Assembly (NCBI GenBank): GCA_015065085.1
Contig: SVQW01000007.1
Span: 991-64,990 of the forward strand
From: Oscillospiraceae bacterium
Lineage (GTDB): Bacteria; Bacillota; Clostridia; Oscillospirales; SIG627
Direction: 5' to 3'
Length of the DNA stretch: 64,000 nucleotides
In this document: positions 1 to 64,000 of the stretch, one piece after another
Position numbering within the stretch: the first letter of the stretch is position 1
Layout of the letters: each line of letters opens with the position of its first letter
Notes under the pieces: generated by a model
Told to the model about the DNA's origin: nothing
The model's input: only the letters and a program-made list of their open reading frames with translations
Databases searched by the model: none
Program-made: the position numbers and the translations under genes

Positions 1-1
1 A

Positions 2-421
2 ACTCTGGGCTCTACCAAGGAAGCGGGTCCCGTTGCAGTGCGTATGGATGAAAATCTGCGTGCCGACCGTACAGGAACCATTGAGGATTCACATGGCGGT
101 ATCAATGAGGACGAAATCTGGATGAAGCGCTCCTTCTTCTGCGATTACTACGGCAAAACCACAAACGGATTTACCTACGGTGTTGCTCTGCTTGATAATC
201 CCGACAACGACACTTACCCCTCCTACTGGCACTCCCGTAACTACGGTCTGTATGCCCCCAATAACTTCTATATCGGCGGTGACAGAGTGATAAAAGATGG
301 CGAAAGCATGACCTTTAAGTACCGTTGCATTGTTCACCGCGGTACTACTGCGGAGGCAGGAATTCAGGATCAGTTCAACTACTACGTTGCAGGTCCCAAG
401 TGCGAGTTTGTACCCGACTGA
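2..421 (+). CDS. C-terminal part of a PmoA-family (DUF6807-like) protein; 5' end outside the window
   Basis: The frame is open from nt 2 (no stop before the listed Met at 38), with the stop at 419-421. The motif YPSYWHSRNYGLYAPNNF resembles the W-H-x-R-x-Y-G-L-x-A-x-N core I recall for Pfam PmoA (PF14100). The family call is from memory only. Confidence 0.4.
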   Translation, partial: TLGSTKEAGPVAVRMDENLRADRTGTIEDSHGGINEDEIWMKRSFFCDYYGKTTNGFTYGVALLDNPDNDTYPSYWHSRNYGLYAPNNFYIGGDRVIKDGESMTFKYRCIVHRGTTAEAGIQDQFNYYVAGPKCEFVPD

Positions 422-571
422 CTGACAAAGGCGTTCAGCTCAATAAGGTCATTTTTTAAAAGCAAATAAAAATTGCAGGAGCTTAAAGAGCAGGGTTGCT
501 AAGGACAGTTATCTTTAATATAAACGAAATTTGGCACACAAAATTCCTGCTTGCAACAGTATACGACAAAA

Positions 572-620
572 CTACCCGAAGAAGAGAAAACAAAGCTCTT
601 TTCCGGGTAGTATTTTTTTA
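572..620 (+). terminator. Rho-independent terminator candidate downstream of the PmoA-like gene
   Basis: CTACCCG (572-578) pairs with CGGGTAG (604-610). The stem extends through AGAAGAG/CTCTTTT with one mismatch and is followed by TATTTTTTTA (611-620). Confidence 0.55.
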
Positions 621-624
621 TATC

Positions 625-808
625 GTGATATTCTGTGCCTTTCGCACAGAGTGATATTTCCCATTCGGGAAGTGATATTGAAATCTTGCGATTTCAGTGT
701 TATTTTATTCGCCATAAACTGCCGGAGGCAATATCTATCACTGCGAAGCAATAAAACTCGCCGTAAGGCGAATAAAACTGCCCAAGTGTCCTTGAGAACA
801 CTTGGGCA
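625..808. repeat. Array of six different short hairpins punctuated by conserved linkers (GTGATATT x3, GTGTTATT x1, ATAAAAC x2)
   Basis: GTGATATT occurs at 625, 651 and 672, and GTGTTATT at 697. The first three octamers are each followed directly by a different self-complementary insert: CTGTGC/GCACAG, TCCC/GGGA and GAAATC/GATTTC. After the variant octamer come TGCC-GGA-GGCA (720-730), then ATAAAAC at 751 and 772, each followed by a hairpin. Confidence 0.6.
771..808 (-). terminator. Rho-independent terminator candidate for the 12-gene minus-strand operon
   Basis: An 11-bp stem, TGCCCAAGTGT (779-789) / ACACTTGGGCA (798-808), lies 27 nt after the transporter stop. On the minus strand it is followed by GTTTTATT. 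Confidence 0.55.
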
Positions 809-834
809 ACTCCTGCAATTTTTTTATTTTTAAA

Positions 835-2076
835 TCAGAACAATATTATTAAGAACTGTGAAACCAACACCACCGCGATAAGTGCGATGGGATAGGTTGC
901 GGCATAAGCCGCGGCAACGTCCTCGGTACCTGCGACATTGATAAGTGTGCCCAGTGCGGGAGTACTTGTCATACCGCCGGTGATAGAGCCCAAATTGTTG
1001 AAAAGGCTGAGCTTGAGCACATATTTTGCAAAGATAAAACCGATAATCATGGGGAATATGGTCATTATCGCGCCGTAGATAAAGTACATGGGGTCAAAGT
1101 ATTCAATGAACTTTGCACCGCCTGCAACACCTGCGCCGATAAGGAACAGCATAAGACCCAATTCACGGAACACCTTGAGAGTGTGCTCGTCGGGCATAAG
1201 GCTTATTTTGCCTATTCTGCCGAAGTGACCGAATATAAGGGCAACCAAAAGACATCCGCCTGTGGTGGTAAGGCTGAAGGTAGTGCCGGAAAGGCCGTTT
1301 GCGGTAAGGGGGATTTTGATCATACCCACAAATATACCTACAATAGCCGCAAGTGCAAATGCGCAAAATCCGAAGCCGTCAAGGTGAATGAGCTTGCCTG
1401 CGTATGCTTTCTTTTCGGCACCGTCGCTGGCGATGGTGAGTTTTTCACGCTCTTCTGCCATGTTTGCACGGCAGAACTTGGGGACCAGCTGTACAAAGAG
1501 AACAACACCCAATACACCGAAAATGTAGGCTATGCCGTGTCCTACCGAAACCGCATTTTCATAAATGGGGTTAACAGTGTCCTTTGCTGCACTGAATGCC
1601 GGGGTGGAGGTAAGGGAGCCCGACAAAAGACCTACTACCATAGCGGTGAATTCCTCGTGATTTGCTTCACCCAATGCGCGTCCTGCGTAAATACATCCGA
1701 CAGCCGAGATACCGCCTGCTATAATGATGATAAGACCCAGAAGAACATAGGATTTGAAGTTTTTCTTCATGTTGCTGAAGAACTTGGGACCTGCAATGAA
1801 GCCTACCGAGGTAACAAACAGGATAAGTCCCAGGTTTTCAATTATTTTAAGAGCATTGGTGGTGTAAGAAACGGAGCTTGTAACAAGCTGTGCATCAAGC
1901 TGCTTGTAGAAAAGGCATCCGAAAACAAGGGCAACGATAAATACGCCCGCAGTACCGAGCGAGACACCTTTTATGGTGATTCTTCCTAATGCATAGCCTG
2001 CCGCTGCAATGGCAAGCACGCAGAACATCAGAAAAGAAATGCCGGTTATGGAGATTACTCCGCCGAATAAAGTCAT
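835..2076 (-). CDS. AAE-family (AspT/YidE/YbjL/SucE-type) transporter, short form without RCK_C domains; putative dicarboxylate exporter
   Basis: A polytopic membrane protein made of two homologous halves, with the C-terminal motif GSITGGMTSTPALG. I placed the start at the internal Met (MTLFGGVISITG) because AAGGGGGAAATCATA precedes the ATG at 2076 and the upstream gene ends at 2090. Confidence 0.7.
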   Translation of the reverse strand: MTLFGGVISITGISFLMFCVLAIAAAGYALGRITIKGVSLGTAGVFIVALVFGCLFYKQLDAQLVTSSVSYTTNALKIIENLGLILFVTSVGFIAGPKFFSNMKKNFKSYVLLGLIIIIAGGISAVGCIYAGRALGEANHEEFTAMVVGLLSGSLTSTPAFSAAKDTVNPIYENAVSVGHGIAYIFGVLGVVLFVQLVPKFCRANMAEEREKLTIASDGAEKKAYAGKLIHLDGFGFCAFALAAIVGIFVGMIKIPLTANGLSGTTFSLTTTGGCLLVALIFGHFGRIGKISLMPDEHTLKVFRELGLMLFLIGAGVAGGAKFIEYFDPMYFIYGAIMTIFPMIIGFIFAKYVLKLSLFNNLGSITGGMTSTPALGTLINVAGTEDVAAAYAATYPIALIAVVLVSQFLIILF

Positions 2077-2089
2077 TATGATTTCCCCC

Positions 2090-3688
2090 TTAGTGTTTTC
2101 TGGTGTAATCGGGGAGAAGCTTGGGAGATACGGCGTCGGTAGCGATGCCTGCGCTCTCGATTTCTGCCTCGAACTTAGCAATGTGGTCAAGTGTGAGCTT
2201 GCCTACCTTAACATCCTTGCACTTAGCCGCCGCGCTCTTACCTGCACCGCGTCCGAATACGATGATGTCAAGAAGCGAGTTACCCATCAGACGGTTTCTG
2301 CCGTGGATACCGCCCACAGCCTCACCTGCTACAAACAGATTTTCAACATTGGTGGTCATGCCGTCGGGAGTGATGTCAAGACCGCCGTTCTGGTAGTGCA
2401 GAGTGGGGTATACGATGATAGGCTCTTTGCGGATGTCGATACCGTATTTGCCGAACATACGCATCATTGCGGGGATTCTCTTTTCGATAGTGCCTTCGCC
2501 ACCTATCTTTTCAATCATGGGAGTGTCCAGCCATACACCCAGGCCGCTTCCTGTTTCAACGCCGTTTTTACGGTCGTTGCACTCGCGGATAATGGAAGCC
2601 GCCGCAACGTCACGGGTTTCAAGGGGATGAACGAAAACCTCGCCCTTGCAGTTTATAAGCTTTGCGCCCAGAGAACGAACCTTTTCGGTAACCAGTGCAC
2701 CGAAAATCTGCTCGGGGTATGCCGCACCTGTGGGATGATACTGCAGAGTTTCAGCATAAAGCAGAGAAGCACCTGCTCTGTAACCCAGCACCAATCCGTC
2801 GGCGGTTGCACCGTAGTGGTTGGAGGTGGGGAAGCCCTGGTAGTGCATACGTCCTGCACCGCCGGTAGCGATTATAACGGTTTTAGCCTTTGCTACCATA
2901 AGCTCTTTTGTTTCCATATTCATAAGCACTGCGCCTGCCGCCTTGCCGTTTTCGTCAAGTATAAGCTCGATTGCCGCAGTGAAATCTACAACGGGAATTT
3001 CGCGGTTTAAAACCTCGTCGCGCAGGGTACGCATGATTTCCGCACCGGAATAGTCCTTTGCGGCATGCATACGCTTGCGGGATGTACCGCCGCCATGGGT
3101 GGTAATCATGTTGCCCTCGGCGTCCTTGTCAAACTCAACACCCAATTCGCTCAGCCATGCGATTGCATCGGGAGCGTCACAAACCAGCTTGGAAAGCAGG
3201 TCACGCTTTGCGGCAAAGTGACCGCCGCCGAAAGCGTCTACAAAATGGATTGCGGGAGAGTCATTGGGCTTGTCAGCCGCCTGAATACCGCCCTCCGCCA
3301 TCATTGTATTGGCATCGCCTATGCGAAGCTTTGTAACTATCATAACATTTGCGCCTGCTTCGTGAGCCTCAATGGCTGCGGAAGAGCCTGCACCGCCTCC
3401 GCCGATGATGAGTACGTCAACATCGTAGGTGGGACTTGAAAGGTCGATGTCCTCTGCCTTTATGCGGGCATGAGCCTGCAGCATTTCTGCCAGTTCCTTG
3501 GGCACCTTCTGACCCTTGTTGGGACCGATTTTGAGTTCTTCAAACTCGTCTGCCTTGTAGTCGGGGTGATAAGCCTTAAGAAGGTCTTCCTTCTGCTGAG
3601 CCGTCATGCGCTGAGGCTCGTAAGCAATATTGGCATCTCTTGCGGCTTCAACCGCTTTGAGGGAATCCATCAGATTTTCAGAATACAT
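2090..3688 (-). CDS. Fumarate reductase/succinate dehydrogenase-type flavoprotein (FrdA/TfrA-like, soluble, non-covalent FAD predicted)
   Basis: GxGxxG (VLIIGGGGAGSSAA) follows an N-terminal extension of about 95 aa. FrdA/SdhA-like motifs are present: TSNHYGATADG, LVTEKVRSLGA, LQYHPTG and GRNRLMGNSLLDIIVFGR. The position of the covalent-FAD His reads N-T. RBS AAGGAGG. Confidence 0.8.
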   Translation of the reverse strand: MYSENLMDSLKAVEAARDANIAYEPQRMTAQQKEDLLKAYHPDYKADEFEELKIGPNKGQKVPKELAEMLQAHARIKAEDIDLSSPTYDVDVLIIGGGGAGSSAAIEAHEAGANVMIVTKLRIGDANTMMAEGGIQAADKPNDSPAIHFVDAFGGGHFAAKRDLLSKLVCDAPDAIAWLSELGVEFDKDAEGNMITTHGGGTSRKRMHAAKDYSGAEIMRTLRDEVLNREIPVVDFTAAIELILDENGKAAGAVLMNMETKELMVAKAKTVIIATGGAGRMHYQGFPTSNHYGATADGLVLGYRAGASLLYAETLQYHPTGAAYPEQIFGALVTEKVRSLGAKLINCKGEVFVHPLETRDVAAASIIRECNDRKNGVETGSGLGVWLDTPMIEKIGGEGTIEKRIPAMMRMFGKYGIDIRKEPIIVYPTLHYQNGGLDITPDGMTTNVENLFVAGEAVGGIHGRNRLMGNSLLDIIVFGRGAGKSAAAKCKDVKVGKLTLDHIAKFEAEIESAGIATDAVSPKLLPDYTRKH

Positions 3689-3702
3689 TGTCAGCCGCCT
3701 CC

Positions 3703-4377
3703 TTATTTCTCAATCTCTCTGGTGTTGTAAAGCTCTTTGATTTCGTCAATGGGCTTTTGCATAAGCGCTTCGATAAGCTCGGTAAAGGTACCGTCCTTGA
3801 TTTCCTTTACGCGGTCCTCGAGGTGGTCGCACTTGGGAGCAAGGTATTTACCGTTGAGACGGCGGGCAAGCATTGCAACCTGGGGATGAGAAATACCCGC
3901 AGGGCATCTGGCGGAGCAAACACCGCACATTACGCAGTCAAAGGATTCCTCGGCGCACTTTTCGTATTCACCGCGCTGAGCGTAAGCGATGTACTGCATT
4001 ACATTAAGCTCCTGAGTACAGCTCTTGGTGCAGGCGTTACAGCCGATACAAGCGTAAATCTCAGGGTAAAGCTGCATCATTATCTGCTCGGTGGGCTTGA
4101 TTTTTTCCATATCGTAAACCTGTTTTACCAGCGGGAAGAAGGGCAGGGTTGCGATATACATATCGTTTTCAACCTTGGTCTGGCAGGCAAGACAGCTCTT
4201 TAATTCTCTGTCGCCCTTGATTCTGTAAATGGTGGCACATGCACCGCAGAAGCCGTTACGGCATCCGCAGCCGCGAACCAGCTGATAGCCGGCATATTCC
4301 ATCGCGTTCATTATAGTCAGATTGTCCGGAACTTCATATTTTTTTCCGAACAGAAATATATTAACCATATTTTCCAT
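3703..4377 (-). CDS. FrdB/SdhB-like iron-sulfur protein ([2Fe-2S] N-domain plus two Cys-cluster motifs)
   Basis: GCGCRNGFCGACA...C at the N-terminus is plant-type 2Fe-2S-like. It is followed by CIGCNACTKSC and CVMCGVCSARCP. RBS AAGGGGGAA. Confidence 0.75.
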   Translation of the reverse strand: MENMVNIFLFGKKYEVPDNLTIMNAMEYAGYQLVRGCGCRNGFCGACATIYRIKGDRELKSCLACQTKVENDMYIATLPFFPLVKQVYDMEKIKPTEQIMMQLYPEIYACIGCNACTKSCTQELNVMQYIAYAQRGEYEKCAEESFDCVMCGVCSARCPAGISHPQVAMLARRLNGKYLAPKCDHLEDRVKEIKDGTFTELIEALMQKPIDEIKELYNTREIEK

Positions 4378-4394
4378 GTTAATTTCCCCCTTTA

Positions 4395-5228
4395 TTAATA
4401 TTCGTCAGGAAGCTCTTCCAGCTCATCGCATCTGAATACAGGACCATCCTTGCAAACATACTTTGCACCGATGTTGCATCTTCCGCACTTGCCGATACCG
4501 CATTTCATTTTCAGCTCCATGGTGGTGTAAACCTGGGTTTTGTCGAAGCCCAGTGACATAAGACCGTCCAAGGTGAACTTAATCATAATGGGAGGTCCGC
4601 ATATGATGGCGGTTTTGGTGGTGTCAAAGCCCAGCTCCTTGACGTAGTTGGGAACAAAGCCTACATGGCCGTCCCAGCCCTCCTGCTCGCGGTCGATGGT
4701 GAGGTGAACGTCAATTCCATCATCCTTGAGCCACTCATTGAGTATCTCATCGTAATCCACGAGGTCGTCCTTGCTTCTGGAGCCGTAAACTATATCGATT
4801 TTGCCGTAGCGGTCGCGGTAGTGACGGCAGTAGTTAATTACAGAGCGAAGCGGTGCAAGACCGATACCGCCCGCGATGAATAACAGGTCTTTTCCTGCAA
4901 AAACGTCATCAACGGGGAAGTTTTTGCCGTAAGGTCCGCGGATGGTTATCTGCTGACCGACTGTCGCCTGATGTAACCATTCGGTGACACATCCGCATTT
5001 TTTGATGGAAAATTCCATAAATTCCGTATTGGTGGGAGATGAGGTTATGGAGAACATCGCCTCGCCTACGCCGGGGATGGAAAGCATTGCACACTGACCG
5101 GGCATATGCTCAAACGCCTTTTTTCCGTCGGGTGTTACCACGCGGAAGGTCTTGACATCGGGAGTGTCCATGCGTATGTCGGTGATAACGCCGACTTTGG
5201 GAATGAGTGCTTCGGTGCGGTTATTCAT
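4395..5228 (-). CDS. FAD/NAD(P)-binding oxidoreductase with C-terminal [2Fe-2S] (AsrB / sulfhydrogenase-gamma / FlxA-like)
   Basis: It has the ferredoxin-reductase-type layout, with GLAPL in the NAD-binding region and the C-terminal motif CGIGKCGRCNIG...C. It overlaps the upstream gene by 8 nt. Confidence 0.75.
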   Translation of the reverse strand: MNNRTEALIPKVGVITDIRMDTPDVKTFRVVTPDGKKAFEHMPGQCAMLSIPGVGEAMFSITSSPTNTEFMEFSIKKCGCVTEWLHQATVGQQITIRGPYGKNFPVDDVFAGKDLLFIAGGIGLAPLRSVINYCRHYRDRYGKIDIVYGSRSKDDLVDYDEILNEWLKDDGIDVHLTIDREQEGWDGHVGFVPNYVKELGFDTTKTAIICGPPIMIKFTLDGLMSLGFDKTQVYTTMELKMKCGIGKCGRCNIGAKYVCKDGPVFRCDELEELPDEY

Positions 5229-6246
5229 CAGCCTTACCTCCTAATTTCTTCATAACCTTGACAATGTTCATGGAAATGGGGCATTTATTCAGACAACGTC
5301 CGCAGCCCACACAGCTGAACATGCCGTCATTGTTTTCGGGGTAGTAAACCAGCTTGTGCATAAAGCGCTGACGGAAGCGTTCAAGCTGAGAGTTTCGGGA
5401 GTTGCCGTGTGCCATTTTGGTGAAATCGGAGTACATGCAGGAATCCCAGCAACGGTATCTGATTACGCCCTTACCCGTTTTGAAGTCCTTTATATCGTAG
5501 CACTGGCAGGTGGGGCATACAAATGTACATGTACCGCATCCCAGACAGCTTTCGCTCAGCTCCTTCCACTCGGGAGCATTAAAGAATTTATCCGTCTTGC
5601 CTGCACCGAAAGCATCGGCTTTCAGGTCTGCAAGAGGAAGCTTTTTCATTATTTCACGGGTTTTTGCCTGACTTTCCTTAACGGCACTGTCATCTGCCGT
5701 CTCGGTAACGCTTTCTATAAGCGCCAATGCCTTTTCACCCTTTTCGGTGTTGGCGTTGAAGTACATATATCCGTCACATTTCCACATGGAAACATCGCCC
5801 ATGGGGTTTGCCGCATCAATTCCGAAGGTCTGACAGAAGCAGGTTTCTCCGGGACGGCTGCACGCCAGAGAGAAGATTATGCCGTGCTCACGGCGGGTGG
5901 CGTAGTAGCTGTCGTAAGGCTCGGTGAGGAATACGCGATCAAGTACGTCAAAGCTCTTTACATCGCAGGCGCGTACGCCGAATACGATGAAGTCCTCGCT
6001 TTCCTTACGGGTGTCTATAATTTCTATGTTTGTACCCTCGGTTTTGAATTCCATCAGGTTTTCGCTCTGGGGGAAGAAGAAATCCTTGGGGCTGCGGTTG
6101 GTGTTGAGCGCCCCCGACATTTGAGTGCCTTTTTCCCACTGTTTATATTCCGCGCCTGCCTCAGCGTCTACGGGGAGATACAGCGTCATGGCGTCACTGA
6201 GCTTTTCAAAAACCGCTTCAAGAGATGTGAGTGAACACTTACGCAT
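5221..6246 (-). CDS. 4Fe-4S protein of the AsrA / sulfhydrogenase-beta / FlxB-like type
   Basis: Motifs CLGCGTCTFVCPTCQCYD...RCWDSC...CVGCGRCLNKCP. I chose the start at the ATG at 6246 (9 nt after AAGGAGAG). The ATG at 6252 is an alternative, and the longer ORF-track start at 6336 lies inside the upstream gene. Confidence 0.7.
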   Translation of the reverse strand: MRKCSLTSLEAVFEKLSDAMTLYLPVDAEAGAEYKQWEKGTQMSGALNTNRSPKDFFFPQSENLMEFKTEGTNIEIIDTRKESEDFIVFGVRACDVKSFDVLDRVFLTEPYDSYYATRREHGIIFSLACSRPGETCFCQTFGIDAANPMGDVSMWKCDGYMYFNANTEKGEKALALIESVTETADDSAVKESQAKTREIMKKLPLADLKADAFGAGKTDKFFNAPEWKELSESCLGCGTCTFVCPTCQCYDIKDFKTGKGVIRYRCWDSCMYSDFTKMAHGNSRNSQLERFRQRFMHKLVYYPENNDGMFSCVGCGRCLNKCPISMNIVKVMKKLGGKADE

Positions 6247-7234
6247 TTTCATTCTCTCCTTTCGCAAGGGCATCTGCCGCTTCAATGTCGTTAAGGGTGT
6301 AATCGATAAGCGGTGCACGGCTTCCTGCCTCGGCACCTGCCTGATAGTCGCCGTAGAAGGAATTGATGTCCTTTATGAACTTGCGGTTGAGAAGATGCAG
6401 AGGAATGGACTGGGGACAAACGCGGGAGCATTCTCCGCAGTCGGTACATCTTCCCGCAACGTGGAATGCGCGTATAATATGGAACATTTTTTCTTCAAAG
6501 CTGTCGGAAATCGCCTTGTTTTCAACACCCGATTCGGGGTTGTCAAATACGCACTTTTCGCAGGTGCAGGCAGGACATACGTTACGGCAGGCGTTGCAAC
6601 GGATGCAACGGGATAATTCGTTCTGCCAGAATGCGAATTTTTCGTCGGGGGTCAGCTTTTCAAGACGTGCCACCTCGTCAAAGCGCGCACTGTCAATAAC
6701 CTCGCCGTCCTCGCCTATCAGCTCGTCGTATGCCACATGCTTTTTGCTCTTGCACACACGGCATCTTTCGGCGATAACGTCACTGAACTTCACGGTTTTT
6801 ACACCGTCGTAAAGAGTTTCGATGTTGAGATTTTCGCCCTCACAGGTGATTTTCACAATACCGTCGGCAAGCTTTTTAACCGTTTCGGTATCAGCCATGC
6901 CCTCGCAGGGGATACCCACGATGTATACCTTTTCACGGGGGATTCTGTGCTCGGTTACAAGCTGATTGAAGCTGTATGTATCGCAGGGCTTGAGGAACAC
7001 AAGGATTTTGCCCTCAACCTTCGAGGTGAGATTTATAAGGTATTTTGAAAGGTTTGCACCGCAGAAATCTCCGAATACAAAATCCTTCTTTATTTCGTCA
7101 CAGCTCTCGAAAAAGCCGGGAGTGACATCATATGCAAACTCACCGTTTTTCCAGCCCACAACACACTGAACAGTGCCGTTTTCCATAAGCTCGCAGGCTT
7201 TAGCTATGAGCATATCGGTTGTTATTTTTTGCAT
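6239..7234 (-). CDS. Iron-sulfur protein (FlxC / FrhB-related, 4Fe-4S dicluster)
   Basis: Motifs CIRCNACRNVCPACTCEKC and CTDCGECSRVCP. It sits between MvhD-like and AsrA-like genes and overlaps both neighbours. Confidence 0.6.
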   Translation of the reverse strand: MQKITTDMLIAKACELMENGTVQCVVGWKNGEFAYDVTPGFFESCDEIKKDFVFGDFCGANLSKYLINLTSKVEGKILVFLKPCDTYSFNQLVTEHRIPREKVYIVGIPCEGMADTETVKKLADGIVKITCEGENLNIETLYDGVKTVKFSDVIAERCRVCKSKKHVAYDELIGEDGEVIDSARFDEVARLEKLTPDEKFAFWQNELSRCIRCNACRNVCPACTCEKCVFDNPESGVENKAISDSFEEKMFHIIRAFHVAGRCTDCGECSRVCPQSIPLHLLNRKFIKDINSFYGDYQAGAEAGSRAPLIDYTLNDIEAADALAKGENENA

Positions 7235-7659
7235 CTTAAGTCCTCCAATCTCTTGTTTTCACCCAGTGCGGCAACAGCCTCGGTAAACTCGTTCATGGTC
7301 GCCGCGAATTTAGCACCCTCGGCGGCAGAGACCCATTCCACACGGGTACGCTCTTTTTCTATGCCCAGATATTCAAGCATGGAGAACAAAAGAGCCATTC
7401 TTCGTCTTGTATAGTAGTTGCCGGAGGTGTAGTGGCAGTCACCGGGATGGCATCCGCAAAGAATTACGCCGTCGGCACCGCGCTGAAATGCGCGAAGTAT
7501 AAACATGGGGTTTACGCGGCAGGAGCAGGGAACTTTTATGATTTTGACATTTTCGGGATAAGCCAGTCGGTTGTTTCCCGCAAGGTCAGCGCCTGCGTAA
7601 GAGCACCAGTTACAGCAGAAAGCCACAATCAGAGGCTTGTATTCACCGTTTATTTGCAT
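7222..7659 (-). CDS. MvhD/FlxD-type hydrogenase-delta-like iron-sulfur protein
   Basis: FCCNWCSYAGADLAG...VPCSCRV...CGCHPGDCHY is the pattern I recognise for the MvhD/FlpD family. It overlaps the hdrA stop by 10 nt. Confidence 0.85.
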   Translation of the reverse strand: MQINGEYKPLIVAFCCNWCSYAGADLAGNNRLAYPENVKIIKVPCSCRVNPMFILRAFQRGADGVILCGCHPGDCHYTSGNYYTRRRMALLFSMLEYLGIEKERTRVEWVSAAEGAKFAATMNEFTEAVAALGENKRLEDLRCKK

Positions 7660-9644
7660 ATTGCATCTACCTCCGCCATGATTTGTTTGTTTAAGAAGCC
7701 CTTAAGGTCCATAGCACCCGACGGGCATGCAACGGTACAGCATCCGCAGCCCTGACATACCGCTTCGTTGACAGATGCAACGCGGCGTATCTTGGTGGTT
7801 CTGTCGGGCATACGGAATTCCTTGTCCACGTAGGTGATTGCGCCGTAGGGACATACCTTTTCGCAGGAGGAGCAGCCGTTACACATAGCCTCGTTACTGG
7901 AAGCAACACAGGGGTTGCCTGTCAACTTGTCCTTAGCCAGAAGTCCGATAACCTTGGATGCCGCCGCACCTGCCTGAGCAACGGTTTCGGGGATATCCTT
8001 GGGGCCCTGGCAGGTACCCGAAAGGAACACACCTGCTGTGGGGCTTTCAACGGGACGCAGCTTGGGATGGGCTTCGGTAAAGAAGTCGTTGGTGTCCATG
8101 CTGGCGGTCAGCATGGTAGCAAGAGGTCTGGCAGACTTGTCAGGCTCGATAGCCGCCGCAAGTACCACCAGGTCTGCGGCAATGGTAAGCTGTTTGTTGT
8201 CAATAAGGTCGGAAGCCTTTACAATAAGCTTGTCGCCCTCGGGTGCAACCTTACCTACCATACCTTTTATATAGTGTACGCCGTATTCCTCAACTGCACG
8301 GCGGTAGAACTCGTCAAAGTTCTTGCCGGGGGTACGCACGTCGATGTAGAATACGTATACGTCGGTGTCGGGATATTTATCTCTTGTAAGCATTGCGTGC
8401 TTAGCGGTGTACATACAGCATATCTTGGAGCAGTACTCCTTGCCTTTTTCGGCACATGCGGCACATCTGGAGCCTACGCACTGTACAAACACGATGGTGT
8501 GGGGGTGCTTGCCATCGGAGGGACGAAGAAGCTTGCCCGCAGAGGGACCTGCCGCGTTGGTGAGACGCTCAAATTCCAGAGAGGTTATAACGTCCTTGGA
8601 CTGATTATAAGCGTATTCGTCAAATTTCTCCATGCTGATGGGATTGAAGCCGGTAGCCGCAACGATTGCGCCGTACTTTTCTTCTATTATCTCATCCTTC
8701 TGGGTGTAATCGATAGCACCTGCGGTACATACCTTGGAGCAGATACCGCACTTGCCTGTTTTGAGCATGGTACAATAGTCCGCATCGATGGTTGCAACCT
8801 TGGGAACAGCCTGAGCGAAGGGAATGTAGATTGCACGTCTGTTGTCCATGCCGAGATTGAACTCGTTGGGCACCTTCTTCTGAGGACATTTTTCGGTACA
8901 CAGACCGCAGCCGGTACATACATCCTCTTTTACAAAGCGTGCTTTTTTCTTTATTTTAACGTCGAAGTTACCCACAAAGCCCTTGATTTCGGTAACCTCG
9001 CTGTATGAGAAAATTCTTATCTTATCGTTCTGAGCCACATCCACCATTTTAGGTGTCAGGATACAAGCCGCACAGTCCAACGTGGGGAAGGTTTTATCAA
9101 GCTGAGCCATTTTACCGCCGATGGTGGGCTTGATTTCCACGATGTCAACCGGGAAGCCGGCATCTGCGATGTCGAGGGCTGTCTGGATACCTGCGATACC
9201 GCCGCCGATAACAAGCGCACGCTTGGTAACGGGGCTTTCACCGGGGGTAAGAGGAGCGTTGAGGTTAACCTTTGCAACCGCCGCCTTGCCCAGAATAATT
9301 GCTTTTTCGGTACCTGTTGCCATGTCCTTATGTACCCAGGAGCACTGCTCGCGGATGTTTGCAATCTCTACCATGTAGGGATTTAAGCCTGCCGCCGCCG
9401 CTGTCTTGCGGAAGGTGGCCTCGTGCATTCTGGGGGAGCAGGAGCATACTACTATACCTGTGAGCTTGTGCTCTTTAACGGCGTCCTTGATAATATCCTG
9501 ACCTGCCTGGGAGCACATATACTGATAATTTGTGGAAAAGACAACGCCCGGCTCATTTTTAAGAGCTTCGGAAACTGCCTGTACATCCACCGTGCCGGCG
9601 ATATTGCTTCCGCACCAGCACACGAAAACGCCTATTCTCTGCAT
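7650..9644 (-). CDS. hdrA: HdrA-like FAD/Fe-S subunit (heterodisulfide reductase A family)
   Basis: 664 aa. The N-terminus is Cys-rich (VFVCWCGSN), followed by a GGGIAG dinucleotide fold, internal ferredoxin-type CxxCxxCxxxCP motifs and a C-terminal 2x[4Fe-4S] domain. Confidence 0.85.
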   Translation of the reverse strand: MQRIGVFVCWCGSNIAGTVDVQAVSEALKNEPGVVFSTNYQYMCSQAGQDIIKDAVKEHKLTGIVVCSCSPRMHEATFRKTAAAAGLNPYMVEIANIREQCSWVHKDMATGTEKAIILGKAAVAKVNLNAPLTPGESPVTKRALVIGGGIAGIQTALDIADAGFPVDIVEIKPTIGGKMAQLDKTFPTLDCAACILTPKMVDVAQNDKIRIFSYSEVTEIKGFVGNFDVKIKKKARFVKEDVCTGCGLCTEKCPQKKVPNEFNLGMDNRRAIYIPFAQAVPKVATIDADYCTMLKTGKCGICSKVCTAGAIDYTQKDEIIEEKYGAIVAATGFNPISMEKFDEYAYNQSKDVITSLEFERLTNAAGPSAGKLLRPSDGKHPHTIVFVQCVGSRCAACAEKGKEYCSKICCMYTAKHAMLTRDKYPDTDVYVFYIDVRTPGKNFDEFYRRAVEEYGVHYIKGMVGKVAPEGDKLIVKASDLIDNKQLTIAADLVVLAAAIEPDKSARPLATMLTASMDTNDFFTEAHPKLRPVESPTAGVFLSGTCQGPKDIPETVAQAGAAASKVIGLLAKDKLTGNPCVASSNEAMCNGCSSCEKVCPYGAITYVDKEFRMPDRTTKIRRVASVNEAVCQGCGCCTVACPSGAMDLKGFLNKQIMAEVDAICK

Positions 9645-9659
9645 TATGTCTTTTCCTCC

Positions 9660-10049
9660 TTATTTATTATATTTTCTCAAAGCGCTGACAATAGCCTGCT
9701 GAGGCATTTCCTCGTCCAGAAGCGCGGGAATATCGTCGGGCTTGAGGTGGTTTGCGCCCTGCTTGCGTACTGCCGCAAGACGTACCGCTTCCACCAGCTT
9801 GGCAGGCTCAACGGCACGGGGGCAACGCTCAACACAGGCAAAGCAGGTAAGGCACTGATATATGGATTTTGAGTTGAGAAGCGGCTCAATGTCGCCGTTT
9901 TCAACCATGTAAACAAACTGATGGGGATGATATTCCATCTCGTTGTAGGCGGGACAGGTGGCGGAGCACTTGCCGCAACGCATACACTTGCGGGGATTTA
10001 CACCGCTCATGCGGATAATTTCATCCTTAAGACCGTTTTTATTGTGCAT
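9660..10049 (-). CDS. hdrC: HdrC-like 4Fe-4S subunit
   Basis: Motifs CMRCGKCSATCP and CLTCFACVERCP. The start is set at the ATG at 10049, preceded by AAGGAGGAACAAG. The ORF-track start at 10082 lies inside hdrB. Confidence 0.8.
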   Translation of the reverse strand: MHNKNGLKDEIIRMSGVNPRKCMRCGKCSATCPAYNEMEYHPHQFVYMVENGDIEPLLNSKSIYQCLTCFACVERCPRAVEPAKLVEAVRLAAVRKQGANHLKPDDIPALLDEEMPQQAIVSALRKYNK

Positions 10050-10836
10050 CTTGTTCCTCCTTGACACCCAGTGCCTCGGCAAGAAGCTCTGTGAAATATA
10101 CTACGGGAACGGTGGAGCCGTTCTTTTCAAGGTTGTACTTGCAAAGGGGGCAGGCGGTAACGATGATATCTGCACCGTGGCTTTGTGCACTGCCGAAAAC
10201 CTTACTGCTGCGCGCCTTGGCGCTGTCGGCATTCTCCAGTGCTATGTAACCGCCGCAGCATTCGTTGCGGAAAGGATATATAACGGGCTCACCGCCCAGA
10301 GCGCGGATAAGGTTTTCCATAATCGTGGGGTTTTCGGGGTCGTCCATCTTCATGACACCGCTGGGGCGGAGAAGCAGACAGCCGTAATATGCACCGATTT
10401 TTTTGCCCTCAAGGGGCTTTACAACCGCTTCTTTTACCTTGTCAAAACCGATTTCGTCACGGATCAGCTCCAAAAGATGAAGCACCTGTGTGGTGCCGTC
10501 GTAGGGTCCGTCTGCGCCCATGTAGTTATTGACATGGGAACTGAACTCGGCATCGTTTTGCATGGCGTGATTGGTTTGCTTTATAACATTGTGGCAGGCG
10601 GAGCACACACTGACAAGGGGCTGACCTTTATCCTGTGCCGCCTTGAGCGCTCTGACAGAGGAGAGCTTTGTTGCAATTTCGTCACGCGAAGTGGTGAAAA
10701 CGCCGCCACAGCACTGCCAGTTTTCTATTTCTTCAAGACATACACCCAGCTTTTCCATGCTTTTTCTGGCGTATATGTCAAGCATTTTGGCTTTTGTCTT
10801 TAAAGTACAGCCGGGAAAGTAGGATACTGTTTTCAT
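10039..10836 (-). CDS. hdrB: HdrB-like subunit with two CCG domains
   Basis: The N-terminus YFPGC and two CCGG/CCGGV motifs give the duplicated Cys-rich domain. The start is ambiguous: the ATG at 10836 is 13 nt from AGGAGG, and the ATG at 10848 is 1 nt from it. Confidence 0.8.
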   Translation of the reverse strand: MKTVSYFPGCTLKTKAKMLDIYARKSMEKLGVCLEEIENWQCCGGVFTTSRDEIATKLSSVRALKAAQDKGQPLVSVCSACHNVIKQTNHAMQNDAEFSSHVNNYMGADGPYDGTTQVLHLLELIRDEIGFDKVKEAVVKPLEGKKIGAYYGCLLLRPSGVMKMDDPENPTIMENLIRALGGEPVIYPFRNECCGGYIALENADSAKARSSKVFGSAQSHGADIIVTACPLCKYNLEKNGSTVPVVYFTELLAEALGVKEEQDAQ

Positions 10837-10864
10837 ACTTCCTTTCATACCTCCTGATAGTAAT

Positions 10865-10899
10865 TTGCAAATTGCAATTTGCAATTTGCAATGCGCAAT
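10865..10899. repeat. Heptamer tandem repeat (TTGCAAA TTGCAAT TTGCAAT TTGCAAT GCGCAAT) just upstream of the hdrB RBS
   Basis: Read directly from the sequence: five 7-bp units. TTGCAA is itself a palindrome. Confidence 0.9.
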
Positions 10900-10998
10900 T
10901 ATGGAAGATTTTTCTTTTCAAAATCTATTGTTGAAATTCTTCGCGTGCATGATGTTTATGTTACGCTTGGCACGCGAATTGGCTCGGCGCTTACGCCG

Positions 10999-12375
<1,377 letters not shown>

Positions 12376-12403
12376 TTATATTTCCTCCGATTTGTAATTC
12401 GAT

Positions 12404-13348
12404 TTATATTTCAACGCTTTTTAAAGTTTCCTTAAGCTTTTGTGCGCTGGCGCGGAAGTAGACTATTTCTTCGTCATTGAGAGGCATCATAATCTTATTG
12501 CGTATTACCATGTTGCCCATGTTGCACAGAGTGCTCAGACATACATCCTCAATACCGTATTCGCCGTGGAACATGGTTGAAACCGTCATGGTAGTACCTA
12601 CCGCACCCATAAGTGCCTTGCAGATGTGGCACACGGAGGCGGAAACGGCATAGAAGGTTGCACCCTTGTTGGCAATAACGGTAGCACCGGATTTTCTTAC
12701 GTAATCCTCTACCTCGGGATAGTTAAGCTCGGGCAGAACCTTGTCGTTCCTTGCGAATGCCTTGCCGCATTCCTGAATGGGAATGTTGGAAATGTTGGCA
12801 AGAGACCAGGGCACAAAGGAGGAATCCCCGTGCTCGCCCAGTACATAAGCATGGATGTTGTTCTGGTTTATTGCGTAGTATTCAGACAGGTAGGAACGCA
12901 GTCTTGCAGAATCAAGAAGCGTACCCGAGCCGATGATACGGTTTTCGGGAATACCCGAATACTTGGTGAATACATAGGTCAGTATGTCAACAGGGTTGCT
13001 GACGATTATGTAAGAGGCTTCGGGGGCGTATTTGGTTATTTTGGGAGTGATGTCCTTGATAATGTTGATGTTTGTCTGTGCCAGCTCCAGACGGGTCTGG
13101 CCGGGCTTTCTCGCCACACCGGAGGTGATTATTACAATATCGCTTCCCGACGCGTCGTGATATTCTCCCGAGTAAATGGAGCAGGGACTGCAGAAGGAAA
13201 CGCCCTGGCGGATATCCATTGCCTCGCCGAACGCCTTGTTTTCGTTGATATCAATCATAACAATTTCGGATGCTATGCCTGCAACCGTGAGAGTATATGC
13301 GATGGTGGAGCCAACATTGCCGGCACCGATGACGGTGATCTTGCTCAT
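12404..13348 (-). CDS. LDH/MDH-superfamily 2-hydroxyacid dehydrogenase; Arg at the substrate-specificity position suggests malate dehydrogenase
   Basis: GAGNVGS NAD fold, catalytic region GEHGDS, NPVDILT. ITSGVARKPGQTRLEL aligns with ITAGANQKPGETRLDL of B. stearothermophilus LDH, so Gln102 is replaced by Arg. Confidence 0.8.
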   Translation of the reverse strand: MSKITVIGAGNVGSTIAYTLTVAGIASEIVMIDINENKAFGEAMDIRQGVSFCSPCSIYSGEYHDASGSDIVIITSGVARKPGQTRLELAQTNINIIKDITPKITKYAPEASYIIVSNPVDILTYVFTKYSGIPENRIIGSGTLLDSARLRSYLSEYYAINQNNIHAYVLGEHGDSSFVPWSLANISNIPIQECGKAFARNDKVLPELNYPEVEDYVRKSGATVIANKGATFYAVSASVCHICKALMGAVGTTMTVSTMFHGEYGIEDVCLSTLCNMGNMVIRNKIMMPLNDEEIVYFRASAQKLKETLKSVEI

Positions 13349-13426
13349 GGTGAATACCTCTTCTTAATCGAACCTTTAAAGGCCCTGTATTTTTTTCAAT
13401 CTATAAATAGGAAATTTCGCCGCGAA

Positions 13427-13444
13427 TTGTCTAAAAATTAACAA
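13427..13444 (-). promoter_or_regulatory. Rex-like operator candidate upstream of the mdh-fumC-hdr-flx-frd operon
   Basis: On the operon strand it reads TTGTTAATTTTTAGACAA, against the Clostridial Rex consensus TTGTTAAnnnnTTAACAA (12 of 14 specified positions). It lies about 80 nt upstream of the start codon and overlaps a TAGACA -35-like hexamer. Confidence 0.35.
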
Positions 13445-13923
13445 TCTTTTGACGAACAAACAGGCAGTACCGCACAATGCGCGTCCCAACGGCACTACAC
13501 AGCCTTGCCTGAAAGACATATTTCCCCGCCGAAGAAAATCCTCGGCACTATAAAACATTATACTATATTTATAGGAGAATATCAAGTACTTTTTCAAAAA
13601 ATGTGGAATCTTTTTTTAGATTATTTTACATATTTTTTACTCGCTCTTGTGCAATGTAAACAAAACAGCATTTTTTGTCAGAAAAAAAGGATTTTGCAAG
13701 AGCGCTTTGCTGTTCTTGCAATACGCTGTGTGCCGTAAAATGTTACGGCAAAAAACTCGAATGGCAAACATTGGAAAATATGTGAATTTATATTTTTGTT
13801 TACGACTAATTCATAATTCTGTGATACAATACACAATTGTGTTTGCAGGAAAATGCAAAAAAATCAATAAAAATGTAAAAAATCTGCTTAATTATACAAC
13901 TATTTTAGTAGAGGAAAACGTAA

Positions 13924-15186
13924 ATGGAATCAGTAATATACTTGAACTTTGCTATTTCGGTTATATTTACGCTGTGTTATTTTTATCAGTTTGTTTATGT
14001 GTTTATTGGACTTATCACAAAGCCGAAAAAATTTACCGCCAAAAAAAATCACCGCTATGCCGTTGTCATTTCTGCAAGAAATGAAGCCTGCGTTATAGGA
14101 AATCTGATACAGAGCGTCAAGGAGCAAAGTTATCCTTCGGAGCTTGTTGACGTATTTGTGGTTGCGGATAACTGCACCGACAACACGGCGGATGCCGCGC
14201 GCAGTGCAGGTGCCATTGTGTATGAGCGCTTCAATAAAGAGTACGTGGGCAAGGGCTATGCACTGGACTGGCTGTTCACAAATATTAAGAATGATTATGC
14301 ACACAAAAATTTTGAGGCTTACATAATTTTTGATGCCGACAACATTCTTGAGCACGATTACATTGAAAATATGAATAAGGTCTTTGATAACGGATACCGC
14401 ATAATCACCAGCTACCGCAACTCCAAGAATTATGGTGACAACTGGCTTACTGCAGGATATTCACTGTGGTTCCTGCGCGAAGCACGCTATCTCAACAATG
14501 CCAGAATGAAGCTGGGCAACAGCTGTGCCGTGTCGGGCACGGGCTTTCTCGTAAGTGCTGATGTTATTGAAGAAAACGGCGGCTGGGTGCACCATCTTCT
14601 CACCGAGGATATCGAATTTACTGCCGACAGCATTATCAAGGGCGAAAAAATCGGCTATTGCGCCGATGCTGTGCTTTACGACGAACAGCCCTCCAGCTTC
14701 TGCGTTTCCTATAAGCAGAGACTGCGCTGGGCAAAGGGCTTTTATCAGGTGCTTTACCATTACGGATGGAAGCTTTTTAAGGGTATTTTCAAGGGCAGCT
14801 TTTCCTGCTACGATATGCTTATGATGCTCAGCCCCGCAATGCTTCTTACGATTTCCAGTGTGCTTATCAACATCGGCGCCATTGCGATATCTGCGTTCAT
14901 CGCTCCCGCATATATCCCCATGCTTTTTGAGGTACTTGCCAAAACGGTACTCAGCTTTTACTTTATGTTTTTTGCGCTGGGTGCGGTTACCATTATCACC
15001 GAATGGAACAAGATAAATTGTAAAAACAGTAAAAAAATACTGCATCTTTTCACTTTTCCCCTGTTCCTTCTGACCTACGCCCCCATCGCCATTATCGCCC
15101 TGTTCAAGCGTGTAAAATGGGAGCCTATCCGCCACTCGGTTACCAAGACTATTGATGACATCGAGCATGAATTTGTCAGAAAATAA
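13924..15186 (+). CDS. Family 2 glycosyltransferase, processive type (D,D,D,QxxRW), integral membrane
   Basis: Motifs VVISARNE, VVADNCTDNT, FDADN, TEDIEFT and QRLRWAKG, with TM helices at the N-terminus and in the C-terminal part. Confidence 0.8.
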   Translation: MESVIYLNFAISVIFTLCYFYQFVYVFIGLITKPKKFTAKKNHRYAVVISARNEACVIGNLIQSVKEQSYPSELVDVFVVADNCTDNTADAARSAGAIVYERFNKEYVGKGYALDWLFTNIKNDYAHKNFEAYIIFDADNILEHDYIENMNKVFDNGYRIITSYRNSKNYGDNWLTAGYSLWFLREARYLNNARMKLGNSCAVSGTGFLVSADVIEENGGWVHHLLTEDIEFTADSIIKGEKIGYCADAVLYDEQPSSFCVSYKQRLRWAKGFYQVLYHYGWKLFKGIFKGSFSCYDMLMMLSPAMLLTISSVLINIGAIAISAFIAPAYIPMLFEVLAKTVLSFYFMFFALGAVTIITEWNKINCKNSKKILHLFTFPLFLLTYAPIAIIALFKRVKWEPIRHSVTKTIDDIEHEFVRK

Positions 15187-15195
15187 TAAGACTGT

Positions 15196-15231
15196 AAAAA
15201 ATCAAGTCCGCGTGAGCGGACTTGATTTTTT
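15196..15231. terminator. Bidirectional rho-independent terminator
   Basis: AAAAA-ATCAAGTCCGC-GTGA-GCGGACTTGAT-TTTTT, lying between the GT2 gene (+) and a convergent small ORF (-). Confidence 0.8.
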
Positions 15232-15254
15232 AATTCGCAAAAAGCTTTCCGGCT

Positions 15255-15410
15255 TTACAGGTCATCTGCATCCTGTGTGGGGACTTCGCCCGGGTCGGCG
15301 GGAACGCCGGTATAGCTTCCCAGCGGGTCTGTGGAGGACGGCGGATTTGAGATTTTTTGCTGAGGGGAAGAGTCTTTTCTTTCGTTTTGGATTTTTTTCT
15401 TTTTGTCCAT
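15255..15410 (-). CDS. Small hypothetical protein (51 aa), below the ORF-track cutoff
   Basis: My translation is MDKKKKIQNERKDSSPQQKISNPPSSTDPLGSYTGVPADPGEVPTQDADDL. AAAGG lies 8 nt upstream of the ATG, and the stop is 24 nt before the bidirectional terminator. Confidence 0.4.
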   Translation of the reverse strand: MDKKKKIQNERKDSSPQQKISNPPSSTDPLGSYTGVPADPGEVPTQDADDL

Positions 15411-15498
15411 ATGCAAGCCTTTCGTTAATAAATTTTCTATTTACAAATAGTATTAAGTGTGATATAATTAAATATACTCTCAACATAAGGAGAATTTT

Positions 15499-16614
15499 AT
15501 GATAAAAATTGATTTTTGCGGTAATATGGTTTCCCGTCTGGGCTTCGGTGCGATGCGTCTGCCCGTAAAAGAGGATCAGACAATAAATTTTGAAAAAGCC
15601 GAGGCGCTTTTTGACTATGCAATGGCCAACGGAGTGAATTATTTTGACACCGCTTTCGGCTATCATAACGGCAAATCCGCCGAGTTTGTGGGCAAATGCC
15701 TGTCAAAATATGACCGTTCGAGCTACTATGTGGCAAACAAAATGCCCGCATGGAACTTAAAAGCTCCCGGGGATTTGCACACTATTTTTGAAAAGCAATT
15801 AAGTGACCTTAAAACCGATTACATCGACTATTACCTGCTTCATTCCATGACACCGGACACCTGGAAAACCTTTAAGGCTATGGGCGCTTATGAATTCTGC
15901 CTTGATAAAAAGAAAAAGGGTATAATAAAAAATCTGGGCTTTTCGTTCCACGGCACGCCTGAGCTGCTTAAAGAGCTGCTGGACTTTGCCGAGTGGGATT
16001 TCGTGCAGATACAGTTTAATTATCTTGATTATTATTCTGCAAATGCCAAGCTTGAATATGATATGATAACCGCCCGCGGTATACCCGTAATCGTCATGGA
16101 GCCGGTACGCGGCGGAAAATTGGCTGACATTTCCCCGCGCGCACGGGCGGAGATAGATAAGGTGTCGCCTGATACGTCCTCTGCCGCCATGGCATTGAGA
16201 TTTGCAGGTAGCTTTGAAAATGTTTCCGTGATACTCAGCGGTATGTCAAACGAGGCGCAGGTAAAGGAAAATATAGAGCTGTTTTCATCCGAACTCTCCC
16301 TTGGCGAAAAAGAAATGACGGCACTGTATAATGCCGCCAACGAAATGCGCCGTATTGAAACCATCCCATGCACCGCCTGCAGCTATTGCACCGAGGTGTG
16401 CCCAATGGGAATTGATATCCCCTTTATTTTCGATGCATATAATAAGTATCTGGAAACCAAGGATATGGGTGAGTTCAAAAATGCTTATGCCGAAAAATGC
16501 TCCGAGGGAAAACGTGCTCCGGATTGTATAAAATGTGAAGCCTGCGTTGCAAAATGCCCCCAGAGTATAAGCATCCCGGACATACTGGCGCTTATGCCAA
16601 AGCTTGATAAATAA
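15499..16614 (+). CDS. Aldo/keto reductase fused to a C-terminal 2x[4Fe-4S] ferredoxin domain
   Basis: AKR N-terminus (LGFGAMRLP, YFDTAFGYHNGKSE-like), with C-terminal CTACSYCTEVCP and CIKCEACVAKCP. RBS AAGGAG. Confidence 0.8.
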   Translation: MIKIDFCGNMVSRLGFGAMRLPVKEDQTINFEKAEALFDYAMANGVNYFDTAFGYHNGKSAEFVGKCLSKYDRSSYYVANKMPAWNLKAPGDLHTIFEKQLSDLKTDYIDYYLLHSMTPDTWKTFKAMGAYEFCLDKKKKGIIKNLGFSFHGTPELLKELLDFAEWDFVQIQFNYLDYYSANAKLEYDMITARGIPVIVMEPVRGGKLADISPRARAEIDKVSPDTSSAAMALRFAGSFENVSVILSGMSNEAQVKENIELFSSELSLGEKEMTALYNAANEMRRIETIPCTACSYCTEVCPMGIDIPFIFDAYNKYLETKDMGEFKNAYAEKCSEGKRAPDCIKCEACVAKCPQSISIPDILALMPKLDK

Positions 16615-16620
16615 TATTTT

Positions 16621-16668
16621 CCCCGCTTTTTTGCATTTTTGACAAAAAAGCGGGGACACTGTTTTTTT
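16621..16668 (+). terminator. Terminator candidate after the AKR gene
   Basis: A 13-bp stem, CCCCGCTTTTTTG / CAAAAAAGCGGGG, is followed a few nt later by TTTTTTT. Confidence 0.55.
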
Positions 16669-16712
16669 GCGGTAGTCACTTGTGCCAAAATTGATTTTTT
16701 TGGAAAAAAGTA

Positions 16713-16741
16713 TTGACAAAACAGAAATAGTGTGCTAAAAT
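16713..16741 (+). promoter_or_regulatory. Sigma-A type promoter for feoA
   Basis: TTGACA (16713-16718), a 17-nt spacer, then TAAAAT (16736-16741). Confidence 0.55.
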
Positions 16742-16751
16742 ATGCACGTAG

Positions 16752-16765
16752 TTAGCCGAGGCTAA
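16752..16765. promoter_or_regulatory. Palindromic operator TTAGCC-GA-GGCTAA (metalloregulator site candidate, DtxR/IdeR-like half-sites)
   Basis: A perfect 6+2+6 palindrome 10 nt downstream of the -10 hexamer. Confidence 0.5.
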
Positions 16766-16785
16766 TCGTTTTTTTCGCTCCTCGG

Positions 16786-16799
16786 TTAGCCAATGCTAA
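16786..16799. promoter_or_regulatory. Second copy of the operator (TTAGCC-AA-TGCTAA, one mismatch)
   Basis: Read directly. It starts 34 nt after the start of site 1. Confidence 0.4.
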
Positions 16800-16822
16800 T
16801 TGCATAAGAACGGGTGATTGTA

Positions 16823-17035
16823 ATGAATCTGAAAGAAGCGCAAGAGGGAAAAGAATATATCATTAAAGCTATCGACACCGATGACGAGGAAATGGATGCG
16901 TTTTTGTTTTCTCTCGGCTGTTACAGCGGCGAGGCTATTACCGTTATTTCCCACCTGAAAGGCGGCTGTATTGTTTCCATCAAGGATGGCAGATACAATA
17001 TTGACAATCAGCTTGCAAGCGCCATTATAGTATAA
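16823..17035 (+). CDS. feoA: FeoA family protein
   Basis: A 70-aa SH3-like FeoA pattern (EGKEYIIKAI...GCIVSIKDGRYNID), immediately upstream of feoB. Confidence 0.85.
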   Translation: MNLKEAQEGKEYIIKAIDTDDEEMDAFLFSLGCYSGEAITVISHLKGGCIVSIKDGRYNIDNQLASAIIV

Positions 17036-17040
17036 AAATA

Positions 17041-17071
17041 AAATATATCGCGCAAGCCGATATATTTTTTT
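17041..17071 (+). terminator. Hairpin plus T-run between feoA and feoB (attenuator or terminator)
   Basis: AAATATATCG-CGCAAGC-CGATATATTT followed by TTTT. Confidence 0.45.
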
Positions 17072-17080
17072 ACCGGTCGG

Positions 17081-17094
17081 TTAGCCACGGCTAA
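17081..17094. promoter_or_regulatory. Third copy of the operator (TTAGCC-AC-GGCTAA), inside the longer palindrome TCGGTTAGCCACGGCTAACCGA
   Basis: Read directly. It lies 59 nt upstream of the feoB start. Confidence 0.45.
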
Positions 17095-17152
17095 CCGACG
17101 CAAAATGTAAATTTATCCGCAAGGATTTTTATATTAAGGAGGAACATTACCT

Positions 17153-19156
17153 ATGAGAATTGCTCTCGCAGGAAACCCCAATTCCGGTAAAACCACAATG
17201 TACAATGCCCTGACCGGCAGTAATGAAAAGGTGGGCAACTGGGCGGGTGTTACCGTAGACAAAAAGGAACGCCCCATCAAAAAAGCCTACATAAACGGCA
17301 GTAATGAGCTTATCGCGGTAGACCTTCCCGGCGCTTATTCCATGTCCCCCTTTACATCCGAGGAGAGCATTACCAGCGCCTATGTCAAGAATGAAAACCC
17401 CGATGCAATCATCAATATTGTTGATGCCACCAACCTCAGCCGAAGCCTGTTCTTCACGACACAGCTTATGGAGCTGGGTGTGCCGGTGGTGGTTGCGCTT
17501 AACAAGAGTGATATAAATTCCAAAAAGCAAACTAAAATAGACGTTGCGGCGCTTTCTGAAAGTCTGGGCTGTCCCGTTGTTGAAACCGTTTCCACCTCGG
17601 CAGACGGTCTTAAGGAAGTGGTAAAGGCGGCTGAGGAAGCGGCAGGAAAGGGTCAGAAGGCTCCATATGTTCAGGGCGAAACAGACCTTACAAGCAAAGA
17701 GGCGGTTGTGGCGGCTGACCGCAAGCGCTTTGAGTTTGTAAAAGGCATTGTCAAAAAGGTTGAAACCCGTAAGGTTCTTACAAAGGACAGAAACTTCGGC
17801 GATAAAATAGATGCTGTTCTCACCAACAAATGGCTGGGTATACCGATATTTGCAGTTGTTATGTGGCTGGTTTTCCAGATTTCCCAGGTATGGGTGGGCA
17901 CTCCCGTTGCAGACCTTCTGGTAGGCTGGCTTGAAAGCTTCCAGGGCTGGGTGGGCGAGCTTCTGGCAGATGCTTCTCCTCTGCTTTACGCATTGCTTGT
18001 TGACGGTGTCATCGGCGGTGTTATCGCGGTAATCGGATTTTTACCGCTGGTAATGGTAATGTACTTCCTCATCGCACTGCTGGAGGATTGCGGATATATG
18101 TCCCGTGTGGCAGTAGTGCTGGACCCCATTTTCAAAAAGGTCGGTCTTTCGGGTAAATCCGTTATTCCCTTTGTTATCACCATCGGTTGTGCCGTTCCCG
18201 GTATTATGGCGAGCCGTACCATCAGAAACGAGCGTGAACGCAGAGCAACAGCAATGCTTTCTCCCTTTATGCCCTGCGGTGCCAAAATTCCAGTAATCGC
18301 ACTTTTTGCAGGCGCGTTCTTTGATGACGCAGGTTGGGTAAGCACTGTTATGTATCTCAGCGGTATCGTACTCATATTCATAGGCGCACTGCTGGTAAAC
18401 GCAATAACAGGTGCGCGAAAACGCAAATCCTATTTTATTATCGAGCTTCCCGAATATAAAGTCCCCTCTTTCTGGGGCGCATTCAAATCCATGTGCGGAC
18501 GCGGCTGGGCTTACATAGTCAAGGCGGCTACCATCATTCTGCTGTGTAATACCGCAGTTCAGATAATGCAGAGCTTCACCTGGTCCTTTGCCGTTGCCGA
18601 GACATCGGATGTATCCATTCTTGCCTGGGTTGCACGTCCCTTCGCATATATCCTTGTTCCCATCGTGGGTGTTCTTTCCTGGCAGCTTGCCGCGGCGGCG
18701 GTTACGGGCTTTATTGCCAAGGAAAACGTTGTAGGCACACTGGCGGTATGCTTTGTAGGTCTTGAAAATCTCATTAATGCAGATGAGCTGGCTCTCGTTG
18801 AGGGCGCGGGTGCGCAGGCGGCAGGCATTATGGCAATCACCAAGGTTGCGGCGCTGGCTTACCTGATGTTCAACCTGTATACACCTCCCTGCTTTGCGGC
18901 AATCGGCGCTATGAATGCCGAAATGAAGAGCGCAAAGTGGCTGTGGGGCGGTATAGGTCTCCAGATGGGCGTGGGATATACCGTGTCATATTTCGTTTAC
19001 ACCATCGGAACCCTCATTACCGATGCACAGAGCCTTAACATAGGCACTGCACTGGGCGGTCTTTTGGTTGTGGCGGTATTTGTTATAATAATTGTATCAC
19101 TCATCAATTCCACCAACAAGAAAATCAAAGAGGAATACGCACTCAAAAAAGCGTAA
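17153..19156 (+). CDS. feoB: Ferrous iron transporter FeoB
   Basis: N-terminal G-domain (GNPNSGKTT, DLPG, NKSD), followed by a polytopic membrane domain. 667 aa. Confidence 0.95.
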   Translation: MRIALAGNPNSGKTTMYNALTGSNEKVGNWAGVTVDKKERPIKKAYINGSNELIAVDLPGAYSMSPFTSEESITSAYVKNENPDAIINIVDATNLSRSLFFTTQLMELGVPVVVALNKSDINSKKQTKIDVAALSESLGCPVVETVSTSADGLKEVVKAAEEAAGKGQKAPYVQGETDLTSKEAVVAADRKRFEFVKGIVKKVETRKVLTKDRNFGDKIDAVLTNKWLGIPIFAVVMWLVFQISQVWVGTPVADLLVGWLESFQGWVGELLADASPLLYALLVDGVIGGVIAVIGFLPLVMVMYFLIALLEDCGYMSRVAVVLDPIFKKVGLSGKSVIPFVITIGCAVPGIMASRTIRNERERRATAMLSPFMPCGAKIPVIALFAGAFFDDAGWVSTVMYLSGIVLIFIGALLVNAITGARKRKSYFIIELPEYKVPSFWGAFKSMCGRGWAYIVKAATIILLCNTAVQIMQSFTWSFAVAETSDVSILAWVARPFAYILVPIVGVLSWQLAAAAVTGFIAKENVVGTLAVCFVGLENLINADELALVEGAGAQAAGIMAITKVAALAYLMFNLYTPPCFAAIGAMNAEMKSAKWLWGGIGLQMGVGYTVSYFVYTIGTLITDAQSLNIGTALGGLLVVAVFVIIIVSLINSTNKKIKEEYALKKA

Positions 19157-19162
19157 AAAGCT

Positions 19163-19318
19163 ATGTCAGATTTGATTATTATTGCAGTATTATTACTTAT
19201 TCTGGGCGGTGCGGCGTTTTACGTATACCGCTCCAAAAAACGCGGACAGACCTGCATAGGCTGTCCCCATGCCAAAACCTGCGGCAGTAAGAGCTGCAGC
19301 TGCGGCAGTAAAAAATGA
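19163..19318 (+). CDS. FeoB-associated Cys-rich small membrane protein (51 aa), below the ORF-track cutoff
   Basis: My translation is MSDLIIIAVLLLILGGAAFYVYRSKKRGQTCIGCPHAKTCGSKSCSCGSKK: one TM helix plus a Cys-rich tail. It starts 6 nt after the feoB stop. Confidence 0.7.
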   Translation: MSDLIIIAVLLLILGGAAFYVYRSKKRGQTCIGCPHAKTCGSKSCSCGSKK

Positions 19319-19346
19319 TAATCCTCCATACATCTCTTTTCGTATG

Positions 19347-19384
19347 AAAAATTCCGTGTGCGAAAATGCACACGGAATTTTTTT
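19347..19384 (+). terminator. Rho-independent terminator of the feo operon
   Basis: ATTCCGTGTGC-GAAAAT-GCACACGGAAT followed by TTTTTTT. Confidence 0.85.
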
Positions 19385-19402
19385 GTTTGAGTATGCCAAG
19401 GG

Positions 19403-19431
19403 TTGAAAAATTCACAAAAATGTACTATAAT
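19403..19431 (+). promoter_or_regulatory. Sigma-A type promoter for coaX
   Basis: TTGAAA, a 17-nt spacer, then TATAAT. Confidence 0.55.
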
Positions 19432-19462
19432 AAGACAAACGATGTAAAGAGAGGCGAAGCCT

Positions 19463-20227
19463 GTGATACTTACAATAGATATCGGAAATTCAAATATATC
19501 TCTTGGCGGCTTTGAAGGCGACCTGCTTTGCTTTGTGGTTCGTATTTCCACCGAAGCGAAAAAGACTGCCGATGAGTTTGCAACTAAAATACTCGGTGTT
19601 CTTTCACTGCACGGTATCGATAAGCAATGTATAGATGGCTGTATAATCTCTTCGGTAGTTCCCACGCTTAATCTTGTTATGAAGGATGCCGTCAGAATTA
19701 TTTGGGGCATAGACTCTCTGATGGTGGGGCCCGGAATAAAGACCGGCATCAACATCCACTGCGACACTCCCTCCTCGGTGGGAGCGGATATTATATGCGC
19801 CTGCGTTGCGGCAAACGGCATTTACGGCTGTCCCGCGCTGATTGTGGATATGGGAACTGCCACAAAAATGGCAGTTGTAAATGATAAGGGTGCCTTTATC
19901 GGTGTTTCCATTATACCCGGCGTACTTATGGGGCTTAACTCACTGTCGGAGGACACGGCTCAGCTTCCCGAGGTGGAGCTTGAAGCGCCCAGATTTGTTG
20001 TAGGAAAAAATACCTCGGACAGTATGCGCTCGGGCGTTGTTTTCGGAAATGCATCAATGATAGACGGTATGATTGACCGTATTTGCGACGAAATTGGCTC
20101 GGATATCCCCGTATACGCAACGGGAGGAGTAGCGCATCTTATTATTCCGCACTGCAAGCATGATATTGTGATTGACGAAACACTCGTTCTTAAGGGGCTT
20201 AATATTCTTTACAGTAAAAATAACTGA
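19463..20227 (+). CDS. coaX: Type III pantothenate kinase
   Basis: The N-terminus ILTIDIGNSN, plus VDMGTAT and ATGG motifs typical of the CoaX/Baf family. GTG start. Confidence 0.85.
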   Translation: MILTIDIGNSNISLGGFEGDLLCFVVRISTEAKKTADEFATKILGVLSLHGIDKQCIDGCIISSVVPTLNLVMKDAVRIIWGIDSLMVGPGIKTGINIHCDTPSSVGADIICACVAANGIYGCPALIVDMGTATKMAVVNDKGAFIGVSIIPGVLMGLNSLSEDTAQLPEVELEAPRFVVGKNTSDSMRSGVVFGNASMIDGMIDRICDEIGSDIPVYATGGVAHLIIPHCKHDIVIDETLVLKGLNILYSKNN

Positions 20228-20322
20228 ATACGGTTTGTATATTAATTTCTCCAAAGGAGAGGTAATATAAATTTTATATGCGTTGTACCGCAAAAAGCGG
20301 ACGACAGCAAGGAGGAAATCTT

Positions 20323-20916
20323 ATGGAAAACACAAACAGAAAAAGACAGCACACCAGAACGCTGGTACTGCTCGCGTTGCTTTCGGCGATTGTGGCGGTT
20401 CTGGCATACTACGGCGGGTTTATCAAAATCGGCGGATTTGCGTCCATTTCACTGACCCTCATACCCGTAGTCATCGGCTCAGCTTTGTGCGGCCCGTACG
20501 CAGGTGCGTGGCTTGGAGCTGTGGCAGGTGTTATATTCTTTGCTACACCCGACGCGGCATTCTGGCTGGGACTCAGTGTACACGGAACAATCATTACCGT
20601 AATGGTAAAGGGTATTCTGGCGGGCTTGTGTGCAGGACTTGTATATAAGCTTCTTGAAAAATTCAACCGCTATGTTGCGCTTGTTGTAAGTGCTGTTGTA
20701 TGCCCCGTGGTGAATACGGGAATATTCCTTTTGGGCTCGCTTATTTTCTTTATGGATGCAGTGAGTTCAGGTGCAACGGCAGAGGGAATGTCGGTAGGAA
20801 TGTATCTTATTGTATTCTTTGTGGGACTGAACTTCGTTTTTGAGCTTATCACCAACATTATTCTCAGCCCCGCAATCGTAAGAATACTTGATGCGGCAAA
20901 AAGGAAGAATATATAA
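20323..20916 (+). CDS. ECF-transporter S-component-like membrane protein (possibly pantothenate-specific, given coaX linkage)
   Basis: About six TM helices in 197 aa. The start is the ATG at 20323 after AAGGAGGAAATCTT. Substrate is inferred from context only. Confidence 0.55.
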   Translation: MENTNRKRQHTRTLVLLALLSAIVAVLAYYGGFIKIGGFASISLTLIPVVIGSALCGPYAGAWLGAVAGVIFFATPDAAFWLGLSVHGTIITVMVKGILAGLCAGLVYKLLEKFNRYVALVVSAVVCPVVNTGIFLLGSLIFFMDAVSSGATAEGMSVGMYLIVFFVGLNFVFELITNIILSPAIVRILDAAKRKNI

Positions 20917-20994
20917 GAAAAATATATAAAAAGAACATATAATTTGAAATCGGGGATGTAAAAGGTCAAAACGGATTTTTACATCCCCTCGCTC

Positions 20995-21023
20995 TTGACA
21001 AACCCAAAAAGTTATGTTATAAT
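20995..21023 (+). promoter_or_regulatory. Sigma-A type promoter of the LacI-family regulator gene
   Basis: TTGACA (20995-21000), a 17-nt spacer, then TATAAT (21018-21023). Confidence 0.6.
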
Positions 21024-21030
21024 GGTGCAA

Positions 21031-21045
21031 GGAAAACGTTTCTCC
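21031..21045. promoter_or_regulatory. LacI-type operator half-matched copy (GGAAAACGTTTCTCC)
   Basis: Its AAACGTTT core is shared with the perfect palindrome at 22178. It lies 8 nt downstream of the -10, suggesting autoregulation. Confidence 0.5.
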
Positions 21046-21066
21046 CGGAAAGGAGTTGCCCAAAGA

Positions 21067-22107
21067 ATGAAAAGTGTTTCGGTTAAGGATATTGCACGCG
21101 AACTGAATATTTCTCTTTCCACTGTTCACAAGGCGCTTACGGGTAAGCCGGGTGTTGGCGAACAGCGCCGTAAACAGGTGCTTGAAACGGCTCAGAGACT
21201 GGGATACAGCGTTAATGCCGTAGCACAGTCCCTTTCACGAAAGGATATAACACTGGGAATTTTCATGCCATCAAACTGGCAGAATTACTTTGAAAGCATG
21301 CAGGAGGGTATTCAGAAAGAGATAGACAGCCTGGCTAAATACAAGGTGCGCGGTCTGTTTTACCATATTTCCTCCGATTTTTCCGATTCCGACACTCAGA
21401 GCGCTCTTTTGTGGCTTAAGGAAAACCGTATTGACGCGCTTATTTATTGTCCGTCCATGTACAATCTGAACGACACGTTTGTGACGGCGCTTAAAAAATC
21501 CTCTCTTCCCGTGTTTATTGCAGGCGGAGATGTGGGTGAAATAGAGAGCATCACCGCTGTTGTTACGCATGCTGTTTCCGCAGGCAAGCTTGCGGCGGAC
21601 TTTTTGCATTGTGTTCACGGCAAGAAGCTTAATGCCGTTATGTTTACCGGCTCACTGCGTGTCGATTCCCACCGCGAAAAAACCGATGCTTTCCGCAAAA
21701 GAGTGGAAAAATTCGGCGGTAAGGTATGCGATGTCTATGAAACGGAGGATAACACACAAAAGGCTTACGAGTGCGCAAAGCGTATGCTCGTCGAGCATAG
21801 TGATGTGAATGCGGTTTACGTTTCCACGGCTACCTCCGAGCCTGTCTGCCGTTACATTGAGCAGATGGGGTACAGCGGTAAAATAACGCTGGTATGCACT
21901 GATATTTTTGATGAACTCAGAAATTATATGAAAAATAACACTGTTCAGGCAACGGTATATCAGAACCAGAAAAAGGTGGGAAGCCTTTGCGTGAGAAAGG
22001 CGTATGAGTACCTGGTTGAAAAAAACAGTTATCATACCGGGGAAAAATCCACCGTTCATACGGTGTATGTGCGTCCTGCACTGTATCTTTTGACGGACGT
22101 GGAATGA
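21067..22107 (+). CDS. LacI family transcriptional regulator
   Basis: The N-terminal HTH is VSVKDIARELNISLSTVHKALTGKPGV, followed by a periplasmic-binding-protein-like sugar-binding domain. The start is the ATG at 21067 after GGAAAGGAG. Confidence 0.85.
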   Translation: MKSVSVKDIARELNISLSTVHKALTGKPGVGEQRRKQVLETAQRLGYSVNAVAQSLSRKDITLGIFMPSNWQNYFESMQEGIQKEIDSLAKYKVRGLFYHISSDFSDSDTQSALLWLKENRIDALIYCPSMYNLNDTFVTALKKSSLPVFIAGGDVGEIESITAVVTHAVSAGKLAADFLHCVHGKKLNAVMFTGSLRVDSHREKTDAFRKRVEKFGGKVCDVYETEDNTQKAYECAKRMLVEHSDVNAVYVSTATSEPVCRYIEQMGYSGKITLVCTDIFDELRNYMKNNTVQATVYQNQKKVGSLCVRKAYEYLVEKNSYHTGEKSTVHTVYVRPALYLLTDVE

Positions 22108-22177
22108 TAGTCCTTGCGGGGAGAGGTAATCTCCCTGCAAAAAACAAGATTATTAAAATAATATTTTTTTATGAATT

Positions 22178-22195
22178 TAGAGAAACGTTTCTCTA
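22178..22195. promoter_or_regulatory. Perfect 18-bp palindrome TAGAGAAACGTTTCTCTA, operator candidate for the SDR/transketolase operon
   Basis: Read directly. It lies 20 nt upstream of the SDR start codon. Confidence 0.6.
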
Positions 22196-22214
22196 AACGC
22201 GAAAGGAGAAAATC

Positions 22215-22982
22215 ATGTTACTCAAAGACAAAATTGCCGTTATCACCGGAGGAGCATCCGGAATAGGTGAAGCAGGAACACGTCTTTTCTGCTCCGAGGG
22301 AGCGACGGTTGTAATGCTGGACGTGAATGTTACGGCAGGCGAAAAGCTGGAAAAGGAAATGCTGGAAAAGGGCTTTAAGGCAAAGTTCATAAAGACCGAT
22401 ATTTCCGATTCCGACCAGGTAATATCCGCCATGAACGAAATCGACCGTCTTTACGGCAGAGTGGACATTCTCTATAACAATGCCTCGGTATTCCTGGGCG
22501 GACGTGACAACATTGTGTCGGAGTTGCCGCTTGACATCTGGCACAAGATAATTTCCATCAATCTCAACGGCATGTTCTACTGCACAAAGTTTGCCATTCC
22601 TCTCATGCGTAAGGCAGGGGGCGGAGCTATTGTCAACACCTCGTCTTCGGCAGGTGTTATCGGTATACCCGAGTGCGATGCATACACCGCAACAAAGGGT
22701 GCCACTGTTTCCATGACAAAATCCATGGCGGTGGAGTACGGTCCCGAGAATATTCGTGTAAACTGCATTGCTCCTGCGGCTATCCGCACAGAAATGGTAA
22801 AAGAGTCAAACCTCAACGACCCCAAATTCGACGAACAGCATTTTCTTACCAAGGGCACACCCCTGCGCCGTTGGGGGCTTCCTGAGGAAATTGCGAAAAC
22901 CGCACTGTTTCTTGCCGGTGAGCAGTCGTCCTATATCAACGGCGCTATTATCGTTGCCGACGGCGGCATAACCATAATGTAA
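22215..22982 (+). CDS. Short-chain dehydrogenase/reductase (SDR)
   Basis: TGGASGIG, NNAS and a YxxxK (YTATK) catalytic motif. Confidence 0.85.
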   Translation: MLLKDKIAVITGGASGIGEAGTRLFCSEGATVVMLDVNVTAGEKLEKEMLEKGFKAKFIKTDISDSDQVISAMNEIDRLYGRVDILYNNASVFLGGRDNIVSELPLDIWHKIISINLNGMFYCTKFAIPLMRKAGGGAIVNTSSSAGVIGIPECDAYTATKGATVSMTKSMAVEYGPENIRVNCIAPAAIRTEMVKESNLNDPKFDEQHFLTKGTPLRRWGLPEEIAKTALFLAGEQSSYINGAIIVADGGITIM

Positions 22983-23002
22983 TTTATCAAAGGAGAAATA
23001 AA

Positions 23003-23812
23003 ATGGAAAAATGCAGAGAAATTGCCCGTCAGATACGCGTTGATTCGGTATATATGACAAACAAGGCGCAGAGCGGTCACGTGGGAAGTATGCTTTCCAT
23101 GGCGGATATGATTGCCGTTCTTTATGAAAAAATACTTAAAGTAGACCCCAAAAACCCCGATATGCCCGACCGCGACCGTTTCATACTCAGCAAGGGTCAT
23201 GCGGCGGCGGCAGTATATTCCGTACTGGCGCAGAAGGGCTTTATTCCCCGCGAATGGCTGGACCTTTATTACTGCGACGACGGTAAATTAATGGGTCACA
23301 TCAGCCACAAGGTGCCGGGCGTTGAGTTTTCCACCGGCTCGCTGGGTCACGGTCTGCCGGTTGCGGTAGGTATGGCGATTGCCGCAAGATACGCAAAAAG
23401 CGACCGCCGTATTATATGTATGTCCAGCGACGGCGATATGAACGAAGGCTCCACCTGGGAGGCAATTATGTTTGCCGCACAGGAAAAGCTTTCCAATCTT
23501 ACTCTTATTGTGGACTACAATCAGGTTCAGGCGCTGGGTCATTCCGAAACCATCATCGACCTGAGAAAGCTCACCGAAAAGCTGCAATGCTTCGGCTGGA
23601 ATGCCGTGGAGATAGACGGTCATAACTGTGAGGAGATATATGAGACTCTTTCAAAAATTCCTTTCTCAAGCGACAAGCCCTCGGCAATAATTGCCAACAC
23701 AATAAAATGCAAGGGCATCCCCGAATTTGAGGACACCGTAAAATCCCACTACAAGTACGTTGCCGATGAAGATATGGAACGTGTTATCAATGCAATAAAG
23801 GAGGAAGCGTAA
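23003..23812 (+). CDS. Transketolase, N-terminal (TPP-binding) subunit of a split enzyme
   Basis: SGHVGSMLSMADM, GSLGHGLPVAVG and SDGDMNEGSTWEA motifs. Confidence 0.85.
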   Translation: MEKCREIARQIRVDSVYMTNKAQSGHVGSMLSMADMIAVLYEKILKVDPKNPDMPDRDRFILSKGHAAAAVYSVLAQKGFIPREWLDLYYCDDGKLMGHISHKVPGVEFSTGSLGHGLPVAVGMAIAARYAKSDRRIICMSSDGDMNEGSTWEAIMFAAQEKLSNLTLIVDYNQVQALGHSETIIDLRKLTEKLQCFGWNAVEIDGHNCEEIYETLSKIPFSSDKPSAIIANTIKCKGIPEFEDTVKSHYKYVADEDMERVINAIKEEA

Positions 23813-24736
23813 ATGAGAGCCGTATTTAATAAAACTCTGCTTGAAATAGCTAAAAAAGATCCCCGTATACATATGGTGCTGGCGGATATCGGCTACGGCG
23901 AAATTGAGCCTTTCCGCGACACCTTCCCCGACAGATACTATAATGTGGGCGTTGCCGAGCAGAACATGACGGGCGTTGCCTGCGGTATTGCCATGGAGGG
24001 CAACATTGCTGTTACATATTCCATTGCGAATTTCCCTACACTGCGTTGCCTTGAGCAGATAAGAAATGACGTTTGCTACCACAACGCAAATGTGAAAATC
24101 GTTATCATCGGCGGCGGTGTTTCCTACGGACCTCTGGGTATGTCCCACCACTCTACCGAGGATATTGCCATTATGCGCGCACTGCCCAATATGGTAGTGG
24201 TTGTTCCCTGCGATAACTACGAGGCAGAGGCGGCAACTCACGCAATGATAGAATACAACGGTCCTTTTTACTACCGTTGCGGCTATAAGGGCGAAAAGGA
24301 TATTCACTCAGGCCCTGTTGATTTTAAAATAGGAAAAGCCATCACTGTACGCGAGGGTAAGGATGTAACTCTTATGTTCGCAGGCCCTATCGGTATAAAC
24401 GTACTTCATGCGGCGGATATTCTTGAAGCGCAGGGTATCTCCTGCCGCGTTGTAAGCATGCATACCATCAAGCCCATTGACAAAGAAGCCATTATTGATG
24501 CGGCAAAGAATACCGGCGGTATCGTTACCATCGAGGAGCACAACCTTTCGGGCGGTTTGGGCAGTGCTGTTTCGGAGGTTATCTGCGATACTCAGGTATA
24601 CCCCAAGGCATTTAAGCGCATTGCTTTGCCGGACGTAAACGTAGCGCTTATCGGTCATCAGCAGTGGATTCGCACTCAGTACGGTATGTCGGATGAGGGC
24701 ATCGCACAGCAGATAAAGGAAACAATAGGAAAATAA
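23813..24736 (+). CDS. Transketolase, C-terminal (pyrimidine-binding) subunit
   Basis: Its ATG directly abuts the previous stop codon. GVAEQNM, HHSTEDIAIMRALPNM and the C-terminal domain are present. Confidence 0.85.
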   Translation: MRAVFNKTLLEIAKKDPRIHMVLADIGYGEIEPFRDTFPDRYYNVGVAEQNMTGVACGIAMEGNIAVTYSIANFPTLRCLEQIRNDVCYHNANVKIVIIGGGVSYGPLGMSHHSTEDIAIMRALPNMVVVVPCDNYEAEAATHAMIEYNGPFYYRCGYKGEKDIHSGPVDFKIGKAITVREGKDVTLMFAGPIGINVLHAADILEAQGISCRVVSMHTIKPIDKEAIIDAAKNTGGIVTIEEHNLSGGLGSAVSEVICDTQVYPKAFKRIALPDVNVALIGHQQWIRTQYGMSDEGIAQQIKETIGK

Positions 24737-24743
24737 TAAAACA

Positions 24744-24785
24744 AAACAGGATGCGGAAAAAATTTCTCCGCATCCTGTTTTTTTG
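24744..24785 (+). terminator. Rho-independent terminator
   Basis: AAACAGGATGCGGA-loop-TCCGCATCCTGTTT followed by a T-run. Confidence 0.85.
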
Positions 24786-24872
24786 TTGTGCAAAATGTAA
24801 TAAAATGTTAAGTTCTGATAAAAATTACACGTTAATATCAAGGGAAAATCACACTTTTTGTAAAATTAACAC

Positions 24873-24901
24873 TTGACAGATGTTATTATTTGTGTTACAA
24901 T
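24873..24901 (+). promoter_or_regulatory. Sigma-A type promoter for ppa
   Basis: TTGACA, a 17-nt spacer, then TACAAT. Confidence 0.55.
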
Positions 24902-24933
24902 GTTGACACCAAAAAGTGAAAGGAAGAATGTGA

Positions 24934-25467
24934 ATGTCTAACATCTGGCACGATATATCACCCAAGCGTATTCATCCCGACGATTTTATGTGTGTTGTGG
25001 AAATTTCCAAGGGCAGTAAAAAGAAATATGAGCTGGATAAGGAAACCGGCTTTCTGATGCTTGACCGAATTTTATATACATCCACCCATTATCCGGCAAA
25101 CTACGGCTTCATTCCCCGTACCTACGGCGACGATAACGACCCGCTGGATGTGCTTCTCATATGCTCGGAAACCATCGAGCCCATGACGCTGGTGCGTGCT
25201 TATCCTATCGGCGTTATCTCCATGATAGATAACGGCAGACATGACGAAAAAATTGTTGCAATTCCCTTTAACGAGCCCAATTACAATTTCTATACCGACA
25301 TCGAACAGCTCCCCAAGCATCTTTTTGACGAAATGAGCCATTTCTTCTCGGTATATAAGGCGCTGGAAAATAAGACCACCGACGTCAACGAGGTTCAGAA
25401 CCGCGAAAGTGCCGAAAAAATTATCGCCGCGGCAATCGAAAACTACGTGGAAAAATTCTGTAAATAA
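24934..25467 (+). CDS. ppa: Family I inorganic pyrophosphatase
   Basis: EISKGSKKKYELD, YPANYGFIP and DGDPLDVL-like (DNDPLDVL) motifs. Confidence 0.9.
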   Translation: MSNIWHDISPKRIHPDDFMCVVEISKGSKKKYELDKETGFLMLDRILYTSTHYPANYGFIPRTYGDDNDPLDVLLICSETIEPMTLVRAYPIGVISMIDNGRHDEKIVAIPFNEPNYNFYTDIEQLPKHLFDEMSHFFSVYKALENKTTDVNEVQNRESAEKIIAAAIENYVEKFCK

Positions 25468-25517
25468 TAAATTGTGATATACCCGCATCGTCCTCTGCAA
25501 TTTGATACAACAAAAGG

Positions 25518-25552
25518 ACAAAACAGACCTTCAGGTCTGTTTTGTTCTTTTT
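25518..25552 (+). terminator. Rho-independent terminator
   Basis: ACAAAACAGACC-TTCA-GGTCTGTTTTGT followed by TCTTTTT. Confidence 0.8.
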
Positions 25553-25598
25553 GCGGTAGTATCCGCATATTATATAAAAAAACGAAAGGGAGAATTAT

Positions 25599-26780
25599 AT
25601 GAAGCGGATTTTTTCATTTTTGATTATTATATGCGTTTTATGTTGCCCGTCATTTGCGGAAATGCTGCCCGAGGATTACGTTTTTGAGAGTGATACTGCC
25701 GTTGTAAGCGATGTTACCGACGGGGGACTTGCGCCCAACTGCCGTGCGGCGCTTCTCATGGAGGCGTCAAGCGGTAAGGTGCTGTACGAAAAGAATATTG
25801 ACGAAAAATTGCCCATTGCTTCGGTTACAAAGGTTATGACACTGCTTCTTGTGATGGAAGCCATCGATAACGGCGCACTTAGTCTTGATGACATTGTCAC
25901 GGTCAGCGAAAACGCCGCATCCATGGGCGGAAGCCAGGCTTATATGGAGCCGGGCGAGCAGATGAGTGTTAATGATATGCTTAAAGCAGTGGTGGTTTCC
26001 AGCGCCAATGACGGCGCCGTGGCATTGGGAGAGCACATAGCGGGAAGCGAGGCGGCATTTGTGGCAAAAATGAATGAGCGCGCCGTTCAGCTCGGAATGA
26101 CGGGCACGGAATTTGTAAACGCTACGGGTCTTGATAACACTCAGGTGCATTATTCCACCGCCCGCGATGTGGCAATCATGTCACGCGAGCTTATAAAGCA
26201 CCCCACTATTTTTAACTACACAACTATTTGGATAGATACCATCCGCGACGGCAAATTCGGGCTTTCCAACACCAACAAGCTCATACGGTTTTATCCCGGT
26301 GCCAACGGTCTTAAGACGGGCTCCACCTCAAAAGCAAAGTTTTGTATTTCTGCCACGGCAAAAAAGGACGATATGCAGCTTATTGCGGTAATTCTGGGCT
26401 CACCCTCAAGCGATGACCGCTTTGCCACCGCAAAACAGCTTTTTAACTACGGCTTCGCCGGTTATGCGGTGTATACACCGCCTGCGGAGGAAATTGAGCC
26501 TGTCCGTGTGAGTGCGGGTAAGTCGGATTTTTGCCCCGTGGGCTTTGAGGGAAGCGAACAGCTCCTTGTGTTGAAGGGTCAGGAGAAAAAGATTCAGCGC
26601 GAGGTGAGCATTATGCCGTCGTTGTGTGCACCCGTGGAAAAAGGGCAGACGGTGGGCAAAATCACCTACACTCTTGACGGCGAGATAATTGCTCAAAAGG
26701 ATATTGTAACACTGGAATCGGTACAAAGAGTGGGTATCGGTGACATTTTCATGAAGCTTCTTGAAAAGGTGCTGATGTGA
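25599..26780 (+). CDS. Serine-type D-Ala-D-Ala carboxypeptidase (PBP5/DacB-like, S11)
   Basis: Signal peptide, SxxK (SVTKVMT), SxN (SSAND), KTG (LKTGST) and the C-terminal PBP5_C-like domain. Confidence 0.85.
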   Translation: MKRIFSFLIIICVLCCPSFAEMLPEDYVFESDTAVVSDVTDGGLAPNCRAALLMEASSGKVLYEKNIDEKLPIASVTKVMTLLLVMEAIDNGALSLDDIVTVSENAASMGGSQAYMEPGEQMSVNDMLKAVVVSSANDGAVALGEHIAGSEAAFVAKMNERAVQLGMTGTEFVNATGLDNTQVHYSTARDVAIMSRELIKHPTIFNYTTIWIDTIRDGKFGLSNTNKLIRFYPGANGLKTGSTSKAKFCISATAKKDDMQLIAVILGSPSSDDRFATAKQLFNYGFAGYAVYTPPAEEIEPVRVSAGKSDFCPVGFEGSEQLLVLKGQEKKIQREVSIMPSLCAPVEKGQTVGKITYTLDGEIIAQKDIVTLESVQRVGIGDIFMKLLEKVLM

Positions 26781-26785
26781 AAAAA

Positions 26786-26808
26786 ACGTGGGTTTATTAA
26801 ACCCACGT
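26786..26808. repeat. Palindromic unit ACGTGGGTTTATTAAACCCACGT (copy 1), preceded by A7
   Basis: Read directly. With the A-run it looks like a minus-strand terminator. Confidence 0.7.
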
Positions 26809-26811
26809 CCG

Positions 26812-26981
26812 GTGTGTCGATAAACCTATCGACACACTGAAAGACTTTCGAAAAGTCAGGGATATTTTGCTGATTCAAGCCTGTCGGCGTACAAAGGTAC
26901 GATAAGGCTTGAAGCGGCAAAAAGCGACAAACAGCAGGTGATATTCGATGTATCACCTGCTGTTAATTTGTTTTTTGATTT
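26812..26981 (+). ncRNA. Candidate small structured transcript (unknown family) ending in a strong terminator
   Basis: Local hairpins: GTGTGTCGATA/TATCGACACAC (26812-26837); GACTTT/AAAGTC; and TTCAAGCC...GGCTTGAA enclosing CGTAC/GTACG. The terminator is AACAGCAGGTGATA-TTCGATG-TATCACCTGCTGTT plus TTTGTTTTTTG (26930-26981). There is no credible ORF or RBS, and I did not identify a promoter. Confidence 0.25.
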
Positions 26982-27045
26982 ATTTTCGTCTTTTTGAAAT
27001 ATATTTTATTACCGTCGCGGTATCACGACTTTCTCGAGAGTCCGA

Positions 27046-27068
27046 ACGCGGGTTTGTTAAACCCACGT
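27046..27068. repeat. Palindromic unit ACGCGGGTTTGTTAAACCCACGT (copy 2), followed by T5
   Basis: It matches copy 1 at 21 of 23 positions in the same orientation. With the T-run it looks like a plus-strand terminator. Confidence 0.7.
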
Positions 27069-27073
27069 TTTTG

Positions 27074-27967
27074 TTATTCAAAGCTAAGCGTATACACCTT
27101 ACCGCGGATGTCGCTGTAATACAGCTTACCGTCGTAATAACAGATGAATTCGGGTTCATGGTCAAGACCTATGGGATACAGGTCGAAAAAGGCGAACTGC
27201 TTTCTGTTTACTGCGTCGGCAATGAGAAGACGCGGCATAAAGGGAAAATTCTTTCGCTTTTCCTCATCCTGCGGAACGGTTCCGCCCTCGACGGAAAATA
27301 TCTTTCCGTCATAATAGCATGCGCCCTGAAGCAGAGAGGAATACTCACAGTCAAACTGATTTATAATGTCCTCTTCATTAAGGGTTAATACGTTTGCACC
27401 GTATATACCGCTGTATGTGCCGGCAGTATATTCGGGCAAGTCGAACTCGAAAAATCTTGTGACCTTTTCCTTATCGCGCATTACAAATCCGTAATACTTT
27501 TTCCGGTCGGTATCTACCACAAAATTGCCGTAGGGACGCAGGTCGCGGTTATTTTCGAGGGATTTCCACAAATCCAGATTTTCCGTAAAGCCGATTTTTA
27601 TTATCTGAACGAGCTTTGAAGAAAATTCCTTGCCCTCGTTGGTGATGCGGTATACACAGCACACACCCTCCATGCGGTCGCGCTCATTCATATAACTGTT
27701 GTAAACATTTGCATATAACAGCGGAAAGCTGTCCTTTTCGTCGTAAAAATCACTGCCGAAGCACACAGCGTTGCAGTGAGCCGTGATTAAGTCGGATTTA
27801 TCAAGTCGGAAAGCGGAAATTTCCTTGTATGTATCCATGGCAAAAACACGGCAGCTTCCGTCATGGTCAAAGCGGAACATATATCCGCCGTAAATTGCGC
27901 CGTCCTGACCGTTGGCAGTGTCGCAAACGAAGGCTTGGGTTATTTTTTCGGCTGAAATTTTCATCAT
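27074..27967 (-). CDS. Hypothetical protein (297 aa), no family recognised
   Basis: A long ORF that overlaps the upstream membrane-protein gene by 4 nt. The composition is consistent with a coding region. Confidence 0.6.
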   Translation of the reverse strand: MMKISAEKITQAFVCDTANGQDGAIYGGYMFRFDHDGSCRVFAMDTYKEISAFRLDKSDLITAHCNAVCFGSDFYDEKDSFPLLYANVYNSYMNERDRMEGVCCVYRITNEGKEFSSKLVQIIKIGFTENLDLWKSLENNRDLRPYGNFVVDTDRKKYYGFVMRDKEKVTRFFEFDLPEYTAGTYSGIYGANVLTLNEEDIINQFDCEYSSLLQGACYYDGKIFSVEGGTVPQDEEKRKNFPFMPRLLIADAVNRKQFAFFDLYPIGLDHEPEFICYYDGKLYYSDIRGKVYTLSFE

Positions 27968-28347
27968 TTTTCTCCTTTATCAGAAAAAAGGTTTTTTGCT
28001 GCGGCACAGATACCTATAATTACCCAGTAGATTATCATAAATATAAGCAGAGAGGCAAAAATCATGCGGAAATCATTTCCATAGGGAAGTGTTGCAATGA
28101 CCAGACAGAAATCTGCACACAGCACTATGAAGTGTAAAATGCGTGCAACGCTTTTCGGCATTTTATTTATGCCGTGAATGAGCCCCGCAAGCCCCAGAAT
28201 AATCGAAAATATGAGAAAACGGCTCATGCTTTCAAAGGTGAGCACAAAGGTTGAAGTATCGCTTACACGCACAAACAGCGACATAAGGTAGGTTATCAGT
28301 GTAAAGCTCAGTGTTGCGGAAAAAATGACGTTTTTGAGTTTTTTCAT
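27964..28347 (-). CDS. Small integral membrane protein (4 predicted TM helices)
   Basis: The hydrophobic segment pattern. RBS AAAGGAGAAAAAAC precedes the ATG. Confidence 0.6.
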   Translation of the reverse strand: MKKLKNVIFSATLSFTLITYLMSLFVRVSDTSTFVLTFESMSRFLIFSIILGLAGLIHGINKMPKSVARILHFIVLCADFCLVIATLPYGNDFRMIFASLLIFMIIYWVIIGICAAAKNLFSDKGEK

Positions 28348-28403
28348 GTTTTTTCTCCTTTATAAGTGACACAAAATTCAGATACAGTCTTTTCGGTGCA
28401 CCG

Positions 28404-29009
28404 CTACGAACGTCTTATACGCTGTGTTACCATAACGTAAGGCGGGTCGGTTTTGTTGCAAAGAGCGTATTTGAGTACGTTGAAGTCATGGTTTGACAAC
28501 GCCGAAAGGTATTTTTCGATAAGCTCGCCCTCAATTTTGCCCTCAGGATGACCCGGATAAATGGTAACGGTAAGAATACCGCCGACGGTGAGCTTGTTTA
28601 CCGCCTTTTCAATGGCTTCAAGGGTGGTGGTGCGCAGTGTGGTAACCGATTTGTCGCCGCCGGGCAGATAGCCCAGATTGAACATTCCGCACGCCATTTC
28701 GCCCTCTTTTGGAACGTACTTGTCCAACTCGGAGTGGGAATCGTTAATCAGTGTGTAATTTTCATCGGCACCGCTCTTTTTAAGAAATGCCGAGGTGGAC
28801 TCCAGCGCCGCCGCCTGAATGTCAAAGGCATACACATTTATTCCGTACTGTGCCGCCAGACGGGACATAAACAGCGTATCGTTGCCGTTGCCCATGGTGA
28901 AATCGCACAGGTAAAGCGCCGAAAAGTCATCGGCTTTTTTGTCGTGATGGCATTCAGCCAGCGCACGGGTGATAAGGTCGTGAGCAAATTCAATATTATT
29001 TATCAGCAT
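28404..29009 (-). CDS. mnmM: Class I SAM-dependent methyltransferase of the YtqB/MnmM type
   Basis: The motif DFTMGNGNDTLFM resembles the D-x-T-x-G-N-G-x-D-T motif of YtqB-like methylases. It is paired with a ytqA-like gene as in B. subtilis. Confidence 0.6.
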   Translation of the reverse strand: MLINNIEFAHDLITRALAECHHDKKADDFSALYLCDFTMGNGNDTLFMSRLAAQYGINVYAFDIQAAALESTSAFLKKSGADENYTLINDSHSELDKYVPKEGEMACGMFNLGYLPGGDKSVTTLRTTTLEAIEKAVNKLTVGGILTVTIYPGHPEGKIEGELIEKYLSALSNHDFNVLKYALCNKTDPPYVMVTQRIRRS

Positions 29010-29931
29010 ATATTCCCTGGTAAGTGTCCCTTCTTACAAATTCTTTGTCGATTTCGTTAAGCACGCAAAACTTTTTCAGACTCCACATGGGGGCTGTGAG
29101 AAATTCTGCGGGCGCATCTCCCGTCAGCCTGCCCACCACAATTTCGGCAGGCAGAAGCTCCAGCTGACTGACGGTTATGTCTACGTATTGCTCTCGGCTC
29201 AATGCCGAAAGCTCACCTGTTTCGAGCATTTTCGCGATGGGTGTGTAGCTGAGGATATACAGAAGATGAAGCTTCACGCTGTGGGGAGCAAGCCTTGCCA
29301 CCTGACGGATGCTTTCCAGCATCATGTCTTTATTCTCGTGCGGCAGACCGTTTATAAGGTGAACGCAGATATTTATTCCGCGCTCCTTTAAAAGCCCGTA
29401 GCCCTTTAAAAAGTCCTCAAAGGTGTGACCGCGGTTTATAAGGCGGGCAGTGCTGTCGTGCACCGTCTGTAAGCCCAGCTCCACCGTCAGATACGTCCTT
29501 TTTGATATGTCATAAAAATAATCTGCTATCTCCTCGGTTATGCAGTCGGCACGTGTTGCCACGGCAAATCCGCATACATCGGGAAGAACAAGACATTTTT
29601 CATACAGCTCACGAAGCTTTTCCATGGGGGCGTAGGTGTTGGTATGAGCCTGAAGATATGGAATAAAACGGGCACTGTCCCACTTTTTTGCCATCCTTTC
29701 ACGCATGGCAAAGTATTGCTCTTCGATTGATAAAAGCGGGGACTGGGTAAAATCACCGCTTCCTCTGTCGGAGCAGTAGATGCATCCGCCCACACCGCAT
29801 TTCCCGTCAATATTGGGACAGGTAAAGCCCCCGTCCAGCGGTATTCGCACGGTTTTGCCGCCAAAGGTACGGCGCAGGTGATAATTCAGTGTGTGGTAAC
29901 GCTTGTTGTCGTCCGAATAAGGGAATTTCAT
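28996..29931 (-). CDS. ytqA: TIGR01212-type radical SAM protein (YtqA-like)
   Basis: The N-terminus is YHTLNYHLRRTFGGKTVRIPLDGGFTCPNIDGKCGVGGCIYCS. Confidence 0.75.
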   Translation of the reverse strand: MKFPYSDDNKRYHTLNYHLRRTFGGKTVRIPLDGGFTCPNIDGKCGVGGCIYCSDRGSGDFTQSPLLSIEEQYFAMRERMAKKWDSARFIPYLQAHTNTYAPMEKLRELYEKCLVLPDVCGFAVATRADCITEEIADYFYDISKRTYLTVELGLQTVHDSTARLINRGHTFEDFLKGYGLLKERGINICVHLINGLPHENKDMMLESIRQVARLAPHSVKLHLLYILSYTPIAKMLETGELSALSREQYVDITVSQLELLPAEIVVGRLTGDAPAEFLTAPMWSLKKFCVLNEIDKEFVRRDTYQGIYADK

Positions 29932-30941
29932 TTCAATTTATTCTTGCTTGTGGCGTATATCGCTTGAATGATTTCAAGTGAAACGATTGCGTCCTCTATG
30001 TCGCAGTACAAAGCGTCATTCCCTTTGACTGCCTCGTAAAAGTTGCCTATCATAATGGCGTGACCGTGACCCCATACGGATTTACCTACCGCAAGACTGC
30101 TGTTTTCGGAAACCTTTTCCAGCGAGCCGTCCTGATGGTTACGGCGGTAAAGTGTGTTTTCGCGGATAAGAAGCGAGCCTTTTTCGCCCACTATTTCTAT
30201 TTCAACAGGTGAGGACATGGCATGGCAGTTGGTAGCGTAGAATATGGCAGTGGCGCCGTTTTCGTACCAGAATGTCGCTTCAGCCGTATCCTCTACCTCG
30301 ATGGTTCCTTTGTTTTTGCGCAAAGCGACCGAGCCTTCGACACGCTCTATTTTTCCGCCCAGATAGTAAAGCAGGTCGATGGTGTGGATGGATTGATTCA
30401 TAAGCACACCGCCGCCCTCTTTTTCCCAGGTCCCGCGCCAGCCGCTTTCGGTATAGTACGCACCGCCTCTGTCCCAGGTGACAATACCCTTAAGACCCAG
30501 AAGCTTTCCGATTTCACCGCTTTCGATTATGCTCTTGGCGCTGACGGTGGAGTTTATAAGTCTGTTCTGGAAGGAAACGCACACTTTTTTGCCTGTTTCA
30601 CGGCTTACCTTAAGAATGTTGCGCGCACCCTCGGGGAGCATTGCGGCAGGCTTTTCAAGGTACACATCGTGACCTGCACGCATGGCGGCAATAGCCATTT
30701 CCTCGTGAAGATAGTGAGGTGTGCAGATGTGCACTACGTCGCAATCCACCTTTTCAAGAAGCTCTTTATAGTCCGAAAAGGTTTCTGCCTCGGGACAAAG
30801 AGCCGCGTTTGAAGCAAGACGGTCTTCACGTATGTCACACAGTGCCACAATATCGGCAAGGTCGTTCTTTTTAATGGCATCGATGTGGGTTTTGGAAATT
30901 CCACCGCATCCCAGAATAGCGGCTTTTAATAGAGTACTCAT
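29928..30941 (-). CDS. Gfo/Idh/MocA family oxidoreductase
   Basis: N-terminal Rossmann fold (AAILGCGGISKTH) and an EKP motif (YLEKPAA). Confidence 0.8.
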   Translation of the reverse strand: MSTLLKAAILGCGGISKTHIDAIKKNDLADIVALCDIREDRLASNAALCPEAETFSDYKELLEKVDCDVVHICTPHYLHEEMAIAAMRAGHDVYLEKPAAMLPEGARNILKVSRETGKKVCVSFQNRLINSTVSAKSIIESGEIGKLLGLKGIVTWDRGGAYYTESGWRGTWEKEGGGVLMNQSIHTIDLLYYLGGKIERVEGSVALRKNKGTIEVEDTAEATFWYENGATAIFYATNCHAMSSPVEIEIVGEKGSLLIRENTLYRRNHQDGSLEKVSENSSLAVGKSVWGHGHAIMIGNFYEAVKGNDALYCDIEDAIVSLEIIQAIYATSKNKLK

Positions 30942-30961
30942 AATATTGCCTTTCTTTGATT

Positions 30962-31600
30962 TTACTGATTTAATTCAAGAATATCCGTTTCACACAGATA
31001 TATTACGTCGTTTTCGGTGAGTGCACGCACAATACGTTTTTTTCCACACGCAGTGCAGGTGATGACTACGTTCACACGGTTTATGTCAACTCTTAATTTT
31101 TCCATTCCCGGGAAGCCTCCGCAGTCGCAATGAATTCTGCCGTCGGTGATAAAGTCCCTCAGCAGTAAAAGCACATCGTTCATGACCATAGGGTTTTCGT
31201 ACATGTCGTACGCTTCCTTGAGTACGTCCTCTTCGGCTTCGCCCTTTTCCTGCGCGAAGGTTTCCTCAAGGTACTTTTTGTTTTCCGCCATGGCCTTTTC
31301 GACCTTTTCTCGCTGACCGATATAGCATATGTCCAGAGCGGTGTAGGGACACTGCACGGTGAACAGCTCACGGCTGAAAAACGAAGCACTTGAGAGACGG
31401 GTGGTATGGTTGTCGGGGCAGGCAAGGCAGGGCACGGACAGAGTTATCTTTCTGTCATGAGACACCTTGATGTTAAGAGCCTCTCCGCAACGGCAGGCAA
31501 CGTCATGTCCGCCGGAAAGAGAAAAAATGTTTATGTCCTCCGTAACGGTTGAACCGCAGGCAGGGCAGATATATGCGATTGTAGTGGTCTGTAAATCCAT
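30962..31600 (-). CDS. Cys-rich hypothetical protein with N- and C-terminal zinc-ribbon-like pairs
   Basis: CPACG...CRCG, CLACP, and CDCG...CTACG. No family recognised. Confidence 0.55.
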   Translation of the reverse strand: MDLQTTTIAYICPACGSTVTEDINIFSLSGGHDVACRCGEALNIKVSHDRKITLSVPCLACPDNHTTRLSSASFFSRELFTVQCPYTALDICYIGQREKVEKAMAENKKYLEETFAQEKGEAEEDVLKEAYDMYENPMVMNDVLLLLRDFITDGRIHCDCGGFPGMEKLRVDINRVNVVITCTACGKKRIVRALTENDVIYLCETDILELNQ

Positions 31601-31614
31601 AATTTCCTCGTTTT

Positions 31615-32463
31615 CTATATTTTTATGCCGTTTACAACATATCGTTCATAGTAAAACAGGTATTGCTGAGCAATTCCCGCATACTGTCCGAAGTCGGGGA
31701 TTTTGCCGTCGAAGTATTTGGCAAGTATCTTTTTCACCCACACATCAACGGGAAAGCTGTCTGTCTTGTGATAGGCAAACAGCAGTACACAGGCGGCGAC
31801 CTTGTCGCCCACACCCTTTATCTGCTTAAGGTACTCCGAGGCATCGGCAGTGTTCATAGCGTACACGGCATCAAGGTCTATGTCGCCTAAGGTCACCTTT
31901 TTTGCCGCGTCGTATATGTATTTTGCACGGAAGCCCGTTTTGTATGAAAATATTTCTTCCTCGCCGGCCTCAAAAAGTCGCTTTGCGGTGGGGAAGGAGT
32001 AAAACTCACGTCCGTCGGGGGAATATATTTTTTCGCCGTAAGAACGGCTGAGATTTTCGATTATTTTTTTGATTCTGGGAATGTTGTTGTTTTGAGAAAT
32101 AATAAAGGAGCACAGCGCTTCCCATGGGTCCTGACGGAGAATACGGATTCCTTTTCCGATTTCCGCCGCCTCCTTCATAACACCGCCCATAGCCGAAAAA
32201 GCATCTGACAGTGCCTTGTAGTCGGTGTCCATATCCAGAAAACTGCGCCAGACGGAATCGTAGTCGCCCTTGTCGGCACCGTACAGCAGTATTTTGCCGT
32301 TTTTGTCCTTTTCTGCCCGCAGGTATTTGGAAAACGCCACACCCTCATAGGAGCCGTCGGAGCAGCGTTCAAACCGGAAGCACTGACCGCAGTTGAAAAT
32401 TTTGTCGGGCACGAAGTGGCTGTCTGCACCGACAGTGTATATTTTGCGTGTTGTAAGCATCAT
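31615..32463 (-). CDS. ogg: 8-oxoguanine DNA glycosylase / HhH-GPD family (Ogg1-type)
   Basis: HhH-GPD region GVGDKVAACVLLFAY...FPVDVWV, with an OGG_N-like N-terminus. Confidence 0.7.
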   Translation of the reverse strand: MMLTTRKIYTVGADSHFVPDKIFNCGQCFRFERCSDGSYEGVAFSKYLRAEKDKNGKILLYGADKGDYDSVWRSFLDMDTDYKALSDAFSAMGGVMKEAAEIGKGIRILRQDPWEALCSFIISQNNNIPRIKKIIENLSRSYGEKIYSPDGREFYSFPTAKRLFEAGEEEIFSYKTGFRAKYIYDAAKKVTLGDIDLDAVYAMNTADASEYLKQIKGVGDKVAACVLLFAYHKTDSFPVDVWVKKILAKYFDGKIPDFGQYAGIAQQYLFYYERYVVNGIKI

Positions 32464-32485
32464 AATTTTTACCTTGAAAGGGGAT

Positions 32486-32521
32486 TCAAAAATTAAAGCC
32501 TGCCCGACGGGCAGGCTTTAA
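32486..32521 (-). terminator. Rho-independent terminator after the DUF4430-like gene
   Basis: AAAGCCTGCCC-GAC-GGGCAGGCTTT, followed by AATTTTTG on the minus strand. Confidence 0.75.
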
Positions 32522-32530
32522 TATAAGTTT

Positions 32531-32944
32531 TTAGTCAGCGTTTGCGTAGGGGTTCTTCTTGCAGTATACGGTAAGTACGTCCTGGTCCCAAACAAGCTCT
32601 GCCGCCATGCCCATTTCGGGGTCTTTGCCGTTGATCTTGAAGGTCCAGAAGTATTCGCTGTCGGAATCGCTGTTGTCCACATCGCCTATAACAGCAAGGC
32701 TGTTGCCGTAGGAGTCCTCAGCAAAGGGAATGTCCTGCTCCTGAAGGAACTGCTCGATTGCCATAAGTACGGTGGGATCGGTATCTTCAACGGTTACAAT
32801 ACCGTTTGCCATGACATCGCCGTTACGGTCGGTGATTTTGATGGTTACGCCTGCAATACGCTTCTGAACTCTGTTACAGGAAGCGAAAACGCCCACGATG
32901 GCAACAAGTGCGAGAAGAAGAGCGATAATTCTTGTCTTTTTCAT
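32531..32944 (-). CDS. Lipoprotein, DUF4430-like
   Basis: Signal peptide with lipobox VFASC. The FWTFKINGK segment recalls DUF4430 (from memory). Confidence 0.5.
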   Translation of the reverse strand: MKKTRIIALLLALVAIVGVFASCNRVQKRIAGVTIKITDRNGDVMANGIVTVEDTDPTVLMAIEQFLQEQDIPFAEDSYGNSLAVIGDVDNSDSDSEYFWTFKINGKDPEMGMAAELVWDQDVLTVYCKKNPYANAD

Positions 32945-33072
32945 GATAGTTCTCCTTTATATATAGTTTAACTGAATTATATCAAAAAAACGTTTGTTTG
33001 TCAATAGTTTCTTCAAAAAATATGGTTCTTCCATATGTTACAGCAATTTTGCATTGAAATTGAGCTGAGGAT

Positions 33073-33090
33073 GTGTTATGATATTAACCG
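33073..33090. promoter_or_regulatory. Weak Rex-like site upstream of adhE
   Basis: GTGTTATGATATTAACCG against TTGTTAAnnnnTTAACAA gives 10 of 14 specified positions. This is low confidence. Confidence 0.2.
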
Positions 33091-33185
33091 TAAAAGATAA
33101 ACTTCGTTTTCGTGAAATATAAAAGTATATGCTTTTTTGTTTCGGGAAAAAATATAGTAAAAATATTTTCCGAAAGGAGAAAAAC

Positions 33186-35771
33186 ATGCACGAAAACGTA
33201 AATGATGCAAAAAGCCTTGAAAAAGCACTTGAAGGGCTGAAAAACGCACAGAAAATATATTCCTCGTATACGCAGGAACAGGTTGACGGGATTTTTGCCG
33301 CCGCGGCAAAAGCGGCAAACAATGCACGTATACCTCTTGCGAGAATGGCGTTTGAGGAAACGGGAATGGGTGTGGTTGAGGATAAGACAATAAAAAACCA
33401 CTATGCTTCCGAGTATGTATATAACGCCTACAAAAATACCCTTACCTGCGGAATAATCGAGCGCGACAGCGCGGGCGGAATAATAAAAACCGCTCATCCG
33501 ATAGGCGTTATTGCCGCGGTTATCCCCACAACAAACCCCACCTCTACCGCGATTTTCAAGTGCCTTCTGGCACTAAAAACACGTAATGCAATTATGCTCA
33601 GCGCTCATCCCCGTGCAAAGAATTGCACTGCCGAGGCGGCGCGGATTGTACTGGAGGCGGCGGTTAAGGCGGGCGCACCCGAGGGTATAATCGACTGGAT
33701 AGACACCCCCTCGGCACAGCTTACCGAAGCTCTTATGAAATCCTGCGATATGATACTTGCCACGGGCGGACCGGGAATGGTCAAGGCTGCATACTCAAGC
33801 GGTAAACCCGCTGTGGGCGTAGGCGCGGGAAACACTCCCGCACTGATTGACGAAAGCGCCGATATAGCTATGGCGGTCAACCATATCATAATTTCCAAAA
33901 CCTTTGATAACGGCATGATTTGCGCTTCCGAGCAGGCGGCAGTTGTGTGCAAGGGCATTGCGGATAAAGTGAAACTGGAATTTGAAAAAAGAGGATGTGT
34001 TTTTACCGCGCCCCAAGAAACTCAAATGCTGGCTGACACACTTTTCAAGGAGGAAAATCTCAATCCTGCTGTTGTGGGAAAATCAGCTCATGAAATTGCC
34101 CGAATGGCAGGCTTTGAGGTACCTGAAAGCACAAGAATTTTAATTTGCCCCACTGACGGAATAGGTCATTCCTATCCTCTTTCCCGTGAAAAGCTGTGCC
34201 CTGTTCTGGCATTTTATGAAGCCGAAAGCTTTGAAGAAGCGGTTGAAAAGTCGGAAAAGCTGGTGCAGAACGGGGGAGCGGGTCACACCGCTTCGCTGTT
34301 TATCGACCCGTCGCACAGAGAAAGGCTTGAGAGCTTTTCAAACCGTTTGACGGCATGCCGTATAATTGTTAATTCGCCCGCCTCTCACGGAGCCATCGGC
34401 GATATTTTCAATTTCCGCCTTGCGCCCTCTCTTACACTGGGCTGTGGCTCATGGGGCGGAAACAGTGTGGCGGAAAATGTAGGAGTAAAACAACTTCTGA
34501 ACATCAAGACCGTTGCCGAAAGGAGAGAAAACATGCTGTGGTTCCGTACTCCCCAAAAGATATTTTTAAAGCGCGGATGTCTTGGCTCGGCACTTGAGGA
34601 GCTGAAGAACAAAAAGAGAATATTCGTAGTGACGGATGAATTTCTTTTTAAAAACGGTTTTCTTGATGCCGTTACCAAAAAGCTATCCGAAATGGGCATT
34701 TCAACGGCGGTTTTCAGCGATGTGCAGCCTGATCCCACACTTGCGAGTGCACGGGAGGGCGCACGCAGTATGACCGCCTTTGAACCTGATGCGGTTATAG
34801 CCTTCGGCGGCGGAAGTGCCATGGATGCGGCAAAGATTATGTGGCTTTTGTACGAGCATCCCGACACCGACTTCGGCGACCTTGCAATGCGCTTTTTCGA
34901 TATCAGAAAACGCGTGTATTCTTTCCCTGAAATGGGCGGAAAGGCTGATTTTATCGCTATTCCCACCACGGCGGGCACGGGAAGCGAGGTTACACCCTTC
35001 GCGGTTATTACCGACAGCGAAAACGGCGGAATCAAGTATCCTCTTGCGGATTATGAATTGATGCCCGACATGGCGATAGTGGATGCCGACCTGCAGATGA
35101 AAGCCCCCAAAAGTCTTACTGCCGCTTCGGGCATAGATGCCTTAACCCATGCGCTTGAGGCGTATGTGTCTATGGTTGCCACCGACTATACAGATGCTCT
35201 TGCGCTTAAATCGCTGAAAACCGTGTTTGAATTTCTGCCCCGCGCTTTTGAGCATGGCGAAAACGACCCCGAGGCGCGGGAAAAAATGGCGGATGCGGCA
35301 ACAATGGCGGGCATGGCATTTGCCAACGCTTTTCTGGGCATATGCCACTCCATGGCGCATAAGCTGGGAAGCTTCTTTCACTTGCCCCATGGTGTTTCCA
35401 ACGCATTGCTCATCACTCATGTTATGCGTTACAACGCGTCTGAAAAACCGGTAAAGCCCGGTGTTTTTCCTCAGTATAAGTATCCCTCGGCACTCAGACG
35501 TTACGGTGAGATAGCGTCGGCACTGGGGCTTGAGGGACAGAATGATTGCCAAAAGCTGGAAAAGCTCATTGAAGCGGTGGATAACCTGAAAGAAAAGATA
35601 GGAGTAAAGCATTGCATCCGCGACTACGGCGTAGACGAAAAAGAGTTTGCCGATGTCCTTGACAAGCTGTGCGAAATGGCGTTTGACGACCAGTGCACAG
35701 GCGCAAATCCGCGTTACCCGCTGATGAGTGAAATGAAAGAGATATATCTGAAAGCATATTATGGAGAGTAG
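33186..35771 (+). CDS. adhE: Bifunctional acetaldehyde-CoA/alcohol dehydrogenase
   Basis: 861 aa, with an N-terminal ALDH domain and a C-terminal Fe-ADH domain (GGGSAMDAAK, HxxxH region). The start is the ATG at 33186 after AAAGGAGAAAAAC. Confidence 0.95.
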   Translation: MHENVNDAKSLEKALEGLKNAQKIYSSYTQEQVDGIFAAAAKAANNARIPLARMAFEETGMGVVEDKTIKNHYASEYVYNAYKNTLTCGIIERDSAGGIIKTAHPIGVIAAVIPTTNPTSTAIFKCLLALKTRNAIMLSAHPRAKNCTAEAARIVLEAAVKAGAPEGIIDWIDTPSAQLTEALMKSCDMILATGGPGMVKAAYSSGKPAVGVGAGNTPALIDESADIAMAVNHIIISKTFDNGMICASEQAAVVCKGIADKVKLEFEKRGCVFTAPQETQMLADTLFKEENLNPAVVGKSAHEIARMAGFEVPESTRILICPTDGIGHSYPLSREKLCPVLAFYEAESFEEAVEKSEKLVQNGGAGHTASLFIDPSHRERLESFSNRLTACRIIVNSPASHGAIGDIFNFRLAPSLTLGCGSWGGNSVAENVGVKQLLNIKTVAERRENMLWFRTPQKIFLKRGCLGSALEELKNKKRIFVVTDEFLFKNGFLDAVTKKLSEMGISTAVFSDVQPDPTLASAREGARSMTAFEPDAVIAFGGGSAMDAAKIMWLLYEHPDTDFGDLAMRFFDIRKRVYSFPEMGGKADFIAIPTTAGTGSEVTPFAVITDSENGGIKYPLADYELMPDMAIVDADLQMKAPKSLTAASGIDALTHALEAYVSMVATDYTDALALKSLKTVFEFLPRAFEHGENDPEAREKMADAATMAGMAFANAFLGICHSMAHKLGSFFHLPHGVSNALLITHVMRYNASEKPVKPGVFPQYKYPSALRRYGEIASALGLEGQNDCQKLEKLIEAVDNLKEKIGVKHCIRDYGVDEKEFADVLDKLCEMAFDDQCTGANPRYPLMSEMKEIYLKAYYGE

Positions 35772-35782
35772 TATGCAGTCAA

Positions 35783-35810
35783 TGCGAAATTTACAATTCG
35801 CAATTCGCAA
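35783..35810. repeat. Heptamer repeat (TGCGAAA TTTACAA TTCGCAA TTCGCAA) related to the one at 10865
   Basis: Read directly. It starts 12 nt after the adhE stop and lies before the terminator. Confidence 0.8.
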
Positions 35811-35818
35811 TTATTGTT

Positions 35819-35842
35819 GAAAAACGCTTTGCGTTTTTCTTC
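35819..35842 (+). terminator. Terminator candidate for adhE
   Basis: GAAAAACGC-TTT-GCGTTTTTC followed by TTCC. Confidence 0.5.
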
Positions 35843-36370
35843 CATCTTGTAATTCTGAGAAGTACCGGCGCGAAAAAGCCTCCCCTGTGCAAGGGGAGGT
35901 GCCCGGAAGGGCGGAGTGTTGTCCTGCCCGCTTACTCATACGAGGAGGACGGTTGAGTATAAAAACAAGTAAATTTTACGGCAGTTTTACATATGAACAC
36001 AAAATTTAAAAAATATGACTTTAAAAATTAACATTTTTGTAGGATAATTTATATGTCAAATGCACCGTACAGAATGGTGGTCGTTTGACGTGAAAATCGC
36101 GAAAAACCGCATAAAAAGCCGTTTTTCGCCGTACAATACGTTTTTTTGCCTGTGTGAGTGTTTTGCAGTCACAAGGGTTTTTGCGCCTATTTGCAGACGG
36201 CACCCATCAACGGGTTTGAAAAACGAGAATTGAAATTATGCAAAAACGGGTCTGTGAACTGCCTGACGGCACTGCTTTTGCATAAAAGTACGTTAAAACT
36301 TTCACATACATTTAGGCTTTAATAAAAAAATCACTATAAATAAAGCAAATACGAAAGAAGGATGAGGATT

Positions 36371-36847
36371 ATGAACGAAAAATTCGATTATTCGGCGGTT
36401 GATGCTATCCTTACCGCCAATGCAAACAATCCTAAGGCAATAATCTCCATACTGCAGGAAATTCAGGAGCATTATCACTATCTGCCCCGCGAAGTATTCC
36501 CCTATATGGCGAAGAAGCTCGGTATCAGCGAGGCTAAGGCTTACAGCGTTGCTACCTTTTACGAGAACTTCTCTCTTGAACCCAAGGGTAAGTTCGTTAT
36601 CAAGGTGTGCGACGGCACTGCATGCCACGTAAGACGCTCCATTCCGATTCTGGAAAGACTTCAGAGCGAGCTGGGTCTTACCGACGGCAAAAAGACCACC
36701 GATGACCTCAACTTCACTGTTGAGACCGTATCCTGTCTGGGTGCTTGCGGTCTGGCTCCCGTTCTCACAGTAAACGACAAGGTTTACCCTGAGATGACTC
36801 CCGATAAGGCGAGCGAACTTTTAAAGAAACTCAAGGAGGAATTATAA
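36371..36847 (+). CDS. hydC: [FeFe]-hydrogenase small subunit, NuoE/HydC-like thioredoxin-fold [2Fe-2S] protein
   Basis: VCDGTACHVRRS...CLGACGLAP motif. The start at 36371 is preferred over 36362 on RBS spacing. Confidence 0.85.
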   Translation: MNEKFDYSAVDAILTANANNPKAIISILQEIQEHYHYLPREVFPYMAKKLGISEAKAYSVATFYENFSLEPKGKFVIKVCDGTACHVRRSIPILERLQSELGLTDGKKTTDDLNFTVETVSCLGACGLAPVLTVNDKVYPEMTPDKASELLKKLKEEL

Positions 36848-36850
36848 GCC

Positions 36851-38719
36851 GTGATTAAGAACAGAAACGAGCTTCAGGCGCTGAGAGCTGAGCTTAAGGG
36901 CGCTCTGGATAAGCAAACTAAAAAAATTCTCGTATGTGCCGGTACAGGCTGTATCGCCGGCGGTTCTCTCCAGATATATGACCGTCTGTGCGAACTCATG
37001 AAGGAAAGAAATCTTCCTTACACAGTAGAACTCGAAGTTGACCCTCATGATGATTCCGTAGGTGTTAAGAAGTGCGGATGCCACGGCTTCTGCGAAATGG
37101 GACCCCTGCTCAGAATCGACCCCATGGGCTGGCTGTACACCAAGGTTAAGCTTGAGGACTGCGAAGAAATCATTGAAAAGACCATCATAAACGATGAGCT
37201 TGTTGAGCGTCTTGCTTACAAGAAGAACGGTGAAATTTATCCTAAGCAGGATGAAATTCCCTTCTACAAGAAGCAGACCCGTGTTGTTCTTGAACACTGC
37301 GGACACATCAACGCAGACTCTATCAAAGAATATATCGCAATCGGCGGTTACACCGCATTTGAAAAAGCACTGTTCGATGTTGACGGCGGCGAAATCGTAA
37401 AGACCGTTAAGGATTCCGGTCTTCGCGGACGCGGCGGTGCGGGCTTCCCCGCAGGTATCAAGTGGGAAACCGTAAGAAATACTCCCGCTGACAAGAAATA
37501 CATCCTGTGCAACGGTGACGAGGGCGACCCCGGCGCGTTCATGGACAGAAGTATTATGGAGGGTGACCCCCACAGAGTACTCGAGGGTATGATGATAGCA
37601 GGTGTTGCTACCGGTGCCAACGACGGTTACATATACGTTCGTGCCGAATACCCCATGGCAGTTGCACGTCTTAAGAACGCTATCGCACAGGCAGAGGAAA
37701 TGGGACTTCTGGGTGACAACATCCTGGGCACAGACTTCTCCTTCCACATGCACATCAACCGCGGTGCAGGCGCATTCGTATGCGGCGAGGAAACCGCACT
37801 TATCGCTTCCATTGAGGGCGAAAGAGGCTTCCCCAGAGTACGTCCCCCGTTGACCGTTATCAAGGGTCTGTTCGGCAAGCCCACCGTTCCCAACAACGTT
37901 GAAACCTATGCCAACGTTCCCGAAATCATCAACAAGGGCGCTGAATGGTATCAGTCCCTGGGTACCGCAGGCAATGCCGGAACAAAGGCATTTGCTCTTA
38001 CCGGTAACATTGAAAACACCGGTCTTATCGAAGTTCCCATGGGAACCACACTTCGTGAGATCATTTATGATATAGGCGGCGGCTGCCGCGGCGGCGCTGA
38101 GTTCAAGGCAGTTCAGATAGGCGGTCCCTCCGGCGGATGTCTTACCAACGAGCATATGGATCTGCCCCTCGACTTCGACTCTCTCAAAACCGTTGGCGCT
38201 ATCATCGGTTCGGGCGGTCTGGTTGTTATGGACGAGCACACCTGTATGGTTGAGGTTGCCCGCTTCTTCATGAACTTCACTCAGAACGAATCCTGCGGTA
38301 AATGTATCCCCTGCCGTGAGGGTACCAAGCGCATGCTTGAAATCCTTGAAAGAATCGTTGCAGGCCAGGGCAAGGAAGAGGATATCGAAACCCTTTCCGA
38401 GCTTTCTGATATGATTATCAACACCGCTCTCTGCGGTCTGGGTAAAACTGCTCCTAACCCCGTTCGCAGCACCCTTAAGTACTTCAGAGACGAGTATGTT
38501 GCTCACATCAACGGCACCTGCCCCACCGGCAACTGCAAGAAACTCAAGAAAATTGTTATTGATCCTGACCTTTGTAAGGGTTGCTCCAAGTGCTCCAGAG
38601 CTTGTCCTGTCGGCGCAATTTCCGGTAAGATTAAAGAACCGTTTGTTATCGACCAGGATAAATGTATCAAGTGCGGCGCTTGCGTAAGCACATGTCCCTT
38701 CAAGGCTATCAAGGATTAA
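36851..38719 (+). CDS. hydB: [FeFe]-hydrogenase NADH-binding subunit, NuoF/HydB-like
   Basis: N-terminal 2Fe-2S-like (CAGTGCIAGG), GLRGRGGAGFP FMN/NADH site, ESCGKCIPCREG, and C-terminal 2x CxxCxxCxxxCP. GTG start. Confidence 0.9.
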   Translation: MIKNRNELQALRAELKGALDKQTKKILVCAGTGCIAGGSLQIYDRLCELMKERNLPYTVELEVDPHDDSVGVKKCGCHGFCEMGPLLRIDPMGWLYTKVKLEDCEEIIEKTIINDELVERLAYKKNGEIYPKQDEIPFYKKQTRVVLEHCGHINADSIKEYIAIGGYTAFEKALFDVDGGEIVKTVKDSGLRGRGGAGFPAGIKWETVRNTPADKKYILCNGDEGDPGAFMDRSIMEGDPHRVLEGMMIAGVATGANDGYIYVRAEYPMAVARLKNAIAQAEEMGLLGDNILGTDFSFHMHINRGAGAFVCGEETALIASIEGERGFPRVRPPLTVIKGLFGKPTVPNNVETYANVPEIINKGAEWYQSLGTAGNAGTKAFALTGNIENTGLIEVPMGTTLREIIYDIGGGCRGGAEFKAVQIGGPSGGCLTNEHMDLPLDFDSLKTVGAIIGSGGLVVMDEHTCMVEVARFFMNFTQNESCGKCIPCREGTKRMLEILERIVAGQGKEEDIETLSELSDMIINTALCGLGKTAPNPVRSTLKYFRDEYVAHINGTCPTGNCKKLKKIVIDPDLCKGCSKCSRACPVGAISGKIKEPFVIDQDKCIKCGACVSTCPFKAIKD

Positions 38720-38734
38720 GGAGGCGTAATCAGA

Positions 38735-40435
38735 ATGAGCAATTTTGTTAAAATAGACGGAATTCCCGTTGAAATAGAAAACGAAAAAAATCTGCTTCAG
38801 GTAATCCGTAAAGCAGGCATTAAGATGCCCACCTTCTGCTATCACACCGAGCTTTCCGTTTACGGTGCTTGCCGTATGTGTATGGTAGAAAACGAAAGAG
38901 GCATGCTGGAAGCAGCTTGCTCCACTCCCCCCAGAGCAGGCGGTGCTTACCTCACCAACACCCCCAGACTCAGAAAATACCGCAAGATGATTCTTGAACT
39001 TCTGCTTGCTAACCACTGCCGCGATTGTACCACTTGTGAGGACAACGGCGCTTGTAAGCTGCAGGCTCTTGCAAAAACATATCACATCGAAGGCGTTCGC
39101 TTCCCCAACACCAACGAGCATCCCAAGGAAGACCGTTCCTCCGTTTCCATCGTTAAAGACAGCGCTAAATGTATCCTTTGCGGCGACTGTGTACGTATGT
39201 GTAACGAAATTCAGAACGTTGGCGCTATCGACTTTGCTCACCGCGGCTCCAAGCTGACCATCAGCACCGCGTTTGACAAACCCATCTCCGAGTCTCCCTG
39301 TGTAGGCTGCGGTCAGTGTGCTGCTGTCTGCCCCACCGGTGCTATCGTTGTTAAGAACGATACCAAGAAGGTTTGGGCTGCTCTGGGTGATGAAAATATC
39401 AGAACCTCCGTTCAGGTTGCTCCCGCTGTTCGTGTTGCTATCGGTAAGGAGCTTCACCTCAAGGACGGCGATAACAGCATGGGCAAAATCGTTGCTGCTC
39501 TGCGCCGTATGGGCTTTGACGAAATTTATGACACCACCGTTGGTGCTGACCTTACAGTTCTTGAAGAGTCCAAGGAATTCCTCGAAAGAATTGAAAAGGG
39601 CGAAAATATTCCTCTGTTCACCTCTTGCTGCCCCGGTTGGATCCGTTACGCAGAAAAGAGACATCCCGAGCTTCTCAAGAACATTTCTACCTGCCGCAGC
39701 CCCATGCAGATGTTCGCTTCTCTTATCAAGGAGCAGAACAAGGGCGCTGAAAAGAAGATGTTCCACGTTGCAATCATGCCCTGTACCGCTAAGAAGTTCG
39801 AAGGCGAACGCGAAGAGTTCATGATGGACGGCGAGCTGAATGTTGATGCAGTTCTCACAACTCAGGAGCTTATCCGCATGATTAAGGAATCCGGCGTTAT
39901 CTTCGAAGAGCTTGAACCCGAGGCTTGCGATATGCCTTTCGGCACTATCTCCGGCGCAGGTGTAATCTTCGGTGTTACCGGCGGTGTTACTGAAGCGGTT
40001 CTCAGAAGAGTTTCCGCAGACAAGTCCAGAGCAAATCTGCTTGACGTTGCTAAGATCGGCGTACGCGGAACCGAGGGCATCAAGGAATTCGACGTTCCCG
40101 CAGGCGATGCAACTCTTAAAATCGCTGTTGTCAGCGGTTTGAAAAATGCAGAAACCGTTATCCAGCGCATCCAGGCAGGCGAACACTTCGACCTTGTTGA
40201 AGTTATGGCTTGTCCCGGCGGTTGTGTAAACGGCGGCGGTCAGCCCTTCGTTGACTCGGATACCAAGACCAAGCGCGGCAAGGGTCTGTATACTGCGGAC
40301 AATATGTCTCCCATCCGTCGTTCTGAGGATAACCCCGTTATGGACGCTATCTACAAAGAAATCGTTAAGGGCAGAGAGCACGAGCTTCTCCATGTTCACT
40401 ACAAGCCCGCTTGCACCTGCTGCGACTGCGAATAA
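38735..40435 (+). CDS. hydA: [FeFe]-hydrogenase catalytic subunit
   Basis: H-cluster motifs TSCCPGW, MPCTAKKFE and VMACPGGCVNGGGQP, with an N-terminal 2Fe-2S and accessory 4Fe-4S domains. Confidence 0.95.
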   Translation: MSNFVKIDGIPVEIENEKNLLQVIRKAGIKMPTFCYHTELSVYGACRMCMVENERGMLEAACSTPPRAGGAYLTNTPRLRKYRKMILELLLANHCRDCTTCEDNGACKLQALAKTYHIEGVRFPNTNEHPKEDRSSVSIVKDSAKCILCGDCVRMCNEIQNVGAIDFAHRGSKLTISTAFDKPISESPCVGCGQCAAVCPTGAIVVKNDTKKVWAALGDENIRTSVQVAPAVRVAIGKELHLKDGDNSMGKIVAALRRMGFDEIYDTTVGADLTVLEESKEFLERIEKGENIPLFTSCCPGWIRYAEKRHPELLKNISTCRSPMQMFASLIKEQNKGAEKKMFHVAIMPCTAKKFEGEREEFMMDGELNVDAVLTTQELIRMIKESGVIFEELEPEACDMPFGTISGAGVIFGVTGGVTEAVLRRVSADKSRANLLDVAKIGVRGTEGIKEFDVPAGDATLKIAVVSGLKNAETVIQRIQAGEHFDLVEVMACPGGCVNGGGQPFVDSDTKTKRGKGLYTADNMSPIRRSEDNPVMDAIYKEIVKGREHELLHVHYKPACTCCDCE

Positions 40436-40498
40436 TACAATAGCTTATACGCAGCGATAATAATGTCACGTTATTATCACTGTAATGTAAAAGCAATA

Positions 40499-40528
40499 AA
40501 CGGAGCGCTTCGGCGCTCCGTTGTTTTT
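40499..40528 (+). terminator. Rho-independent terminator of the hydrogenase operon
   Basis: AACGGAGCGC-TTCG-GCGCTCCGTT followed by GTTTTT. Confidence 0.85.
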
Positions 40529-40535
40529 ACAAATA

Positions 40536-40582
40536 AAATCCGAAATAAAACAACAGCCGATGGAATAATTCCATCGGCTGTT
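40536..40582 (-). terminator. Rho-independent terminator downstream of the SASP gene fragment
   Basis: AACAGCCGATGGAA-TAA-TTCCATCGGCTGTT, followed by GTTTTATTT on the minus strand. Confidence 0.8.
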
Positions 40583-40619
40583 TGCTGGTTATACGTTAAA
40601 AAGCGTAATTCAACTTAAA

Positions 40620-40775
40620 TTACTGCTGGTAGCCGTTCTTCATTGCATTCTCGGCGTTCTGAATCATCTTTTTAACCATCTGACCGCCAACGGAACCTGC
40701 CTGCTTGGAGGTAAGATCGCCGTTGTAGCCCTGCTTGAGGTTAACGCCTACTTCTGTGGGTGTTCCCGGACCATA
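40620..40775 (-). pseudogene. 5'-truncated (or split) alpha/beta-type small acid-soluble spore protein gene
   Basis: My translation is ...GPGTPTEVGVNLKQGYNGDLTSKQAGSVGGQMVKKMIQNAENAMKNGYQQ*. It has the conserved SASP C-terminal block (GYNGDLTS.Q.GSVGG.M.K.M). There is no start codon, and an in-frame TAA at 40776-40778 closes the frame. The recombinase stop codon lies 13 nt beyond that TAA. Confidence 0.75.
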
Positions 40776-40790
40776 TTAAAATAGTTTTTT

Positions 40791-42452
40791 TCAGCCGATT
40801 TGTCGCATTTCTTCATCGGCTATATTTCCTATGAATTTGTAATAGATTTTTATTTCCTGTGAATAGCTTTGGTTTCTGTGTGTTACCGTTTTTGTTCCCG
40901 GCGGAAGAATTTTTTCGCCGATTTCGATTTTTTCAATAAAGGTTGTAAGAGTTTCTCTGTCAAGAGTTTCAATGTTTGAATATCGCTTTGCCGCAGAAAA
41001 GAATTTGTCAAAGCTGTCCTTGATTTTTTCTTCGTGGTTTGCCGCCTCTGCCTGCGCAAGTGTTTCCTTGATTTGTGAGGCTTCCTTTTCGTGTTCGCTT
41101 ACCATTGTAAAAAGCCGCTCGTCAGAAAGTCTGCCCTCGGCGTTGTCGGTGTAAAGCTTTGTGATAATTCTGTTTATGGTGTCAAGCCGTTCGATCAGCT
41201 TTCGCTTTTGCACCGCAGAATTGACAACTCCGCTTTTCGCATTTTCACGCCTTATAAGCTCGCTTGCAATTTCGTTCACTTCTTCATCGGAAAGTGTCAA
41301 TAGTTCATTTAGATCCCGCCGTACCACTTCAAGCAAATCTGCATAGCGTATTCTCGTGCCGCTGCAAGGCTCTGTGATGTCCTTACGCTTGTTGATACAG
41401 GAAAGATACCAGTACTTCTCTCGCTCTCCTTTATACACCGTTCCTGCCGAGCATAGAGCGTGTCCGCACTTCTTGCAGTAGACAATCCCCGAAAAAATGC
41501 TCTTTCGCACATTGTCATAGCTTTCGTGCGTCATTGTGCCTTTTCCCATATTGATTTTTGCCTGCTCGAAAACAGCTTCGGAAACAAGCGGCTCGTGAGT
41601 GCTCTCGGTTATCGCCCATTCCTTTTTTGGAGCTGCCATCTTCTTTTTGGATTTAAGGCTGACTTTTTTTGTTTTTCCGAGAATTGTGTGACCGAGATAA
41701 ACGGGATTTTTCAGTATTCGCTTGACGGTAGTGTAGTTCCACAAGTCAGATGCTCTTGCCGCACCTGCTTCGCTGAAGTCATCACGGTATAAAACTCTGT
41801 ACTTTAACGGCGGTATTATGCCGTCACTGTTCAAGTCCATTGCAATCTTCCTTGAAGAATCACCATTTGCTGCCGCCGCAAAAATACGCTTTACGACCGG
41901 AGCTGTTATTTCGTCGGGAACAAGCTTGTTTTTGTCCGCATCACTCTTTTTGTAGCCGTATGGCGGACAAGCACAGTATTGTCCGTGCTCACGCTTGTTC
42001 TTTAAAACCTCTTTGATTTTCTTTGAGCCGTCACGGATATAAACATCGTTCATTGCGTACATAAACGGTGCATAAACGAATGCATCTTCCGTGTTGAAGT
42101 TGTCAACAACCGTTACAAGCTGAACTCCCATTTCGGGCAAAATCTGCTCGGCATAATCGCTAGCTCCGTTCATTTCTCGTCCGAATCGGGATAAATCCTT
42201 TGTGACAACGGTGTTGGCAAGCCCTTTCTTCAGTTGTGAAATCATTTCCTGAAACGCAGGTCTTTCAAAGCTTCCGCCCGACCAGCCGTCGTCAACAAAC
42301 TCGCGTACAAGTGTAATTCCGTTTCTTTCGCAAAAATCCTGAATAATCACTCTTTGGTTCTGAATACTCGACGATTCAGAGCCGTTTTTGCTTTCTTCTC
42401 TTGACAGTCGCAGATAGGCAAATGCTATCCTTGTTTTATTATCGGTTTGCAT
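40791..42452 (-). CDS. Large serine recombinase (TnpX/TndX-like, with DUF4368-like C-terminus)
   Basis: N-terminal resolvase domain (IAFAYLRLSRE with the catalytic Ser), recombinase domain, zinc ribbon (CKKCGHALC...YWYLSC), coiled coil, and the C-terminal motif IEKIEIGEK...IKIYYKFIG. Confidence 0.9.
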   Translation of the reverse strand: MQTDNKTRIAFAYLRLSREESKNGSESSSIQNQRVIIQDFCERNGITLVREFVDDGWSGGSFERPAFQEMISQLKKGLANTVVTKDLSRFGREMNGASDYAEQILPEMGVQLVTVVDNFNTEDAFVYAPFMYAMNDVYIRDGSKKIKEVLKNKREHGQYCACPPYGYKKSDADKNKLVPDEITAPVVKRIFAAAANGDSSRKIAMDLNSDGIIPPLKYRVLYRDDFSEAGAARASDLWNYTTVKRILKNPVYLGHTILGKTKKVSLKSKKKMAAPKKEWAITESTHEPLVSEAVFEQAKINMGKGTMTHESYDNVRKSIFSGIVYCKKCGHALCSAGTVYKGEREKYWYLSCINKRKDITEPCSGTRIRYADLLEVVRRDLNELLTLSDEEVNEIASELIRRENAKSGVVNSAVQKRKLIERLDTINRIITKLYTDNAEGRLSDERLFTMVSEHEKEASQIKETLAQAEAANHEEKIKDSFDKFFSAAKRYSNIETLDRETLTTFIEKIEIGEKILPPGTKTVTHRNQSYSQEIKIYYKFIGNIADEEMRQIG

Positions 42453-42651
42453 TCATGTCCTCCCCAACCGACCCATCTATATTATACATTACATTCGCAC
42501 TTGTTGTCAACAAAGGCTCGTAATTTCCGTTATTTTCCTTTGCTATGCTTTCTGTTATGAGTTGCTTTACAGTGTTTTTTCCATAACATCTTTCAACCGT
42601 ATAAAGTACAGGACTGAACTCGTAATTCTTTTTTGTCAAATAAATCACCAC
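42439..42651 (-). CDS. Small hypothetical protein overlapping the recombinase start (possible accessory or directionality factor)
   Basis: A 70-aa ORF with a GTG start and a weak RBS (AGAAAG). It overlaps the recombinase gene by 14 nt. No family recognised. Confidence 0.35.
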   Translation of the reverse strand: MVIYLTKKNYEFSPVLYTVERCYGKNTVKQLITESIAKENNGNYEPLLTTSANVMYNIDGSVGEDMNANR

Positions 42652-43426
42652 GCTTTCTTTTTGTGATTCTCAATAAGGGGCTTGCCCCGTCATTCAACGT
42701 GGCAAGGTGCGGTTTTGCCGCACTGAAATCAGCGGAGGATTGTACTCCTGCTGATTTCATAATGTCACCTGCGTGACATCTTGCCTAAGTTATGTTACCC
42801 AAATTTTTGGCAAATTATCAGAATTGAAGAAGCAAAGGAAAAAGGAGCGAAGAAAACAAAAAACACACATAGGTATCCCGTAGATACAAAATGTGTGTTT
42901 AAAATCCAATAAATATTTTAGTTCCTGTAATTAGTTTTGCCTCAAAAGAGCATAGCTCTCCCAAGGCTTTAAAAAATCGTTTCATTCCTGCGAAGGCATA
43001 TGCCTCCCAGGAAAGCCCAAAAATCGTTGATGCCTTTCGGCATCGACTGCTTTCCATTTTGAACACCCGATCCCATGCGTATCGAGCTGCCGGGAATTCG
43101 ACCGTCCACGCAGTCAAAGACACTGTCAAACCCTGTTCGATGAAATATTTCCCATCTCACGACTATATTATACCACAAGCAAAAATCATTTACAAGAGGT
43201 GGAGCTGTAAAAGTTGAATTTTTTAAATTTTGAATTGAAAACCCTTGTGCCACAAGGGTTTCAGAGGGGTAGAGGTGGAGAAATCGATGTTTTTTTGAGG
43301 CGAAAATTTTAAAAATTTTTCGAAAAACGCTCCCGGTACTTTTGTTTCAATATAAGGTTTTCTCAAAAGTTCTGACGGTTTGGCGGGGCTTCTTAAAACA
43401 ATTAAATTTATTAAAACCTAGAAATC

Positions 43427-43501
43427 TTGTTGACTTTAATCATAATTTAATTGTAAATATTTTCGGAATGATTACTTGAGCCTGTTGACTTAAATCATAA
43501 T
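43427..43501. repeat. Two direct copies of T-GTTGACTT-(T/A)-AATCATAAT, 55 bp apart, in the abiE promoter (operator candidates)
   Basis: TTGTTGACTTTAATCATAAT (43427-43446) and CTGTTGACTTAAATCATAAT (43482-43501) match at 18 of 20 positions. Confidence 0.7.
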
Positions 43502-43513
43502 ACTGTGTATAAT
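43485..43513 (+). promoter_or_regulatory. Sigma-A type promoter for abiEi-abiEii
   Basis: TTGACT, a 17-nt spacer, then TATAAT. It overlaps repeat copy 2. Confidence 0.55.
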
Positions 43514-43544
43514 ATTATTGGATTATTATTGTCGAGGTGAGTTT

Positions 43545-44138
43545 ATGGATTATATGAGTGAACTTGCCGCTATTGCAAAAATGCATGGCGGAATTATTGA
43601 AACGAAAATAGCAGCGCAGCAAGGCATCTCTAAGACAATGCTTTATAAGCTGTGCAAAGAAGATAAAATCCACCGCATTGTTAAAGGTCAGTACATTCTT
43701 CCGGATGATATACAGGATGAATTATTGGCAATCAGCAACCGTTCAGAAAGAATCATTTTTTCTCACGAAACAGCTCTTTACCTTCACGGAATTTCTGATC
43801 GTACTCCATTTGAGCATACGGTTACTGCACCGTCTGGCTGTATTCCTTCTGCGGCAATTAAATCTGAATGCAAGGTGTATTACATCAAGCCTGAGTTGTT
43901 TGAACTGGGCAAAACAACGCTGAGAACACCTGCCGGAAATGATGTTCCTGCATATGATCTTGAACGCACAATCTGTGATGTAATTCGCAGTCGAAACAAA
44001 TTGGGAACAGAAACTTTCCTTGCGGCATTAAAGCTGTATGCGGCGAGCCACAAAAAAGATTTGAATAAACTAAACTCTTGCGCAAAAAAAATGCGTGTTG
44101 ATAAAGTATTGCGTCAATATTTGGAGGTACTCCTATGA
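43545..44138 (+). CDS. abiEi: AbiEi-family antitoxin (type IV TA)
   Basis: N-terminal winged-helix region (GIIETKIAAQQGISKTMLYKLCKEDKIHRIVKGQY) and the AbiEi C-domain. The start is the ATG at 43545 after GAGGTGAG. Confidence 0.8.
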   Translation: MDYMSELAAIAKMHGGIIETKIAAQQGISKTMLYKLCKEDKIHRIVKGQYILPDDIQDELLAISNRSERIIFSHETALYLHGISDRTPFEHTVTAPSGCIPSAAIKSECKVYYIKPELFELGKTTLRTPAGNDVPAYDLERTICDVIRSRNKLGTETFLAALKLYAASHKKDLNKLNSCAKKMRVDKVLRQYLEVLL

Positions 44139-44959
44139 GCAAAGCAATGAGTCTGAAAGCGAAAATTCGCAATATTGCCAAGCAGAAAAATATTCCTGCA
44201 CAGGTCATTCTGCAAAACTATATGTTTGAACGTTTGCTTGTCCGTTTGTCTGCTTCTGAATACAAAGAGAAGTTTGTATTAAAGGGAGGTATGTTGGTAG
44301 CCGCCATTGTCGGACTGGACAACCGTGCAACAATGGATATGGACACCACGCTCAAAAATCTCCCTCTTACACCGGAAGCGATTCGCGGTGCGTTGGAGGA
44401 TGTCTGCAACATCGCATTTGATGACGGAGTTGAGTTTGAGATTGGCACGATATCTCCCATACGTGAAGATGATATTTACGGCGGTTATCGTGTCATGTTG
44501 AATGCAAAATTTGATACTCTGCTGACGCCACTCAGTATTGATGTATCCACTGGTGATGCAATTACACCTCATGCAGTACAGTACAATTTCTCTGAAATTT
44601 TTGATGATGAGAAATCATATGAACTGTGGGCATACAACATAGAAACCGTTATGGCTGAAAAGGTGGAAACCATTTTGCGACGCGGCGTGTTTAATACTCG
44701 CCCAAGAGATTTCTATGATGCCTATATACTGACCACAACACAGAACTTCGATAAGGCTGTGTTTGCGGATGCATTAAAAGCAACGGCAAATCACCGGGGA
44801 ACTACAGAGCAGATTGCGGATATTTCCGATATTCTTCATAACATCGAAGAAAGCCCGGAACTTAAAACAATGTGGGACAAGTATCGCAAGCAGTTTGCGT
44901 ATGCTGCGGATATTGAGTATGGTCAGATTATGGATGTGCTGAAAATGTTGATAGAATAA
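44135..44959 (+). CDS. abiEii: AbiEii/AbiGii-family nucleotidyltransferase toxin (DUF1814)
   Basis: The N-terminus is LKAKIRNIAKQKNIPAQVILQNYMFERLLVRLS...FVLKGG, with DMD in the NTase core. There is a 4-nt ATGA overlap with abiEi. Confidence 0.85.
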   Translation: MSKAMSLKAKIRNIAKQKNIPAQVILQNYMFERLLVRLSASEYKEKFVLKGGMLVAAIVGLDNRATMDMDTTLKNLPLTPEAIRGALEDVCNIAFDDGVEFEIGTISPIREDDIYGGYRVMLNAKFDTLLTPLSIDVSTGDAITPHAVQYNFSEIFDDEKSYELWAYNIETVMAEKVETILRRGVFNTRPRDFYDAYILTTTQNFDKAVFADALKATANHRGTTEQIADISDILHNIEESPELKTMWDKYRKQFAYAADIEYGQIMDVLKMLIE

Positions 44960-45038
44960 CAGCCCGGACAAAATACAGAGGTATAGATATCATTTACAAA
45001 CAACACTCATAAAAATTTCAGAAAATGGAGTAAAACAC

Positions 45039-47603
45039 ATGAAAAATAATACGTATTTGACCGAAGCAGATGTCGAAACAAAGTTTATTTATGCATATTT
45101 AATTGGTGAAGTTTTGGAGGTCAGCGGTAAAAATGTCAGTTTTCATGTCCCCGTAAAAATTACTCAGGGACGAAAAACTGTAACCAAAGAAGCTGATGTT
45201 CTCATAAAGAACGACAAAGGCGAAAATGTGGTAGTCATTGACTCGAAAGCTCCAGACGAAAAGCTTGAGCCATACTTTGATCAAATAGATTCTTATGCAT
45301 TTAGGTTGGAAACTCCTATCTCAATTCTTTCAAATTACTACAGAACAGTTGTTAGGGTATATTTGTCTGGAAACAAAAAGGAAATCATTTTCGACCAAAC
45401 GATAGAGGAAATGGAAGCAGATAGTTTCAAGGAATTAATAGAAATTGTAAAAAAATATATGGAAACACCTTCCGCTACTTTTGATGGTAAAAAAATGGAT
45501 GCAGAAAAAAGTAAAATAGTTGATTATAGACGTTTGTTTAGACAAATACATACAAAAATCAGATCGATTGACAAATTAGATCCGTCTGCATCATTTGATG
45601 AATTCTCCAAAATACTGTTTATCAAAATAATCAATGATAAAATCTCTGCCGAAGAACGCTTAACTCCTGAACGTATTAAAGTGTTTGGCACAACCAAAGA
45701 GCAATCCAATTATGTTGACACTTGGTTCCAAAAGAAAGTTAAGGAGCATTACCCTGGTATTTTTGCAAATAATGTGAAAATATCCGCATCGTCAACTGCA
45801 TTGATCGCTATATTGGAAACATTGGATGGACGATTTGATTTAAAGGATTCATTAAACGATATTAAGGGTAGAGCTTTTGAAGAATTCCTTCCTAGCCAGT
45901 TAAGGGGAAAGGGCCTTGGACAGTTCTTCACTCCAAGATCTGTCGTTGAATTTATGATAGAGTTGGCTGATATATCTATAACTGATAAGGTTTTGGATTT
46001 CGCATCCGGCTCAGGTGGATTCCTTATTAAAGCTTTTGACAGAAAAAGAAAATTAATAGAAGAAACACAACAACAATATTTAGATTTAATAGGAAAAAAT
46101 CGAGAGCAGCTATTGGAAGATACCAAGACTCAAATTTTCGGTATTGATGCTGAACCTAGAGCTGTAAGAACAGCAAAGATGAACATGCTGTTATGGGGTG
46201 ACGGAAAGCAGATCCAACACGGAAACGGATTGGATACCAAAGACTACACAGGAACTCCATATTTTGCGAAGGAGTACAACGAATCCGATCCTTCTACCGG
46301 AGTAGATATCATACTCGCTAATCCACCATTCGGTTCTACAGAAGAAGATCAGAATATTTTGGCAAAGTACACACTTTCCAAAAAGATCAAAAAGAAAGAC
46401 GAGAGTGGAAGAGAGTATATTGTTAATCAAAAGGAAAAGACAGAGCATCTGTTTATCGAGAAAGCATTCAAAATGTTAAGACCAAACGGCAAACTCTTAA
46501 TTGTTTTACCAGAAGGAATCTTTAGTAATAATGATTCTAAAGTTAGGGATTACATTCTGAGCCATTTTGTCATTGATACTATTGTGAAATTACCCAAGCA
46601 TACGTTTGTCATGTCTGGTGTAGACACAATAAACACCGTAATTTTGATTGCTAGAAAGAACACTGCTGAGCGAATGAAGAAAATCAAATTTTCAGATAAA
46701 AAAACTTGGATTAACTCAGCTGAAATTATGACAATCAATTTTGCTTCTGTTAACCAAACGGGATTTGAACCTTCTGGCAAAGCAATAAACGGAGGATATA
46801 CAAATAGTGATCTGAAAATATTAGCAAACAAAATCACAAATGGTGACTTTAGCCAAATTTTAGCGGATCCTATCGAATACGCTGATCTTGCATTTAGCGA
46901 TGACAACAAGAACGAAGTTTGGAAAGAATCTATGGTCAAGTTTTTAACTATAGGTTTTACAAGTGTCCCTAAAAGATTGGATCCGACATATTATTTCTTT
47001 AGCGAAGAAACCAAAGATATTATGAAATCTTTTATTGGACTGGATATTACAGAAGATAATTTAGGCAGAAATCGCCTCACGGAGCAAGAACTTATCGAAG
47101 ATGTTGAAAAGACATACACATATGTTTCGGTTGTAAAAACCATTGATGGTTCAATCACAACGACAGAAGAAAAAACAGTTGATGAGCTATTAGCAACTGA
47201 TTTGCCACAAAAACTTCAATATGGGGATATTGTGTTTAACCCGTACAGAATAAACACAGGATCAATAATCTTGATTGATTCGCGTGAAAAAAACTTGGTA
47301 ACAAGTCCAGCTTATGTTGTAGTTAGAGATTTAAAAATTGATTCAAAATATTTCGTTCAATTATTGAAAACTCCGTTTATGAAATATCAGATACAAGTAC
47401 TGGCATCAGGATCTGTAAGAGATAATTTTTCGGGTTCCAATTTGTATGAATTGAAAATCCCTAATATTGATTCATATGAGCAAAAAGATCTCGTGTTAAG
47501 CATTAATAAAATGCTTAAGAAAATCAAAAAACATTCTCAAGCAATAGACCAAGACATTAATTCTATAAATGCACTACTCAGCAATTTTGGCGGCTTAGAT
47601 TAA
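45039..47603 (+). CDS. Single-polypeptide restriction-modification enzyme candidate: HsdR_N/PD-(D/E)xK-like N-terminus + gamma-class N6-adenine methyltransferase + one HsdS-like TRD (Type IIG/IIL-like)
   Basis: Nuclease-fold pattern EADVLI...VVVIDSKAP. MTase motifs GQFFTPRSVV, DFASGSGGFL and ILANPPFGS. The C-terminal TRD-like region ends in ...LASGSVRDNFSGSNLYELKIP. No separate hsdR or hsdS gene is nearby. Confidence 0.75.
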   Translation: MKNNTYLTEADVETKFIYAYLIGEVLEVSGKNVSFHVPVKITQGRKTVTKEADVLIKNDKGENVVVIDSKAPDEKLEPYFDQIDSYAFRLETPISILSNYYRTVVRVYLSGNKKEIIFDQTIEEMEADSFKELIEIVKKYMETPSATFDGKKMDAEKSKIVDYRRLFRQIHTKIRSIDKLDPSASFDEFSKILFIKIINDKISAEERLTPERIKVFGTTKEQSNYVDTWFQKKVKEHYPGIFANNVKISASSTALIAILETLDGRFDLKDSLNDIKGRAFEEFLPSQLRGKGLGQFFTPRSVVEFMIELADISITDKVLDFASGSGGFLIKAFDRKRKLIEETQQQYLDLIGKNREQLLEDTKTQIFGIDAEPRAVRTAKMNMLLWGDGKQIQHGNGLDTKDYTGTPYFAKEYNESDPSTGVDIILANPPFGSTEEDQNILAKYTLSKKIKKKDESGREYIVNQKEKTEHLFIEKAFKMLRPNGKLLIVLPEGIFSNNDSKVRDYILSHFVIDTIVKLPKHTFVMSGVDTINTVILIARKNTAERMKKIKFSDKKTWINSAEIMTINFASVNQTGFEPSGKAINGGYTNSDLKILANKITNGDFSQILADPIEYADLAFSDDNKNEVWKESMVKFLTIGFTSVPKRLDPTYYFFSEETKDIMKSFIGLDITEDNLGRNRLTEQELIEDVEKTYTYVSVVKTIDGSITTTEEKTVDELLATDLPQKLQYGDIVFNPYRINTGSIILIDSREKNLVTSPAYVVVRDLKIDSKYFVQLLKTPFMKYQIQVLASGSVRDNFSGSNLYELKIPNIDSYEQKDLVLSINKMLKKIKKHSQAIDQDINSINALLSNFGGLD

Positions 47604-47692
47604 TTTTGGATTGTTGATGCAGTACCTAAATATTTGGCAATCAAGGCGTAGGTAACATACTGCCCTGCTTGATTTTTAATCAAACATTTAAC

Positions 47693-47729
47693 AATAGGAC
47701 TTGTACTCGATTCGAGCACAAGTCCTATT
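47693..47729. terminator. Strong hairpin after the RM gene (terminator or element-end structure)
   Basis: AATAGGACTTGTACTCG-ATT-CGAGCACAAGTCCTATT: a 16-bp stem with one mismatch, and no clean T-run on either side. Confidence 0.45.
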
Positions 47730-47969
47730 GCCGTCTATTTGGTTATTTATTCCATTACTTCCAACATTATTTTTGCTTCCAGCTTACCATAAAATCCAAG
47801 TTAATCGACACCCGAAAGGTCAAACTCAGACGGATTTTCAATTATGGATATTTCAGAATAAGTGGCGCACATACCTTTTGTGTAAGAGAAATCGTTGTTC
47901 CTGTCAATGAAAAAACATACAGAGGGTGTGACTTGAAGCTTAGGGGACAAATACCCAAAGTCTCGGGTA

Positions 47970-48089
47970 TAGCCACCCATTTCCCATACTTTTTCCCATA
48001 CCTTTGAATTAAAATTCAAAATATTTTTTTGTTTTTCCTAAACTTTTAAGTGTTTGGTCGGGGGACAAATTTCAAAAAAAATATATAAT
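47970..48089 (+). promoter_or_regulatory. Promoter module copy 1, upstream of the zinc-ribbon/TPM operon
   Basis: A 36-nt block, TAGCCACCCATTTCCCATACTTTTTCCCATACCTTT (direct repeat TTCCCATAC x2), then TTTTCCTAAACTTT, then GTGTTTGGTCGGGGGACAAAT. GGGACA (48062-48067), a 16-nt spacer, then TATAAT (48084-48089). Confidence 0.6.
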
Positions 48090-48234
48090 TATACTTACAA
48101 GAACAGAAGCGATAGGATATTATTTTTGCGTTCTAAGGATAACAAGGGGCATGCAAACACTTGTATATGAACTTCACCAACGGATGCGTAAAAAACTCTG
48201 TTATTCTAACGCGTTTCCGAAGGGAGGATAGCCT

Positions 48235-48597
48235 ATGCAAAAAAAAATGGCAAAGCACAGATTGATTACCGACAGCGAAGGAAAATTACGTTATCAGTTT
48301 TTCTGCGATTTATCGGGATCGCTTGAGTATACGTCAAGCTCCATAAATGCAGATTCCGAGGAGGAACTTGAACGTGTATGGAATAAAAACGCAAAAGAGC
48401 ACTTCAATCTATGTCACAAATGTGGGATTTATGTAAGCTCTGAAATGTTTAACGCCGAGGTTTTTGAGTGTGTAGCTTGTGCTCCGTGGGAGGAGGCTCC
48501 GAAATATTGTCCTCATTGCGGACAAAAGGTTAATGGTTCGGGAAACAACTGCAGCTATTGTGAAAAGAAACTGCGTTATGAGGGGGGAGAGGTATGA
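48235..48597 (+). CDS. Small protein with two zinc-ribbon motifs
   Basis: CHKCG...CVAC and CPHCG...CSYC. RBS GGGAGG 8 nt upstream. Confidence 0.65.
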   Translation: MQKKMAKHRLITDSEGKLRYQFFCDLSGSLEYTSSSINADSEEELERVWNKNAKEHFNLCHKCGIYVSSEMFNAEVFECVACAPWEEAPKYCPHCGQKVNGSGNNCSYCEKKLRYEGGEV

Positions 48598-48601
48598 AAC
48601 T

Positions 48602-48874
48602 ATGACAGCACCTTATGAAAAAATACGTCTTGAGAATATGAAGCACTATGGCTTCGGTCCCGAGGTAATGAAAAGAATAAAGGTTTGCAAGGAATGCGGT
48701 GCAAAAGCTGATTCGGAGCTTCTCTTTTGTCCCGATTGTGACAGACCTCTTCCGACGGAAACTCTCTATACGCTGTATGTGCATAGCCATTTTGTATGTA
48801 CAAAGTGCAAAACGGTAGTATCGGCAAAATATAAATTCTGTCCACAGTGTGGTAAAAAACTTATTTTTGAATAA
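48602..48874 (+). CDS. Double zinc-ribbon protein (90 aa)
   Basis: CKECG...CPDC and CTKC...CPQCG. The start is set at the ATG at 48602 (MTAPYEK), 4 nt after the previous stop. The longer ORF-track start overlaps the upstream gene. Confidence 0.6.
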   Translation: MTAPYEKIRLENMKHYGFGPEVMKRIKVCKECGAKADSELLFCPDCDRPLPTETLYTLYVHSHFVCTKCKTVVSAKYKFCPQCGKKLIFE

Positions 48875-48923
48875 TCAGATAATAAAACAAAAACAAAAAA
48901 ATACATTTACGGAGGTATTTATT

Positions 48924-49682
48924 ATGGCAAAGAACACATGTGCAATATGCGGAGCAGAAGTTAATCTGTTTACAGGACAGCAGCTGGCGGATAAGACATA
49001 TATCTGCCGTAAGGTATGTGCAAAGAAGTGTCTTAAAATCTTCGATTTTGTTCCCGCAACTCTTGACGAGGTAAAATCACACATTGAGCAGGTTGAAAAG
49101 GGTACAAAAGTATGGAATCAGATTTTTGTTCCTTTGCAGAAAACAAAGGTCAAGGAAGAAAAGCTGAAGAGATTTGGTGCCCCCCTTTATGTGTCACCCT
49201 CAACAGGACTTATGGCACTTGTTGAAACAAGATATAAGTTCATTGTTTTCGGCAAAAGCCAGCTTGCCTGCGTTTACAGAATAGCAGATCTCGCTTCCTA
49301 TGAATATGAGGAAGAGTCGGTGAAAAATTCCGAGGGCAAGATAGAAAAGAAGGAATTTTGCCGTATGTTCTTCCACAATACGGCAGGTCTTTACAGCTTC
49401 CGCTTTGAGATAAGCAACAGCCTTGAATTTAAGTCGCTTGAAAAGTATTTTGATACTCTCTTCGGTATTCAGAAAACTCTTGGCAACTCCATAAACAACG
49501 CAAAAAAGCAGTGGGCAGCAATCAAGGATGTTGCAGGTGCGGTAAAGGCTGCGGCTTCAGGTGACGAAAATGTCGAAGAAAAAGCGGCAGCGGCGGCAGA
49601 AAGTCTCGGTACATATCTTGAGGGTGACAGAACAGAGCTTATCGCAAAGGCTGATGCGGCTCTTGCAGGTGTTCAGTATTGA
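48924..49682 (+). CDS. N-terminal zinc-ribbon protein with a central beta-rich (PH-like?) domain and an Ala-rich helical tail
   Basis: CAICG...C.KVCAKKC at the N-terminus. The start is the ATG at 48924 after GGAGGT. The domain guesses come from sequence texture only. Confidence 0.6.
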   Translation: MAKNTCAICGAEVNLFTGQQLADKTYICRKVCAKKCLKIFDFVPATLDEVKSHIEQVEKGTKVWNQIFVPLQKTKVKEEKLKRFGAPLYVSPSTGLMALVETRYKFIVFGKSQLACVYRIADLASYEYEEESVKNSEGKIEKKEFCRMFFHNTAGLYSFRFEISNSLEFKSLEKYFDTLFGIQKTLGNSINNAKKQWAAIKDVAGAVKAAASGDENVEEKAAAAAESLGTYLEGDRTELIAKADAALAGVQY

Positions 49683-51091
49683 CGGCGGTGATAACATTGA
49701 AGAAAATAATATCATTGTTGCTTGTTTTTACACTTTGTGCGATGCTGTTTGTTTCCTGCACTCAAGAGAACGATAAGCCTGATGTGAAAAACAATAACGA
49801 TGTAACAGAAACTGATGACAGTCAAGGTGACAAAACAACATCAAAACCTGATAAATCAGAAAAGGAAGACGAGTTACTTACAGAACTCAGAAAGCAGATA
49901 TCCGACAGCGGTGCAAAGCTGGGTGTTGCATATCTCGGATACTTTGTTGAAACATTTGATGACACAAAAGATTATTTTAAATATTTAGGACTGTATGAAG
50001 ACTATCCCTTTGTTGAAGAAATGGAGCTTGGTGACCTTATCGTAAACGAAAACAACGAGATGTATCTTGTTGTACCTGCCGATAGTACAGAAACAGTCAA
50101 GGTATACGACGCAGTACCTGATGAAGAAACCTATGAGCTTGAAAAGGGTGAGCTTTTAGGCGAATCGGCAAATGGAAAACCGTTCCTTCTTCTTTGCAAT
50201 GTCAGCGAAATAATACCAAATGTGATCATAAGCACAAGCACCCTTGAATACAGTCCCTGTCTTTCGGGCGAGGACGGAGAGCTTGTAGAGAATCAAGATA
50301 TTTACGATTTTTCGCCTTATGAGAAAATAAAAGAGTATTATGACATTCAGAACGGTCTTGCAGATGGAGCAGATCCCATATTCTGCGGAAGCTGGTTCGG
50401 AGAATCGGAAAACGGCGACTACGAGCTTATGTCAATGAGCCTTGAACTTTACGTAGACGGAACAGCAACCTACGTATACGGCGTTGGAAACAGCGAGCCT
50501 GTAGAGTGGTTTATGGGCGAATGGAGCTTTGATGCCGAGCGTGATATGATCATTCTTGATATGTACGGTGGACCGCCAAACGACTATGAAGATTCCGATG
50601 AATTGTTTATAGACCCGTATGAACTGAAGTGCGGTTTTAAGTGGGATATGGATTACCGTGATGACGGAACTTATCTCATTCTTACACACGAAGAGGGCGA
50701 TCCCATACTGTGGGGCAAGAACGGTGCAACATTTGAGTTTGCAGAGGCTTCCGGGCCCGAGGAAGAGGAAGATTACTCTTACCTTATCGGCTCATGGGGA
50801 ATAATCTCTGAAAAATCAGAAACATACCTTGAGTTGTTTCCCGATGGCTCGGCGCACTATTATGTAACAAGGGACGATGTGACAGAAAAAGACCTTCGCG
50901 GCTCATGGCATGCCGAAGCTCTTACATTGTACCTTACACTCGGCGAAAATGAAGCTTTGACGGGAGCTTACGGTATTATGTATGACGGTGAGCTGCTTAT
51001 TCTGTCCATTCTCGATGATTTCGCCGAACCGCTGACGGCTTTTATGGCAGAAAACGGATATGACAGCTTTATACTTTGCGGTGTAGGCTGA
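49679..51091 (+). CDS. Acidic secreted lipoprotein with repeated G-x-W lipocalin-like modules
   Basis: Signal peptide KKIISLLLVFTLCAMLFVSC (lipobox). Non-ATG start candidates lie at 49679 (TTG), 49688 (GTG) and 49697 (TTG). Repeated GSWFGE/GEWSFD/GSWGII/GSWHAE segments. Confidence 0.65.
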   Translation: MTAVITLKKIISLLLVFTLCAMLFVSCTQENDKPDVKNNNDVTETDDSQGDKTTSKPDKSEKEDELLTELRKQISDSGAKLGVAYLGYFVETFDDTKDYFKYLGLYEDYPFVEEMELGDLIVNENNEMYLVVPADSTETVKVYDAVPDEETYELEKGELLGESANGKPFLLLCNVSEIIPNVIISTSTLEYSPCLSGEDGELVENQDIYDFSPYEKIKEYYDIQNGLADGADPIFCGSWFGESENGDYELMSMSLELYVDGTATYVYGVGNSEPVEWFMGEWSFDAERDMIILDMYGGPPNDYEDSDELFIDPYELKCGFKWDMDYRDDGTYLILTHEEGDPILWGKNGATFEFAEASGPEEEEDYSYLIGSWGIISEKSETYLELFPDGSAHYYVTRDDVTEKDLRGSWHAEALTLYLTLGENEALTGAYGIMYDGELLILSILDDFAEPLTAFMAENGYDSFILCGVG

Positions 51092-51120
51092 TAATACAGT
51101 AATTTGAAAGGAGTGTTTAT

Positions 51121-52206
51121 ATGGCTACTTTACAAGAATACAAATGCCCGTGCTGTGACGGTGCGATAGCGTTTGACGCAGAATCTCAGAAAATGAAATG
51201 TCCTTTCTGCGGCAACGAATTTGAAATGGAAACCCTTGCTTCCTATGACAGTGAGCTTCAGAACGACTCGGAAAGCAACATGCAGTGGGAAACGAATGCA
51301 GGTTCCGAGTGGCAGGAAGGAGAAGCAGACGGCCTTCGTACATACCGGTGTAACTCCTGCGGAGGCGAAATTGTAGGCGATGATACGCTGGCAGCTTCAA
51401 AATGCCCCTATTGCGGAAATCAGGTTGTTATGATGGGACAGTTCTCAGGTGCTCTGAAGCCTGACTTTGTTATTCCATTTAAGCTTGATAAGAAAGCTGC
51501 GAAGGAAGCGCTCCTTAACCACTATAAAGGCAAGAGGTTCCTTCCTAAAGTTTTCAGAGACCAGAATCATATTGAAGAAATCAAGGGCGTTTACGTTCCT
51601 TTCTGGCTCTTTGATGCAGAGGCCGATGCCAACATCAGATACAGAGCAACACGTATTCGCCATTGGAGTGATTCGAGGTACGAATACACCGAAACAAGCT
51701 TTTATAATGTAACTCGTCAAGGCTCACTCGGCTTTGAAAAAGTTCCCGTTGACGGCTCGACAAAGATGGCAGATGACCTTATGGAATCAATTGAACCCTT
51801 TGACTTTTCACAGGCTGTCGATTTCCAAACAGCATATCTTGCAGGCTATATTGCTGACAAATATGACGTTGACGCCGAAACAAGTATTGAAAGAGCAAAT
51901 GAAAGAATCAAGAAGAGCACCGAAGATGCTTTTGCCTCAACAGTTGACGGTTACACTACCGTAACACCCGTAATGTCAAGTATAAATCTTGAAAACGGCA
52001 CTTCAAAGTATGCCCTTTTCCCCGTGTGGCTTCTCAACACCGATTGGAACGGTCAGAAATACACCTTTGCAATGAACGGTCAGACAGGCAAGCTTGTGGG
52101 CGATCTCCCTCTTGACAAGGGTGCATACAAGAGATGGCTTTTCGGACTTACAGGTGTGATAAGTGCAGTATGTCTCGGCATATCTTATCTGCTCTGGTTA
52201 ATTTGA
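51121..52206 (+). CDS. Two-zinc-ribbon protein with a C-terminal TM anchor (YdjG-like architecture)
   Basis: CPCCDG...CPFCG and CNSCGG...CPYCG, a soluble domain of about 230 aa, and the C-terminal helix WLFGLTGVISAVCLGISYLLWLI. Confidence 0.7.
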   Translation: MATLQEYKCPCCDGAIAFDAESQKMKCPFCGNEFEMETLASYDSELQNDSESNMQWETNAGSEWQEGEADGLRTYRCNSCGGEIVGDDTLAASKCPYCGNQVVMMGQFSGALKPDFVIPFKLDKKAAKEALLNHYKGKRFLPKVFRDQNHIEEIKGVYVPFWLFDAEADANIRYRATRIRHWSDSRYEYTETSFYNVTRQGSLGFEKVPVDGSTKMADDLMESIEPFDFSQAVDFQTAYLAGYIADKYDVDAETSIERANERIKKSTEDAFASTVDGYTTVTPVMSSINLENGTSKYALFPVWLLNTDWNGQKYTFAMNGQTGKLVGDLPLDKGAYKRWLFGLTGVISAVCLGISYLLWLI

Positions 52207-52219
52207 GGGGGTGTGAATT

Positions 52220-53017
52220 ATGAAAAACAGAATATTTACACTGCTTGTTGCAATATTGTCGGTTATAATGCTGACAGTAGGCGTTGCTGCCGAAGATGAG
52301 TATTATCGTTTGCAGGATTTAACAGAAGTACCGCTTCTTACCGAAAGCGAAAACGCTGAAATTCTTGCTCTTCTTGATGAAGTAAGCGAGAGACAAGGAA
52401 TGGATATTGCCATTCTCACGGTAGATGCTGTGGAAGAAGGTCTTACCGTTGAAGAGGATGCTACCGAATGGTATGAGTATCTCGGTTACGGCGACGACGG
52501 TGCAATGCTGTATATCAGCATGGAAGAAAGTGACTGGTATTATCTCACAAAGGGCTTCGGAATTACCGCAATGACAGATGCGGGAATAGATTACATATCC
52601 GAAAAGTTCCTTCCTGCTCTTTCCGACGGTGACTATGCAGGTGCATTCAGAGCATATATCCAGTATACCGACGAGTTTATAACACAGGCAAAAACAGGCA
52701 AACCCTACGACGTGGGAAATATGCCAAAAGAGCCCTATGACTTGCCGATGAGCCTTCTCGTTTCAGTAGGCATTGGTCTTTTGGTTTCTCTTATAATAAC
52801 AAGCATATGGAAAGGTCAGCTCAAGAGCGTTGCGTTCAAGACACAGGCGACAAGTTACTTGAAGCCCGGAAGCCTTAGCATCGCAAACTCCCGTGACTTC
52901 TTCCTATACAGAACAGTTGACCGCAGAGAAAAAGAAAATGAATCATCATCCGGTGGTTCTTCAACACACAAGTCATCTTCCGGTGGAACATATGGCGGAA
53001 AAGGCGGAAAATTCTAA
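52220..53017 (+). CDS. TPM-domain membrane protein (YgcG/YdjH-like) with a Gly/Ser-rich tail
   Basis: Signal/TM helix, TPM-like region (LLTESENAEILALLDEVSERQGMDIAILTV), a second TM helix, and the tail SSSGGSSTHKSSSGGTYGGKGGKF. Confidence 0.7.
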   Translation: MKNRIFTLLVAILSVIMLTVGVAAEDEYYRLQDLTEVPLLTESENAEILALLDEVSERQGMDIAILTVDAVEEGLTVEEDATEWYEYLGYGDDGAMLYISMEESDWYYLTKGFGITAMTDAGIDYISEKFLPALSDGDYAGAFRAYIQYTDEFITQAKTGKPYDVGNMPKEPYDLPMSLLVSVGIGLLVSLIITSIWKGQLKSVAFKTQATSYLKPGSLSIANSRDFFLYRTVDRREKENESSSGGSSTHKSSSGGTYGGKGGKF

Positions 53018-53032
53018 AAAAAGGAGTTTGCC

Positions 53033-53428
53033 ATGAGTATTGTAGGAAATTGGAAAGTTAAAAAGATTATACACTTCGAAGGAGATGAGCCAAAGCTTAT
53101 CACCATTGATGAGTTTAATGCTATTCCGGAAGAACAGAAAGACGAAGAACAGGCTCAAATGGCAAGCTTGGTGCTTGATATTACCGAGGACGGAAAACTC
53201 ACAATGATGATTCCCATTCCGGCTCAAGCAATTGAAGAAGCAAGAGCAGAAGGAGCTGAGGTTACAGACGACGGCTTTGTAATTGCAGACAAATTCGAGT
53301 GGCTTAAAAGAGATGACAAGTATTTCTGCCATAACGAAAGCATGGGCACAGATCCAATGCCTCTTGAGTTCGATGATGACGGCTGTCTTGAATTTATGGG
53401 TGGAATGCTGATTTTTGAAAAAATTTAA
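53033..53428 (+). CDS. Small cytoplasmic hypothetical protein (lipocalin-like GNWKV start)
   Basis: A 131-aa ORF with RBS AAGGAG and no signal peptide. Confidence 0.55.
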   Translation: MSIVGNWKVKKIIHFEGDEPKLITIDEFNAIPEEQKDEEQAQMASLVLDITEDGKLTMMIPIPAQAIEEARAEGAEVTDDGFVIADKFEWLKRDDKYFCHNESMGTDPMPLEFDDDGCLEFMGGMLIFEKI

Positions 53429-53502
53429 CCAATTATCGAAGATATAGCCGATTGTTTCCGTCTGATTATAGTTAAAATATAAAATTAAAAGGAGAAGCTG
53501 TT

Positions 53503-54765
53503 ATGAAAAAGTTTTTGGTATTAATGTTAGCAGCACTTATGTGTATTTTCCTTGCCGCTTGCGGTGGCGATAAAACTCCCACACAGAATCCGGAGAATAA
53601 TAACACGGAAGTAAATACACCCGAAACACCCGATGAACCGGAAGTCCCCGCAGAAAAGAGCTTTGAAGAATTAAAGGCTGAATTTATGTCAAAAACAGCA
53701 GAAGACCTTGTAAAGGAATATTTTGCAGATGCGGCAAATCCCACAGCACAGGAATTTGCAAAGCTTTATGAAAATTATGCATTCCTTGATACAAAGGATG
53801 ACTATGAATTTGACAACGATAATACTATCGTCGCAGCTGTAAAGCTTATAAAGGACAGCGGTGCAAATACTGTAAATGCAGCTAATCAGGAAGTAATAAG
53901 CTATCTTATCGGCAGTAAGTATGACCTTGCAAGAGCTTATGCTTACAGACAGCAGTCTACCAACAATATTAGCTCGGATGCCGAAATCTATGCACCTCTT
54001 CTCGAAAAGGCTCTTTCCGAAACAGAACCCAAGGTGGTTTATGCAGTGCTTAAGGGACTTCCTCAGTCCTACGGTAACAATGATGAATTCTGGGCATTTG
54101 CACTTCCTTTCGCAAAGAGCGAAGATGCAAACCTAAGAAGAGCAGTTACCACTGCATTTGACAGATTTGATATTGAAAGTAAGGATGCGGCACTTGAAGC
54201 AGCGATCGCACTTATGAACGATGCGGATGATACAGTAAAGGGAAGTGCTTTAAGATACGCAGGAGAGATCGGCGACGACAGACTTGTGGAAAACTACAAA
54301 ACGGTTCTTATGGATGAATCTCTTGCAAAGAAGTTCCACGGCAATGCTCTTCTCGGACTTACCGATATCTGGTATGCATATCCTACGCATGATAATACCT
54401 CCGAAGCAGCTTACAAGCTCACAATGGAATATTACACAATGAACACAACAAACCCCGACATTCCTTCATGGAACGGTCTTACAGGCATCAAAATGAAGGG
54501 TTCGCAGGCAAAATATGATGAATGGAGAGCAAGTGCCGACTACTTTGATGAAAGAGAAGTTGTTAATGCAATGCTTGCTATCGTTGCTGACGCAGAGGCT
54601 TCAAAGAATGTAAAGTCAAGTGCCATCGATAACATAGCTTCCTGGGGTACACTTGAGGATGCACAGGCTGCAAAGGCAACAGTTGAAGCATTCCCCGACG
54701 ACAATAAGGACAAAGCAAGCCTTATCACCAAGTGCGACAGCGCAATCACCAAGCTTTCCAAGTAA
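53503..54765 (+). CDS. Lipoprotein with HEAT/armadillo-like helical repeats
   Basis: Lipobox FLAAC. Repeated NLRRAV...DADDTVKGSALRYAGEIGD-type helical repeat segments. Confidence 0.6.
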   Translation: MKKFLVLMLAALMCIFLAACGGDKTPTQNPENNNTEVNTPETPDEPEVPAEKSFEELKAEFMSKTAEDLVKEYFADAANPTAQEFAKLYENYAFLDTKDDYEFDNDNTIVAAVKLIKDSGANTVNAANQEVISYLIGSKYDLARAYAYRQQSTNNISSDAEIYAPLLEKALSETEPKVVYAVLKGLPQSYGNNDEFWAFALPFAKSEDANLRRAVTTAFDRFDIESKDAALEAAIALMNDADDTVKGSALRYAGEIGDDRLVENYKTVLMDESLAKKFHGNALLGLTDIWYAYPTHDNTSEAAYKLTMEYYTMNTTNPDIPSWNGLTGIKMKGSQAKYDEWRASADYFDEREVVNAMLAIVADAEASKNVKSSAIDNIASWGTLEDAQAAKATVEAFPDDNKDKASLITKCDSAITKLSK

Positions 54766-55530
54766 ATGAAAAAAGCGATGAAGATAATAGTTATAGTCGC
54801 CGCAGCTGCCGTAGGTGTTGCAGCGTTATTCGGAGCACTGACTTCCTCAGGCGGTGAAAAATACAGAATGGAATACGACAGTAAGGATCTGTACCGCGGA
54901 GCAAAGGACAGCTACAAGGCAGGGCAAAAGGTAACGCTCCACTTTCCGTACGTTGCAACCGACACAAGCTATAGATTTTACCTCAGCGGAAAGGCAATAG
55001 ATGCGACCTATTCCGATTTCGGCGGATATAAGTTAGAGTTTGTTATGCCTCCGTATGATGCGAAGCTTGAATGTGTGACAAAAAATGACATGGTGTACAC
55101 TCCTCCTGAAGAAGGCATAAAAGAAACACTTCTTTATGAGTATTACCGTGCAACTTCAGCCGTTGCTGACGGTCACCCCGAAACGTATACCATAGCTCTC
55201 TACTATATATCCGAAACAGACGCCGAGGGCAATCAGGAGGACAGAACAGAGCTTCGTGTAACAGAGGTAAAATCCGACGGAACAAAAACAGAAAATGTCT
55301 ATGATGCAAGGCTCTACGGCTCATATGAGTGTGACCTTATTGCCGACGAATATCATATGCACGGCTGGAACACTATGAGAAATACAATCTCCGAGGATGG
55401 CTTGCTCGTTGCAGTAAAATTCAAAACCGGCACAGGATATATCAGAGTATCCAATGAGTGTATGCCCGAAAACGGCAGGGAAGGCATGGGAAAGATCCGT
55501 AAGATTCTCGAAGGTTATATGACAGAATAA
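54766..55530 (+). CDS. N-terminally membrane-anchored hypothetical protein
   Basis: The ATG abuts the previous TAA. It has one N-terminal TM helix (IIVIVAAAAVGVAALFGAL). Confidence 0.55.
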   Translation: MKKAMKIIVIVAAAAVGVAALFGALTSSGGEKYRMEYDSKDLYRGAKDSYKAGQKVTLHFPYVATDTSYRFYLSGKAIDATYSDFGGYKLEFVMPPYDAKLECVTKNDMVYTPPEEGIKETLLYEYYRATSAVADGHPETYTIALYYISETDAEGNQEDRTELRVTEVKSDGTKTENVYDARLYGSYECDLIADEYHMHGWNTMRNTISEDGLLVAVKFKTGTGYIRVSNECMPENGREGMGKIRKILEGYMTE

Positions 55531-55546
55531 TTACATATCCAAACAA

Positions 55547-55576
55547 AAAAGTCCTCGGATTGCTCCGGGGACTTTT
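55547..55576. terminator. Bidirectional terminator between convergent operons
   Basis: AAAA-GTCCTCGGA-TTGC-TCCGGGGAC-TTTT. Confidence 0.75.
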
Positions 55577-55587
55577 GTTATATACAT

Positions 55588-56625
55588 TCAATTTTCCGAT
55601 ACTTCGGTTTCGTTTGAGAGATTGGCATAGTAAAGAAGCTGTTTTCTTGATGAAACACCGAGCTTCTGATAAATATTCTTGTTGTGGAATTTAAGGGTGT
55701 TTTCCTTTATGCCTACAGCTTCTGCCGTTTCCGCAGTGCTTTTTCCCGAAACGTAGAGGTCGAATATTTTTCTCTCGGTTACCGTAAGAAGCGAAATACC
55801 GTCGCAGAAACGCTTATACTCGTCTATCGGCTCTTCGGTTGTTTCTTCTGTTTCTGTATTTGCGGTCGTAGTTTCCGCTGCTTCTGTTTCTTTTACAGCT
55901 TGAGGAACAGGTATCTGTTTCGTTTTGAGCGAAGCCTCCGATTCTGTATTCGCCGTATGCTCCTGTACCTGAAGCATTATGTACAGCATAAGTAAAAACA
56001 GCTCGGTTATTATATAAGTGATGGAAAGAAACTCAAATTCAATGTCAATGATCTGTTCGATTCCCCATACGGCGATGTTGCCGAGTGTAACAGACGCAAG
56101 AAGCGTTGCATGGGAAGCCGAGGTTATTCTTCTCTTGATCATTGCATATATGATAATTCCTATCATTATTGCAAAATACAAAAGCAGATACAGCGCATAG
56201 ACTCTGTGAAGCGGACCGTATTCCTTGACAAGCGTTGTAAGACCGTCGGTTATGTCTATTGTTACCGATTTGTAATAGCAATTAAGGTAGCCCGGTGTTG
56301 CCGCAATAAGAAAGACGATGCAGGTTATGGGTAAAAGGGTTGCCGTTGCAATCTTTCTATATCCTGTCTTGCACACGTTCATTATTGTCATAAGCATACA
56401 TAGCGGCAGAAATGCCGAACCGAGGTATGCTATTCTGTTGGCAAGAAGAGCTTCGCCGAGCGTTTTTGAAATAGACAGACATAAATATCCGCCGTTTATT
56501 ATGAATACCGAAAAATACAGAAGTAACATCCATATTTCCTTTTTCTTCATTGCACAGCAGTATCCTATCGCAATAATAAGCGACAATACGGTGGTTGCCG
56601 CATAAATGATTGATATACTTGACAT
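55588..56625 (-). CDS. Seven-TM membrane sensor fused to a C-terminal LuxR/GerE-type HTH
   Basis: Seven hydrophobic segments, a T/E-rich linker, then the HTH (LTVTERKIFDLYVSGKSTAETAEAVGIKENTLKFHNKNIYQKLGVSSRKQL). The start is the ATG at 56625 after AAAGGTGAAACA. The ORF-track start overlaps the XRE gene. Confidence 0.75.
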   Translation of the reverse strand: MSSISIIYAATTVLSLIIAIGYCCAMKKKEIWMLLLYFSVFIINGGYLCLSISKTLGEALLANRIAYLGSAFLPLCMLMTIMNVCKTGYRKIATATLLPITCIVFLIAATPGYLNCYYKSVTIDITDGLTTLVKEYGPLHRVYALYLLLYFAIMIGIIIYAMIKRRITSASHATLLASVTLGNIAVWGIEQIIDIEFEFLSITYIITELFLLMLYIMLQVQEHTANTESEASLKTKQIPVPQAVKETEAAETTTANTETEETTEEPIDEYKRFCDGISLLTVTERKIFDLYVSGKSTAETAEAVGIKENTLKFHNKNIYQKLGVSSRKQLLYYANLSNETEVSEN

Positions 56626-56635
56626 TGTTTCACCT

Positions 56636-56857
56636 TTAGTTTTCTCCGTTAAGTACCCATTTTTCGTCATAGCCGAATTCAAGGGCAATAAGCTTTGCCA
56701 GGACAGGAGATATTTTTTTGTTGGCATTCTCACGGGAACGCCCATTTGTCGTGAGAATATATATATAGTTTTCGGTAACACCGAGACGGGCTGCAAATTC
56801 ACGCTTTGTGATTTTTTGTTCGCTTATTATTTTGTTCAGTCGGTCGGCAAGTGTCAT
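56636..56857 (-). CDS. XRE-family helix-turn-helix protein (73 aa)
   Basis: HTH region LNKIISEQKITKREFAARLGVTENYIYIL. Its start shares the TAATG junction with the upstream LuxR gene's stop. Confidence 0.75.
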   Translation of the reverse strand: MTLADRLNKIISEQKITKREFAARLGVTENYIYILTTNGRSRENANKKISPVLAKLIALEFGYDEKWVLNGEN

Positions 56858-58473
56858 TATATTTTACCTCCGTTATCCTGAGTATAAAGTGCGGCGTACC
56901 TTAACATTTGCTTTCTTGAGGAAACACCAAGCTTTTCGTAAATGTTGCCATTGTGAAATTTAAGTGTACTTTCCTTAATGCCCGTTATTTCAATAATTTC
57001 TTTAGCTGTTTTCCCTGCAAGATACATTTCAAAAATATTACGTTCAGATTTGGTCAGTGTCTTAATGCCTATGGCAAAATTTTCGTAATCCTCGGGATTT
57101 ATCTCGTTTTTGCGAGAATATGACAATTTTTCAATTTCGCCCTGTACCCTTGCAAGCTCGGTTTCGGCTTTTTCCTTTTCCTCCGAAAGCTCCTCGTAGG
57201 CGATTTCGTATTCCTTGTCCTTATCCGAAAGAAAACCAAAAAGGTCGCTGATTTCCAAAAATCTTGAATCGGATTGGGAATGTTCAAACCTTCTTATTTG
57301 TTCAAGGCCTTCCATTATCGGCTTCATAAAACGTTTGCTTAAGATACGGCATAGCGATATGGCGAAAGAGGAAAGAAGTATTAAGAATACAACAATCTGT
57401 ACAGCATTTGTGGAGACAGCCTTGTCAAAATCCTTTTTCGGCATCATGACAAGAAGCACATTTTTGCCCTCTGTGTCATACTCGGGTGAGCCTGCAAGCC
57501 CTATATATATTTCGTTTTCTGTTTCGAACACCAAAAGTCCGTCATCAGCCTTACTGATTTTTATATTACCTGCAGGAGGAAGAAAATATCCGTCCTCGGT
57601 TCCGCAAATCATCGCATTGTCGGCACTGATGTTGTCTCTTGATGTCAGCCACAGACACATTAGATGCTCAAGAATTGTAGACTGTGCGTGCTTCATTTTG
57701 AAGGCGTGCTCGCTTATCTCAAAGCCGCATACTCCAACAACATTACCGCCGGTTCCGAGAATCGGTACCGTCAGCAAAGTCGCATTTTCGCTTGTTCCGG
57801 GAATAGTTACAATATCTGTGAAATTGTATGCTGCTTCAAGGGGAACATCCGGAGCAATTTTAAGTATCTCTTCGTAATCAGGAAACAACCTCGTATCAAA
57901 TTCAAGCTGCCATTTTCTGTGAGGCATAACCGATGCTTCTTTTCCTATAGCGGCATCACCTCTGAAAAGAAGAAGTGTTTCGTCGGATAAGTTCTGTGAG
58001 CCTCGCTGAACATAAAGACCGGATCTTGAATGTCCATCCTTGTTTGAATTGCTGTTTACGGTAGTATCCAGCATAATGAAAATGCCCGAGCTTTCCGATT
58101 TGAGAATTTCATCTTTTAAAAGATCAAGAAGCAATCTTTGTATATCTGCAATATGCTCGGGAGAGTCATCAAGATCTTCGAAATCCAGTCCATTTGTTCT
58201 CAGATAGTGTGACAGTATTCTTGAGGCTTCTGATGAAAGGTTTGCAGCTCTCATTGCAAGCTCCTCGTGATGTGAGGTGATTTCCTTTTCAAAAACCTCC
58301 ATCTGAAGCTTTAAAGTATTTGCAAAAGTATCAGAGGGCTTTGCAAAGGTTCCGAGCATAATCATTCCAAAGGCGATTACAACGAGTATTACGACAGTCA
58401 GAATCATCATATATACGAACAGACTGTCTCTCATTTTCAGCTTCCCTTTGGAAAGAAACCTGGAAAAACGCAT
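56857..58473 (-). CDS. Membrane-tethered one-component regulator: TM, extracytoplasmic sensor domain of about 310 aa, TM, coiled coil, LuxR/GerE HTH
   Basis: Two TM segments (about residues 20-42 and 355-377). The C-terminal HTH is LTKSERNIFEMYLAGKTAKEIIEITGIKESTLKFHNGNIYEKLGVSSRKQM. RBS GGAGGAG. Confidence 0.75.
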   Translation of the reverse strand: MRFSRFLSKGKLKMRDSLFVYMMILTVVILVVIAFGMIMLGTFAKPSDTFANTLKLQMEVFEKEITSHHEELAMRAANLSSEASRILSHYLRTNGLDFEDLDDSPEHIADIQRLLLDLLKDEILKSESSGIFIMLDTTVNSNSNKDGHSRSGLYVQRGSQNLSDETLLLFRGDAAIGKEASVMPHRKWQLEFDTRLFPDYEEILKIAPDVPLEAAYNFTDIVTIPGTSENATLLTVPILGTGGNVVGVCGFEISEHAFKMKHAQSTILEHLMCLWLTSRDNISADNAMICGTEDGYFLPPAGNIKISKADDGLLVFETENEIYIGLAGSPEYDTEGKNVLLVMMPKKDFDKAVSTNAVQIVVFLILLSSFAISLCRILSKRFMKPIMEGLEQIRRFEHSQSDSRFLEISDLFGFLSDKDKEYEIAYEELSEEKEKAETELARVQGEIEKLSYSRKNEINPEDYENFAIGIKTLTKSERNIFEMYLAGKTAKEIIEITGIKESTLKFHNGNIYEKLGVSSRKQMLRYAALYTQDNGGKI

Positions 58474-58499
58474 ATTCTCCTCCGTTTAATCTACCGAAT

Positions 58500-59813
58500 T
58501 TAATTTACCGAAGTAAACATTTTCCATATCGCTTCGGCAAGGGCTTCGGAATTTTCATATAAATCGGGATTACGCTGTCCGATACGGACATCACCGTAAA
58601 AATCATACACCTTAGTGTAATAATCGGGGAAATTGGGCTCGGTTACCGCAGTGCAATTCTCTGCTGTATGTCCGAGTGCTTCATAAAGACTTTTGTATCC
58701 CTCATCCTTGAATTCGTAAGCTTTAATCTTATTAAAGGCGTCCTTTTTTATCGGCATATATCCTGTTTCCGAAACGAAAGCGAGATTTCTGTCGCTCTCT
58801 GTGAGCCATTTCACAAAAACTGATGCAGCTTCAGCCTTTTGAGTGGTGGTTTTGCAGCAAGCAAGTCCTACACCTGCCTGGGTAACAAGATTCTTGCCGT
58901 TTCCTGCCTGCGGAAGAGGAAGTACCTTAAGATTCATAGGCTCGTTTGTATTGTCGGGGTATGTGATTGTATCATTATAGTAAAGAATTGAAGCGCTTGA
59001 GCCGATACCGCAGGCAACCTCGCCCGTCATGACCTGGGTGTTTGAATAAAGATCGGATACCATAATGTGTCCCTTGGATATGGATGAAGCAAACTTCATA
59101 AAGCAGTCCTTAAAGGTTTCATTTGAGTAGTCGTACCAGCCGTCCTTATAAAAATCGTCAGCGCCTTGCGACATTGCGTAAAGCTCGATACAGCGCAAAG
59201 GATAGTCTACCGCACAAAAAGCCTTGCCGCCCGACCATTCATGATATTTTTCCGCCGCTTCAAAGAAGCCGTCCCATGTGGAAAGAGTTTCGTATGTAAC
59301 ACCGGTGTCAGCAGAAAAACGCCCGAATACACCGTCTGCCATAAAGAGAAGATGTGTGGATTTTGATACCGGGAATACCGCAAGGCTGTCGTCAACCATT
59401 CCGTCCGCCAGAAACTCCGGTACGATCTGTGAAAGCTCTTCCTGCGTGAACCGCTCGTTCCAGTTTACAAGGTTATCCTTGCCGAGAGCCTCTGCGTTGT
59501 TATTGTGACAGAAGAACAAATCGGGCATTTCCGGAGCACCGGGATGACCGGTCTGTGCATCAAGTAATTCCGGTCCTACTTCGGATGCGTTTGTCATAGA
59601 AGTAACATTTATGATTATTCCTTTTTCGCGACCTACTGTCTGATTGAACTCATTTACAAGCAGGTTCATTGGTGAGCTTGCCTGCTCGCCGTATACATGC
59701 CACAAGGTAAGAGTTACAGGATCATTAGGTGACAGCTCTGACTTTTCACCGCAACCTGTTATGCATCCGAGCATTGTCAAAGAAAGCATTAAAACTGCAA
59801 GTATTTTCTTCAT
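58500..59813 (-). CDS. Family-1 extracellular solute-binding lipoprotein (sugar-type ABC SBP) with no adjacent permease or ATPase genes
   Basis: Lipobox LGCITGC and an SBP_bac_1-like sequence throughout. The start is the ATG at 59813 after GAAGGAGGAAAA. The ORF-track GTG at 59840 lies in the shared promoter module. Confidence 0.8.
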   Translation of the reverse strand: MKKILAVLMLSLTMLGCITGCGEKSELSPNDPVTLTLWHVYGEQASSPMNLLVNEFNQTVGREKGIIINVTSMTNASEVGPELLDAQTGHPGAPEMPDLFFCHNNNAEALGKDNLVNWNERFTQEELSQIVPEFLADGMVDDSLAVFPVSKSTHLLFMADGVFGRFSADTGVTYETLSTWDGFFEAAEKYHEWSGGKAFCAVDYPLRCIELYAMSQGADDFYKDGWYDYSNETFKDCFMKFASSISKGHIMVSDLYSNTQVMTGEVACGIGSSASILYYNDTITYPDNTNEPMNLKVLPLPQAGNGKNLVTQAGVGLACCKTTTQKAEAASVFVKWLTESDRNLAFVSETGYMPIKKDAFNKIKAYEFKDEGYKSLYEALGHTAENCTAVTEPNFPDYYTKVYDFYGDVRIGQRNPDLYENSEALAEAIWKMFTSVN

Positions 59814-59833
59814 TTTTCCTCCTTCGGGCAGTG

Positions 59834-59953
59834 TAGCCACCCATTTCCCATACTTTTTCCCATACCTTTTTTCAAAAAAACAAAATTATTTTTATATTTT
59901 CCTAAACTTTCTGGTGTTTAGTCGGGGGACAAATCCGAGAAAATATATATAAT
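59834..59953 (+). promoter_or_regulatory. Promoter module copy 2, upstream of the SLH-protein operon and abutting the divergent SBP gene
   Basis: The same 36-nt block is identical to 47970-48005. It also has TTTTCCTAAACTTT and GTGTTTAGTCGGGGGACAAAT. GGGACA (59926-59931), a 16-nt spacer, then TATAAT (59948-59953). The internal spacings equal those of copy 1. Confidence 0.6.
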
Positions 59954-60182
59954 TACAATTGAAAGAATGCATAAGGGAGGGAACACATCTTGATTTCAGA
60001 TAGTAAGAGCCGAGAGGGGCTTGCATGATATGTAATATCATACAAAGGAATATCACTTTGGCGCTTCTGCTATTTCTTAGTATTATATCACATTATTTTG
60101 ATTTAGTCAAGACAAGCGCTACGCAAACATTTGTAAAACTTTTTTGTGAAAAAGATAAAATAAACGAAAAGGAGATTTCATT

Positions 60183-63100
60183 ATGAAAAAAACAAGCAAA
60201 ATACTTGCGGTTATTATCGCAGTAATTTCAATCACCTGCCTTATGGCGATATCGGCAAGTGCGGCGATTAGCTGTTCATCCTATTATGTTTTTATGAATG
60301 AAACCGAAAACTATAAGGTCGGACAGATTGCCAATATTCCGGCATCGCGTTACACGGCAGATCTTGCATCAAGCGATTATGGCGTACAGAATACTTACAC
60401 ATATTCTTTTAGCGATTCGTCAATGGTTAAAGTAAGTGGTGAAAAGGTTACCTTTGTAAAAGAAGGCACGCTGACTCTTACTATCAAGCACAACCAAAAG
60501 TTTGAAAGAACCGGCAAAACTTCATCACATACCGATACAATAAAAATAAATGTATCAACGGAGCCTATTCAGACAACCAACATCAAGCTTGATTCCGGTG
60601 CGTTCTCAGGCGGCAAGGAATTTCCTGCATTTACAGTTGTAAATGTTGAAAACTGCTATGTTGAGGAAGCAACCTTCTACAAGGAAATGGCTGACTACTA
60701 CGTTGGCGACAAGCTTCCCAGCTATCGTGCAGGAACAACTATTGATTTAGTCCGTATCACGCTTAAGCCAAAGGAAGGATATTTCTTCGGTTGGGGCGGT
60801 ACAAACGACGGCAAGAGCTATGAAAGCAATGTTTACACGATTGAGTATAAGGGCAAAAAGTATAAACCCTATGTAGTACACGATCAATCAAAGAGTGAAA
60901 TGGAAGTATATGTCTCGGTTACCTTCGAAGAAGGTGAAATCTACGCAACAACCTTCAAGGACCTTGACGCACCTTATCACTGCGGTCCGCTCGACAAGAC
61001 CGTTACGACAAATAGCGATGTTGAGCTCGTAAGCGTAAAATATACAATGTTCAACAAAGAGCTTACAGAGTTTAAAAAAGGTGACACGGTTGGAATTACC
61101 GTAAGAGTAAAGTCTAAGGATCCGAAAAACACCTTTAATGCAAACGGCTACGCATACTGGATGGAACAGAAGATGAACAGCGTAAACACAAAGCTCATCA
61201 GTTCCACAGAAGCGGAATACACCTTCACATACAAGGTTGACGCGATTGACAGTCAAACAATCAAATGGGCTGATTTCACAATGCCCGGCGTATTTGCAGG
61301 CGAACCTCTTCCGACAAACGCGTTTTCCGCAACAGACGGTATCGTAGTAAAATCAGTTACATGGACACCGAATGATGCAAAAGCCGATGCAAACAAGGAA
61401 TATACAGTAAAAATTGAGTTTGGCAAGAAAGATGAATTCGTATATGCCGATGATTTTGCAGAACAGGGCGTTGTAAGCATAAACGGAGAAAGAGCAAAAT
61501 TTGTGAATGAAACATCATCTGGCGGCGGCGTAAAAGGAAAGTTTGAAACAAAAAAGTATTATGCAGAAGCAACTTTCAAGCCTACGGTTGTGGTAAACGC
61601 AGGAACAACAGGCACGACAACCGAAACCGTAACCGGAACTGTAAACGGTACGTATGTATCCGGAACAGTCGTATCCGGTACAACAACCCCCGAATTCAGA
61701 ATCGACATAACTTACAATAACAAAGAGGTCACAGCCGAAAAGGGCGAAAAGGTGATCCTTGACTTCACACACAATATGGATCTTATGCTTTGCAGCAACA
61801 TCAATTATCAGTGGTACAAGGCAGAGGGACCCGTTTACGGCACAGGCGAAATGGTTGAGGGCGGTCACGAGAAGCAGCTTGAAGCTCACACCTACGAGGT
61901 GGGCACAGATTACTATTACTGCATTATGACCTGCAAATTTGATGATTCAGAGTACACCTCCGATTTCTCGGAGTCTCCCATTGTAAAGGTAACCGTAACC
62001 GAAAGTACGGCAAAGGACTTCAAGGTATTTCCCGTGGGCGAAACGGAAATTGTAACAAAGGACGGCGACTTCACTCTCAAGCTCGGCGTTGAAGGACAGG
62101 GTAAGCAGGATGTAACTTATGTATGGCGTCCCTGCAACGAAGACGGAAGCTTTGATGCAGAGGATTACAAATATTACGTGATAGGCGAAACCGATACTCT
62201 TAACTATTACATAAATGTCAACGAGGTAAACGTTCCCCACTACTTCCTCGGTGCGGCAAGCATCTACGGCGGCGACGGCAGCGTAATATTCAAGGTTACC
62301 TACGTTCCCGAATATGAAGAAGACGATGAAGAATATCCCGAAGAAAAGTTTAACCTTGTTGCAGACGGCAAACAGGAAATCATAATTTACTCATGGGAAG
62401 AAAAGGTTACGCTTAAGGCAAAGGTAACAGGAACAGAGAAGCTCGCAGACTTCCAGTGGTTCAGATGCGACAAGGAAGGAAAAACAATCGGAGCACCGTT
62501 AAGCATGGGTGATAGCGTCACAGTAGGTCCTATCCCCAAGGAAGATATGATGACACCCTATTATTACAGATGTACTGCAATGATAGGTAATACGGCAAAG
62601 TCTATTATCTTTGAAGTGCTCCTTGCTCCCAAAGGTGTTGAAGAAGAATATGTATTCCCGTTCACAGATGTAAAGGAGACAGATTGGTTCTACGATGCAG
62701 TTGCAGGTGCAAACCAGATGGGACTTATTAACGGTAAGTCTGCTACAATATATGCACCCGAGGATAATATGACATACGCCGAAGCAGTAAAGCTTGCAGT
62801 GTGTATGAACATTCTTTACAACGGAGGAAATCCTGCAGAAGATATAAAGAACGGTACAGATGTATGGTTCAGCACATATATGACGTATGCACTCGACAAC
62901 GGCATCATCGATGAGGACCTTACACCTAAGGCAGACGAAAATATAACGAGAAAAGAATACGCTTATATTTTCTCAAAGGCACTTCCCGCAGAAGCGTTTG
63001 CGGAAAAGAACGAGATTCCTTCAGGCTCTATCCCCGATGTAAAAGAAGAAAAGCTTGCGCAGGATAAGGCAATTTACACCTTTTACAGAGCAGGTATCCT

Positions 63101-63230
63101 TGCAGGCGTTGATGTAAAAGGAACGTTCAAGCCTTCCGACAACATTAAGAGAAGCGAGGTTGCCGCAATTCTTATTCGTATGATGGATCCAAGTGCAAGA
63201 GTTTCAGCTCCCAAGGAGCTTGGCAAATAA
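60183..63230 (+). CDS. Large secreted cell-surface protein with Ig-like repeats and three C-terminal SLH domains
   Basis: Signal peptide, repetitive beta-rich body and a T/G/V-rich linker. The C-terminal SLH-like segments are FTDVKETDWFYDAVAGANQMGLINGKS..., ITRKEYAYIFSKAL... and FKPSDNIKRSEVAAILIRM. Confidence 0.8.
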   Translation: MKKTSKILAVIIAVISITCLMAISASAAISCSSYYVFMNETENYKVGQIANIPASRYTADLASSDYGVQNTYTYSFSDSSMVKVSGEKVTFVKEGTLTLTIKHNQKFERTGKTSSHTDTIKINVSTEPIQTTNIKLDSGAFSGGKEFPAFTVVNVENCYVEEATFYKEMADYYVGDKLPSYRAGTTIDLVRITLKPKEGYFFGWGGTNDGKSYESNVYTIEYKGKKYKPYVVHDQSKSEMEVYVSVTFEEGEIYATTFKDLDAPYHCGPLDKTVTTNSDVELVSVKYTMFNKELTEFKKGDTVGITVRVKSKDPKNTFNANGYAYWMEQKMNSVNTKLISSTEAEYTFTYKVDAIDSQTIKWADFTMPGVFAGEPLPTNAFSATDGIVVKSVTWTPNDAKADANKEYTVKIEFGKKDEFVYADDFAEQGVVSINGERAKFVNETSSGGGVKGKFETKKYYAEATFKPTVVVNAGTTGTTTETVTGTVNGTYVSGTVVSGTTTPEFRIDITYNNKEVTAEKGEKVILDFTHNMDLMLCSNINYQWYKAEGPVYGTGEMVEGGHEKQLEAHTYEVGTDYYYCIMTCKFDDSEYTSDFSESPIVKVTVTESTAKDFKVFPVGETEIVTKDGDFTLKLGVEGQGKQDVTYVWRPCNEDGSFDAEDYKYYVIGETDTLNYYINVNEVNVPHYFLGAASIYGGDGSVIFKVTYVPEYEEDDEEYPEEKFNLVADGKQEIIIYSWEEKVTLKAKVTGTEKLADFQWFRCDKEGKTIGAPLSMGDSVTVGPIPKEDMMTPYYYRCTAMIGNTAKSIIFEVLLAPKGVEEEYVFPFTDVKETDWFYDAVAGANQMGLINGKSATIYAPEDNMTYAEAVKLAVCMNILYNGGNPAEDIKNGTDVWFSTYMTYALDNGIIDEDLTPKADENITRKEYAYIFSKALPAEAFAEKNEIPSGSIPDVKEEKLAQDKAIYTFYRAGILAGVDVKGTFKPSDNIKRSEVAAILIRMMDPSARVSAPKELGK

Positions 63231-63253
63231 ATCTGTTTAAGGAGGAAAAATTT

Positions 63254-63832
63254 ATGTCAATTTTTGATAAGCTGTTTAACAAGGCTGCAAATGCCGCAAC
63301 AGGTGCTGTAAAAAGTGCCGTAAGTAACGCAGGAAACAAAAAGGAAGAGTTTACATTTGCAAAGCTCCCCGAAAGTCTTGACGAGCTTAAGGCTCTTCCG
63401 GAGGCAAAGCTTGATGATCCTTACAAGACAGCCGCGCTAACAGTAGTTGCACTTTGCGTATACGCGGCAGACAAGAACATCGGTATCGAGATGCTCAACT
63501 TCCTTAAAGGTCCGAGACCTCTTTCCAATTACGAAATCTCGTTCATTGACGACAGACTTCGTGACAAAAAGACCTACGTTCCTTTCTCTTATTTCAAAGG
63601 TGCAACACCGGAAAATGACTATACACCCGATGAGCCCTATTCTATTACTGTAGAAAGCAATCCCTACTCGGATGCAAATCAGGGTTACAAGAAGCTGATA
63701 ATCAAAAGCAGTGGTGCTGATACACCCAGAGAAGTACAGCTCAGAATGAAGGGCGACGGTCAGTGGCTTTTGTGGGAGCAGTTCTTGCTTCCCGACATCC
63801 GCAAGCCAAAATCCGCAGACCCCTGGGCATAA
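63254..63832 (+). CDS. Hypothetical protein (192 aa)
   Basis: RBS AAGGAGGAAAAATTT precedes the ATG. It is co-oriented 23 nt after the SLH gene. No family recognised. Confidence 0.6.
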   Translation: MSIFDKLFNKAANAATGAVKSAVSNAGNKKEEFTFAKLPESLDELKALPEAKLDDPYKTAALTVVALCVYAADKNIGIEMLNFLKGPRPLSNYEISFIDDRLRDKKTYVPFSYFKGATPENDYTPDEPYSITVESNPYSDANQGYKKLIIKSSGADTPREVQLRMKGDGQWLLWEQFLLPDIRKPKSADPWA

Positions 63833-63856
63833 CCTCGGATCAAAGGTGATTGATTT

Positions 63857-64000
63857 ATGAAAAGAATCGGCAATTTCTTCGCCTGCCTGCTTTTCAATAT
63901 GTTGATCAACTTAGAATGGACAATCCCGGCGTGGATTTTACTTGCAATGCACTTTATTTTCGGCTGGAAACTGCTTTGGTTCTGGATAGCACTCGGTGTC
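63857..64000 (+). CDS. Hypothetical membrane protein, N-terminal fragment (continues beyond the window)
   Basis: AAAGGTGA lies upstream of the ATG at 63857. The N-terminus is hydrophobic (FFACLLFNMLINLEWTIPAWILLAMHFIFGW), and the frame is open to the window end. Confidence 0.5.
   Translation, partial: MKRIGNFFACLLFNMLINLEWTIPAWILLAMHFIFGWKLLWFWIALGV

Follow-up and report, generated by a model that had tools for sequence, protein, structure and literature searches.

In the window, a stretch of 64 kb of DNA from a gut bacterium of the Clostridia, twelve genes on the minus strand run from position 13348 down to 835 and constitute one operon, mdh-fumC-hdrBCA-mvhD-flxCBA-frdBA-AAE (Table 1). Re-derivation of the gene starts confirmed this arrangement, including the tight spacing interrupted only between fumC and hdrB, as it had been given in a preliminary description, and profile searches equally agreed with the domain composition described there for the twelve proteins. 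An independent gene call on an identical JGI contig agreed on the lengths of FlxB (341 aa) and of the transporter (413 aa). Candidate control elements can be seen on both sides of the operon; conservation of the mdh leader was not observed in the relatives compared.

Table 1. Features of the operon in order of transcription; junction spacings are measured from the likely true start codons.
Feature	Position	Strand	Junction with next gene	Characteristics
Best sigma-70-like promoter candidate	13557..13585	-		TTGATA-17-TATAAT, 11/12 matches, ~210 nt upstream of mdh; consensus match only
Mdh, LDH-like malate dehydrogenase, 314 aa	12404..13348	-	gap 28 nt	Ldh_1_N/C domains; Arg at Q102 specificity position (GVARKPGQTR)
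FumC, class II fumarate hydratase, 458 aa	10999..12375	-	gap 162 nt	Lyase_1 and FumaraseC_C
HdrB, 265 aa	10039..10836	-	overlap 11 nt	Two CCG domains, both motifs complete (C...CCG...CxxC twice)
HdrC, 129 aa	9660..10049	-	gap 15 nt	HdrC-type dicluster, 2x[4Fe-4S]
HdrA, full length, 664 aa	7650..9644	-	overlap 10 nt	N-terminal Cys domain, FAD domain, inserted ferredoxin domain, C-terminal ferredoxin domain
MvhD/FlxD, 145 aa	7222..7659	-	overlap 13 nt	FlpD domain, 189 bits
FlxC-like Fe-S protein, 331 aa	6239..7234	-	overlap 8-14 nt	Two 4-Cys cluster motifs; N-terminal region weakly FrhB-like
FlxB-like Fe-S protein, AsrA/ShyB/HydB-type, ~341-343 aa	5221..6252	-	overlap 8 nt	Fer4_22 domain
FlxA-like protein, AsrB/ShyC-type, 277 aa	4395..5228	-	gap 17 nt	FAD_binding_6, NAD_binding_1 and DHODB_Fe-S_bind; FAD, NAD(P)H, [2Fe-2S]
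FrdB-like Fe-S subunit, 224 aa	3703..4377	-	gap 14 nt	Fer2 and dicluster; [2Fe-2S] motif and two full CxxCxxCxxxC motifs
FrdA-like flavoprotein, 532 aa	2090..3688	-	gap 13 nt	FAD_binding_2; 87-aa N-terminal extension
Short AAE-family (AspT/YidE/SucE-type) transporter, 413 aa	835..2076	-		2x Asp-Al_Ex repeats
Two terminator-like hairpins	756..796	-		Each followed by a T run, just 3' of transporter stop; pattern matches only

The malate dehydrogenase-like protein scores 339.5 bits with the NCBIfam L-LDH model (cut-off 339), and the arginine at the Q102 specificity position is present in all 43 of the 43 full-length orthologues and likewise in 1Y6J, the top PDB match. FumC exceeds the cut-off of TIGR00979 (711.7 bits versus 664.75); the score with the aspartase model stayed under that model's own cut-off. 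The AAE transporter, with at least nine predicted membrane-spanning segments and no TrkA_C domains in the domain search, is presumably a succinate exporter or dicarboxylate exchanger. A convincing membrane-spanning segment was predicted in none of the eleven soluble proteins, the lone borderline stretch being situated within the N-terminal NAD-binding fold of Mdh, and the earlier statement that a membrane anchor is missing holds for all redox subunits.

In the Hdr part, HdrA aligns end to end with its bifurcating homologue from M. wolfeii, whose structure has been characterised (5ODC_A, 683 bits, residues 3-661 aligning to 5-648); with the HdrA2 model it reaches 781 bits. HdrB matches the methanogen HdrB structures with 129 bits and scores nearly equally on the HdrB (150 bits) and the SdhE CCG-anchor (143 bits) models. 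Among the Flx-like proteins, FlxB scores 184 bits with the ShyB and 145 bits with the AsrA model, and FlxA is presumably the NADH entry point.

In the FrdB-like subunit, the two full CxxCxxCxxxC motifs indicate two [4Fe-4S] clusters and no [3Fe-4S] cluster, the second [4Fe-4S] standing where quinone-linked enzymes possess the quinone-proximal [3Fe-4S]; a CCG domain was not found by the domain search. The FrdA-like flavoprotein lacks the C-terminal domain Succ_DH_flav_C, whereas upon alignment to SdhA it retains His232, Thr244, Glu245, Arg287, His355 and Arg390 (E. coli FrdA numbering), located in QYHPTG (His), LVTEKVR (Thr-Glu-x-x-Arg), ETRDV (Arg), PTLHYQNGG (His) and HGRNRLMGNS (Arg). The catalytic residues are thus all present, as the preliminary description had stated for four fumarate-site residues, although its 'SNH' is not a site residue and the arginine of ETRD and the histidine of LHY had been overlooked. 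The six residues do not vary in 80 orthologues of the flavoprotein, and five of them, not the threonine of LVTEKVR (Thr244), are also constant throughout a family alignment of 32 sequences, TfrA among them. At the site of covalent FAD attachment, asparagine (GDANTMMAEGG) replaces the histidine of KAHT/RSHT in SdhA, as correctly noted before. The AlphaFold2 model (pLDDT 94.2) has E. coli FrdA (1KF6_A) as best PDB fold match, while the best NCBIfam model is TfrA with 338 bits versus 261 bits for NadB, every score being under the equivalog cut-off. In a neighbour-joining tree, the flavoprotein groups with soluble forms that likewise lack the C-terminal domain (support 199/200), in a clade of its own closest to TfrA-like proteins and apart from bona fide NadB as well as from SdhA/FrdA. 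Placement among L-aspartate oxidases or in another clade not acting on fumarate, which would have spoken against the earlier reading, was therefore not observed, and score and tree position both argue against a NadB identity.

Linkage was counted in Clostridia from gut and rumen, for which 53 species genomes could be evaluated, and the expectation that it is kept in relatives was borne out, with the hdrBCA-mvhD-flxCBA-frdBA block intact and in the same gene order in 52 of them. The genes mdh and fumC are located upstream of the block in 44/51 genomes, mostly with a fumC-hdrB spacer of just 22-40 nt, and an AAE gene is found directly 3' of frdA in 49 of 74 relatives. At least 593 stretches in the species-genome collection encode a relative; NCBI labels the flavoprotein orthologues 'FAD-dependent oxidoreductase', nothing more specific. 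Cultured carriers include Pseudoclostridium thermosuccinogenes and Yeguia hominis NSJ-40. In a distant relative with a 55% identical FrdA, the locus reads korDABC-hdrA-mvhD-hdrC-hdrB-frdB-frdA, so that the Hdr-Frd linkage recurs without Flx. Equally, FrdBA is a portable module that can do without Hdr: in a close relative frdBA adjoins a CitMHS transporter and Hdr/Flx genes were not found within 10 kb, in a gammaproteobacterial relative it is paired with a NuoF-like protein, and in further relatives it occurs on its own or as a FrdB-FrdA fusion.

Taken together, the earlier interpretation of the operon is supported, and we assign a probability of roughly 0.6 to the reading as a whole, a reductive C4 branch combined with a cytoplasmic, quinone-independent, NADH-fed bifurcating fumarate reductase. 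Oxaloacetate would be converted to malate by the Arg102 LDH-like Mdh and to fumarate by FumC, fumarate would be reduced to succinate by the soluble enzyme without involvement of a quinone, and succinate would leave the cell via the AAE permease. The nine redox proteins would form one complex, with NADH as the likely electron donor. NADH would be oxidised at FlxA (FAD, [2Fe-2S]) and the electrons passed through the Fe-S clusters of FlxB, FlxC and FlxD (MvhD) to the FAD of HdrA, where the pair would be split. Ferredoxin, which is probably co-reduced, would receive the low-potential electron by way of HdrA's own ferredoxin domains. The high-potential electron would travel along HdrC, the non-cubane HdrB clusters and the three FrdB clusters and arrive at the FAD that FrdA binds non-covalently, the site of fumarate reduction. 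The net reaction would read 2 NADH + Fd(ox) + fumarate -> 2 NAD+ + Fd(red, 2 e-) + succinate, for which ~-33 to -48 kJ per reaction can be calculated from standard potentials (NADH -320 mV, fumarate +30 mV, ferredoxin -420 to -500 mV), the reverse direction being endergonic. With reduced ferredoxin spent on H2 formation or ion pumping, a quinone-free host would gain energy from fumarate reduction. In TfrB and type E enzymes, CCG proteins are already partners of FrdAB-type modules, and HdrB would act here as an electron conduit rather than as a disulfide reductase; with both CCG motifs intact, a disulfide may nevertheless be its actual substrate.

Bifurcation itself might be dispensable if the Flx and Hdr Fe-S proteins merely wire NADH electrons to FrdBA, with an NADH:fumarate ratio of 1:1 and no reduction of ferredoxin. 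Soluble NADH-dependent fumarate reductases are indeed known, such as the five-subunit enzyme of H. thermophilus (2026 review), and the NuoF-like protein is the sole NADH module beside frdBA in the gammaproteobacterial relative. Furthermore, the purified MetFV-HdrABC-MvhD complex of Moorella, a precedent for connecting an Hdr module to a reductase whose substrate is not a disulfide, oxidises NADH, but coupling to ferredoxin has never been demonstrated (PMC5861303), so that possession of HdrA does not guarantee bifurcation. On the other hand, since one NuoF-like subunit suffices elsewhere, a seven-gene Hdr/Flx module including a full-length bifurcation-type HdrA with both ferredoxin domains, kept in 52/53 genomes, would be a costly simple wire, and ~58-67 kJ/mol would be wasted as heat; we consider this route unlikely. 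A lower probability still is given to a thiol-mediated system, in which Flx-Hdr would bifurcate NADH electrons to ferredoxin and an undefined disulfide carrier, either a small molecule or a protein of the DsrC-like kind, with re-oxidation of the thiols driving fumarate reduction by FrdBA. Such a route would agree with the intact CCG motifs of HdrB and with methanogen thiol:fumarate reductase TfrA as closest named relative of the flavoprotein; Flx-Hdr is drawn as reducing 'ferredoxin (and thiols)' in the P. thermosuccinogenes paper (PMC7282089), and a DsrC-like route has been left open (Mitchell 2024). However, whereas TfrB (488 aa) carries a CCG domain, the 224-aa FrdB does not, and FrdBA itself thus has no recognisable thiol-oxidising site; the operon contains a single HdrB, and neither a carrier protein nor a thiol-biosynthesis gene was found in it, which counts equally against this system.

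That the flavoprotein is an L-aspartate oxidase or a reductase of another enoate, and the operon part of another pathway, seems highly improbable. The FAD_binding_2 family does hold NadB, urocanate reductases and other enoate reductases, and the unspecific NCBI name and the scores below all equivalog cut-offs leave room for such a function. Yet every C4-dicarboxylate-binding and catalytic residue is invariant (Thr244 excepted in the wider family), the tree sets the protein apart from NadB, E. coli FrdA is its best fold match, an FrdB-type Fe-S partner is present, and a bona fide fumarase and the Arg102 Mdh share the operon in 44/51 genomes. Just as little weight is given to succinate catabolism by the reverse reaction, succinate being oxidised to fumarate and reduced ferredoxin co-oxidised to form NADH (confurcation). 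While Hdr-type and Etf-type bifurcating enzymes such as lactate dehydrogenase/Etf can be reversible (review) and the AAE transporter could also import, averaging the potentials of the two donors, succinate (+30 mV) and ferredoxin (~-450 mV), gives by our own calculation ~-210 mV, far above NAD+/NADH (-320 mV), which renders the reaction endergonic; irreversibility has been reported for NADH-dependent fumarate reductase (2026 review), and genes of a succinyl-CoA or propionate pathway are absent from the operon.

The novelty implied by the preliminary description was overstated, as both the operon and the concept of a bifurcating fumarate reductase have been published. Pseudoclostridium thermosuccinogenes possesses an identical layout, termed 'succinate operon', which is co-regulated and ~4-fold upregulated under CO2 limitation (PMC7282089), and a 2019 preprint, to judge from its citation in PMC7282089, proposed a bifurcating fumarate reductase for this organism. 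In tubeworm symbionts a tfrAB-flx-hdr-kor cluster has been described, and the concept is in print for Endoriftia and Thioflavicoccus (PMC6315080, PMC11636981, PMC13147460). The same complex has been put forward for Endoriftia (Rubin-Blum 2019; Mitchell 2024; 2026 review), where the expression of tfrAB alone did not follow the rest of the cluster (Mitchell 2024), and is still classed as a suggestion in the 2026 review. The present operon is thus a further member of a design that stands in print, for other bacteria, as a prediction. The window also encodes a HydABC-type hydrogenase.

The twelve consecutive minus-strand genes recovered by the ORF listing, in the order mdh-fumC-hdrB-hdrC-hdrA-mvhD-flxC-flxB-flxA-frdB-frdA-AAE, form a real operon, and its interpretation as a soluble fumarate reductase linked to an Hdr/Flx complex, perhaps with electron bifurcation, as put forward in the preliminary description, is the best available. 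The spacings agree with that description, and the scan of all twelve proteins with Pfam and NCBIfam models found the expected domains. With the start of each gene set at the first plausible ATG past the stop of the gene before it, the packing is tight for eleven of the twelve genes (neighbours overlap by 8-14 nt or lie 13-28 nt apart), the sole loose junction being the 162-nt spacer between fumC and hdrB. Genes called independently on a JGI metagenome contig of identical sequence reproduce the lengths of FlxB and of the transporter. Large plus-strand ORFs running across the operon are antisense shadows of the minus-strand genes.

Positions of features in the window and of fumarate reductase modules at related loci
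Feature	Sequence	Positions	Strand	Remark
Operon, twelve genes	window	13348-835	-	
frdA	window	2090-3688	-	532 aa
Antisense ORFs (examples)	window	2009-3010; 8067-9008	+	
Best promoter-like site TTGATA-17-TATAAT	window	13585-13557	-	upstream of mdh; pattern match only
Operon 5' leader, ~210 nt	window	13349-13557	-	two GC-rich hairpins, T-rich stretch after the second
fumC-hdrB spacer	window	10837-10998	-	
Four tandem TTGCAAA/TTGCAAT units	window	10855-10895	-	in fumC-hdrB spacer, just 5' of hdrB ribosome-binding site
Two terminator-like hairpins	window	796-756	-	past last gene; pattern match only
Aldo/keto reductase	window	15499-16614	+	C-terminal 2x[4Fe-4S] domain
FeoB	window	17153-19156		
AdhE (aldehyde/alcohol dehydrogenase)	window	33129-35771	+	adjoins HydABC-type cluster
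HydABC-type [FeFe] hydrogenase cluster	window	36362-40435	+	NuoF-like 36851-38719, HydA 38735-40435
Large serine recombinase with DUF4368	window	40791-42452	-	
N6-adenine methylase/Eco57I-type gene	window	45039-47603	+	
frdB-frdA after CitMHS-family transporter	L080	8079-11605		Congzhengia MAG
frdB-frdA, then NuoF-like gene	L081, L082	9366-12891		marine Gammaproteobacteria MAGs
korDABC-hdrA-mvhD-hdrC-hdrB-frdB-frdA	L083	811-9771		one same-strand run
frdA-frdB	L086	8001-10357		Prochlorococcus-labelled genome
FrdB-FrdA fusion (P0122)	L089	5250-7433		727 aa

Upstream of mdh, the leader with its second hairpin and T-rich stretch looks, by its sequence, like an attenuator. The tandem repeats in the fumC-hdrB spacer, preceded by a small AT-rich hairpin, could be the site of a local regulator or an internal promoter; they are lineage-specific and not conserved in relatives, and the long spacer is a local peculiarity of the window, as most relatives have 22-40 nt at this junction with the ribosome-binding site inside. 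A search of the whole window against Rfam for regulatory RNA in leader and spacer returned no match, and blastn of both against 80 related loci revealed no conservation.

All subunit types of FlxABCD-HdrABC are encoded with their expected domains. HdrB has both CCG motifs complete, and its score on the SdhE CCG-anchor model, 143 bits, nearly equals that on the HdrB model; HdrC carries two four-cysteine motifs corresponding to 2x[4Fe-4S]. HdrA is full length: its alignment with the HdrA of M. wolfeii, a bifurcating protein of known structure, runs from one end to the other (683 bits), and together with the separate MvhD (FlxD; FlpD domain, 189 bits) HdrA spans the M. acetivorans HdrA2 model. 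In FlxA, the FAD_binding_6, NAD_binding_1 and DHODB_Fe-S_bind domains (FAD, NAD(P)H, [2Fe-2S]) are found along with matches to the AsrB and ShyC models; FlxB is AsrA/ShyB-like by Fer4_22, ShyB and AsrA matches, and FlxC is, by its motifs, a related dicluster protein. FrdB (224 aa) combines a plant-type [2Fe-2S] motif with two full CxxCxxCxxxC motifs, which predicts a second [4Fe-4S] cluster where quinone-linked enzymes hold [3Fe-4S]; it is devoid of a CCG domain and matches the TfrB model only over positions 19-98. No convincing membrane-spanning segment was detected in the redox subunits, as expected from the earlier claim that neither a membrane anchor nor a quinone subunit is encoded, and the transporter is the sole membrane-spanning protein of the operon. 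Equally, no DsrC-type domain was found in the twelve operon proteins or in the scanned flanking genes.

In the flavoprotein FrdA, an 87-residue N-terminal extension precedes FAD_binding_2 (residues 91-472), PF02910 (Succ_DH_flav_C) is not matched and alignments stop at about residue 490 of 532. Aligned with E. coli SdhA and with Sdh1 and Sdh2 of M. smegmatis, the protein keeps the residues of the known FrdA positions His232 (QYHPTG), Thr244-Glu245 (LVTEKVR), Arg287 (ETRDV), His355 (PTLHYQNGG) and Arg390 (HGRNRLMGNS). These catalytic motifs are invariant in 80 orthologues, and in a 32-sequence alignment reaching methanogen TfrA all of the listed residues but Thr244 are invariant. The same alignment to SdhA, Sdh1 and Sdh2 bears out the early observation of Asn instead of His at the covalent-FAD position (GDANTMMAEGG), an Asn shared by 79 of the 80 orthologues; one orthologue has His there (GDAHTMMAEGG). 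The AlphaFold2 model, extension included, is of high confidence (pLDDT 94.2, pTM 0.92) and has E. coli FrdA (1KF6_A) as its best match in the PDB, with NadB ranking 38th.

For this flavoprotein, the NCBIfam models rank TfrA first (NF004900, scoring 337.9 bits where the cut-off is 718, over positions 5-426 of a model of 546), SdhA/FrdA second (273 bits) and the L-aspartate oxidase NadB third (TIGR00551, 260.9 bits against a cut-off of 452.75), every score lying under its cut-off. In a neighbour-joining tree of 48 representatives, some of them labelled via NCBIfam or source names, FrdA belongs to a clade, supported by 199 of 200 replicates, whose members lack the C-terminal domain and carry Asn in place of the covalent-FAD His (Lys in three short forms). 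This clade adjoins TfrA-like groups and lies well apart from a bona fide NadB. Scores and tree separation together rule out an identity as L-aspartate oxidase, and the preliminary description, for which placement in a non-fumarate clade would have been fatal, is upheld on this point. Public data contain over 8000 clusters of the flavoprotein at 90% identity. Where orthologues are given a public name it is only 'FAD-dependent oxidoreductase' or 'FAD-binding protein', so that a fumarate reductase function is invisible in present annotation.

The genes flanking the redox block fit a route through malate and fumarate to succinate. The first gene product belongs to the LDH/MDH family and, though NCBIfam places it marginally in L-LDH (339.5 bits against a cut-off of 339), is probably an LDH-like malate dehydrogenase by Arg102: its substrate loop GVARKPGQTR has Arg at the Gln102 position of lactate dehydrogenases, as do all 43 of 43 full-length orthologues and 1Y6J from C. 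thermocellum, its top relative in the PDB, whereas the T. maritima LDH has Gln. The Q102R change in LDH-type enzymes confers specificity for oxaloacetate/malate. The second product is a class II fumarase, passing the cut-off of the fumarase equivalog; an aspartase is excluded by a score under the cut-off of the aspartase model. The AAE gene product, a presumed succinate exporter of the AspT/SucE/YidE family with 413 aa and at least nine hydrophobic segments, contains two Asp-Al_Ex repeats (PF06826 x2) and a TIGR01625 match; central TrkA_C domains are absent, leaving about 190 central positions of the approximately 560-position models unmatched.

The linkage of these genes is broadly and tightly conserved. 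In a scan that took one genome for each species, at least 593 stretches proved to encode a relative of the flavoprotein. Among them, the best 80, with FrdA 81-90% identical, come nearly all from gut or rumen Clostridia MAGs (Acutalibacteraceae, Oscillospiraceae, Congzhengia, Ructibacterium), the closest genome match to the window being an Acutalibacteraceae MAG at 90% identity, and include the cultured organism Yeguia hominis NSJ-40, in which the operon is present in full (locus L073). When all twelve proteins were compared by tblastn with these best 80 loci, counting only loci with enough flanking sequence, the block hdrB-hdrC-hdrA-mvhD-flxC-flxB-flxA-frdB-frdA proved complete and collinear in 52 of 53 evaluable loci, which answers the question of conservation posed at the outset in the affirmative; mdh and fumC lie upstream of the block in 44 of 51 loci and the AAE gene directly downstream of frdA in 49 of 74. 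The sole exception among the 53, locus L080, has no hdr or flx gene within 10 kb upstream. Its frdB-frdA pair, 81-84% identical, follows a transporter gene of the CitMHS family.

More distant members of the FrdA clade carry the same reductase in other settings. In two marine Gammaproteobacteria MAGs (L081, L082), frdB and frdA, the latter 46% identical and with the same N-terminal extension, are followed by a NuoF-like gene (Complex1_51K and NADH_4Fe-4S), a trio that looks like a minimal three-subunit soluble NADH:fumarate reductase. Locus L083, which harbours the closest full-length FrdA outside the gut clade (55% identical), joins hdr, mvhD and frd genes to korDABC, a 2-oxoacid:ferredoxin oxidoreductase, with no flx gene. 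Bare frdA-frdB or frdB-frdA pairs also occur, as in L086 (43% identical, no other redox partner nearby), in some members no FrdB-like gene is called alongside the flavoprotein, and the natural FrdB-FrdA fusion of L089, standing alone among unrelated genes, suggests a module able to work with a diffusible donor. These varied settings indicate that FrdBA is a self-contained soluble reductase module fed by different input modules. The presence of Hdr beside FrdBA in two very different layouts supports a functional Hdr-Frd connection, and the exceptions without Hdr indicate that this connection is not obligatory.

In the proposed mechanism, FlxA would oxidise NADH and FlxB, FlxC and FlxD would pass the electrons on to the FAD of HdrA, where the pair would be bifurcated, one electron going to ferredoxin via the ferredoxin domains of HdrA and the other reaching fumarate by way of HdrC, HdrB, FrdB and the FAD of FrdA. 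By our own calculation from standard potentials, the reaction of 2 NADH, oxidised ferredoxin and fumarate is exergonic by about 33-48 kJ; the reverse is endergonic, so the operon would work only toward the formation of succinate, and operation in the succinate-oxidising direction is rejected on energetic grounds.

HdrB might act as a disulfide reductase or as an electron conduit. In Desulfovibrio vulgaris, the acceptor of FlxABCD-HdrABC was reportedly proposed, by Ramos and colleagues in 2015, to be the DsrC disulfide. All seven subunit types are common to that system and to the window, in which the gene order hdrBCA-flxDCBA is reversed, FrdBA is attached and the operon contains no DsrC-like gene. 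Thiol:fumarate reductase TfrAB of methanogens, said to have been described by Heim and colleagues in 1998, likewise has a Frd-type module alongside CCG-type clusters, TfrA is the best NCBIfam model for the flavoprotein, and a methanogen TfrA is about 43% identical to it over the catalytic core; both lack the covalent-FAD His. However, TfrB has its own CCG domains, whereas in the window the CCG protein is a separate HdrB; TfrA has a C-terminal domain, whereas the window's FrdA has none and is extended at the N-terminus; and the donor of TfrAB is CoM-SH/CoB-SH, whereas that of the window is presumably NADH. A third point of reference is provided by the type E succinate:quinone and methylmenaquinol:fumarate reductases SdhABE, of which a second [4Fe-4S] in place of [3Fe-4S] is a hallmark. 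This trait is shared by the window's FrdB, and HdrB resembles SdhE by its score; type E enzymes are, however, membrane-associated and quinone-linked, and no quinone-related subunit is present in the window. A role of HdrB as electron conduit to FrdB, rather than as disulfide reductase, is favoured on four grounds: FrdB itself lacks a CCG domain that could oxidise thiols, no carrier is encoded in the operon, TfrB and the type E enzymes are existing cases of CCG proteins docked to FrdAB-type modules, and HdrB matches the SdhE model almost as well as the HdrB model. The full proposal, that the non-cubane clusters of HdrB are the conduit into FrdB, that the complex is the first Hdr-type bifurcating enzyme with a C=C high-potential acceptor, and that it constitutes a major, so far unrecognised succinate route, a quinone-free 'fumarate respiration' giving reduced ferredoxin to hydrogenase or Rnf in gut and rumen, is tentative, with a probability of roughly 40%. 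Its rank as a major route, should the complex work, is argued for by the number of species genomes encoding a relative.

Characterised enzymes approach this arrangement from two sides. The accessory subunits of the Hydrogenobacter thermophilus fumarate reductase reportedly differ from those of the window, with no HdrA, MvhD or FlxABC, according to what is said of the work of Miura and colleagues from 2008. The nearest characterised soluble NADH:fumarate reductase is this five-subunit FrdABCDE, which a review describes as soluble, NADH-dependent, anchor-free and irreversible (Miura et al. 2008, summarised in PMC13147460); it has in common with the window a cytoplasmic FrdAB-type enzyme, NADH and the lack of a membrane anchor, and no bifurcation is claimed for it. 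Among purified enzymes, MetFV-HdrABC-MvhD of Moorella thermoacetica comes closest in logic, with NADH as donor and ferredoxin as suspected second acceptor (Mock et al. 2014, reviewed in PMC5861303). There, as proposed for the window, HdrABC-MvhD is attached to a reductase of a carbon substrate and not of a disulfide; the Moorella complex has the MetFV module instead of FrdBA, no FlxABC and a bifurcation that is unproven.

Closer still are operons known from their gene content. A preprint by Koendjbiharie and van Kranenburg from 2019 is said to be a source on the succinate operon of P. thermosuccinogenes. In this 'succinate operon' (CDQ83_RS03365-RS03315), a gene for fumarate hydratase is joined by seven for Flx-Hdr, two for fumarate reductase and one for a putative succinate transporter, and the set is co-regulated in RNA-seq (Koendjbiharie et al. 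2020, PMC7282089). A CRISPRi tool is available for the species (PMC9044749). Compared by the published description, gene content and order are the same as in the window, both organisms are Clostridia and the function proposed is again a reduction of fumarate by NADH with coupled reduction of ferredoxin; the window differs by an extra mdh in first position and by its uncultured gut/rumen lineage. P. thermosuccinogenes is absent from the best 80 loci (at least 81% identity) of the at least 593 retrieved. Equally, in tubeworm symbionts tfrAB is interleaved with flxABCD-hdrABC and korABCD, and direct electron delivery to fumarate reductase, with bifurcation to fumarate and ferredoxin, has been proposed (Rubin-Blum 2019, PMC6315080; Mitchell 2024, PMC11636981). 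The cluster of Ca. Endoriftia persephone and Thioflavicoccus mobilis shares with the window a two-subunit soluble Frd/Tfr-like enzyme linked to Flx-Hdr, and L083 is of the same kor-hdr-frd type; its gene order differs, and its setting is the autotrophic reverse TCA cycle with 2-oxoglutarate:ferredoxin oxidoreductase and ATP-citrate lyase, whereas the window has a fermentative setting marked by mdh, fumC and an exporter.

The concept is thus not new: an operon of this kind is predicted in print and biochemically uncharacterised. The preliminary statement that no characterised bacterial enzyme of this composition was known holds insofar as no biochemical characterisation of this complex was found in the literature searched, and has to be amended insofar as the idea had already been published (PMC7282089, PMC6315080, PMC11636981); in a 2026 review, a Hdr-linked fumarate reductase complex is still a suggestion (PMC13147460). 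A specialist is unlikely to be surprised by the hypothesis, but this system allows a direct test of what Flx-Hdr reduces in bacteria other than sulfate reducers. The window is a clean, complete example of the operon. Added here are how widely and tightly it is conserved, a separate clade of flavoproteins in which the catalytic residues do not vary and FAD is non-covalent, the portability of FrdBA and Yeguia hominis NSJ-40 as a cultured carrier for testing. If the proposal is true, fumarate reduction in quinone-free Clostridia conserves energy via reduced ferredoxin, the logic of butyryl-CoA dehydrogenase/Etf being applied to succinate formation; a sixth kind of high-potential acceptor would be added for Hdr-type bifurcation and a function assigned to the Flx-Hdr of bacteria that are not sulfate reducers. 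These organisms are common in gut and rumen, and models of the fermentation there would change in their redox and H2 balances; the subject is equally relevant to the engineering of bio-succinate.

Elsewhere in the window, the HydABC-type [FeFe] hydrogenase could plausibly serve as a sink for NADH together with reduced ferredoxin, and it and AdhE are candidate sinks for these two carriers. The large serine recombinase and the Eco57I-type gene, which lie downstream of the hydrogenase cluster, suggest an integrated mobile element or a restriction-modification island. Two genes off the promoter region of the operon and transcribed away from it lies the aldo/keto reductase, with FeoB next after it.

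Follow-up and report, generated by a model that had tools for sequence, protein, structure and literature searches.

A gene for an alpha/beta-type SASP, a DNA-protecting spore protein, is found in two halves around a 36-kb island in the DNA analysed here, a stretch of 64,000 nucleotides from an Oscillospiraceae bacterium (the window) and the contig that continues it. We consider it likely that the island was integrated by its large serine recombinase (LSR) at a GA dinucleotide within ssp, that ssp is the target throughout the recombinase family, that this ssp copy is inactive and covered for by its paralogues, and that excision of the island is not tied to sporulation. Relatives of this recombinase split ssp at the same position in many gut Clostridia; what is new here is the target, ssp, whereas the mobile element is of a known kind and acts by no new mechanism. 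In the course of events proposed, a recombinase of the TnpX/TndX (DUF4368) type would recombine a 54-bp attP with an attB in conserved ssp coding sequence, and the cut at the GA of a Glu codon would leave the promoter and 23 codons at the far end of the island and 44 codons with the terminator beside the recombinase gene.

The two halves of the ssp gene

The 3' part of the gene (40620-40754, minus strand) comprises 44 codons, EVGVNL...NGYQQ, and a stop codon, and forms the host-derived B' side of attL. Translation of the minus strand over 40620-40820 gives ...IG*KKLF*YGPGTPTEVGVNLKQGYNGDLTSKQAGSVGGQMVKKMIQNAENAMKNGYQQ*, and the peptide matches the Pfam profile PF00269 (SASP; E=1.2e-18) over positions 21-59 of its 59, with the N-terminal third of the SASP missing. 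The initial annotation had described an ssp gene lacking its 5' end, and the minus-strand frame, the partial PF00269 match and the absent start codon all bear this out: the fragment does not hold a complete SASP domain in a single ORF with a start codon, the in-frame TAA that had been noted at 40776-40778 appears in the translation, and no in-frame start codon lies between it and EVGV. The amino acid sequence of the 3' part is 100% identical to the corresponding region of the intact 67-aa proteins P0002 and P0361, and the nucleotide similarity of the window to an intact orthologue, L001, spans 40620-40754 and ends there. The terminator that had been seen behind the fragment is an intrinsic one in host DNA (40552-40582, minus strand), with a 14-bp stem followed by a T run, and a near-identical copy of its 31 nt is found at 32492-32522, in the chromosomal part of the window. 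The recombinase stop codon lies at 40791-40793, as annotated. The closeness of the two genes stands as well, but not the distance of 15-20 bp given for it, since the true junction, the GA at 40753-40754, is 37 bp from the recombinase stop. The figure of 15-20 bp comes closer to the spacing between the in-frame TAA and that stop, 12 bp, than to that of the junction.

The window itself contains no 5' half, in agreement with the initial annotation: a regex search, tblastn (E up to 1000) and blastn-short were all without match. Neither the 5' half nor the distal arm of the island was found in the next 9.8 kb after the window. A search past nt 64000 for a 5' half beside an attR, which the initial annotation had suggested, did locate it: it lies 12.7 kb past nt 64000 on the metagenome contig to which the window belongs, on the same strand as the 3' half. 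It occupies window-equivalent positions 76,716-76,811 on the minus strand (record 77,706-77,801 of contig Ga0224413_10002855, in which the window coordinate equals the record coordinate minus 990), next to the distal arm of the island. This 5' half reads MNNKRLVPEAKEAMDKFKMEAAS, followed by an 8-codon read-through into the element, and contains 23 codons plus the upstream (promoter) region, where by-eye matches to the sigma-G consensus are only partial and no sigma-G promoter is claimed.

The gene is split at codon 24, and both halves (23 + 44 codons) are undamaged and identical in protein sequence to intact orthologues. Rejoined, they give a complete 67-aa SASP with an exact match in public data, P0361. 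In the uninterrupted relative L001 the host sequences that flank the island are contiguous; this orthologue matches the 5' half as far as its nt 1735 and the 3' half from its nt 1734 onwards, with an overlap of 2 nt (GA). The proposal of an element inserted in ssp is thus supported by the 5' half on the same contig, by P0361 and by the L001 alignment. Two findings had been named that would speak against it, an intact but differently started ORF in relatives and the lack of a 5' half in the genome; relatives show no such ORF, and the 5' half is present.

Attachment sites and extent of the island

The crossover dinucleotide (40753-40754, read on the minus strand) constitutes the first two bases of the Glu codon, and its GA are the sole bases common to attL in the window, attR in contigs L181 and L191, and the uninterrupted orthologue. 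The element-side half-site of attL (40755-40780, minus strand) consists of a 7-nt spacer, ACCCACA, and the 19-nt P arm TTTAATATGGTCCGGGAAC. The motif TTTAAnATGnnnnGGGnAC, followed by 7 nt and then GA, is conserved beside LSR homologues, and a 3.4-kb element with both ssp halves (L162) carries the same arm motif, spacing and GA core. At the other end, the attR core lies at record positions 77,731-77,732 of contig Ga0224413_10002855. Once rebuilt, attP forms an imperfect inverted repeat of 54 bp, in which two 26-bp arms surround the GA core and 19/26 positions of the proximal arm agree with the distal arm read as its reverse complement; its predicted sequence is TTTAATATGGTCCGGGAACACCCACAGATGAGGATGTCACCGATACATATTAAA. 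The predicted attB, ATAAATTCAAGATGGAAGCCGCAAGTGAAGTAGGCGTTAACCTCAAGCAGGGCT, falls in the conserved coding sequence K-F-K-M-E-A-A-S-E-V-G-V-N-L, which is cut at the GA of the Glu codon. With only a 2-bp core shared between attL and attR, and an imperfect inverted repeat of ~50 bp, the sites have the form expected of LSR elements.

The att-bounded island extends from 40,755 to window-equivalent 76,740 and measures 35,986 bp, of which 40755-64000 lies in the window. Its continuation was read from contigs L006, L181 and L191; L181 overlaps the window at 100% identity over 61560-64000. Across loci with different host flanks and promoters, the element's distal 135 nt are ~90% conserved.

The insertion is stable, with an identical arrangement in every contig that contains the exact hydA, recombinase or LuxR protein. 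All of these contigs (21, 23 and 19, respectively) carry the island, and none shows an empty site in the same species. Among the GTDB hydA relatives, the best of which is 90% identical, no empty site was found either, and in none of them is hydA accompanied by ssp or by the genes of the right flank. A circular attP junction for this species was not found, and the attP pattern was absent from viral contigs.

Cargo and origin of the island

Beyond the recombinase gene, the island carries an AbiEi/AbiEii toxin-antitoxin (abortive infection) pair (43518-44959, plus strand; PADLOC AbiEi 7e-69 and AbiEii 5e-102, Pfam AbiEii 9e-44), followed by an 854-aa N6-adenine DNA methyltransferase with a specificity-like C-terminus (45039-47603, plus strand). 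The latter appears to be a MAD2, type I or IIG-like enzyme, with matches to PF02384 (2.6e-39), Eco57I (3.4e-15), PADLOC MTase_I/II and Specificity_I, and NCBIfam MAD2 (5e-66, which is below the cut-off). The plus-strand genes at 48235-55530 have Pfam annotations that include Zn-ribbon proteins, DUF4428, a 470-aa and a 361-aa protein, a TPM domain and a HEAT-repeat protein, among others, and no PADLOC or PHROG function was assigned to this stretch. A minus-strand group at 55588-59840 encodes a 7TM-LuxR regulator, an HTH protein, a 538-aa LuxR regulator and a solute-binding protein (Pfam HisKA_7TM, GerE, SBP_bac_8), and a 1015-aa S-layer-homology protein and a DUF6935 protein follow at 60183-63832 on the plus strand (Pfam SLH, DUF6935). 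Past the window come Band_7, a 297-aa protein, an SLH protein of 1665 aa with Zn_dep_PLPC, SLH proteins of 660/670 aa, DUF3298 and a 383-aa protein, and then attR. The sole recognisable mobility gene is the recombinase: the ORFs scanned, which included only part of the small ones, gave no Pfam or PHROG matches to phage structural or lysis, conjugation or relaxase genes, and in this respect the island is unlike a prophage or an integrative conjugative element. No Rfam RNA family was found anywhere in the window.

The drop in GC content that had been reported from the recombinase gene onwards is real: values of about 0.48-0.51 give way to 0.34-0.42 at 42-49 kb, and the lowest values of the island, 0.34-0.36, are in the methyltransferase region. 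Atypical composition, in GC and tetranucleotides, is clear only at 42-49 kb; the remainder of the island resembles the host flank beyond attR, and composition is therefore unusable as a marker of the island boundary. Candidate ends at 45.0, 47.7-48.2 and 55.5 kb, taken from the end of the similarity to L097, the GC profile and the synteny with L017, were rejected after attR had been located at 76.7 kb; none of the three positions contains ssp, arm or distal-end sequence.

This confined deviation is one of the reasons to consider a composite origin, in which only an element of ~7 kb with the LSR, AbiE and methyltransferase genes would have been mobile and the other 29 kb would be chromosomal DNA brought in by a later rearrangement, so that the 36 kb would never have moved as one unit. 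The L097 locus, moreover, has only window 40609-45005 in common with the island (88-93% nucleotide identity), a region that includes the LSR gene and the AbiE pair. A genus-level relative, L017, on contig JAZSMZ010000100.1, whose hydA is 77% identical, has homologues of the 7TM-LuxR, SLH, DUF6935, Band_7, DUF4428 and 361-aa genes beside hydA in a different order, with neither ssp nor a recombinase, which may mean that some of the 36 kb is old chromosomal DNA. However, neither of the arms, nor the conserved distal end of 135 nt, recurs inside the island to mark an inner boundary, and nothing separates the distal arm from the ssp 5' half. Furthermore, to arrive at the present order from that of L017 requires at least two non-inverting breaks, and other family members are likewise alike only at their ends, with different cargo. 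On balance a composite origin seems rather unlikely, and we favour integration of the 36 kb as one island.

The recombinase and its target

The recombinase is a TnpX/TndX-like protein of 553 aa (40791-42452, minus strand) with Resolvase, Recombinase, Zn_ribbon_recom and DUF4368 domains, matching PF00239 (4.8e-21), PF07508 (4.3e-24), PF13408 (4.9e-08) and, at residues 474-544, PF14287 (3.5e-16); the first three all exceed their curated cut-offs. It retains every column that does not vary among 22 homologues, with Y13, R15 and S17 among these. Among solved relatives, the best match is the TnpX catalytic domain, 2MHC (E=1.2e-21), followed by SPbeta SprA/YokA (~1e-14). Viral and metagenome scans with a single-protein query returned no relatives of the recombinase, and its homologues were retrieved with an alignment query.

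The homologues (55-96% identity) define 84 loci, and in 76 of them an ssp 3' half that starts from the same codon (EVGVNL) begins 21-201 nt past the recombinase stop. Another five have an inverted ssp 5' half, which brings the loci with an ssp half to 81/84 and points to a sub-family that is specific for one gene family, and that would be multi-target only since ssp is multi-copy. The enzyme has DUF4368 and membership of the TndX-like clade in common with the ‘multi-targeting’ DUF4368 clade (e.g. Cp36), which integrates into many unrelated genes (Durrant et al., bioRxiv 10.1101/2021.11.05.467528). Unlike that clade, it does not display relaxed targeting of many genes. The ssp gene is also cut further downstream by a second, unrelated LSR family. 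Members of the first family have only their ends in common and differ in cargo. The ssp halves belong to the host and the ends to the element, as shown by the divergence between the window and L097 and by the conserved distal 135 nt. The literature searched gave no description of ssp as a recombinase target or attachment site.

Upstream of the recombinase gene, a consensus scan detected a sigma-A-type promoter at 42481-42510 (minus strand), TTGACA-18-TATAAT, with 12/12 positions. In 80/83 homologous loci the pattern TTGAC[AG]-N16-19-TATAAT recurs at the same distance before the start codon, ~60 nt, though the coding sequence that it overlaps differs. A small ORF of 70 aa (42439-42651, minus strand), a called gene in metagenome contigs, lies just upstream of the LSR start and overlaps it. 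At least 38 of 77 loci have, at the corresponding position, a small ORF with the motif Y-x-V-x-R-x-[FY]...V-x-x-L-I. The 70-aa ORF has no Pfam, NCBIfam or PHROG match, and BLASTP between the window and L100 versions gave no pairwise match, the short motif being all that they have in common. It is possibly an accessory factor, and it could be a directionality factor.

Fate of the interrupted ssp copy

The alpha/beta SASP genes are forespore (sigma-G) genes, and the question that the initial annotation raised about the forespore nature of the split gene is a fair one and stands. With regard to the known clostridial elements, Tn5397 (TndX) and Tn4451/Tn4453 (TnpX), the island resembles them in the DUF4368 domain set, with TnpX as the best solved relative, and in ends that form an imperfect inverted repeat around the core, as in the Tn5397/Tn4451 type. 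For TndX, the central dinucleotide is reported to be always GA, the enzyme suffices for both integration and excision, and its preferred target is conserved coding sequence, a Fic domain (PMC4430133); here, GA is likewise the crossover in the window/L191 pair and in L162. Unlike Tn5397 and Tn4451, the island has ssp as its target and 36 kb of cargo with defence, regulatory and surface-protein genes, and it lacks the conjugation module of the former and the mobilisation or resistance module of the latter. TnpX is reported to be the only element protein required, but the comparison with TnpX covers the catalytic domain only, and excision without a helper would here be an analogy. Moreover, the DUF4368 recombinase Cp36 was reported to be unidirectional in human cells (Durrant et al., bioRxiv 10.1101/2021.11.05.467528), and self-sufficient excision is therefore not certain.

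The gene-splitting elements of sporulation, skin in sigK (SpoIVCA), SPbeta in spsM (SprA/SprB), vfbin in spoVFB, vrin in spoVR and gin in gerE, are serine-recombinase elements inside a sporulation coding sequence that leave two intact halves and allow precise rejoining on excision (PMC4191935, PMC5595907). The island is comparable to these in that a sporulation coding sequence is interrupted and left in two intact halves, and SprA/YokA is the second-best solved relative of its recombinase. In the skin-type systems, however, the split genes are mother-cell genes, since the loss of the element is not inherited from a cell whose genome is discarded (PMC4191935), and excision proceeds via a directionality factor under a mother-cell promoter. 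The gene split here encodes a forespore SASP and is not mother-cell-specific, and neither a known directionality factor nor a sporulation-type promoter was recognised at the recombinase gene, where the only promoter found is of the conserved sigma-A type.

The similarity to skin-type elements could be taken further, with the island excised in the forespore or at germination, intact ssp expressed, and the island kept as a circle or re-integrated. Such a cycle would be the germ-line counterpart of skin/sigK and SPbeta/spsM and, if true, the first case in which a sporulation gene undergoes programmed DNA rearrangement in the inherited cell line and not in the discarded mother cell. It would account for the undamaged state of both halves, and of the 3' halves across the family, which have no frameshifts or premature stops except where the second element has cut, and the conserved small ORF could then supply the directionality factor and act as the switch. 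Yet between the window and L097 the synonymous divergence of the ssp fragment (pS=0.75, dN=0) is far above that of the recombinase gene (pS=0.24), a difference by which the intact halves are explained as the outcome of a recent horizontal arrival. The sigma-A type of the recombinase promoter, the mother-cell nature of all known split sporulation genes and the integrated state in every contig of this species also argue against developmental rebuilding, which we regard as quite improbable.

By analogy, then, the ssp copy has most likely simply been sacrificed, a reading favoured by the conserved promoter consensus and by membership of the TnpX/TndX group, in which no directionality factor is needed. 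The copy would be inactive for as long as the island resides in it, with its function presumably covered by other ssp paralogues; the recombinase would be transcribed from a promoter of the housekeeping type, and any excision would be independent of sporulation. A near-identical intact ssp (P0009), which is present in the same samples but may come from another genome, also favours this reading.

That the 3' fragment is instead a copy carried by the element along with the recombinase gene might be supposed from L097-L099, where the same 45-residue peptide follows a 96%-identical recombinase gene in a different context. The fragment in the window differs from its L097 counterpart at 20/132 nt, with 20 synonymous and no non-synonymous changes, far above the difference between the recombinase genes, and the two flanks diverge beyond 11 nt after the ssp stop codon. 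Together with an empty-site relative of the L097 locus (L189), which has an intact ssp at the corresponding place, this divergence refutes the very improbable carried copy, and the near-identity of the terminator to another in the host chromosome also speaks against it. A simple pseudogene, with the ssp 5' end deleted long ago beside an unrelated recombinase gene, could be imagined only from the search of the window and the next 9.8 kb, and it has a negligible probability, refuted as it is by the 5' half with its promoter region at attR (same contig and strand, beside the matching arm) and the L001 alignment, and contradicted by the same junction in 76/84 homologous loci.

Implications

The preferred reading, a mobile island in a sacrificed ssp copy, adds a forespore-expressed gene to the sporulation genes split by serine recombinases, a list that so far consists of mother-cell genes only. 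It also indicates that the DUF4368 group, usually regarded as ‘promiscuous’, contains a sub-family specific for one small, highly conserved gene family, and that two unrelated recombinase families use different sites in the same 200-bp gene. With a defined 54-bp attP and a natural attB, and with similar targets in the ssp genes of many Clostridia, the system suggests a ready-made landing site for engineering Clostridia that are hard to modify. For the mobile elements themselves ssp is presumably a good place to land, as all endospore formers have it in conserved form, mostly in several copies, and it is silent during growth. Furthermore, the ends of such islands are marked by short ‘SASP’ ORFs, of which NCBI MAGs contain a 31-aa example annotated as SASP, and by ssp pseudogenes. 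If several ssp copies were occupied, the protection of spore DNA in gut Clostridia could be affected.

A split ssp gene and its two halves

On the minus strand, window 40620-40820 translates as ...IG* KKLF* YGPGTPTEVGVNLKQGYNGDLTSKQAGSVGGQMVKKMIQNAENAMKNGYQQ*, and the ssp fragment peptide matches the Pfam SASP family PF00269 (E=1.2e-18) over profile positions 21-59 of 59 only. An in-frame TAA lies at 40776-40778, with no start codon between it and EVGV, and a strong terminator follows the fragment (40582-40552, minus strand). The neighbouring recombinase ORF (40791-42452, minus strand) encodes 553 aa with Resolvase, Recombinase, Zn_ribbon_recom and DUF4368 domains, and GC content falls to 0.34-0.42 across 42-49 kb. 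The initial annotation had reported the truncated SASP frame beside a recombinase gene, the terminator, the GC drop and the absence of the 5' part, and all of these stand, the 5' third of ssp being absent from the 64-kb window; the distance is to be corrected, since 37 bp, and not 15-20 bp, separate the true junction from the stop codon of the recombinase. The 31-nt terminator hairpin (40552-40582) recurs with 30/31 identity at 32492-32522, between two chromosomal genes 8 kb away.

With the fragment as query, a protein search gave thousands of SASPs of 64-69 aa. The nearest, P0002 (MNTKRLVPDAKEAMDKFKMEAAS followed by EVGVNLKQ...NGYQQ), is identical to the fragment from EVGV to the end, and its contig, L001, resembles the window only over L001 1734-1868, equivalent to window 40754-40620 (88.9%). 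This comparison shows that 23 codons are absent from the fragment and that the likeness ends at 40754.

No ssp sequence was present on the walk rightward from the last window gene to 73,832. Searching with the last surface-protein gene seen and looking up its match led to three attR contigs (L181-L183), which are 100% identical to window 61560-64000 and carry a 31-aa gene with a PF00269 match, on the strand of the window fragment, whose product is MNNKRLVPEAKEAMDKFKMEAAS then DEDVTDTY*. An exact-product look-up located this ssp 5' half in JGI contig Ga0224413_10002855, which is 100% identical to the window (window coordinate = record coordinate - 990), at record 77,706-77,801. It thus lies at window-equivalent 76,716-76,811, on the window's own contig and 12.7 kb beyond the window end, past nt 64000 and next to attR, where the initial annotation had proposed to look for it. 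NCBI MAGs list the 31-aa attR read-through ORF (P0365; NCBI MBR3995878.1) as a true alpha/beta SASP.

Attachment sites and extent of the island

In the ssp direction, attL in the window reads TTTAATATGGTCCGGGAAC ACCCACA GA AGTAGGCGTTAAC... and attR reads ...GAAGCCGCAAGT GA TGAGGAT GTCACCGATACATATTAAA. When the rebuilt site is compared with the uninterrupted orthologue on L001, the 5' half aligns up to nt 1735 and the 3' half from nt 1734, so that the two halves share exactly GA. The attB codes for K-F-K-M-E-A-A-S-E-V-G-V-N-L, and the reconstructed attP spans 54 bp, with inverted-repeat arms agreeing at 19/26 positions. The unit between the GA cores measures 35,986 bp (40,755 to 76,740), and neither of its arms nor its conserved distal end recurs inside it. 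Furthermore, a public sequence (P0361) is identical to the joined 67-aa SASP and lies on contigs of other species with about 86% nucleotide identity. The two halves, the GA overlap and the joined protein bear out the earlier proposal of an element inserted in ssp. No empty site for the window species was found among contigs with the exact hydA, recombinase or LuxR protein, or among hydA relatives.

Related elements in other hosts

Loci L097-L099 carry a 96%-identical recombinase in another genome context, followed by the identical 45-residue ssp peptide. Comparison of the window with L097 gives 20 differences over the 132 nt of the ssp fragment, every one of them synonymous (pS 0.75), against a pS of 0.24 and a dN of 0.02 for the recombinase gene. 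The similarity ends 11 nt past the ssp stop codon and, on the other side, just beyond AbiEii (window 45005). In L189, an empty-site relative of the L097 locus, an intact ssp adjoins khpA-rpsP-ffh. In L097 itself, a second element (12020-16801) with DUF6061, FGE-sulfatase, NikA-like and its own 580-aa DUF4368 recombinase adjoins the ssp 3' end, before khpA-rpsP-ffh, so that two recombinase elements lie back to back.

The exact 31-aa attR product was found in at least 68 contigs. Seven other such places were compared: the host flank and the ssp promoter region upstream are unlike those of the window's locus, the element's initial 135 nt show about 90% conservation, and the cargo diverges beyond. 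Such conserved ends with variable cargo are the pattern of related elements inserting independently into ssp genes of different hosts.

With regard to the host DNA, an intergenic repeat of about 235 nt occurs on both host sides of the island, at window 26812-27042 and past attR at L181 16176-16405 (95% identical, inverted), and is absent inside it. This repeat is MITE-like, with two internal hairpins and bracketing short hairpins that differ in sequence between copies. A 1185-aa open frame (36842-40399, minus strand), low-complexity and rich in Ala, Gly and Val, runs antisense to the hydrogenase genes hydB and hydA, and is almost certainly no gene but an antisense frame that happens to lack stops.

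Content and origin of the island

The recombinase gene has as neighbours AbiEi/AbiEii and an N6-adenine methyltransferase of 854 aa whose C-terminus is specificity-like; these are followed by a Zn-ribbon, DUF4428, TPM and HEAT protein cluster, and then by two LuxR regulators, an HTH protein and a solute-binding protein. The distal part encodes S-layer-homology (SLH) proteins of 1015, 1665 and 660/670 aa, the 1665-aa one with a Zn-dependent phospholipase C domain, together with DUF6935, Band_7, DUF3298 and 383-aa proteins. The 660-aa and 670-aa variants differ by a 30-nt indel between strains, and the SLH proteins in contig L006 (13246-20319, window-equivalent 66.5-73.6 kb) combine unusual domains, a Zn-dependent phospholipase C domain and matches to domains 2 and 3 of EF-Tu (GTP_EFTU_D2/D3). 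Two inverted copies of a 137-nt repeat (81% identical) precede the Zn-ribbon cluster (47967-48103) and the solute-binding-protein gene (59831-59967); the repeat has no Rfam match and could serve as a promoter or leader common to both, perhaps for the LuxR regulators. Among the island ORFs tested there was no gene for phage functions, conjugation or a relaxase and no functionally informative PHROG match, and the viral contigs searched held no relatives of the recombinase or att pattern. The unit is best called a recombinase-bounded genomic island.

Homologues of the cargo (window 48.8-65.5 kb) lie directly downstream of hydA in a genus-level relative, L017 (2146-12145; hydA 77% identical), in the order hydA, small ferredoxin, 7TM-LuxR, SLH, DUF6935, Band_7, DUF4428-like and 361-aa homologue. 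The hydA side of L017 carries no ssp and no recombinase, and two gene blocks stand in the opposite order to that of the window, which does not fit the rest of the picture. Either the locus is what is left of a related island, or a portion of the 36 kb is ancient chromosomal sequence that ended up enclosed by attL and attR, a reading that appears unlikely to us.

The recombinase and its expression

Among solved structures, the TnpX catalytic domain is closest to the recombinase (E=1.2e-21) and SPbeta SprA ranks behind it; the TnpX match and the DUF4368 domain place the recombinase in the TnpX/TndX group. TndX always uses a central GA, is sufficient for integration and excision, and prefers conserved coding sequence (PMC4430133); TnpX is reported to be the sole element protein required.

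A sigma-A consensus promoter precedes the gene (42510-42481, minus strand; 12/12 match), and 80 of 83 loci have TTGAC[AG]-N16-19-TATAAT at constant distance, including those in which the small ORF that overlaps it codes other residues. Neither a sporulation-type promoter for the recombinase gene nor a recognisable directionality factor was found. The small ORF, directly 5' of the recombinase gene (42439-42651, minus strand; about 65-75 aa), has the promoter embedded in its 3' end and equivalents in L097, L100, L162 and other loci. Its motif, (T)Y-x-V-x-R-x-[FY]-x(4-7)-V-x-x-L-I, occurs in at least 38 of 77 loci by strict pattern; with no database family match, the product could be an accessory or directionality factor. 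A leader, GTGGGTCGGTTCGTCG(A/T)AAGGAGG, is conserved between promoter and recombinase start in most homologues, and may be an operator or RNA element; in the window it reads GATGGGTCGGTTGGGGAGGA, at about 42457-42480 (minus strand), between the -10 box and the RBS.

The recombinase would be expressed constitutively, with no developmental control, and this ssp copy would be lost for as long as the island remains in place. P0009, an intact ssp sharing the first 23 residues, co-occurs at sample level, at another locus in two of the same samples.

ssp as a target of recombinase families

An alignment of 22 recombinase homologues used as query retrieved 80 metagenome loci (55-62% identity), which were examined together with L097-L100. 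In 76 of these 84 loci the ssp 3' half from EVGVNL follows 21-201 nt after the recombinase stop codon; in five the inverted ssp 5' half lies downstream of that codon, and in three neither does, one of these contigs ending after 140 nt. The arm motif TTTAAnATGnnnnGGGnAC + 7 nt + GA recurs near homologous recombinase loci, and a 3.4-kb element (L162) shows both ssp halves with the GA geometry of the window. Island structure, att sites and target specificity are shown by the sequence comparisons.

In the inverted loci (L117 11642-11740; L154, L159, L163 and L178 at the corresponding position past the recombinase gene; possibly L116), the ssp 5' half abuts the recombinase-proximal arm and the core reads TC (...GGAAC ACCAAGG TC GTTGGCAGCCTCCATCTTAAA). 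Their ssp genes encode D/E-L-G-V, so that coding-strand CCTTGG matches the element's CCAAGG spacer.

Of the 76 3' halves, 17 are cut a second time after ...GGQMVKKM (one of these after ...GGQMVK), because a second element inserts further downstream in ssp, as seen in L143 (2662-2751 and 9458-11200) and L150 (9687-11430). In both, this second element is 8 kb long and has a different recombinase at its end, after which comes the ssp tail KKMIESYEKNL*; one ssp gene is left in three pieces, cut by two different elements. This second recombinase is 45% identical to the 570-aa recombinase of L016 (2698-4410), whose ORF continues in frame through the final 14 codons of ssp and ends at the ssp stop codon; the L016 protein belongs to a second, unrelated family and is 28% identical to the window recombinase. 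Since a second family cuts the same gene, ssp is an insertion hot spot shared by at least two families of recombinases. A 64-aa SASP-like ORF (P0001), consisting of the 3' segment NLKQGYNGDLTSRQAGSVGGQMVK in two tandem copies, is perhaps a by-product of recombination at ssp.

Comparison with known split sporulation genes

Alpha/beta SASPs are forespore proteins, and the logic of mother-cell excision is therefore not applicable to the ssp island, a point already made in the initial annotation with which we agree on established knowledge of SASPs. In contrast, the split sporulation genes sigK, spsM, spoVFB, spoVR and gerE are mother-cell genes; excision there does not endanger the element, since the only genome to lose it is discarded (PMC4191935). 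Any link between excision of the island and sporulation seems highly improbable. The DUF4368 clade has been described as multi-targeting (Durrant et al., bioRxiv 10.1101/2021.11.05.467528), whereas the window recombinase sub-family is specific for one gene family, ssp. No paper describing ssp as a recombinase target was found in the literature searched. No new mechanism is shown; the element is a TnpX/TndX-type integrative element, and ssp is a new and biologically interesting target for elements of this type.

Follow-up and report, generated by a model that had tools for sequence, protein, structure and literature searches.

A conserved promoter module upstream of two cell-envelope operons in an Oscillospiraceae genome, a predicted operator-promoter of transmembrane LuxR-type regulators

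The window analysed here comprises 64,000 nucleotides from an Oscillospiraceae bacterium (GCA_015065085.1, SVQW01000007.1:991-64990). It contains two rightward operons and between them a tight operon of four genes on the minus strand, which encodes among others two LuxR-type regulators. Upstream of each rightward operon we find a copy of the same module. The genes and module copies are listed below, with positions counted from the first letter of the window.

47967-48103, plus strand: module copy 1, which runs from the heptad array through the promoter to the first transcribed bases and precedes the Zn-ribbon/DUF4428/TPM operon
48235-55530, plus strand: operon A behind copy 1, coding for Zn-ribbon proteins, DUF4428, a TPM-domain protein, a HEAT-repeat protein and unknown proteins (Pfam)
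55588-56670, minus strand: 7TM-LuxR, with seven hydrophobic segments (HisKA_7TM) and a C-terminal GerE HTH (Pfam, hydropathy)
56636-56857, minus strand: Xre-like HTH protein of 73 aa, an ORF within the regulator operon
56857-58473, minus strand: LuxR538, in which two TM segments enclose ~300 aa of extracytoplasmic domain and are followed by a cytoplasmic coiled region and a GerE HTH
58500-59813, minus strand: solute-binding lipoprotein (SBP_bac_8), encoded by the gene that opens the regulator operon (Pfam, signal peptide and Cys)
59831-59967, plus strand: module copy 2, in which all parts recur at +11864; it precedes the SLH-protein/DUF6935 operon
60183-63832, plus strand: operon behind copy 2, coding for an SLH-domain surface protein of 1015 aa and then DUF6935 (Pfam, synteny)

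The 7TM-LuxR protein probably starts with the ATG at 56625 (345 aa) or at 56670 (360 aa) and combines, as judged from hydropathy, six to seven hydrophobic segments with the GerE domain in one polypeptide. The GerE matches in Pfam had E = 1e-13, and the closest solved relative of the HTH is GerE of B. subtilis (1fse). The recognition helices of the two LuxR-type proteins are nearly identical (ENTLKFHNKNIYQKLGV versus ESTLKFHNGNIYEKLGV), as claimed in the original prediction, which was made from the sequence of the window. The SBP gene has an RBS, and its ATG at 59813 (minus strand) lies 20 nt off the left edge of copy 2, the distance that had been given before; a comparison of its product with PDB sequences gave no match. 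To the left of copy 1 we found a mobile-looking islet with a serine recombinase, AbiEi/AbiEii and a methyltransferase-specificity fusion. Neither the module nor operon A gave a relevant match in Rfam, PADLOC, or the plasmid and phage collections.

The two module copies form an ungapped direct repeat of 137 nt with 81% identity (47967-48103 versus 59831-59967), which is the largest direct repeat in the window. A shared module of about 120 bp had been described at these positions; the module is real, but its extent was set too small. Direct reading of the window otherwise reproduced the reported details, i.e. the exact 36-mer TAGCCACCCATTTCCCATACTTTTTCCCATACCTTT at 47970-48005 and 59834-59869, and GGGACA exactly 56 nt past the 36-mer in both copies, followed by a 16-nt spacer and TATAAT. 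The TTTTCCTAAACTTT and GTGTTT(G/A)GTCGGGGGACAAAT boxes said to lie in between are present in both copies as well. A third GGGGACAAAT is found at 47943-47952 as reported; it sits in a flank that is conserved in no relative and is therefore probably irrelevant to the module. Exact TTCCCATAC occurs four times in the window, always within the two copies. Heptad pairs (at most one mismatch, 10-13 nt apart) are likewise confined to the two copies in the window (shuffled mean 0.64), and an nhmmer profile of the module from the close relatives (group 1, defined below) matched copy 1 and copy 2 only. The similarity of the modules is far beyond chance.

The original description recognised two repeats in the 36-mer. 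The CCCATAC units are indeed present, but the alignment with relatives resolves three tandem heptads, GCCACCC-11-CCCATAC-12-CCCATAC (steps in nt), plus a degenerate fourth further downstream. The elements of the two copies are the following.

47972-48001, plus strand: distal heptad array of copy 1, with GCCACCC at 47972-47978, CCCATAC at 47983-47989 and CCCATAC at 47995-48001
48006-48036, plus strand: A/T-rich spacer that separates distal array and proximal heptad, 54% identical between the paralogs
48037-48043, plus strand: proximal degenerate heptad CCTAAAC, core of the TTTTCCTAAACTTT box, at about -59
48053-48068, plus strand: extended -35 box TTTGGTCGGGGGACAA, with the hexamer GGGACA at 48062-48067
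48084-48089, plus strand: -10 hexamer TATAAT, with the inferred start at about 48096
59836-59842, 59847-59853, 59859-59865 and 59901-59907, plus strand: heptads of copy 2
59917-59932 and 59948-59953, plus strand: -35 box (GGGACA at 59926-59931) and -10 hexamer of copy 2, with the inferred start at about 59960

The distal array of copy 1 lies at about -124 to -95 relative to the inferred start, and we propose its heptads as putative binding sites of a GerE-type HTH. The A/T-rich spacer has a fixed length in all group-1 copies and an only partly kept sequence, and it is ~10 or ~30 nt shorter in distant relatives. The proximal CCTAAAC matches, by position, a perfect CCCACAC at -62 in four distant loci (L093, L095, L097 and L099), and we read the TTTTCCTAAAC box as a degenerate fourth heptad at about -59. 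A 20-bp palindrome resembling a lux box is absent from the module, the units of which are direct repeats at 11-12 nt; hence, the module is not a lux-box system. A weak CTAAAC-N8-GTTTAG dyad occurs in copy 2 only and is not conserved.

Further downstream, GTCGGGGGACAA is unchanged in 10/10 group-1 copies and is followed by TATAAT after 15-16 nt. The -10 hexamer itself is unchanged in these ten copies, and the seven distant relatives have TATAAT, TACAAT or TAAAAT, placed 16-18 nt past the -35. In the promoter scan, GGGACA-16-TATAAT reached 10/12 in both copies. Compared with TTGACA, GGGACA matches at 4/6 positions, with GACA kept and a conserved G-run in place of TT, and the spacer is 16 nt long (17 nt in relatives). 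Past the -10 there is a conserved start region, TTGCAAGA or CTTACAAGA. The best-supported reading of these elements is a promoter of the housekeeping-sigma type, in which a perfect TATAAT would be combined with a sub-optimal G-rich -35, GTCGGGGGACA, 16 nt upstream. Alternative sigma promoters were checked by eye against the consensus elements of sigma-54 (TGGCTAC, minus strand), sigma-I (CCCCC, minus strand) and sigma-E/K (CATAC), and were rejected because the partner element was missing or unconserved each time. With +1 assumed 7 nt past the -10, the leaders measure about 139 and 223 nt, compared to the earlier estimates of about 145 and 230 nt. GCAAACAYTTGTA is common to both leaders of the window and is not kept in the copy-1 orthologs.

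Both copies occur at orthologous positions in four further Oscillospiraceae genomes, L084 (L016/L086), L087, L088 and L089, which together with the window form group 1, i.e. five genomes with 10 module copies. The contigs L084-L090 encode 7TM-LuxR proteins of 69-86% identity, and the whole locus with both copies is kept in place; the synteny of operon A is kept in L084, L087, L088 and L089. In L088, the SBP, Xre and SLH genes have been lost, and the two LuxR genes persist together with the two modules. What lies to the left of copy 1 varies from genome to genome (spoIVA, trkA, a glycosyltransferase (GT2) gene, tRNA genes or, in the window, the mobile islet), and despite these variable flanks the conservation of copy 1 begins sharply at GGT(A/G)TAGCC.

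The comparison of the two paralogs within each of the five genomes gave identities of 91.5% for the 40-nt heptad block, 95% for the TTTNGTCGGGGGACAA -35 box, 100% for TATAAT and 86% for the TTTTCCTAAACTTT box, against 53-60% for the spacers and 27-46% for flanks and leaders. Among the 10 group-1 copies, the heptad block (47972-48001) is 91% identical. Because the boxes are alike and the spacers and flanks have diverged between the paralogs, the duplication is older than these lineages and the boxes have been held by selection; the pattern is one of purifying selection on boxes and not on spacers. In the other genomes, the paralogs differ at 1-3 positions of the 36-nt block, and we take its perfect identity in the window to be partly luck. 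Judged by these comparisons, two operons share the module as a conserved promoter region under functional constraint.

A second group consists of seven distant loci (L091, L093, L095, L097, L099, L122 and L123) with 7TM-LuxR homologs of 46-50% identity. Several homologs in this range (P0048, P0069, P0106, P0107 and P0109) are named Ruminococcus sp. or Clostridiales, P0107 and P0109 being those encoded by L095 and L123. At each of the seven loci, a lone regulator gene is oriented divergently to an operon that encodes DUF4428 and DUF6935 together with SLH, dockerin or other large proteins. The intergenic regions of ~350 nt contain two to three tandem heptads of the same orientation (CCCACAC or CCCACCC), spaced 10-12 nt apart, and usually one more heptad at -62. 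Furthermore, they carry a G-rich -35 (GTGTGGGGACA, GGGTGGGGACA or GGGTGGCGACA), 17 nt to TATAAT (18 nt in L099), and the conserved TTGCAAGA start region. The array of L123, CCCACCC-11-CCCACAC-12-CCCACAC, is spaced exactly like that of the window. The G-run at the -35 of the distant relatives represents an inverted heptad (GTGTGGG or GGGTGGG, at least 6/7) that abuts or overlaps the -35, whereas group 1 reaches only 5/7. Since the G-rich -35 extension is an inverted heptad in these relatives, the regulator may occupy the -35 as well.

The position of the distal heptad changes in steps of ~10 nt, from -101 in group 1 to -91 in L093, L095 and L097 and to about -71 (-72/-71/-70) in L091, L122 and L123, and the proximal heptad stays at -59 to -62 while the distal array shifts. 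Such shifts of ~10 nt would be as expected for contacts that depend on the face of the helix. A regular expression for tandem heptads, applied to both strands of 233 kb, gave 18 matches, all of them in regulatory regions and always in the same orientation, compared to one match in 129 kb of control DNA. The group-1 nhmmer profile reached three group-2 regions (E = 6e-8 to 4e-6), and within the relatives it returned expected sites only.

The 7TM-LuxR gene adjoins the motif in 12/12 distinct loci. It is the sole gene that always accompanies the heptad array, and every homolog examined adjoins a heptad-bearing region; this association is one of proximity, and the seven distant loci are homologous regions rather than independent trials. 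Oscillospiraceae and Ruminococcus hold more than 2,900 homologs of 7TM-LuxR. Its recognition helix, ENTLK(F/Y)HNKNIYxKLGVSSR, is conserved family-wide in parallel with the heptad, such that F pairs with CCCATAC and Y with CCCACAC, as seen in two clades only. The two neighbouring LuxR-type regulators had been proposed as the obvious candidate binders of the module. The association of motif and regulator does extend to distant relatives, but the conserved partner is 7TM-LuxR, and the operon also holds the Xre-like gene.

A feature overlooked in the original prediction is a strong, near-consensus promoter on the opposite strand, located in the leader past copy 2 and facing the promoter of that copy.

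60082-60110, minus strand: facing promoter TTGACT, 17 nt, (TG)aTATAAT, with the inferred start at about 60075 (scan 11/12, with TG extension)

The facing promoter is kept in 12/12 divergent regions and is absent from all copy-1 regions. As only 20 nt lie between the module and the ATG of the SBP gene, it is predicted that this promoter must drive the SBP/regulator operon; a minus-strand SBP promoter inside the module was considered as well and rejected, because these 20 nt leave no room for it. It follows from the position of the facing promoter that module copy 2 would also be part of the regulator mRNA leader. The predicted facing transcript has a leader of ~260 nt which crosses the entire module copy 2, and its predicted overlap with the target transcript, 72-192 nt, is conserved across the family. 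Interference or roadblock feedback at copy 2 is a possibility. At copy 1, there is neither a facing promoter nor a leftward gene; since this copy nevertheless keeps every box, the boxes would serve the rightward promoter.

In our opinion, it is likely that each copy represents a complete control region, in which the heptads form the operator of the two membrane-embedded LuxR regulators and act by positive control at a weak -35. The mechanism that we infer, including the start sites, the identity of the binder, the sign of the regulation and the signal, can be outlined as follows. The GerE-type HTH domains of 7TM-LuxR and LuxR538 would bind the heptads as operator, and the regulator, placed on one face of the helix, would recruit or stabilise RNA polymerase at the weak -35. 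A membrane-sensed signal would in this way switch the Zn-ribbon/DUF4428/TPM and the SLH/DUF6935 operons together, with the solute-binding lipoprotein of the regulator operon as a possible participant in sensing. Most likely, the two neighbouring membrane LuxR-type regulators control both cell-envelope operons together. Copy 1 would have arisen by an old duplication of the ancestral region, to which copy 2 corresponds; the ancestral-type region in the distant relatives drives a single operon with DUF4428, DUF6935 and surface-protein genes. The -35 is weak (it has no TT, a 16-nt spacer and no TG), the best sites lie distally and the sites are helically phased, all of which favours positive control, and the sign of the regulation is probably positive. 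It speaks against the proposed binding that LuxR/GerE-family proteins more often bind inverted repeats.

The same elements could be read as negative control, with the LuxR-type regulators blocking the G-rich -35 and looping to the heptad array until a membrane signal relieves the repression. We regard this as rather unlikely. It draws on the perfect TATAAT, the A/T-rich upstream DNA and the retained GACA of the -35; the perfect -10 and the GACA could give substantial basal activity, which would fit repression equally and therefore speaks against positive control. Moreover, all seven distant relatives have the inverted heptad next to the -35 or overlapping it, a position also typical of repressors, and distal plus proximal sites at integral helical turns are also a hallmark of repression loops. 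However, the group-1 -35 lacks the two T's, its spacer has 16 nt and there is no TG extension, so that a strong constitutive promoter is not expected. In addition, the invariant G-run that precedes the -35 does not resemble an UP element, and the group-1 -35 box makes a poor inverted heptad (5/7).

A more far-reaching scenario, which we hold to be quite improbable, is that the regulators bind the head-to-tail heptads plus the inverted -35 heptad while residing in the membrane and thereby tether the locus there, with the facing promoter forming an interference switch in which the regulator activates its target and roadblocks its own mRNA. If tethering and switch were true, the locus would be held at the membrane where the envelope and surface products insert.

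The heptads might also be bound by another protein, such as the Xre-like 73-aa protein or a distant global regulator, and the LuxR proteins might act elsewhere. This is very unlikely, although an Xre-like HTH gene does lie inside the regulator operon and the classical type of LuxR-family site does not consist of direct repeats at 11-12 nt. The Xre-like gene is called in L084 and L087, with a weak HTH_19 match, but it is absent from L088 and from the seven distant loci of group 2, all of which keep the heptads. Furthermore, 7TM-LuxR alone always accompanies the array, and its recognition helix is conserved alongside the heptad.

Even less probable is an element that acts at the RNA level, i.e. 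a structured part of the SBP/regulator mRNA leader serving for example as binding platform or antisense target. The facing promoter occurs in 12/12 divergent regions and its transcript must hold the reverse complement of the module, yet copy 1 keeps all boxes without facing promoter or leftward gene, which largely refutes this reading. The RNA folds no better than shuffles on both strands of both copies (z = -0.55 to +0.75), Rfam gave no match at the gathering threshold and otherwise noise only (E ~0.9), and the blocks that are conserved line up with the geometry of -35 and -10.

It is hardly credible that the module has no regulatory role and is selfish DNA, a dispersed repeat (MITE-like), or an att site or recombination relic belonging to the adjacent serine-recombinase element. 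The large serine recombinase, the AbiE toxin-antitoxin pair and the methyltransferase do lie directly left of copy 1, and the synteny with relatives ends exactly at the left edge of the module. However, in five genomes there are just two copies per locus, which stand in the same orientation ahead of the same operons, and copy 1 is no different in relatives that lack the mobile islet. Terminal inverted repeats are absent from the module, plasmid and phage searches gave no match, the exact-pattern scan of 185,579 GTDB species genomes gave one true homolog at an orthologous site, and the conservation of boxes versus spacers is unlike recent transposition. Many copies at unrelated positions, named in the original prediction as the mark of a generic dispersed repeat, were not seen; the window and its close relatives have two copies per locus at fixed positions. 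Two special cases were rejected as well. An att site of the neighbouring serine recombinase would call for a matching repeat on the far side of the islet, where there is none, and for the module as the end of an element inserted in spoIVA, the window contains no piece of spoIVA and the flanks of copy 1 differ per genome.

Positive control through an operator of several heptads can be compared with known systems. The BvgA-dependent fha and ptx promoters and the NarL heptamer promoters are reportedly multi-site promoters of the NarL/FixJ-LuxR family, whose members have a GerE-type HTH. The module shares with them the HTH class and the several 7-nt recognition units, and furthermore the combination of a good distal array with weaker proximal sites that reach a non-consensus -35. 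Unlike the NarL/FixJ-LuxR proteins, the regulators of the window are integral membrane proteins (7 TM or 2 TM) without receiver or autoinducer domain. Moreover, their heptads are direct repeats at 11-12 nt and not arranged as 7-2-7 or inverted, as is said of NarL and BvgA sites, and CCCAYAC is unlike the TACYYMT or TTTCCTA reported for NarL/BvgA-type heptads. GerE of B. subtilis is said to be a 74-aa soluble protein that acts at sigma-K promoters, with the site consensus RWWTRGGY--YY. The reverse complement of the heptad, GTATGGG, fits the RWWTRGG part of this consensus, which is a lead only, whereas the rest of RWWTRGGY--YY does not fit the window heptad.

Face-to-face promoter pairs reportedly exist at prgQ/prgX of pCF10 and at pR/pL of coliphage 186. 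As in these pairs, regulator and target promoters face each other in the window, and interference or antisense effects would be possible at copy 2. In contrast to them, copy 1 has no facing promoter, and the module is located upstream of the overlap and not within it.

The transmembrane transcription regulators (TTRs, e.g. ToxR/TcpP and CadC) are a class surveyed in PMC10269533. The window regulators are similar to TTRs in being one-component systems which are, as predicted, membrane-resident while binding DNA, in the direct repeats upstream of the target promoters, in having envelope-protein genes as targets, and in a possible extracytoplasmic partner, which in the window would be the SBP lipoprotein. 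The architecture is different: ToxR-type proteins have an N-terminal winged helix and a single TM, the window regulators a C-terminal GerE HTH behind 7 or 2 TM. The papers searched contain no mention of the 7TM-LuxR architecture, nor of these DUFs in a regulatory context, and the 7TM-LuxR family appears uncharacterised. To regard the module as the predicted operator-promoter of an uncharacterised transmembrane LuxR family is, in our view, a sound prediction, which leaves the general concepts of bacterial regulation unchanged.

The CCCAYAC heptads with their defined spacing provide a testable operator and target set for a large family of membrane LuxR proteins, and the 7TM-LuxR family is abundant in rumen and gut Oscillospiraceae and Ruminococcus. 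Because the targets comprise SLH/dockerin proteins and the Zn-ribbon/DUF4428/TPM/DUF6935 set, the module would tie unknown genes into one envelope-related response. Moreover, the paralog pair represents a natural footprint, with boxes frozen and spacers free, and can guide mutagenesis. A feedback design is suggested by the conserved pair of promoters that face each other.

A small regulon had been predicted for the module. No further copies were found, but this bound covers the 64 kb of the window, ~170 kb from related loci and a single genome scan for an exact pattern. A search of a metagenome collection for GTCGGGGGACAA-N14-17-TATAAT gave 22 matches, none of them with heptads or any protein of the locus, so that they are chance matches; the collection evidently does not contain these organisms. 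The genome scan used the exact pattern TTCCCATACN3TTCCCATAC over the 185,579 GTDB species genomes and returned 83 stretches, almost all of which are coding Gly/Met-rich repeats or chance occurrences. The one true homolog among them is L016, an Oscillospiraceae MAG with the module at the site orthologous to copy 1. In L016, the upstream spoIVA ORF stops at 415 aa.

In distant relatives, i.e. loci whose 7TM-LuxR homologs have 46-50% identity, the leaders of the target operons have predicted RNA hairpins in common.

L093 5662-5860, minus strand of the locus: leader of a target operon, likewise present on the minus strand of L095, L097, L099, L122 and L091

Three hairpins are common to these six leaders, namely GGAGGGTA..TACCCT, TTCACAC..GTGTGAA and a covarying stem whose loop reads CGCCAAC, and all three are surrounded by a GGG/CCC closing helix. 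Compensatory changes were found at 9 of the 24 predicted pairs of the fold (6 sequences), and Rfam returned no match for these leaders, which may represent an undescribed cis-regulatory leader RNA. A short upstream ORF following AAGGAGGG-N8-TTG is possible as well. In the leaders of the window, the hairpin structure of the distant relatives is recognisable only in part.

Furthermore, the promoter of copy 2, which precedes the SLH-protein/DUF6935 operon, is opposed by a second one.

60082-60110, minus strand: near-consensus promoter TTGACT-17-TGaTATAAT

This facing promoter is kept in all divergent regions of the regulator family (12/12) and was never found at copy 1, the module of the Zn-ribbon/TPM operon. 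A transcript started here would share 72-192 nt with the target leader before running across the module.

Regarding the regulators encoded between the two copies, one LuxR-type protein, LuxR538, has the layout of a membrane protein.

56857-58473, minus strand: LuxR538, whose extracytoplasmic domain (about 300 aa) is flanked by two TM segments

The extracytoplasmic domain has no match in Pfam and no sequence match in the PDB. The adjoining solute-binding lipoprotein is an orphan, with no ABC permease nearby, and together the domain and this neighbour suggest an SBP-assisted membrane sensor.

Nucleotide homology between the window and the related MAG begins precisely at 47966, and the sequence left of copy 1 holds the following features.

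40791-47603: mobile-looking defence islet, directly left of copy 1
47696-47726: near-perfect palindrome AGGACTTGTACTCGA-T-TCGAGCACAAGTCCT with 15-nt arms, about 90 nt past the methyltransferase stop codon
47943-47952: third GGGGACAAAT, 17 nt left of copy 1

The islet encodes a large serine recombinase (Resolvase, Recombinase, Zn_ribbon_recom and DUF4368 domains), an AbiEi/AbiEii toxin-antitoxin pair and an 854-aa N6-adenine methyltransferase whose tail is a specificity domain. The palindrome, of which the window holds no second copy, may be either a terminator or a site for a recombinase. Elsewhere, paired 43-nt inverted arms (26782-27072; 81% complementary, 205 nt apart), each containing the palindrome AACGYGGGTTTRTTAAACCCACGT, are unrelated to the promoter-operator module. 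The flank with the third GGGGACAAAT is conserved in none of the related genomes, and this copy may be a rearrangement relic.

In the related MAG, copy 1 is preceded by another gene.

L016 4277-5524 and L084 19512-20759: spoIVA ORF with a terminator-like hairpin after its end, upstream of copy 1

This ORF stops at 415 aa, past the middle domain, whereas SpoIVA of B. subtilis has about 492 aa; hence, the ORF seems to lack the C-terminal domain. In L088, another close relative, the SBP, Xre-like and SLH genes are gone (1160-1650), with a remnant of the SBP start still visible, while both LuxR genes and both modules are retained and DUF6935 is driven directly by copy 2.
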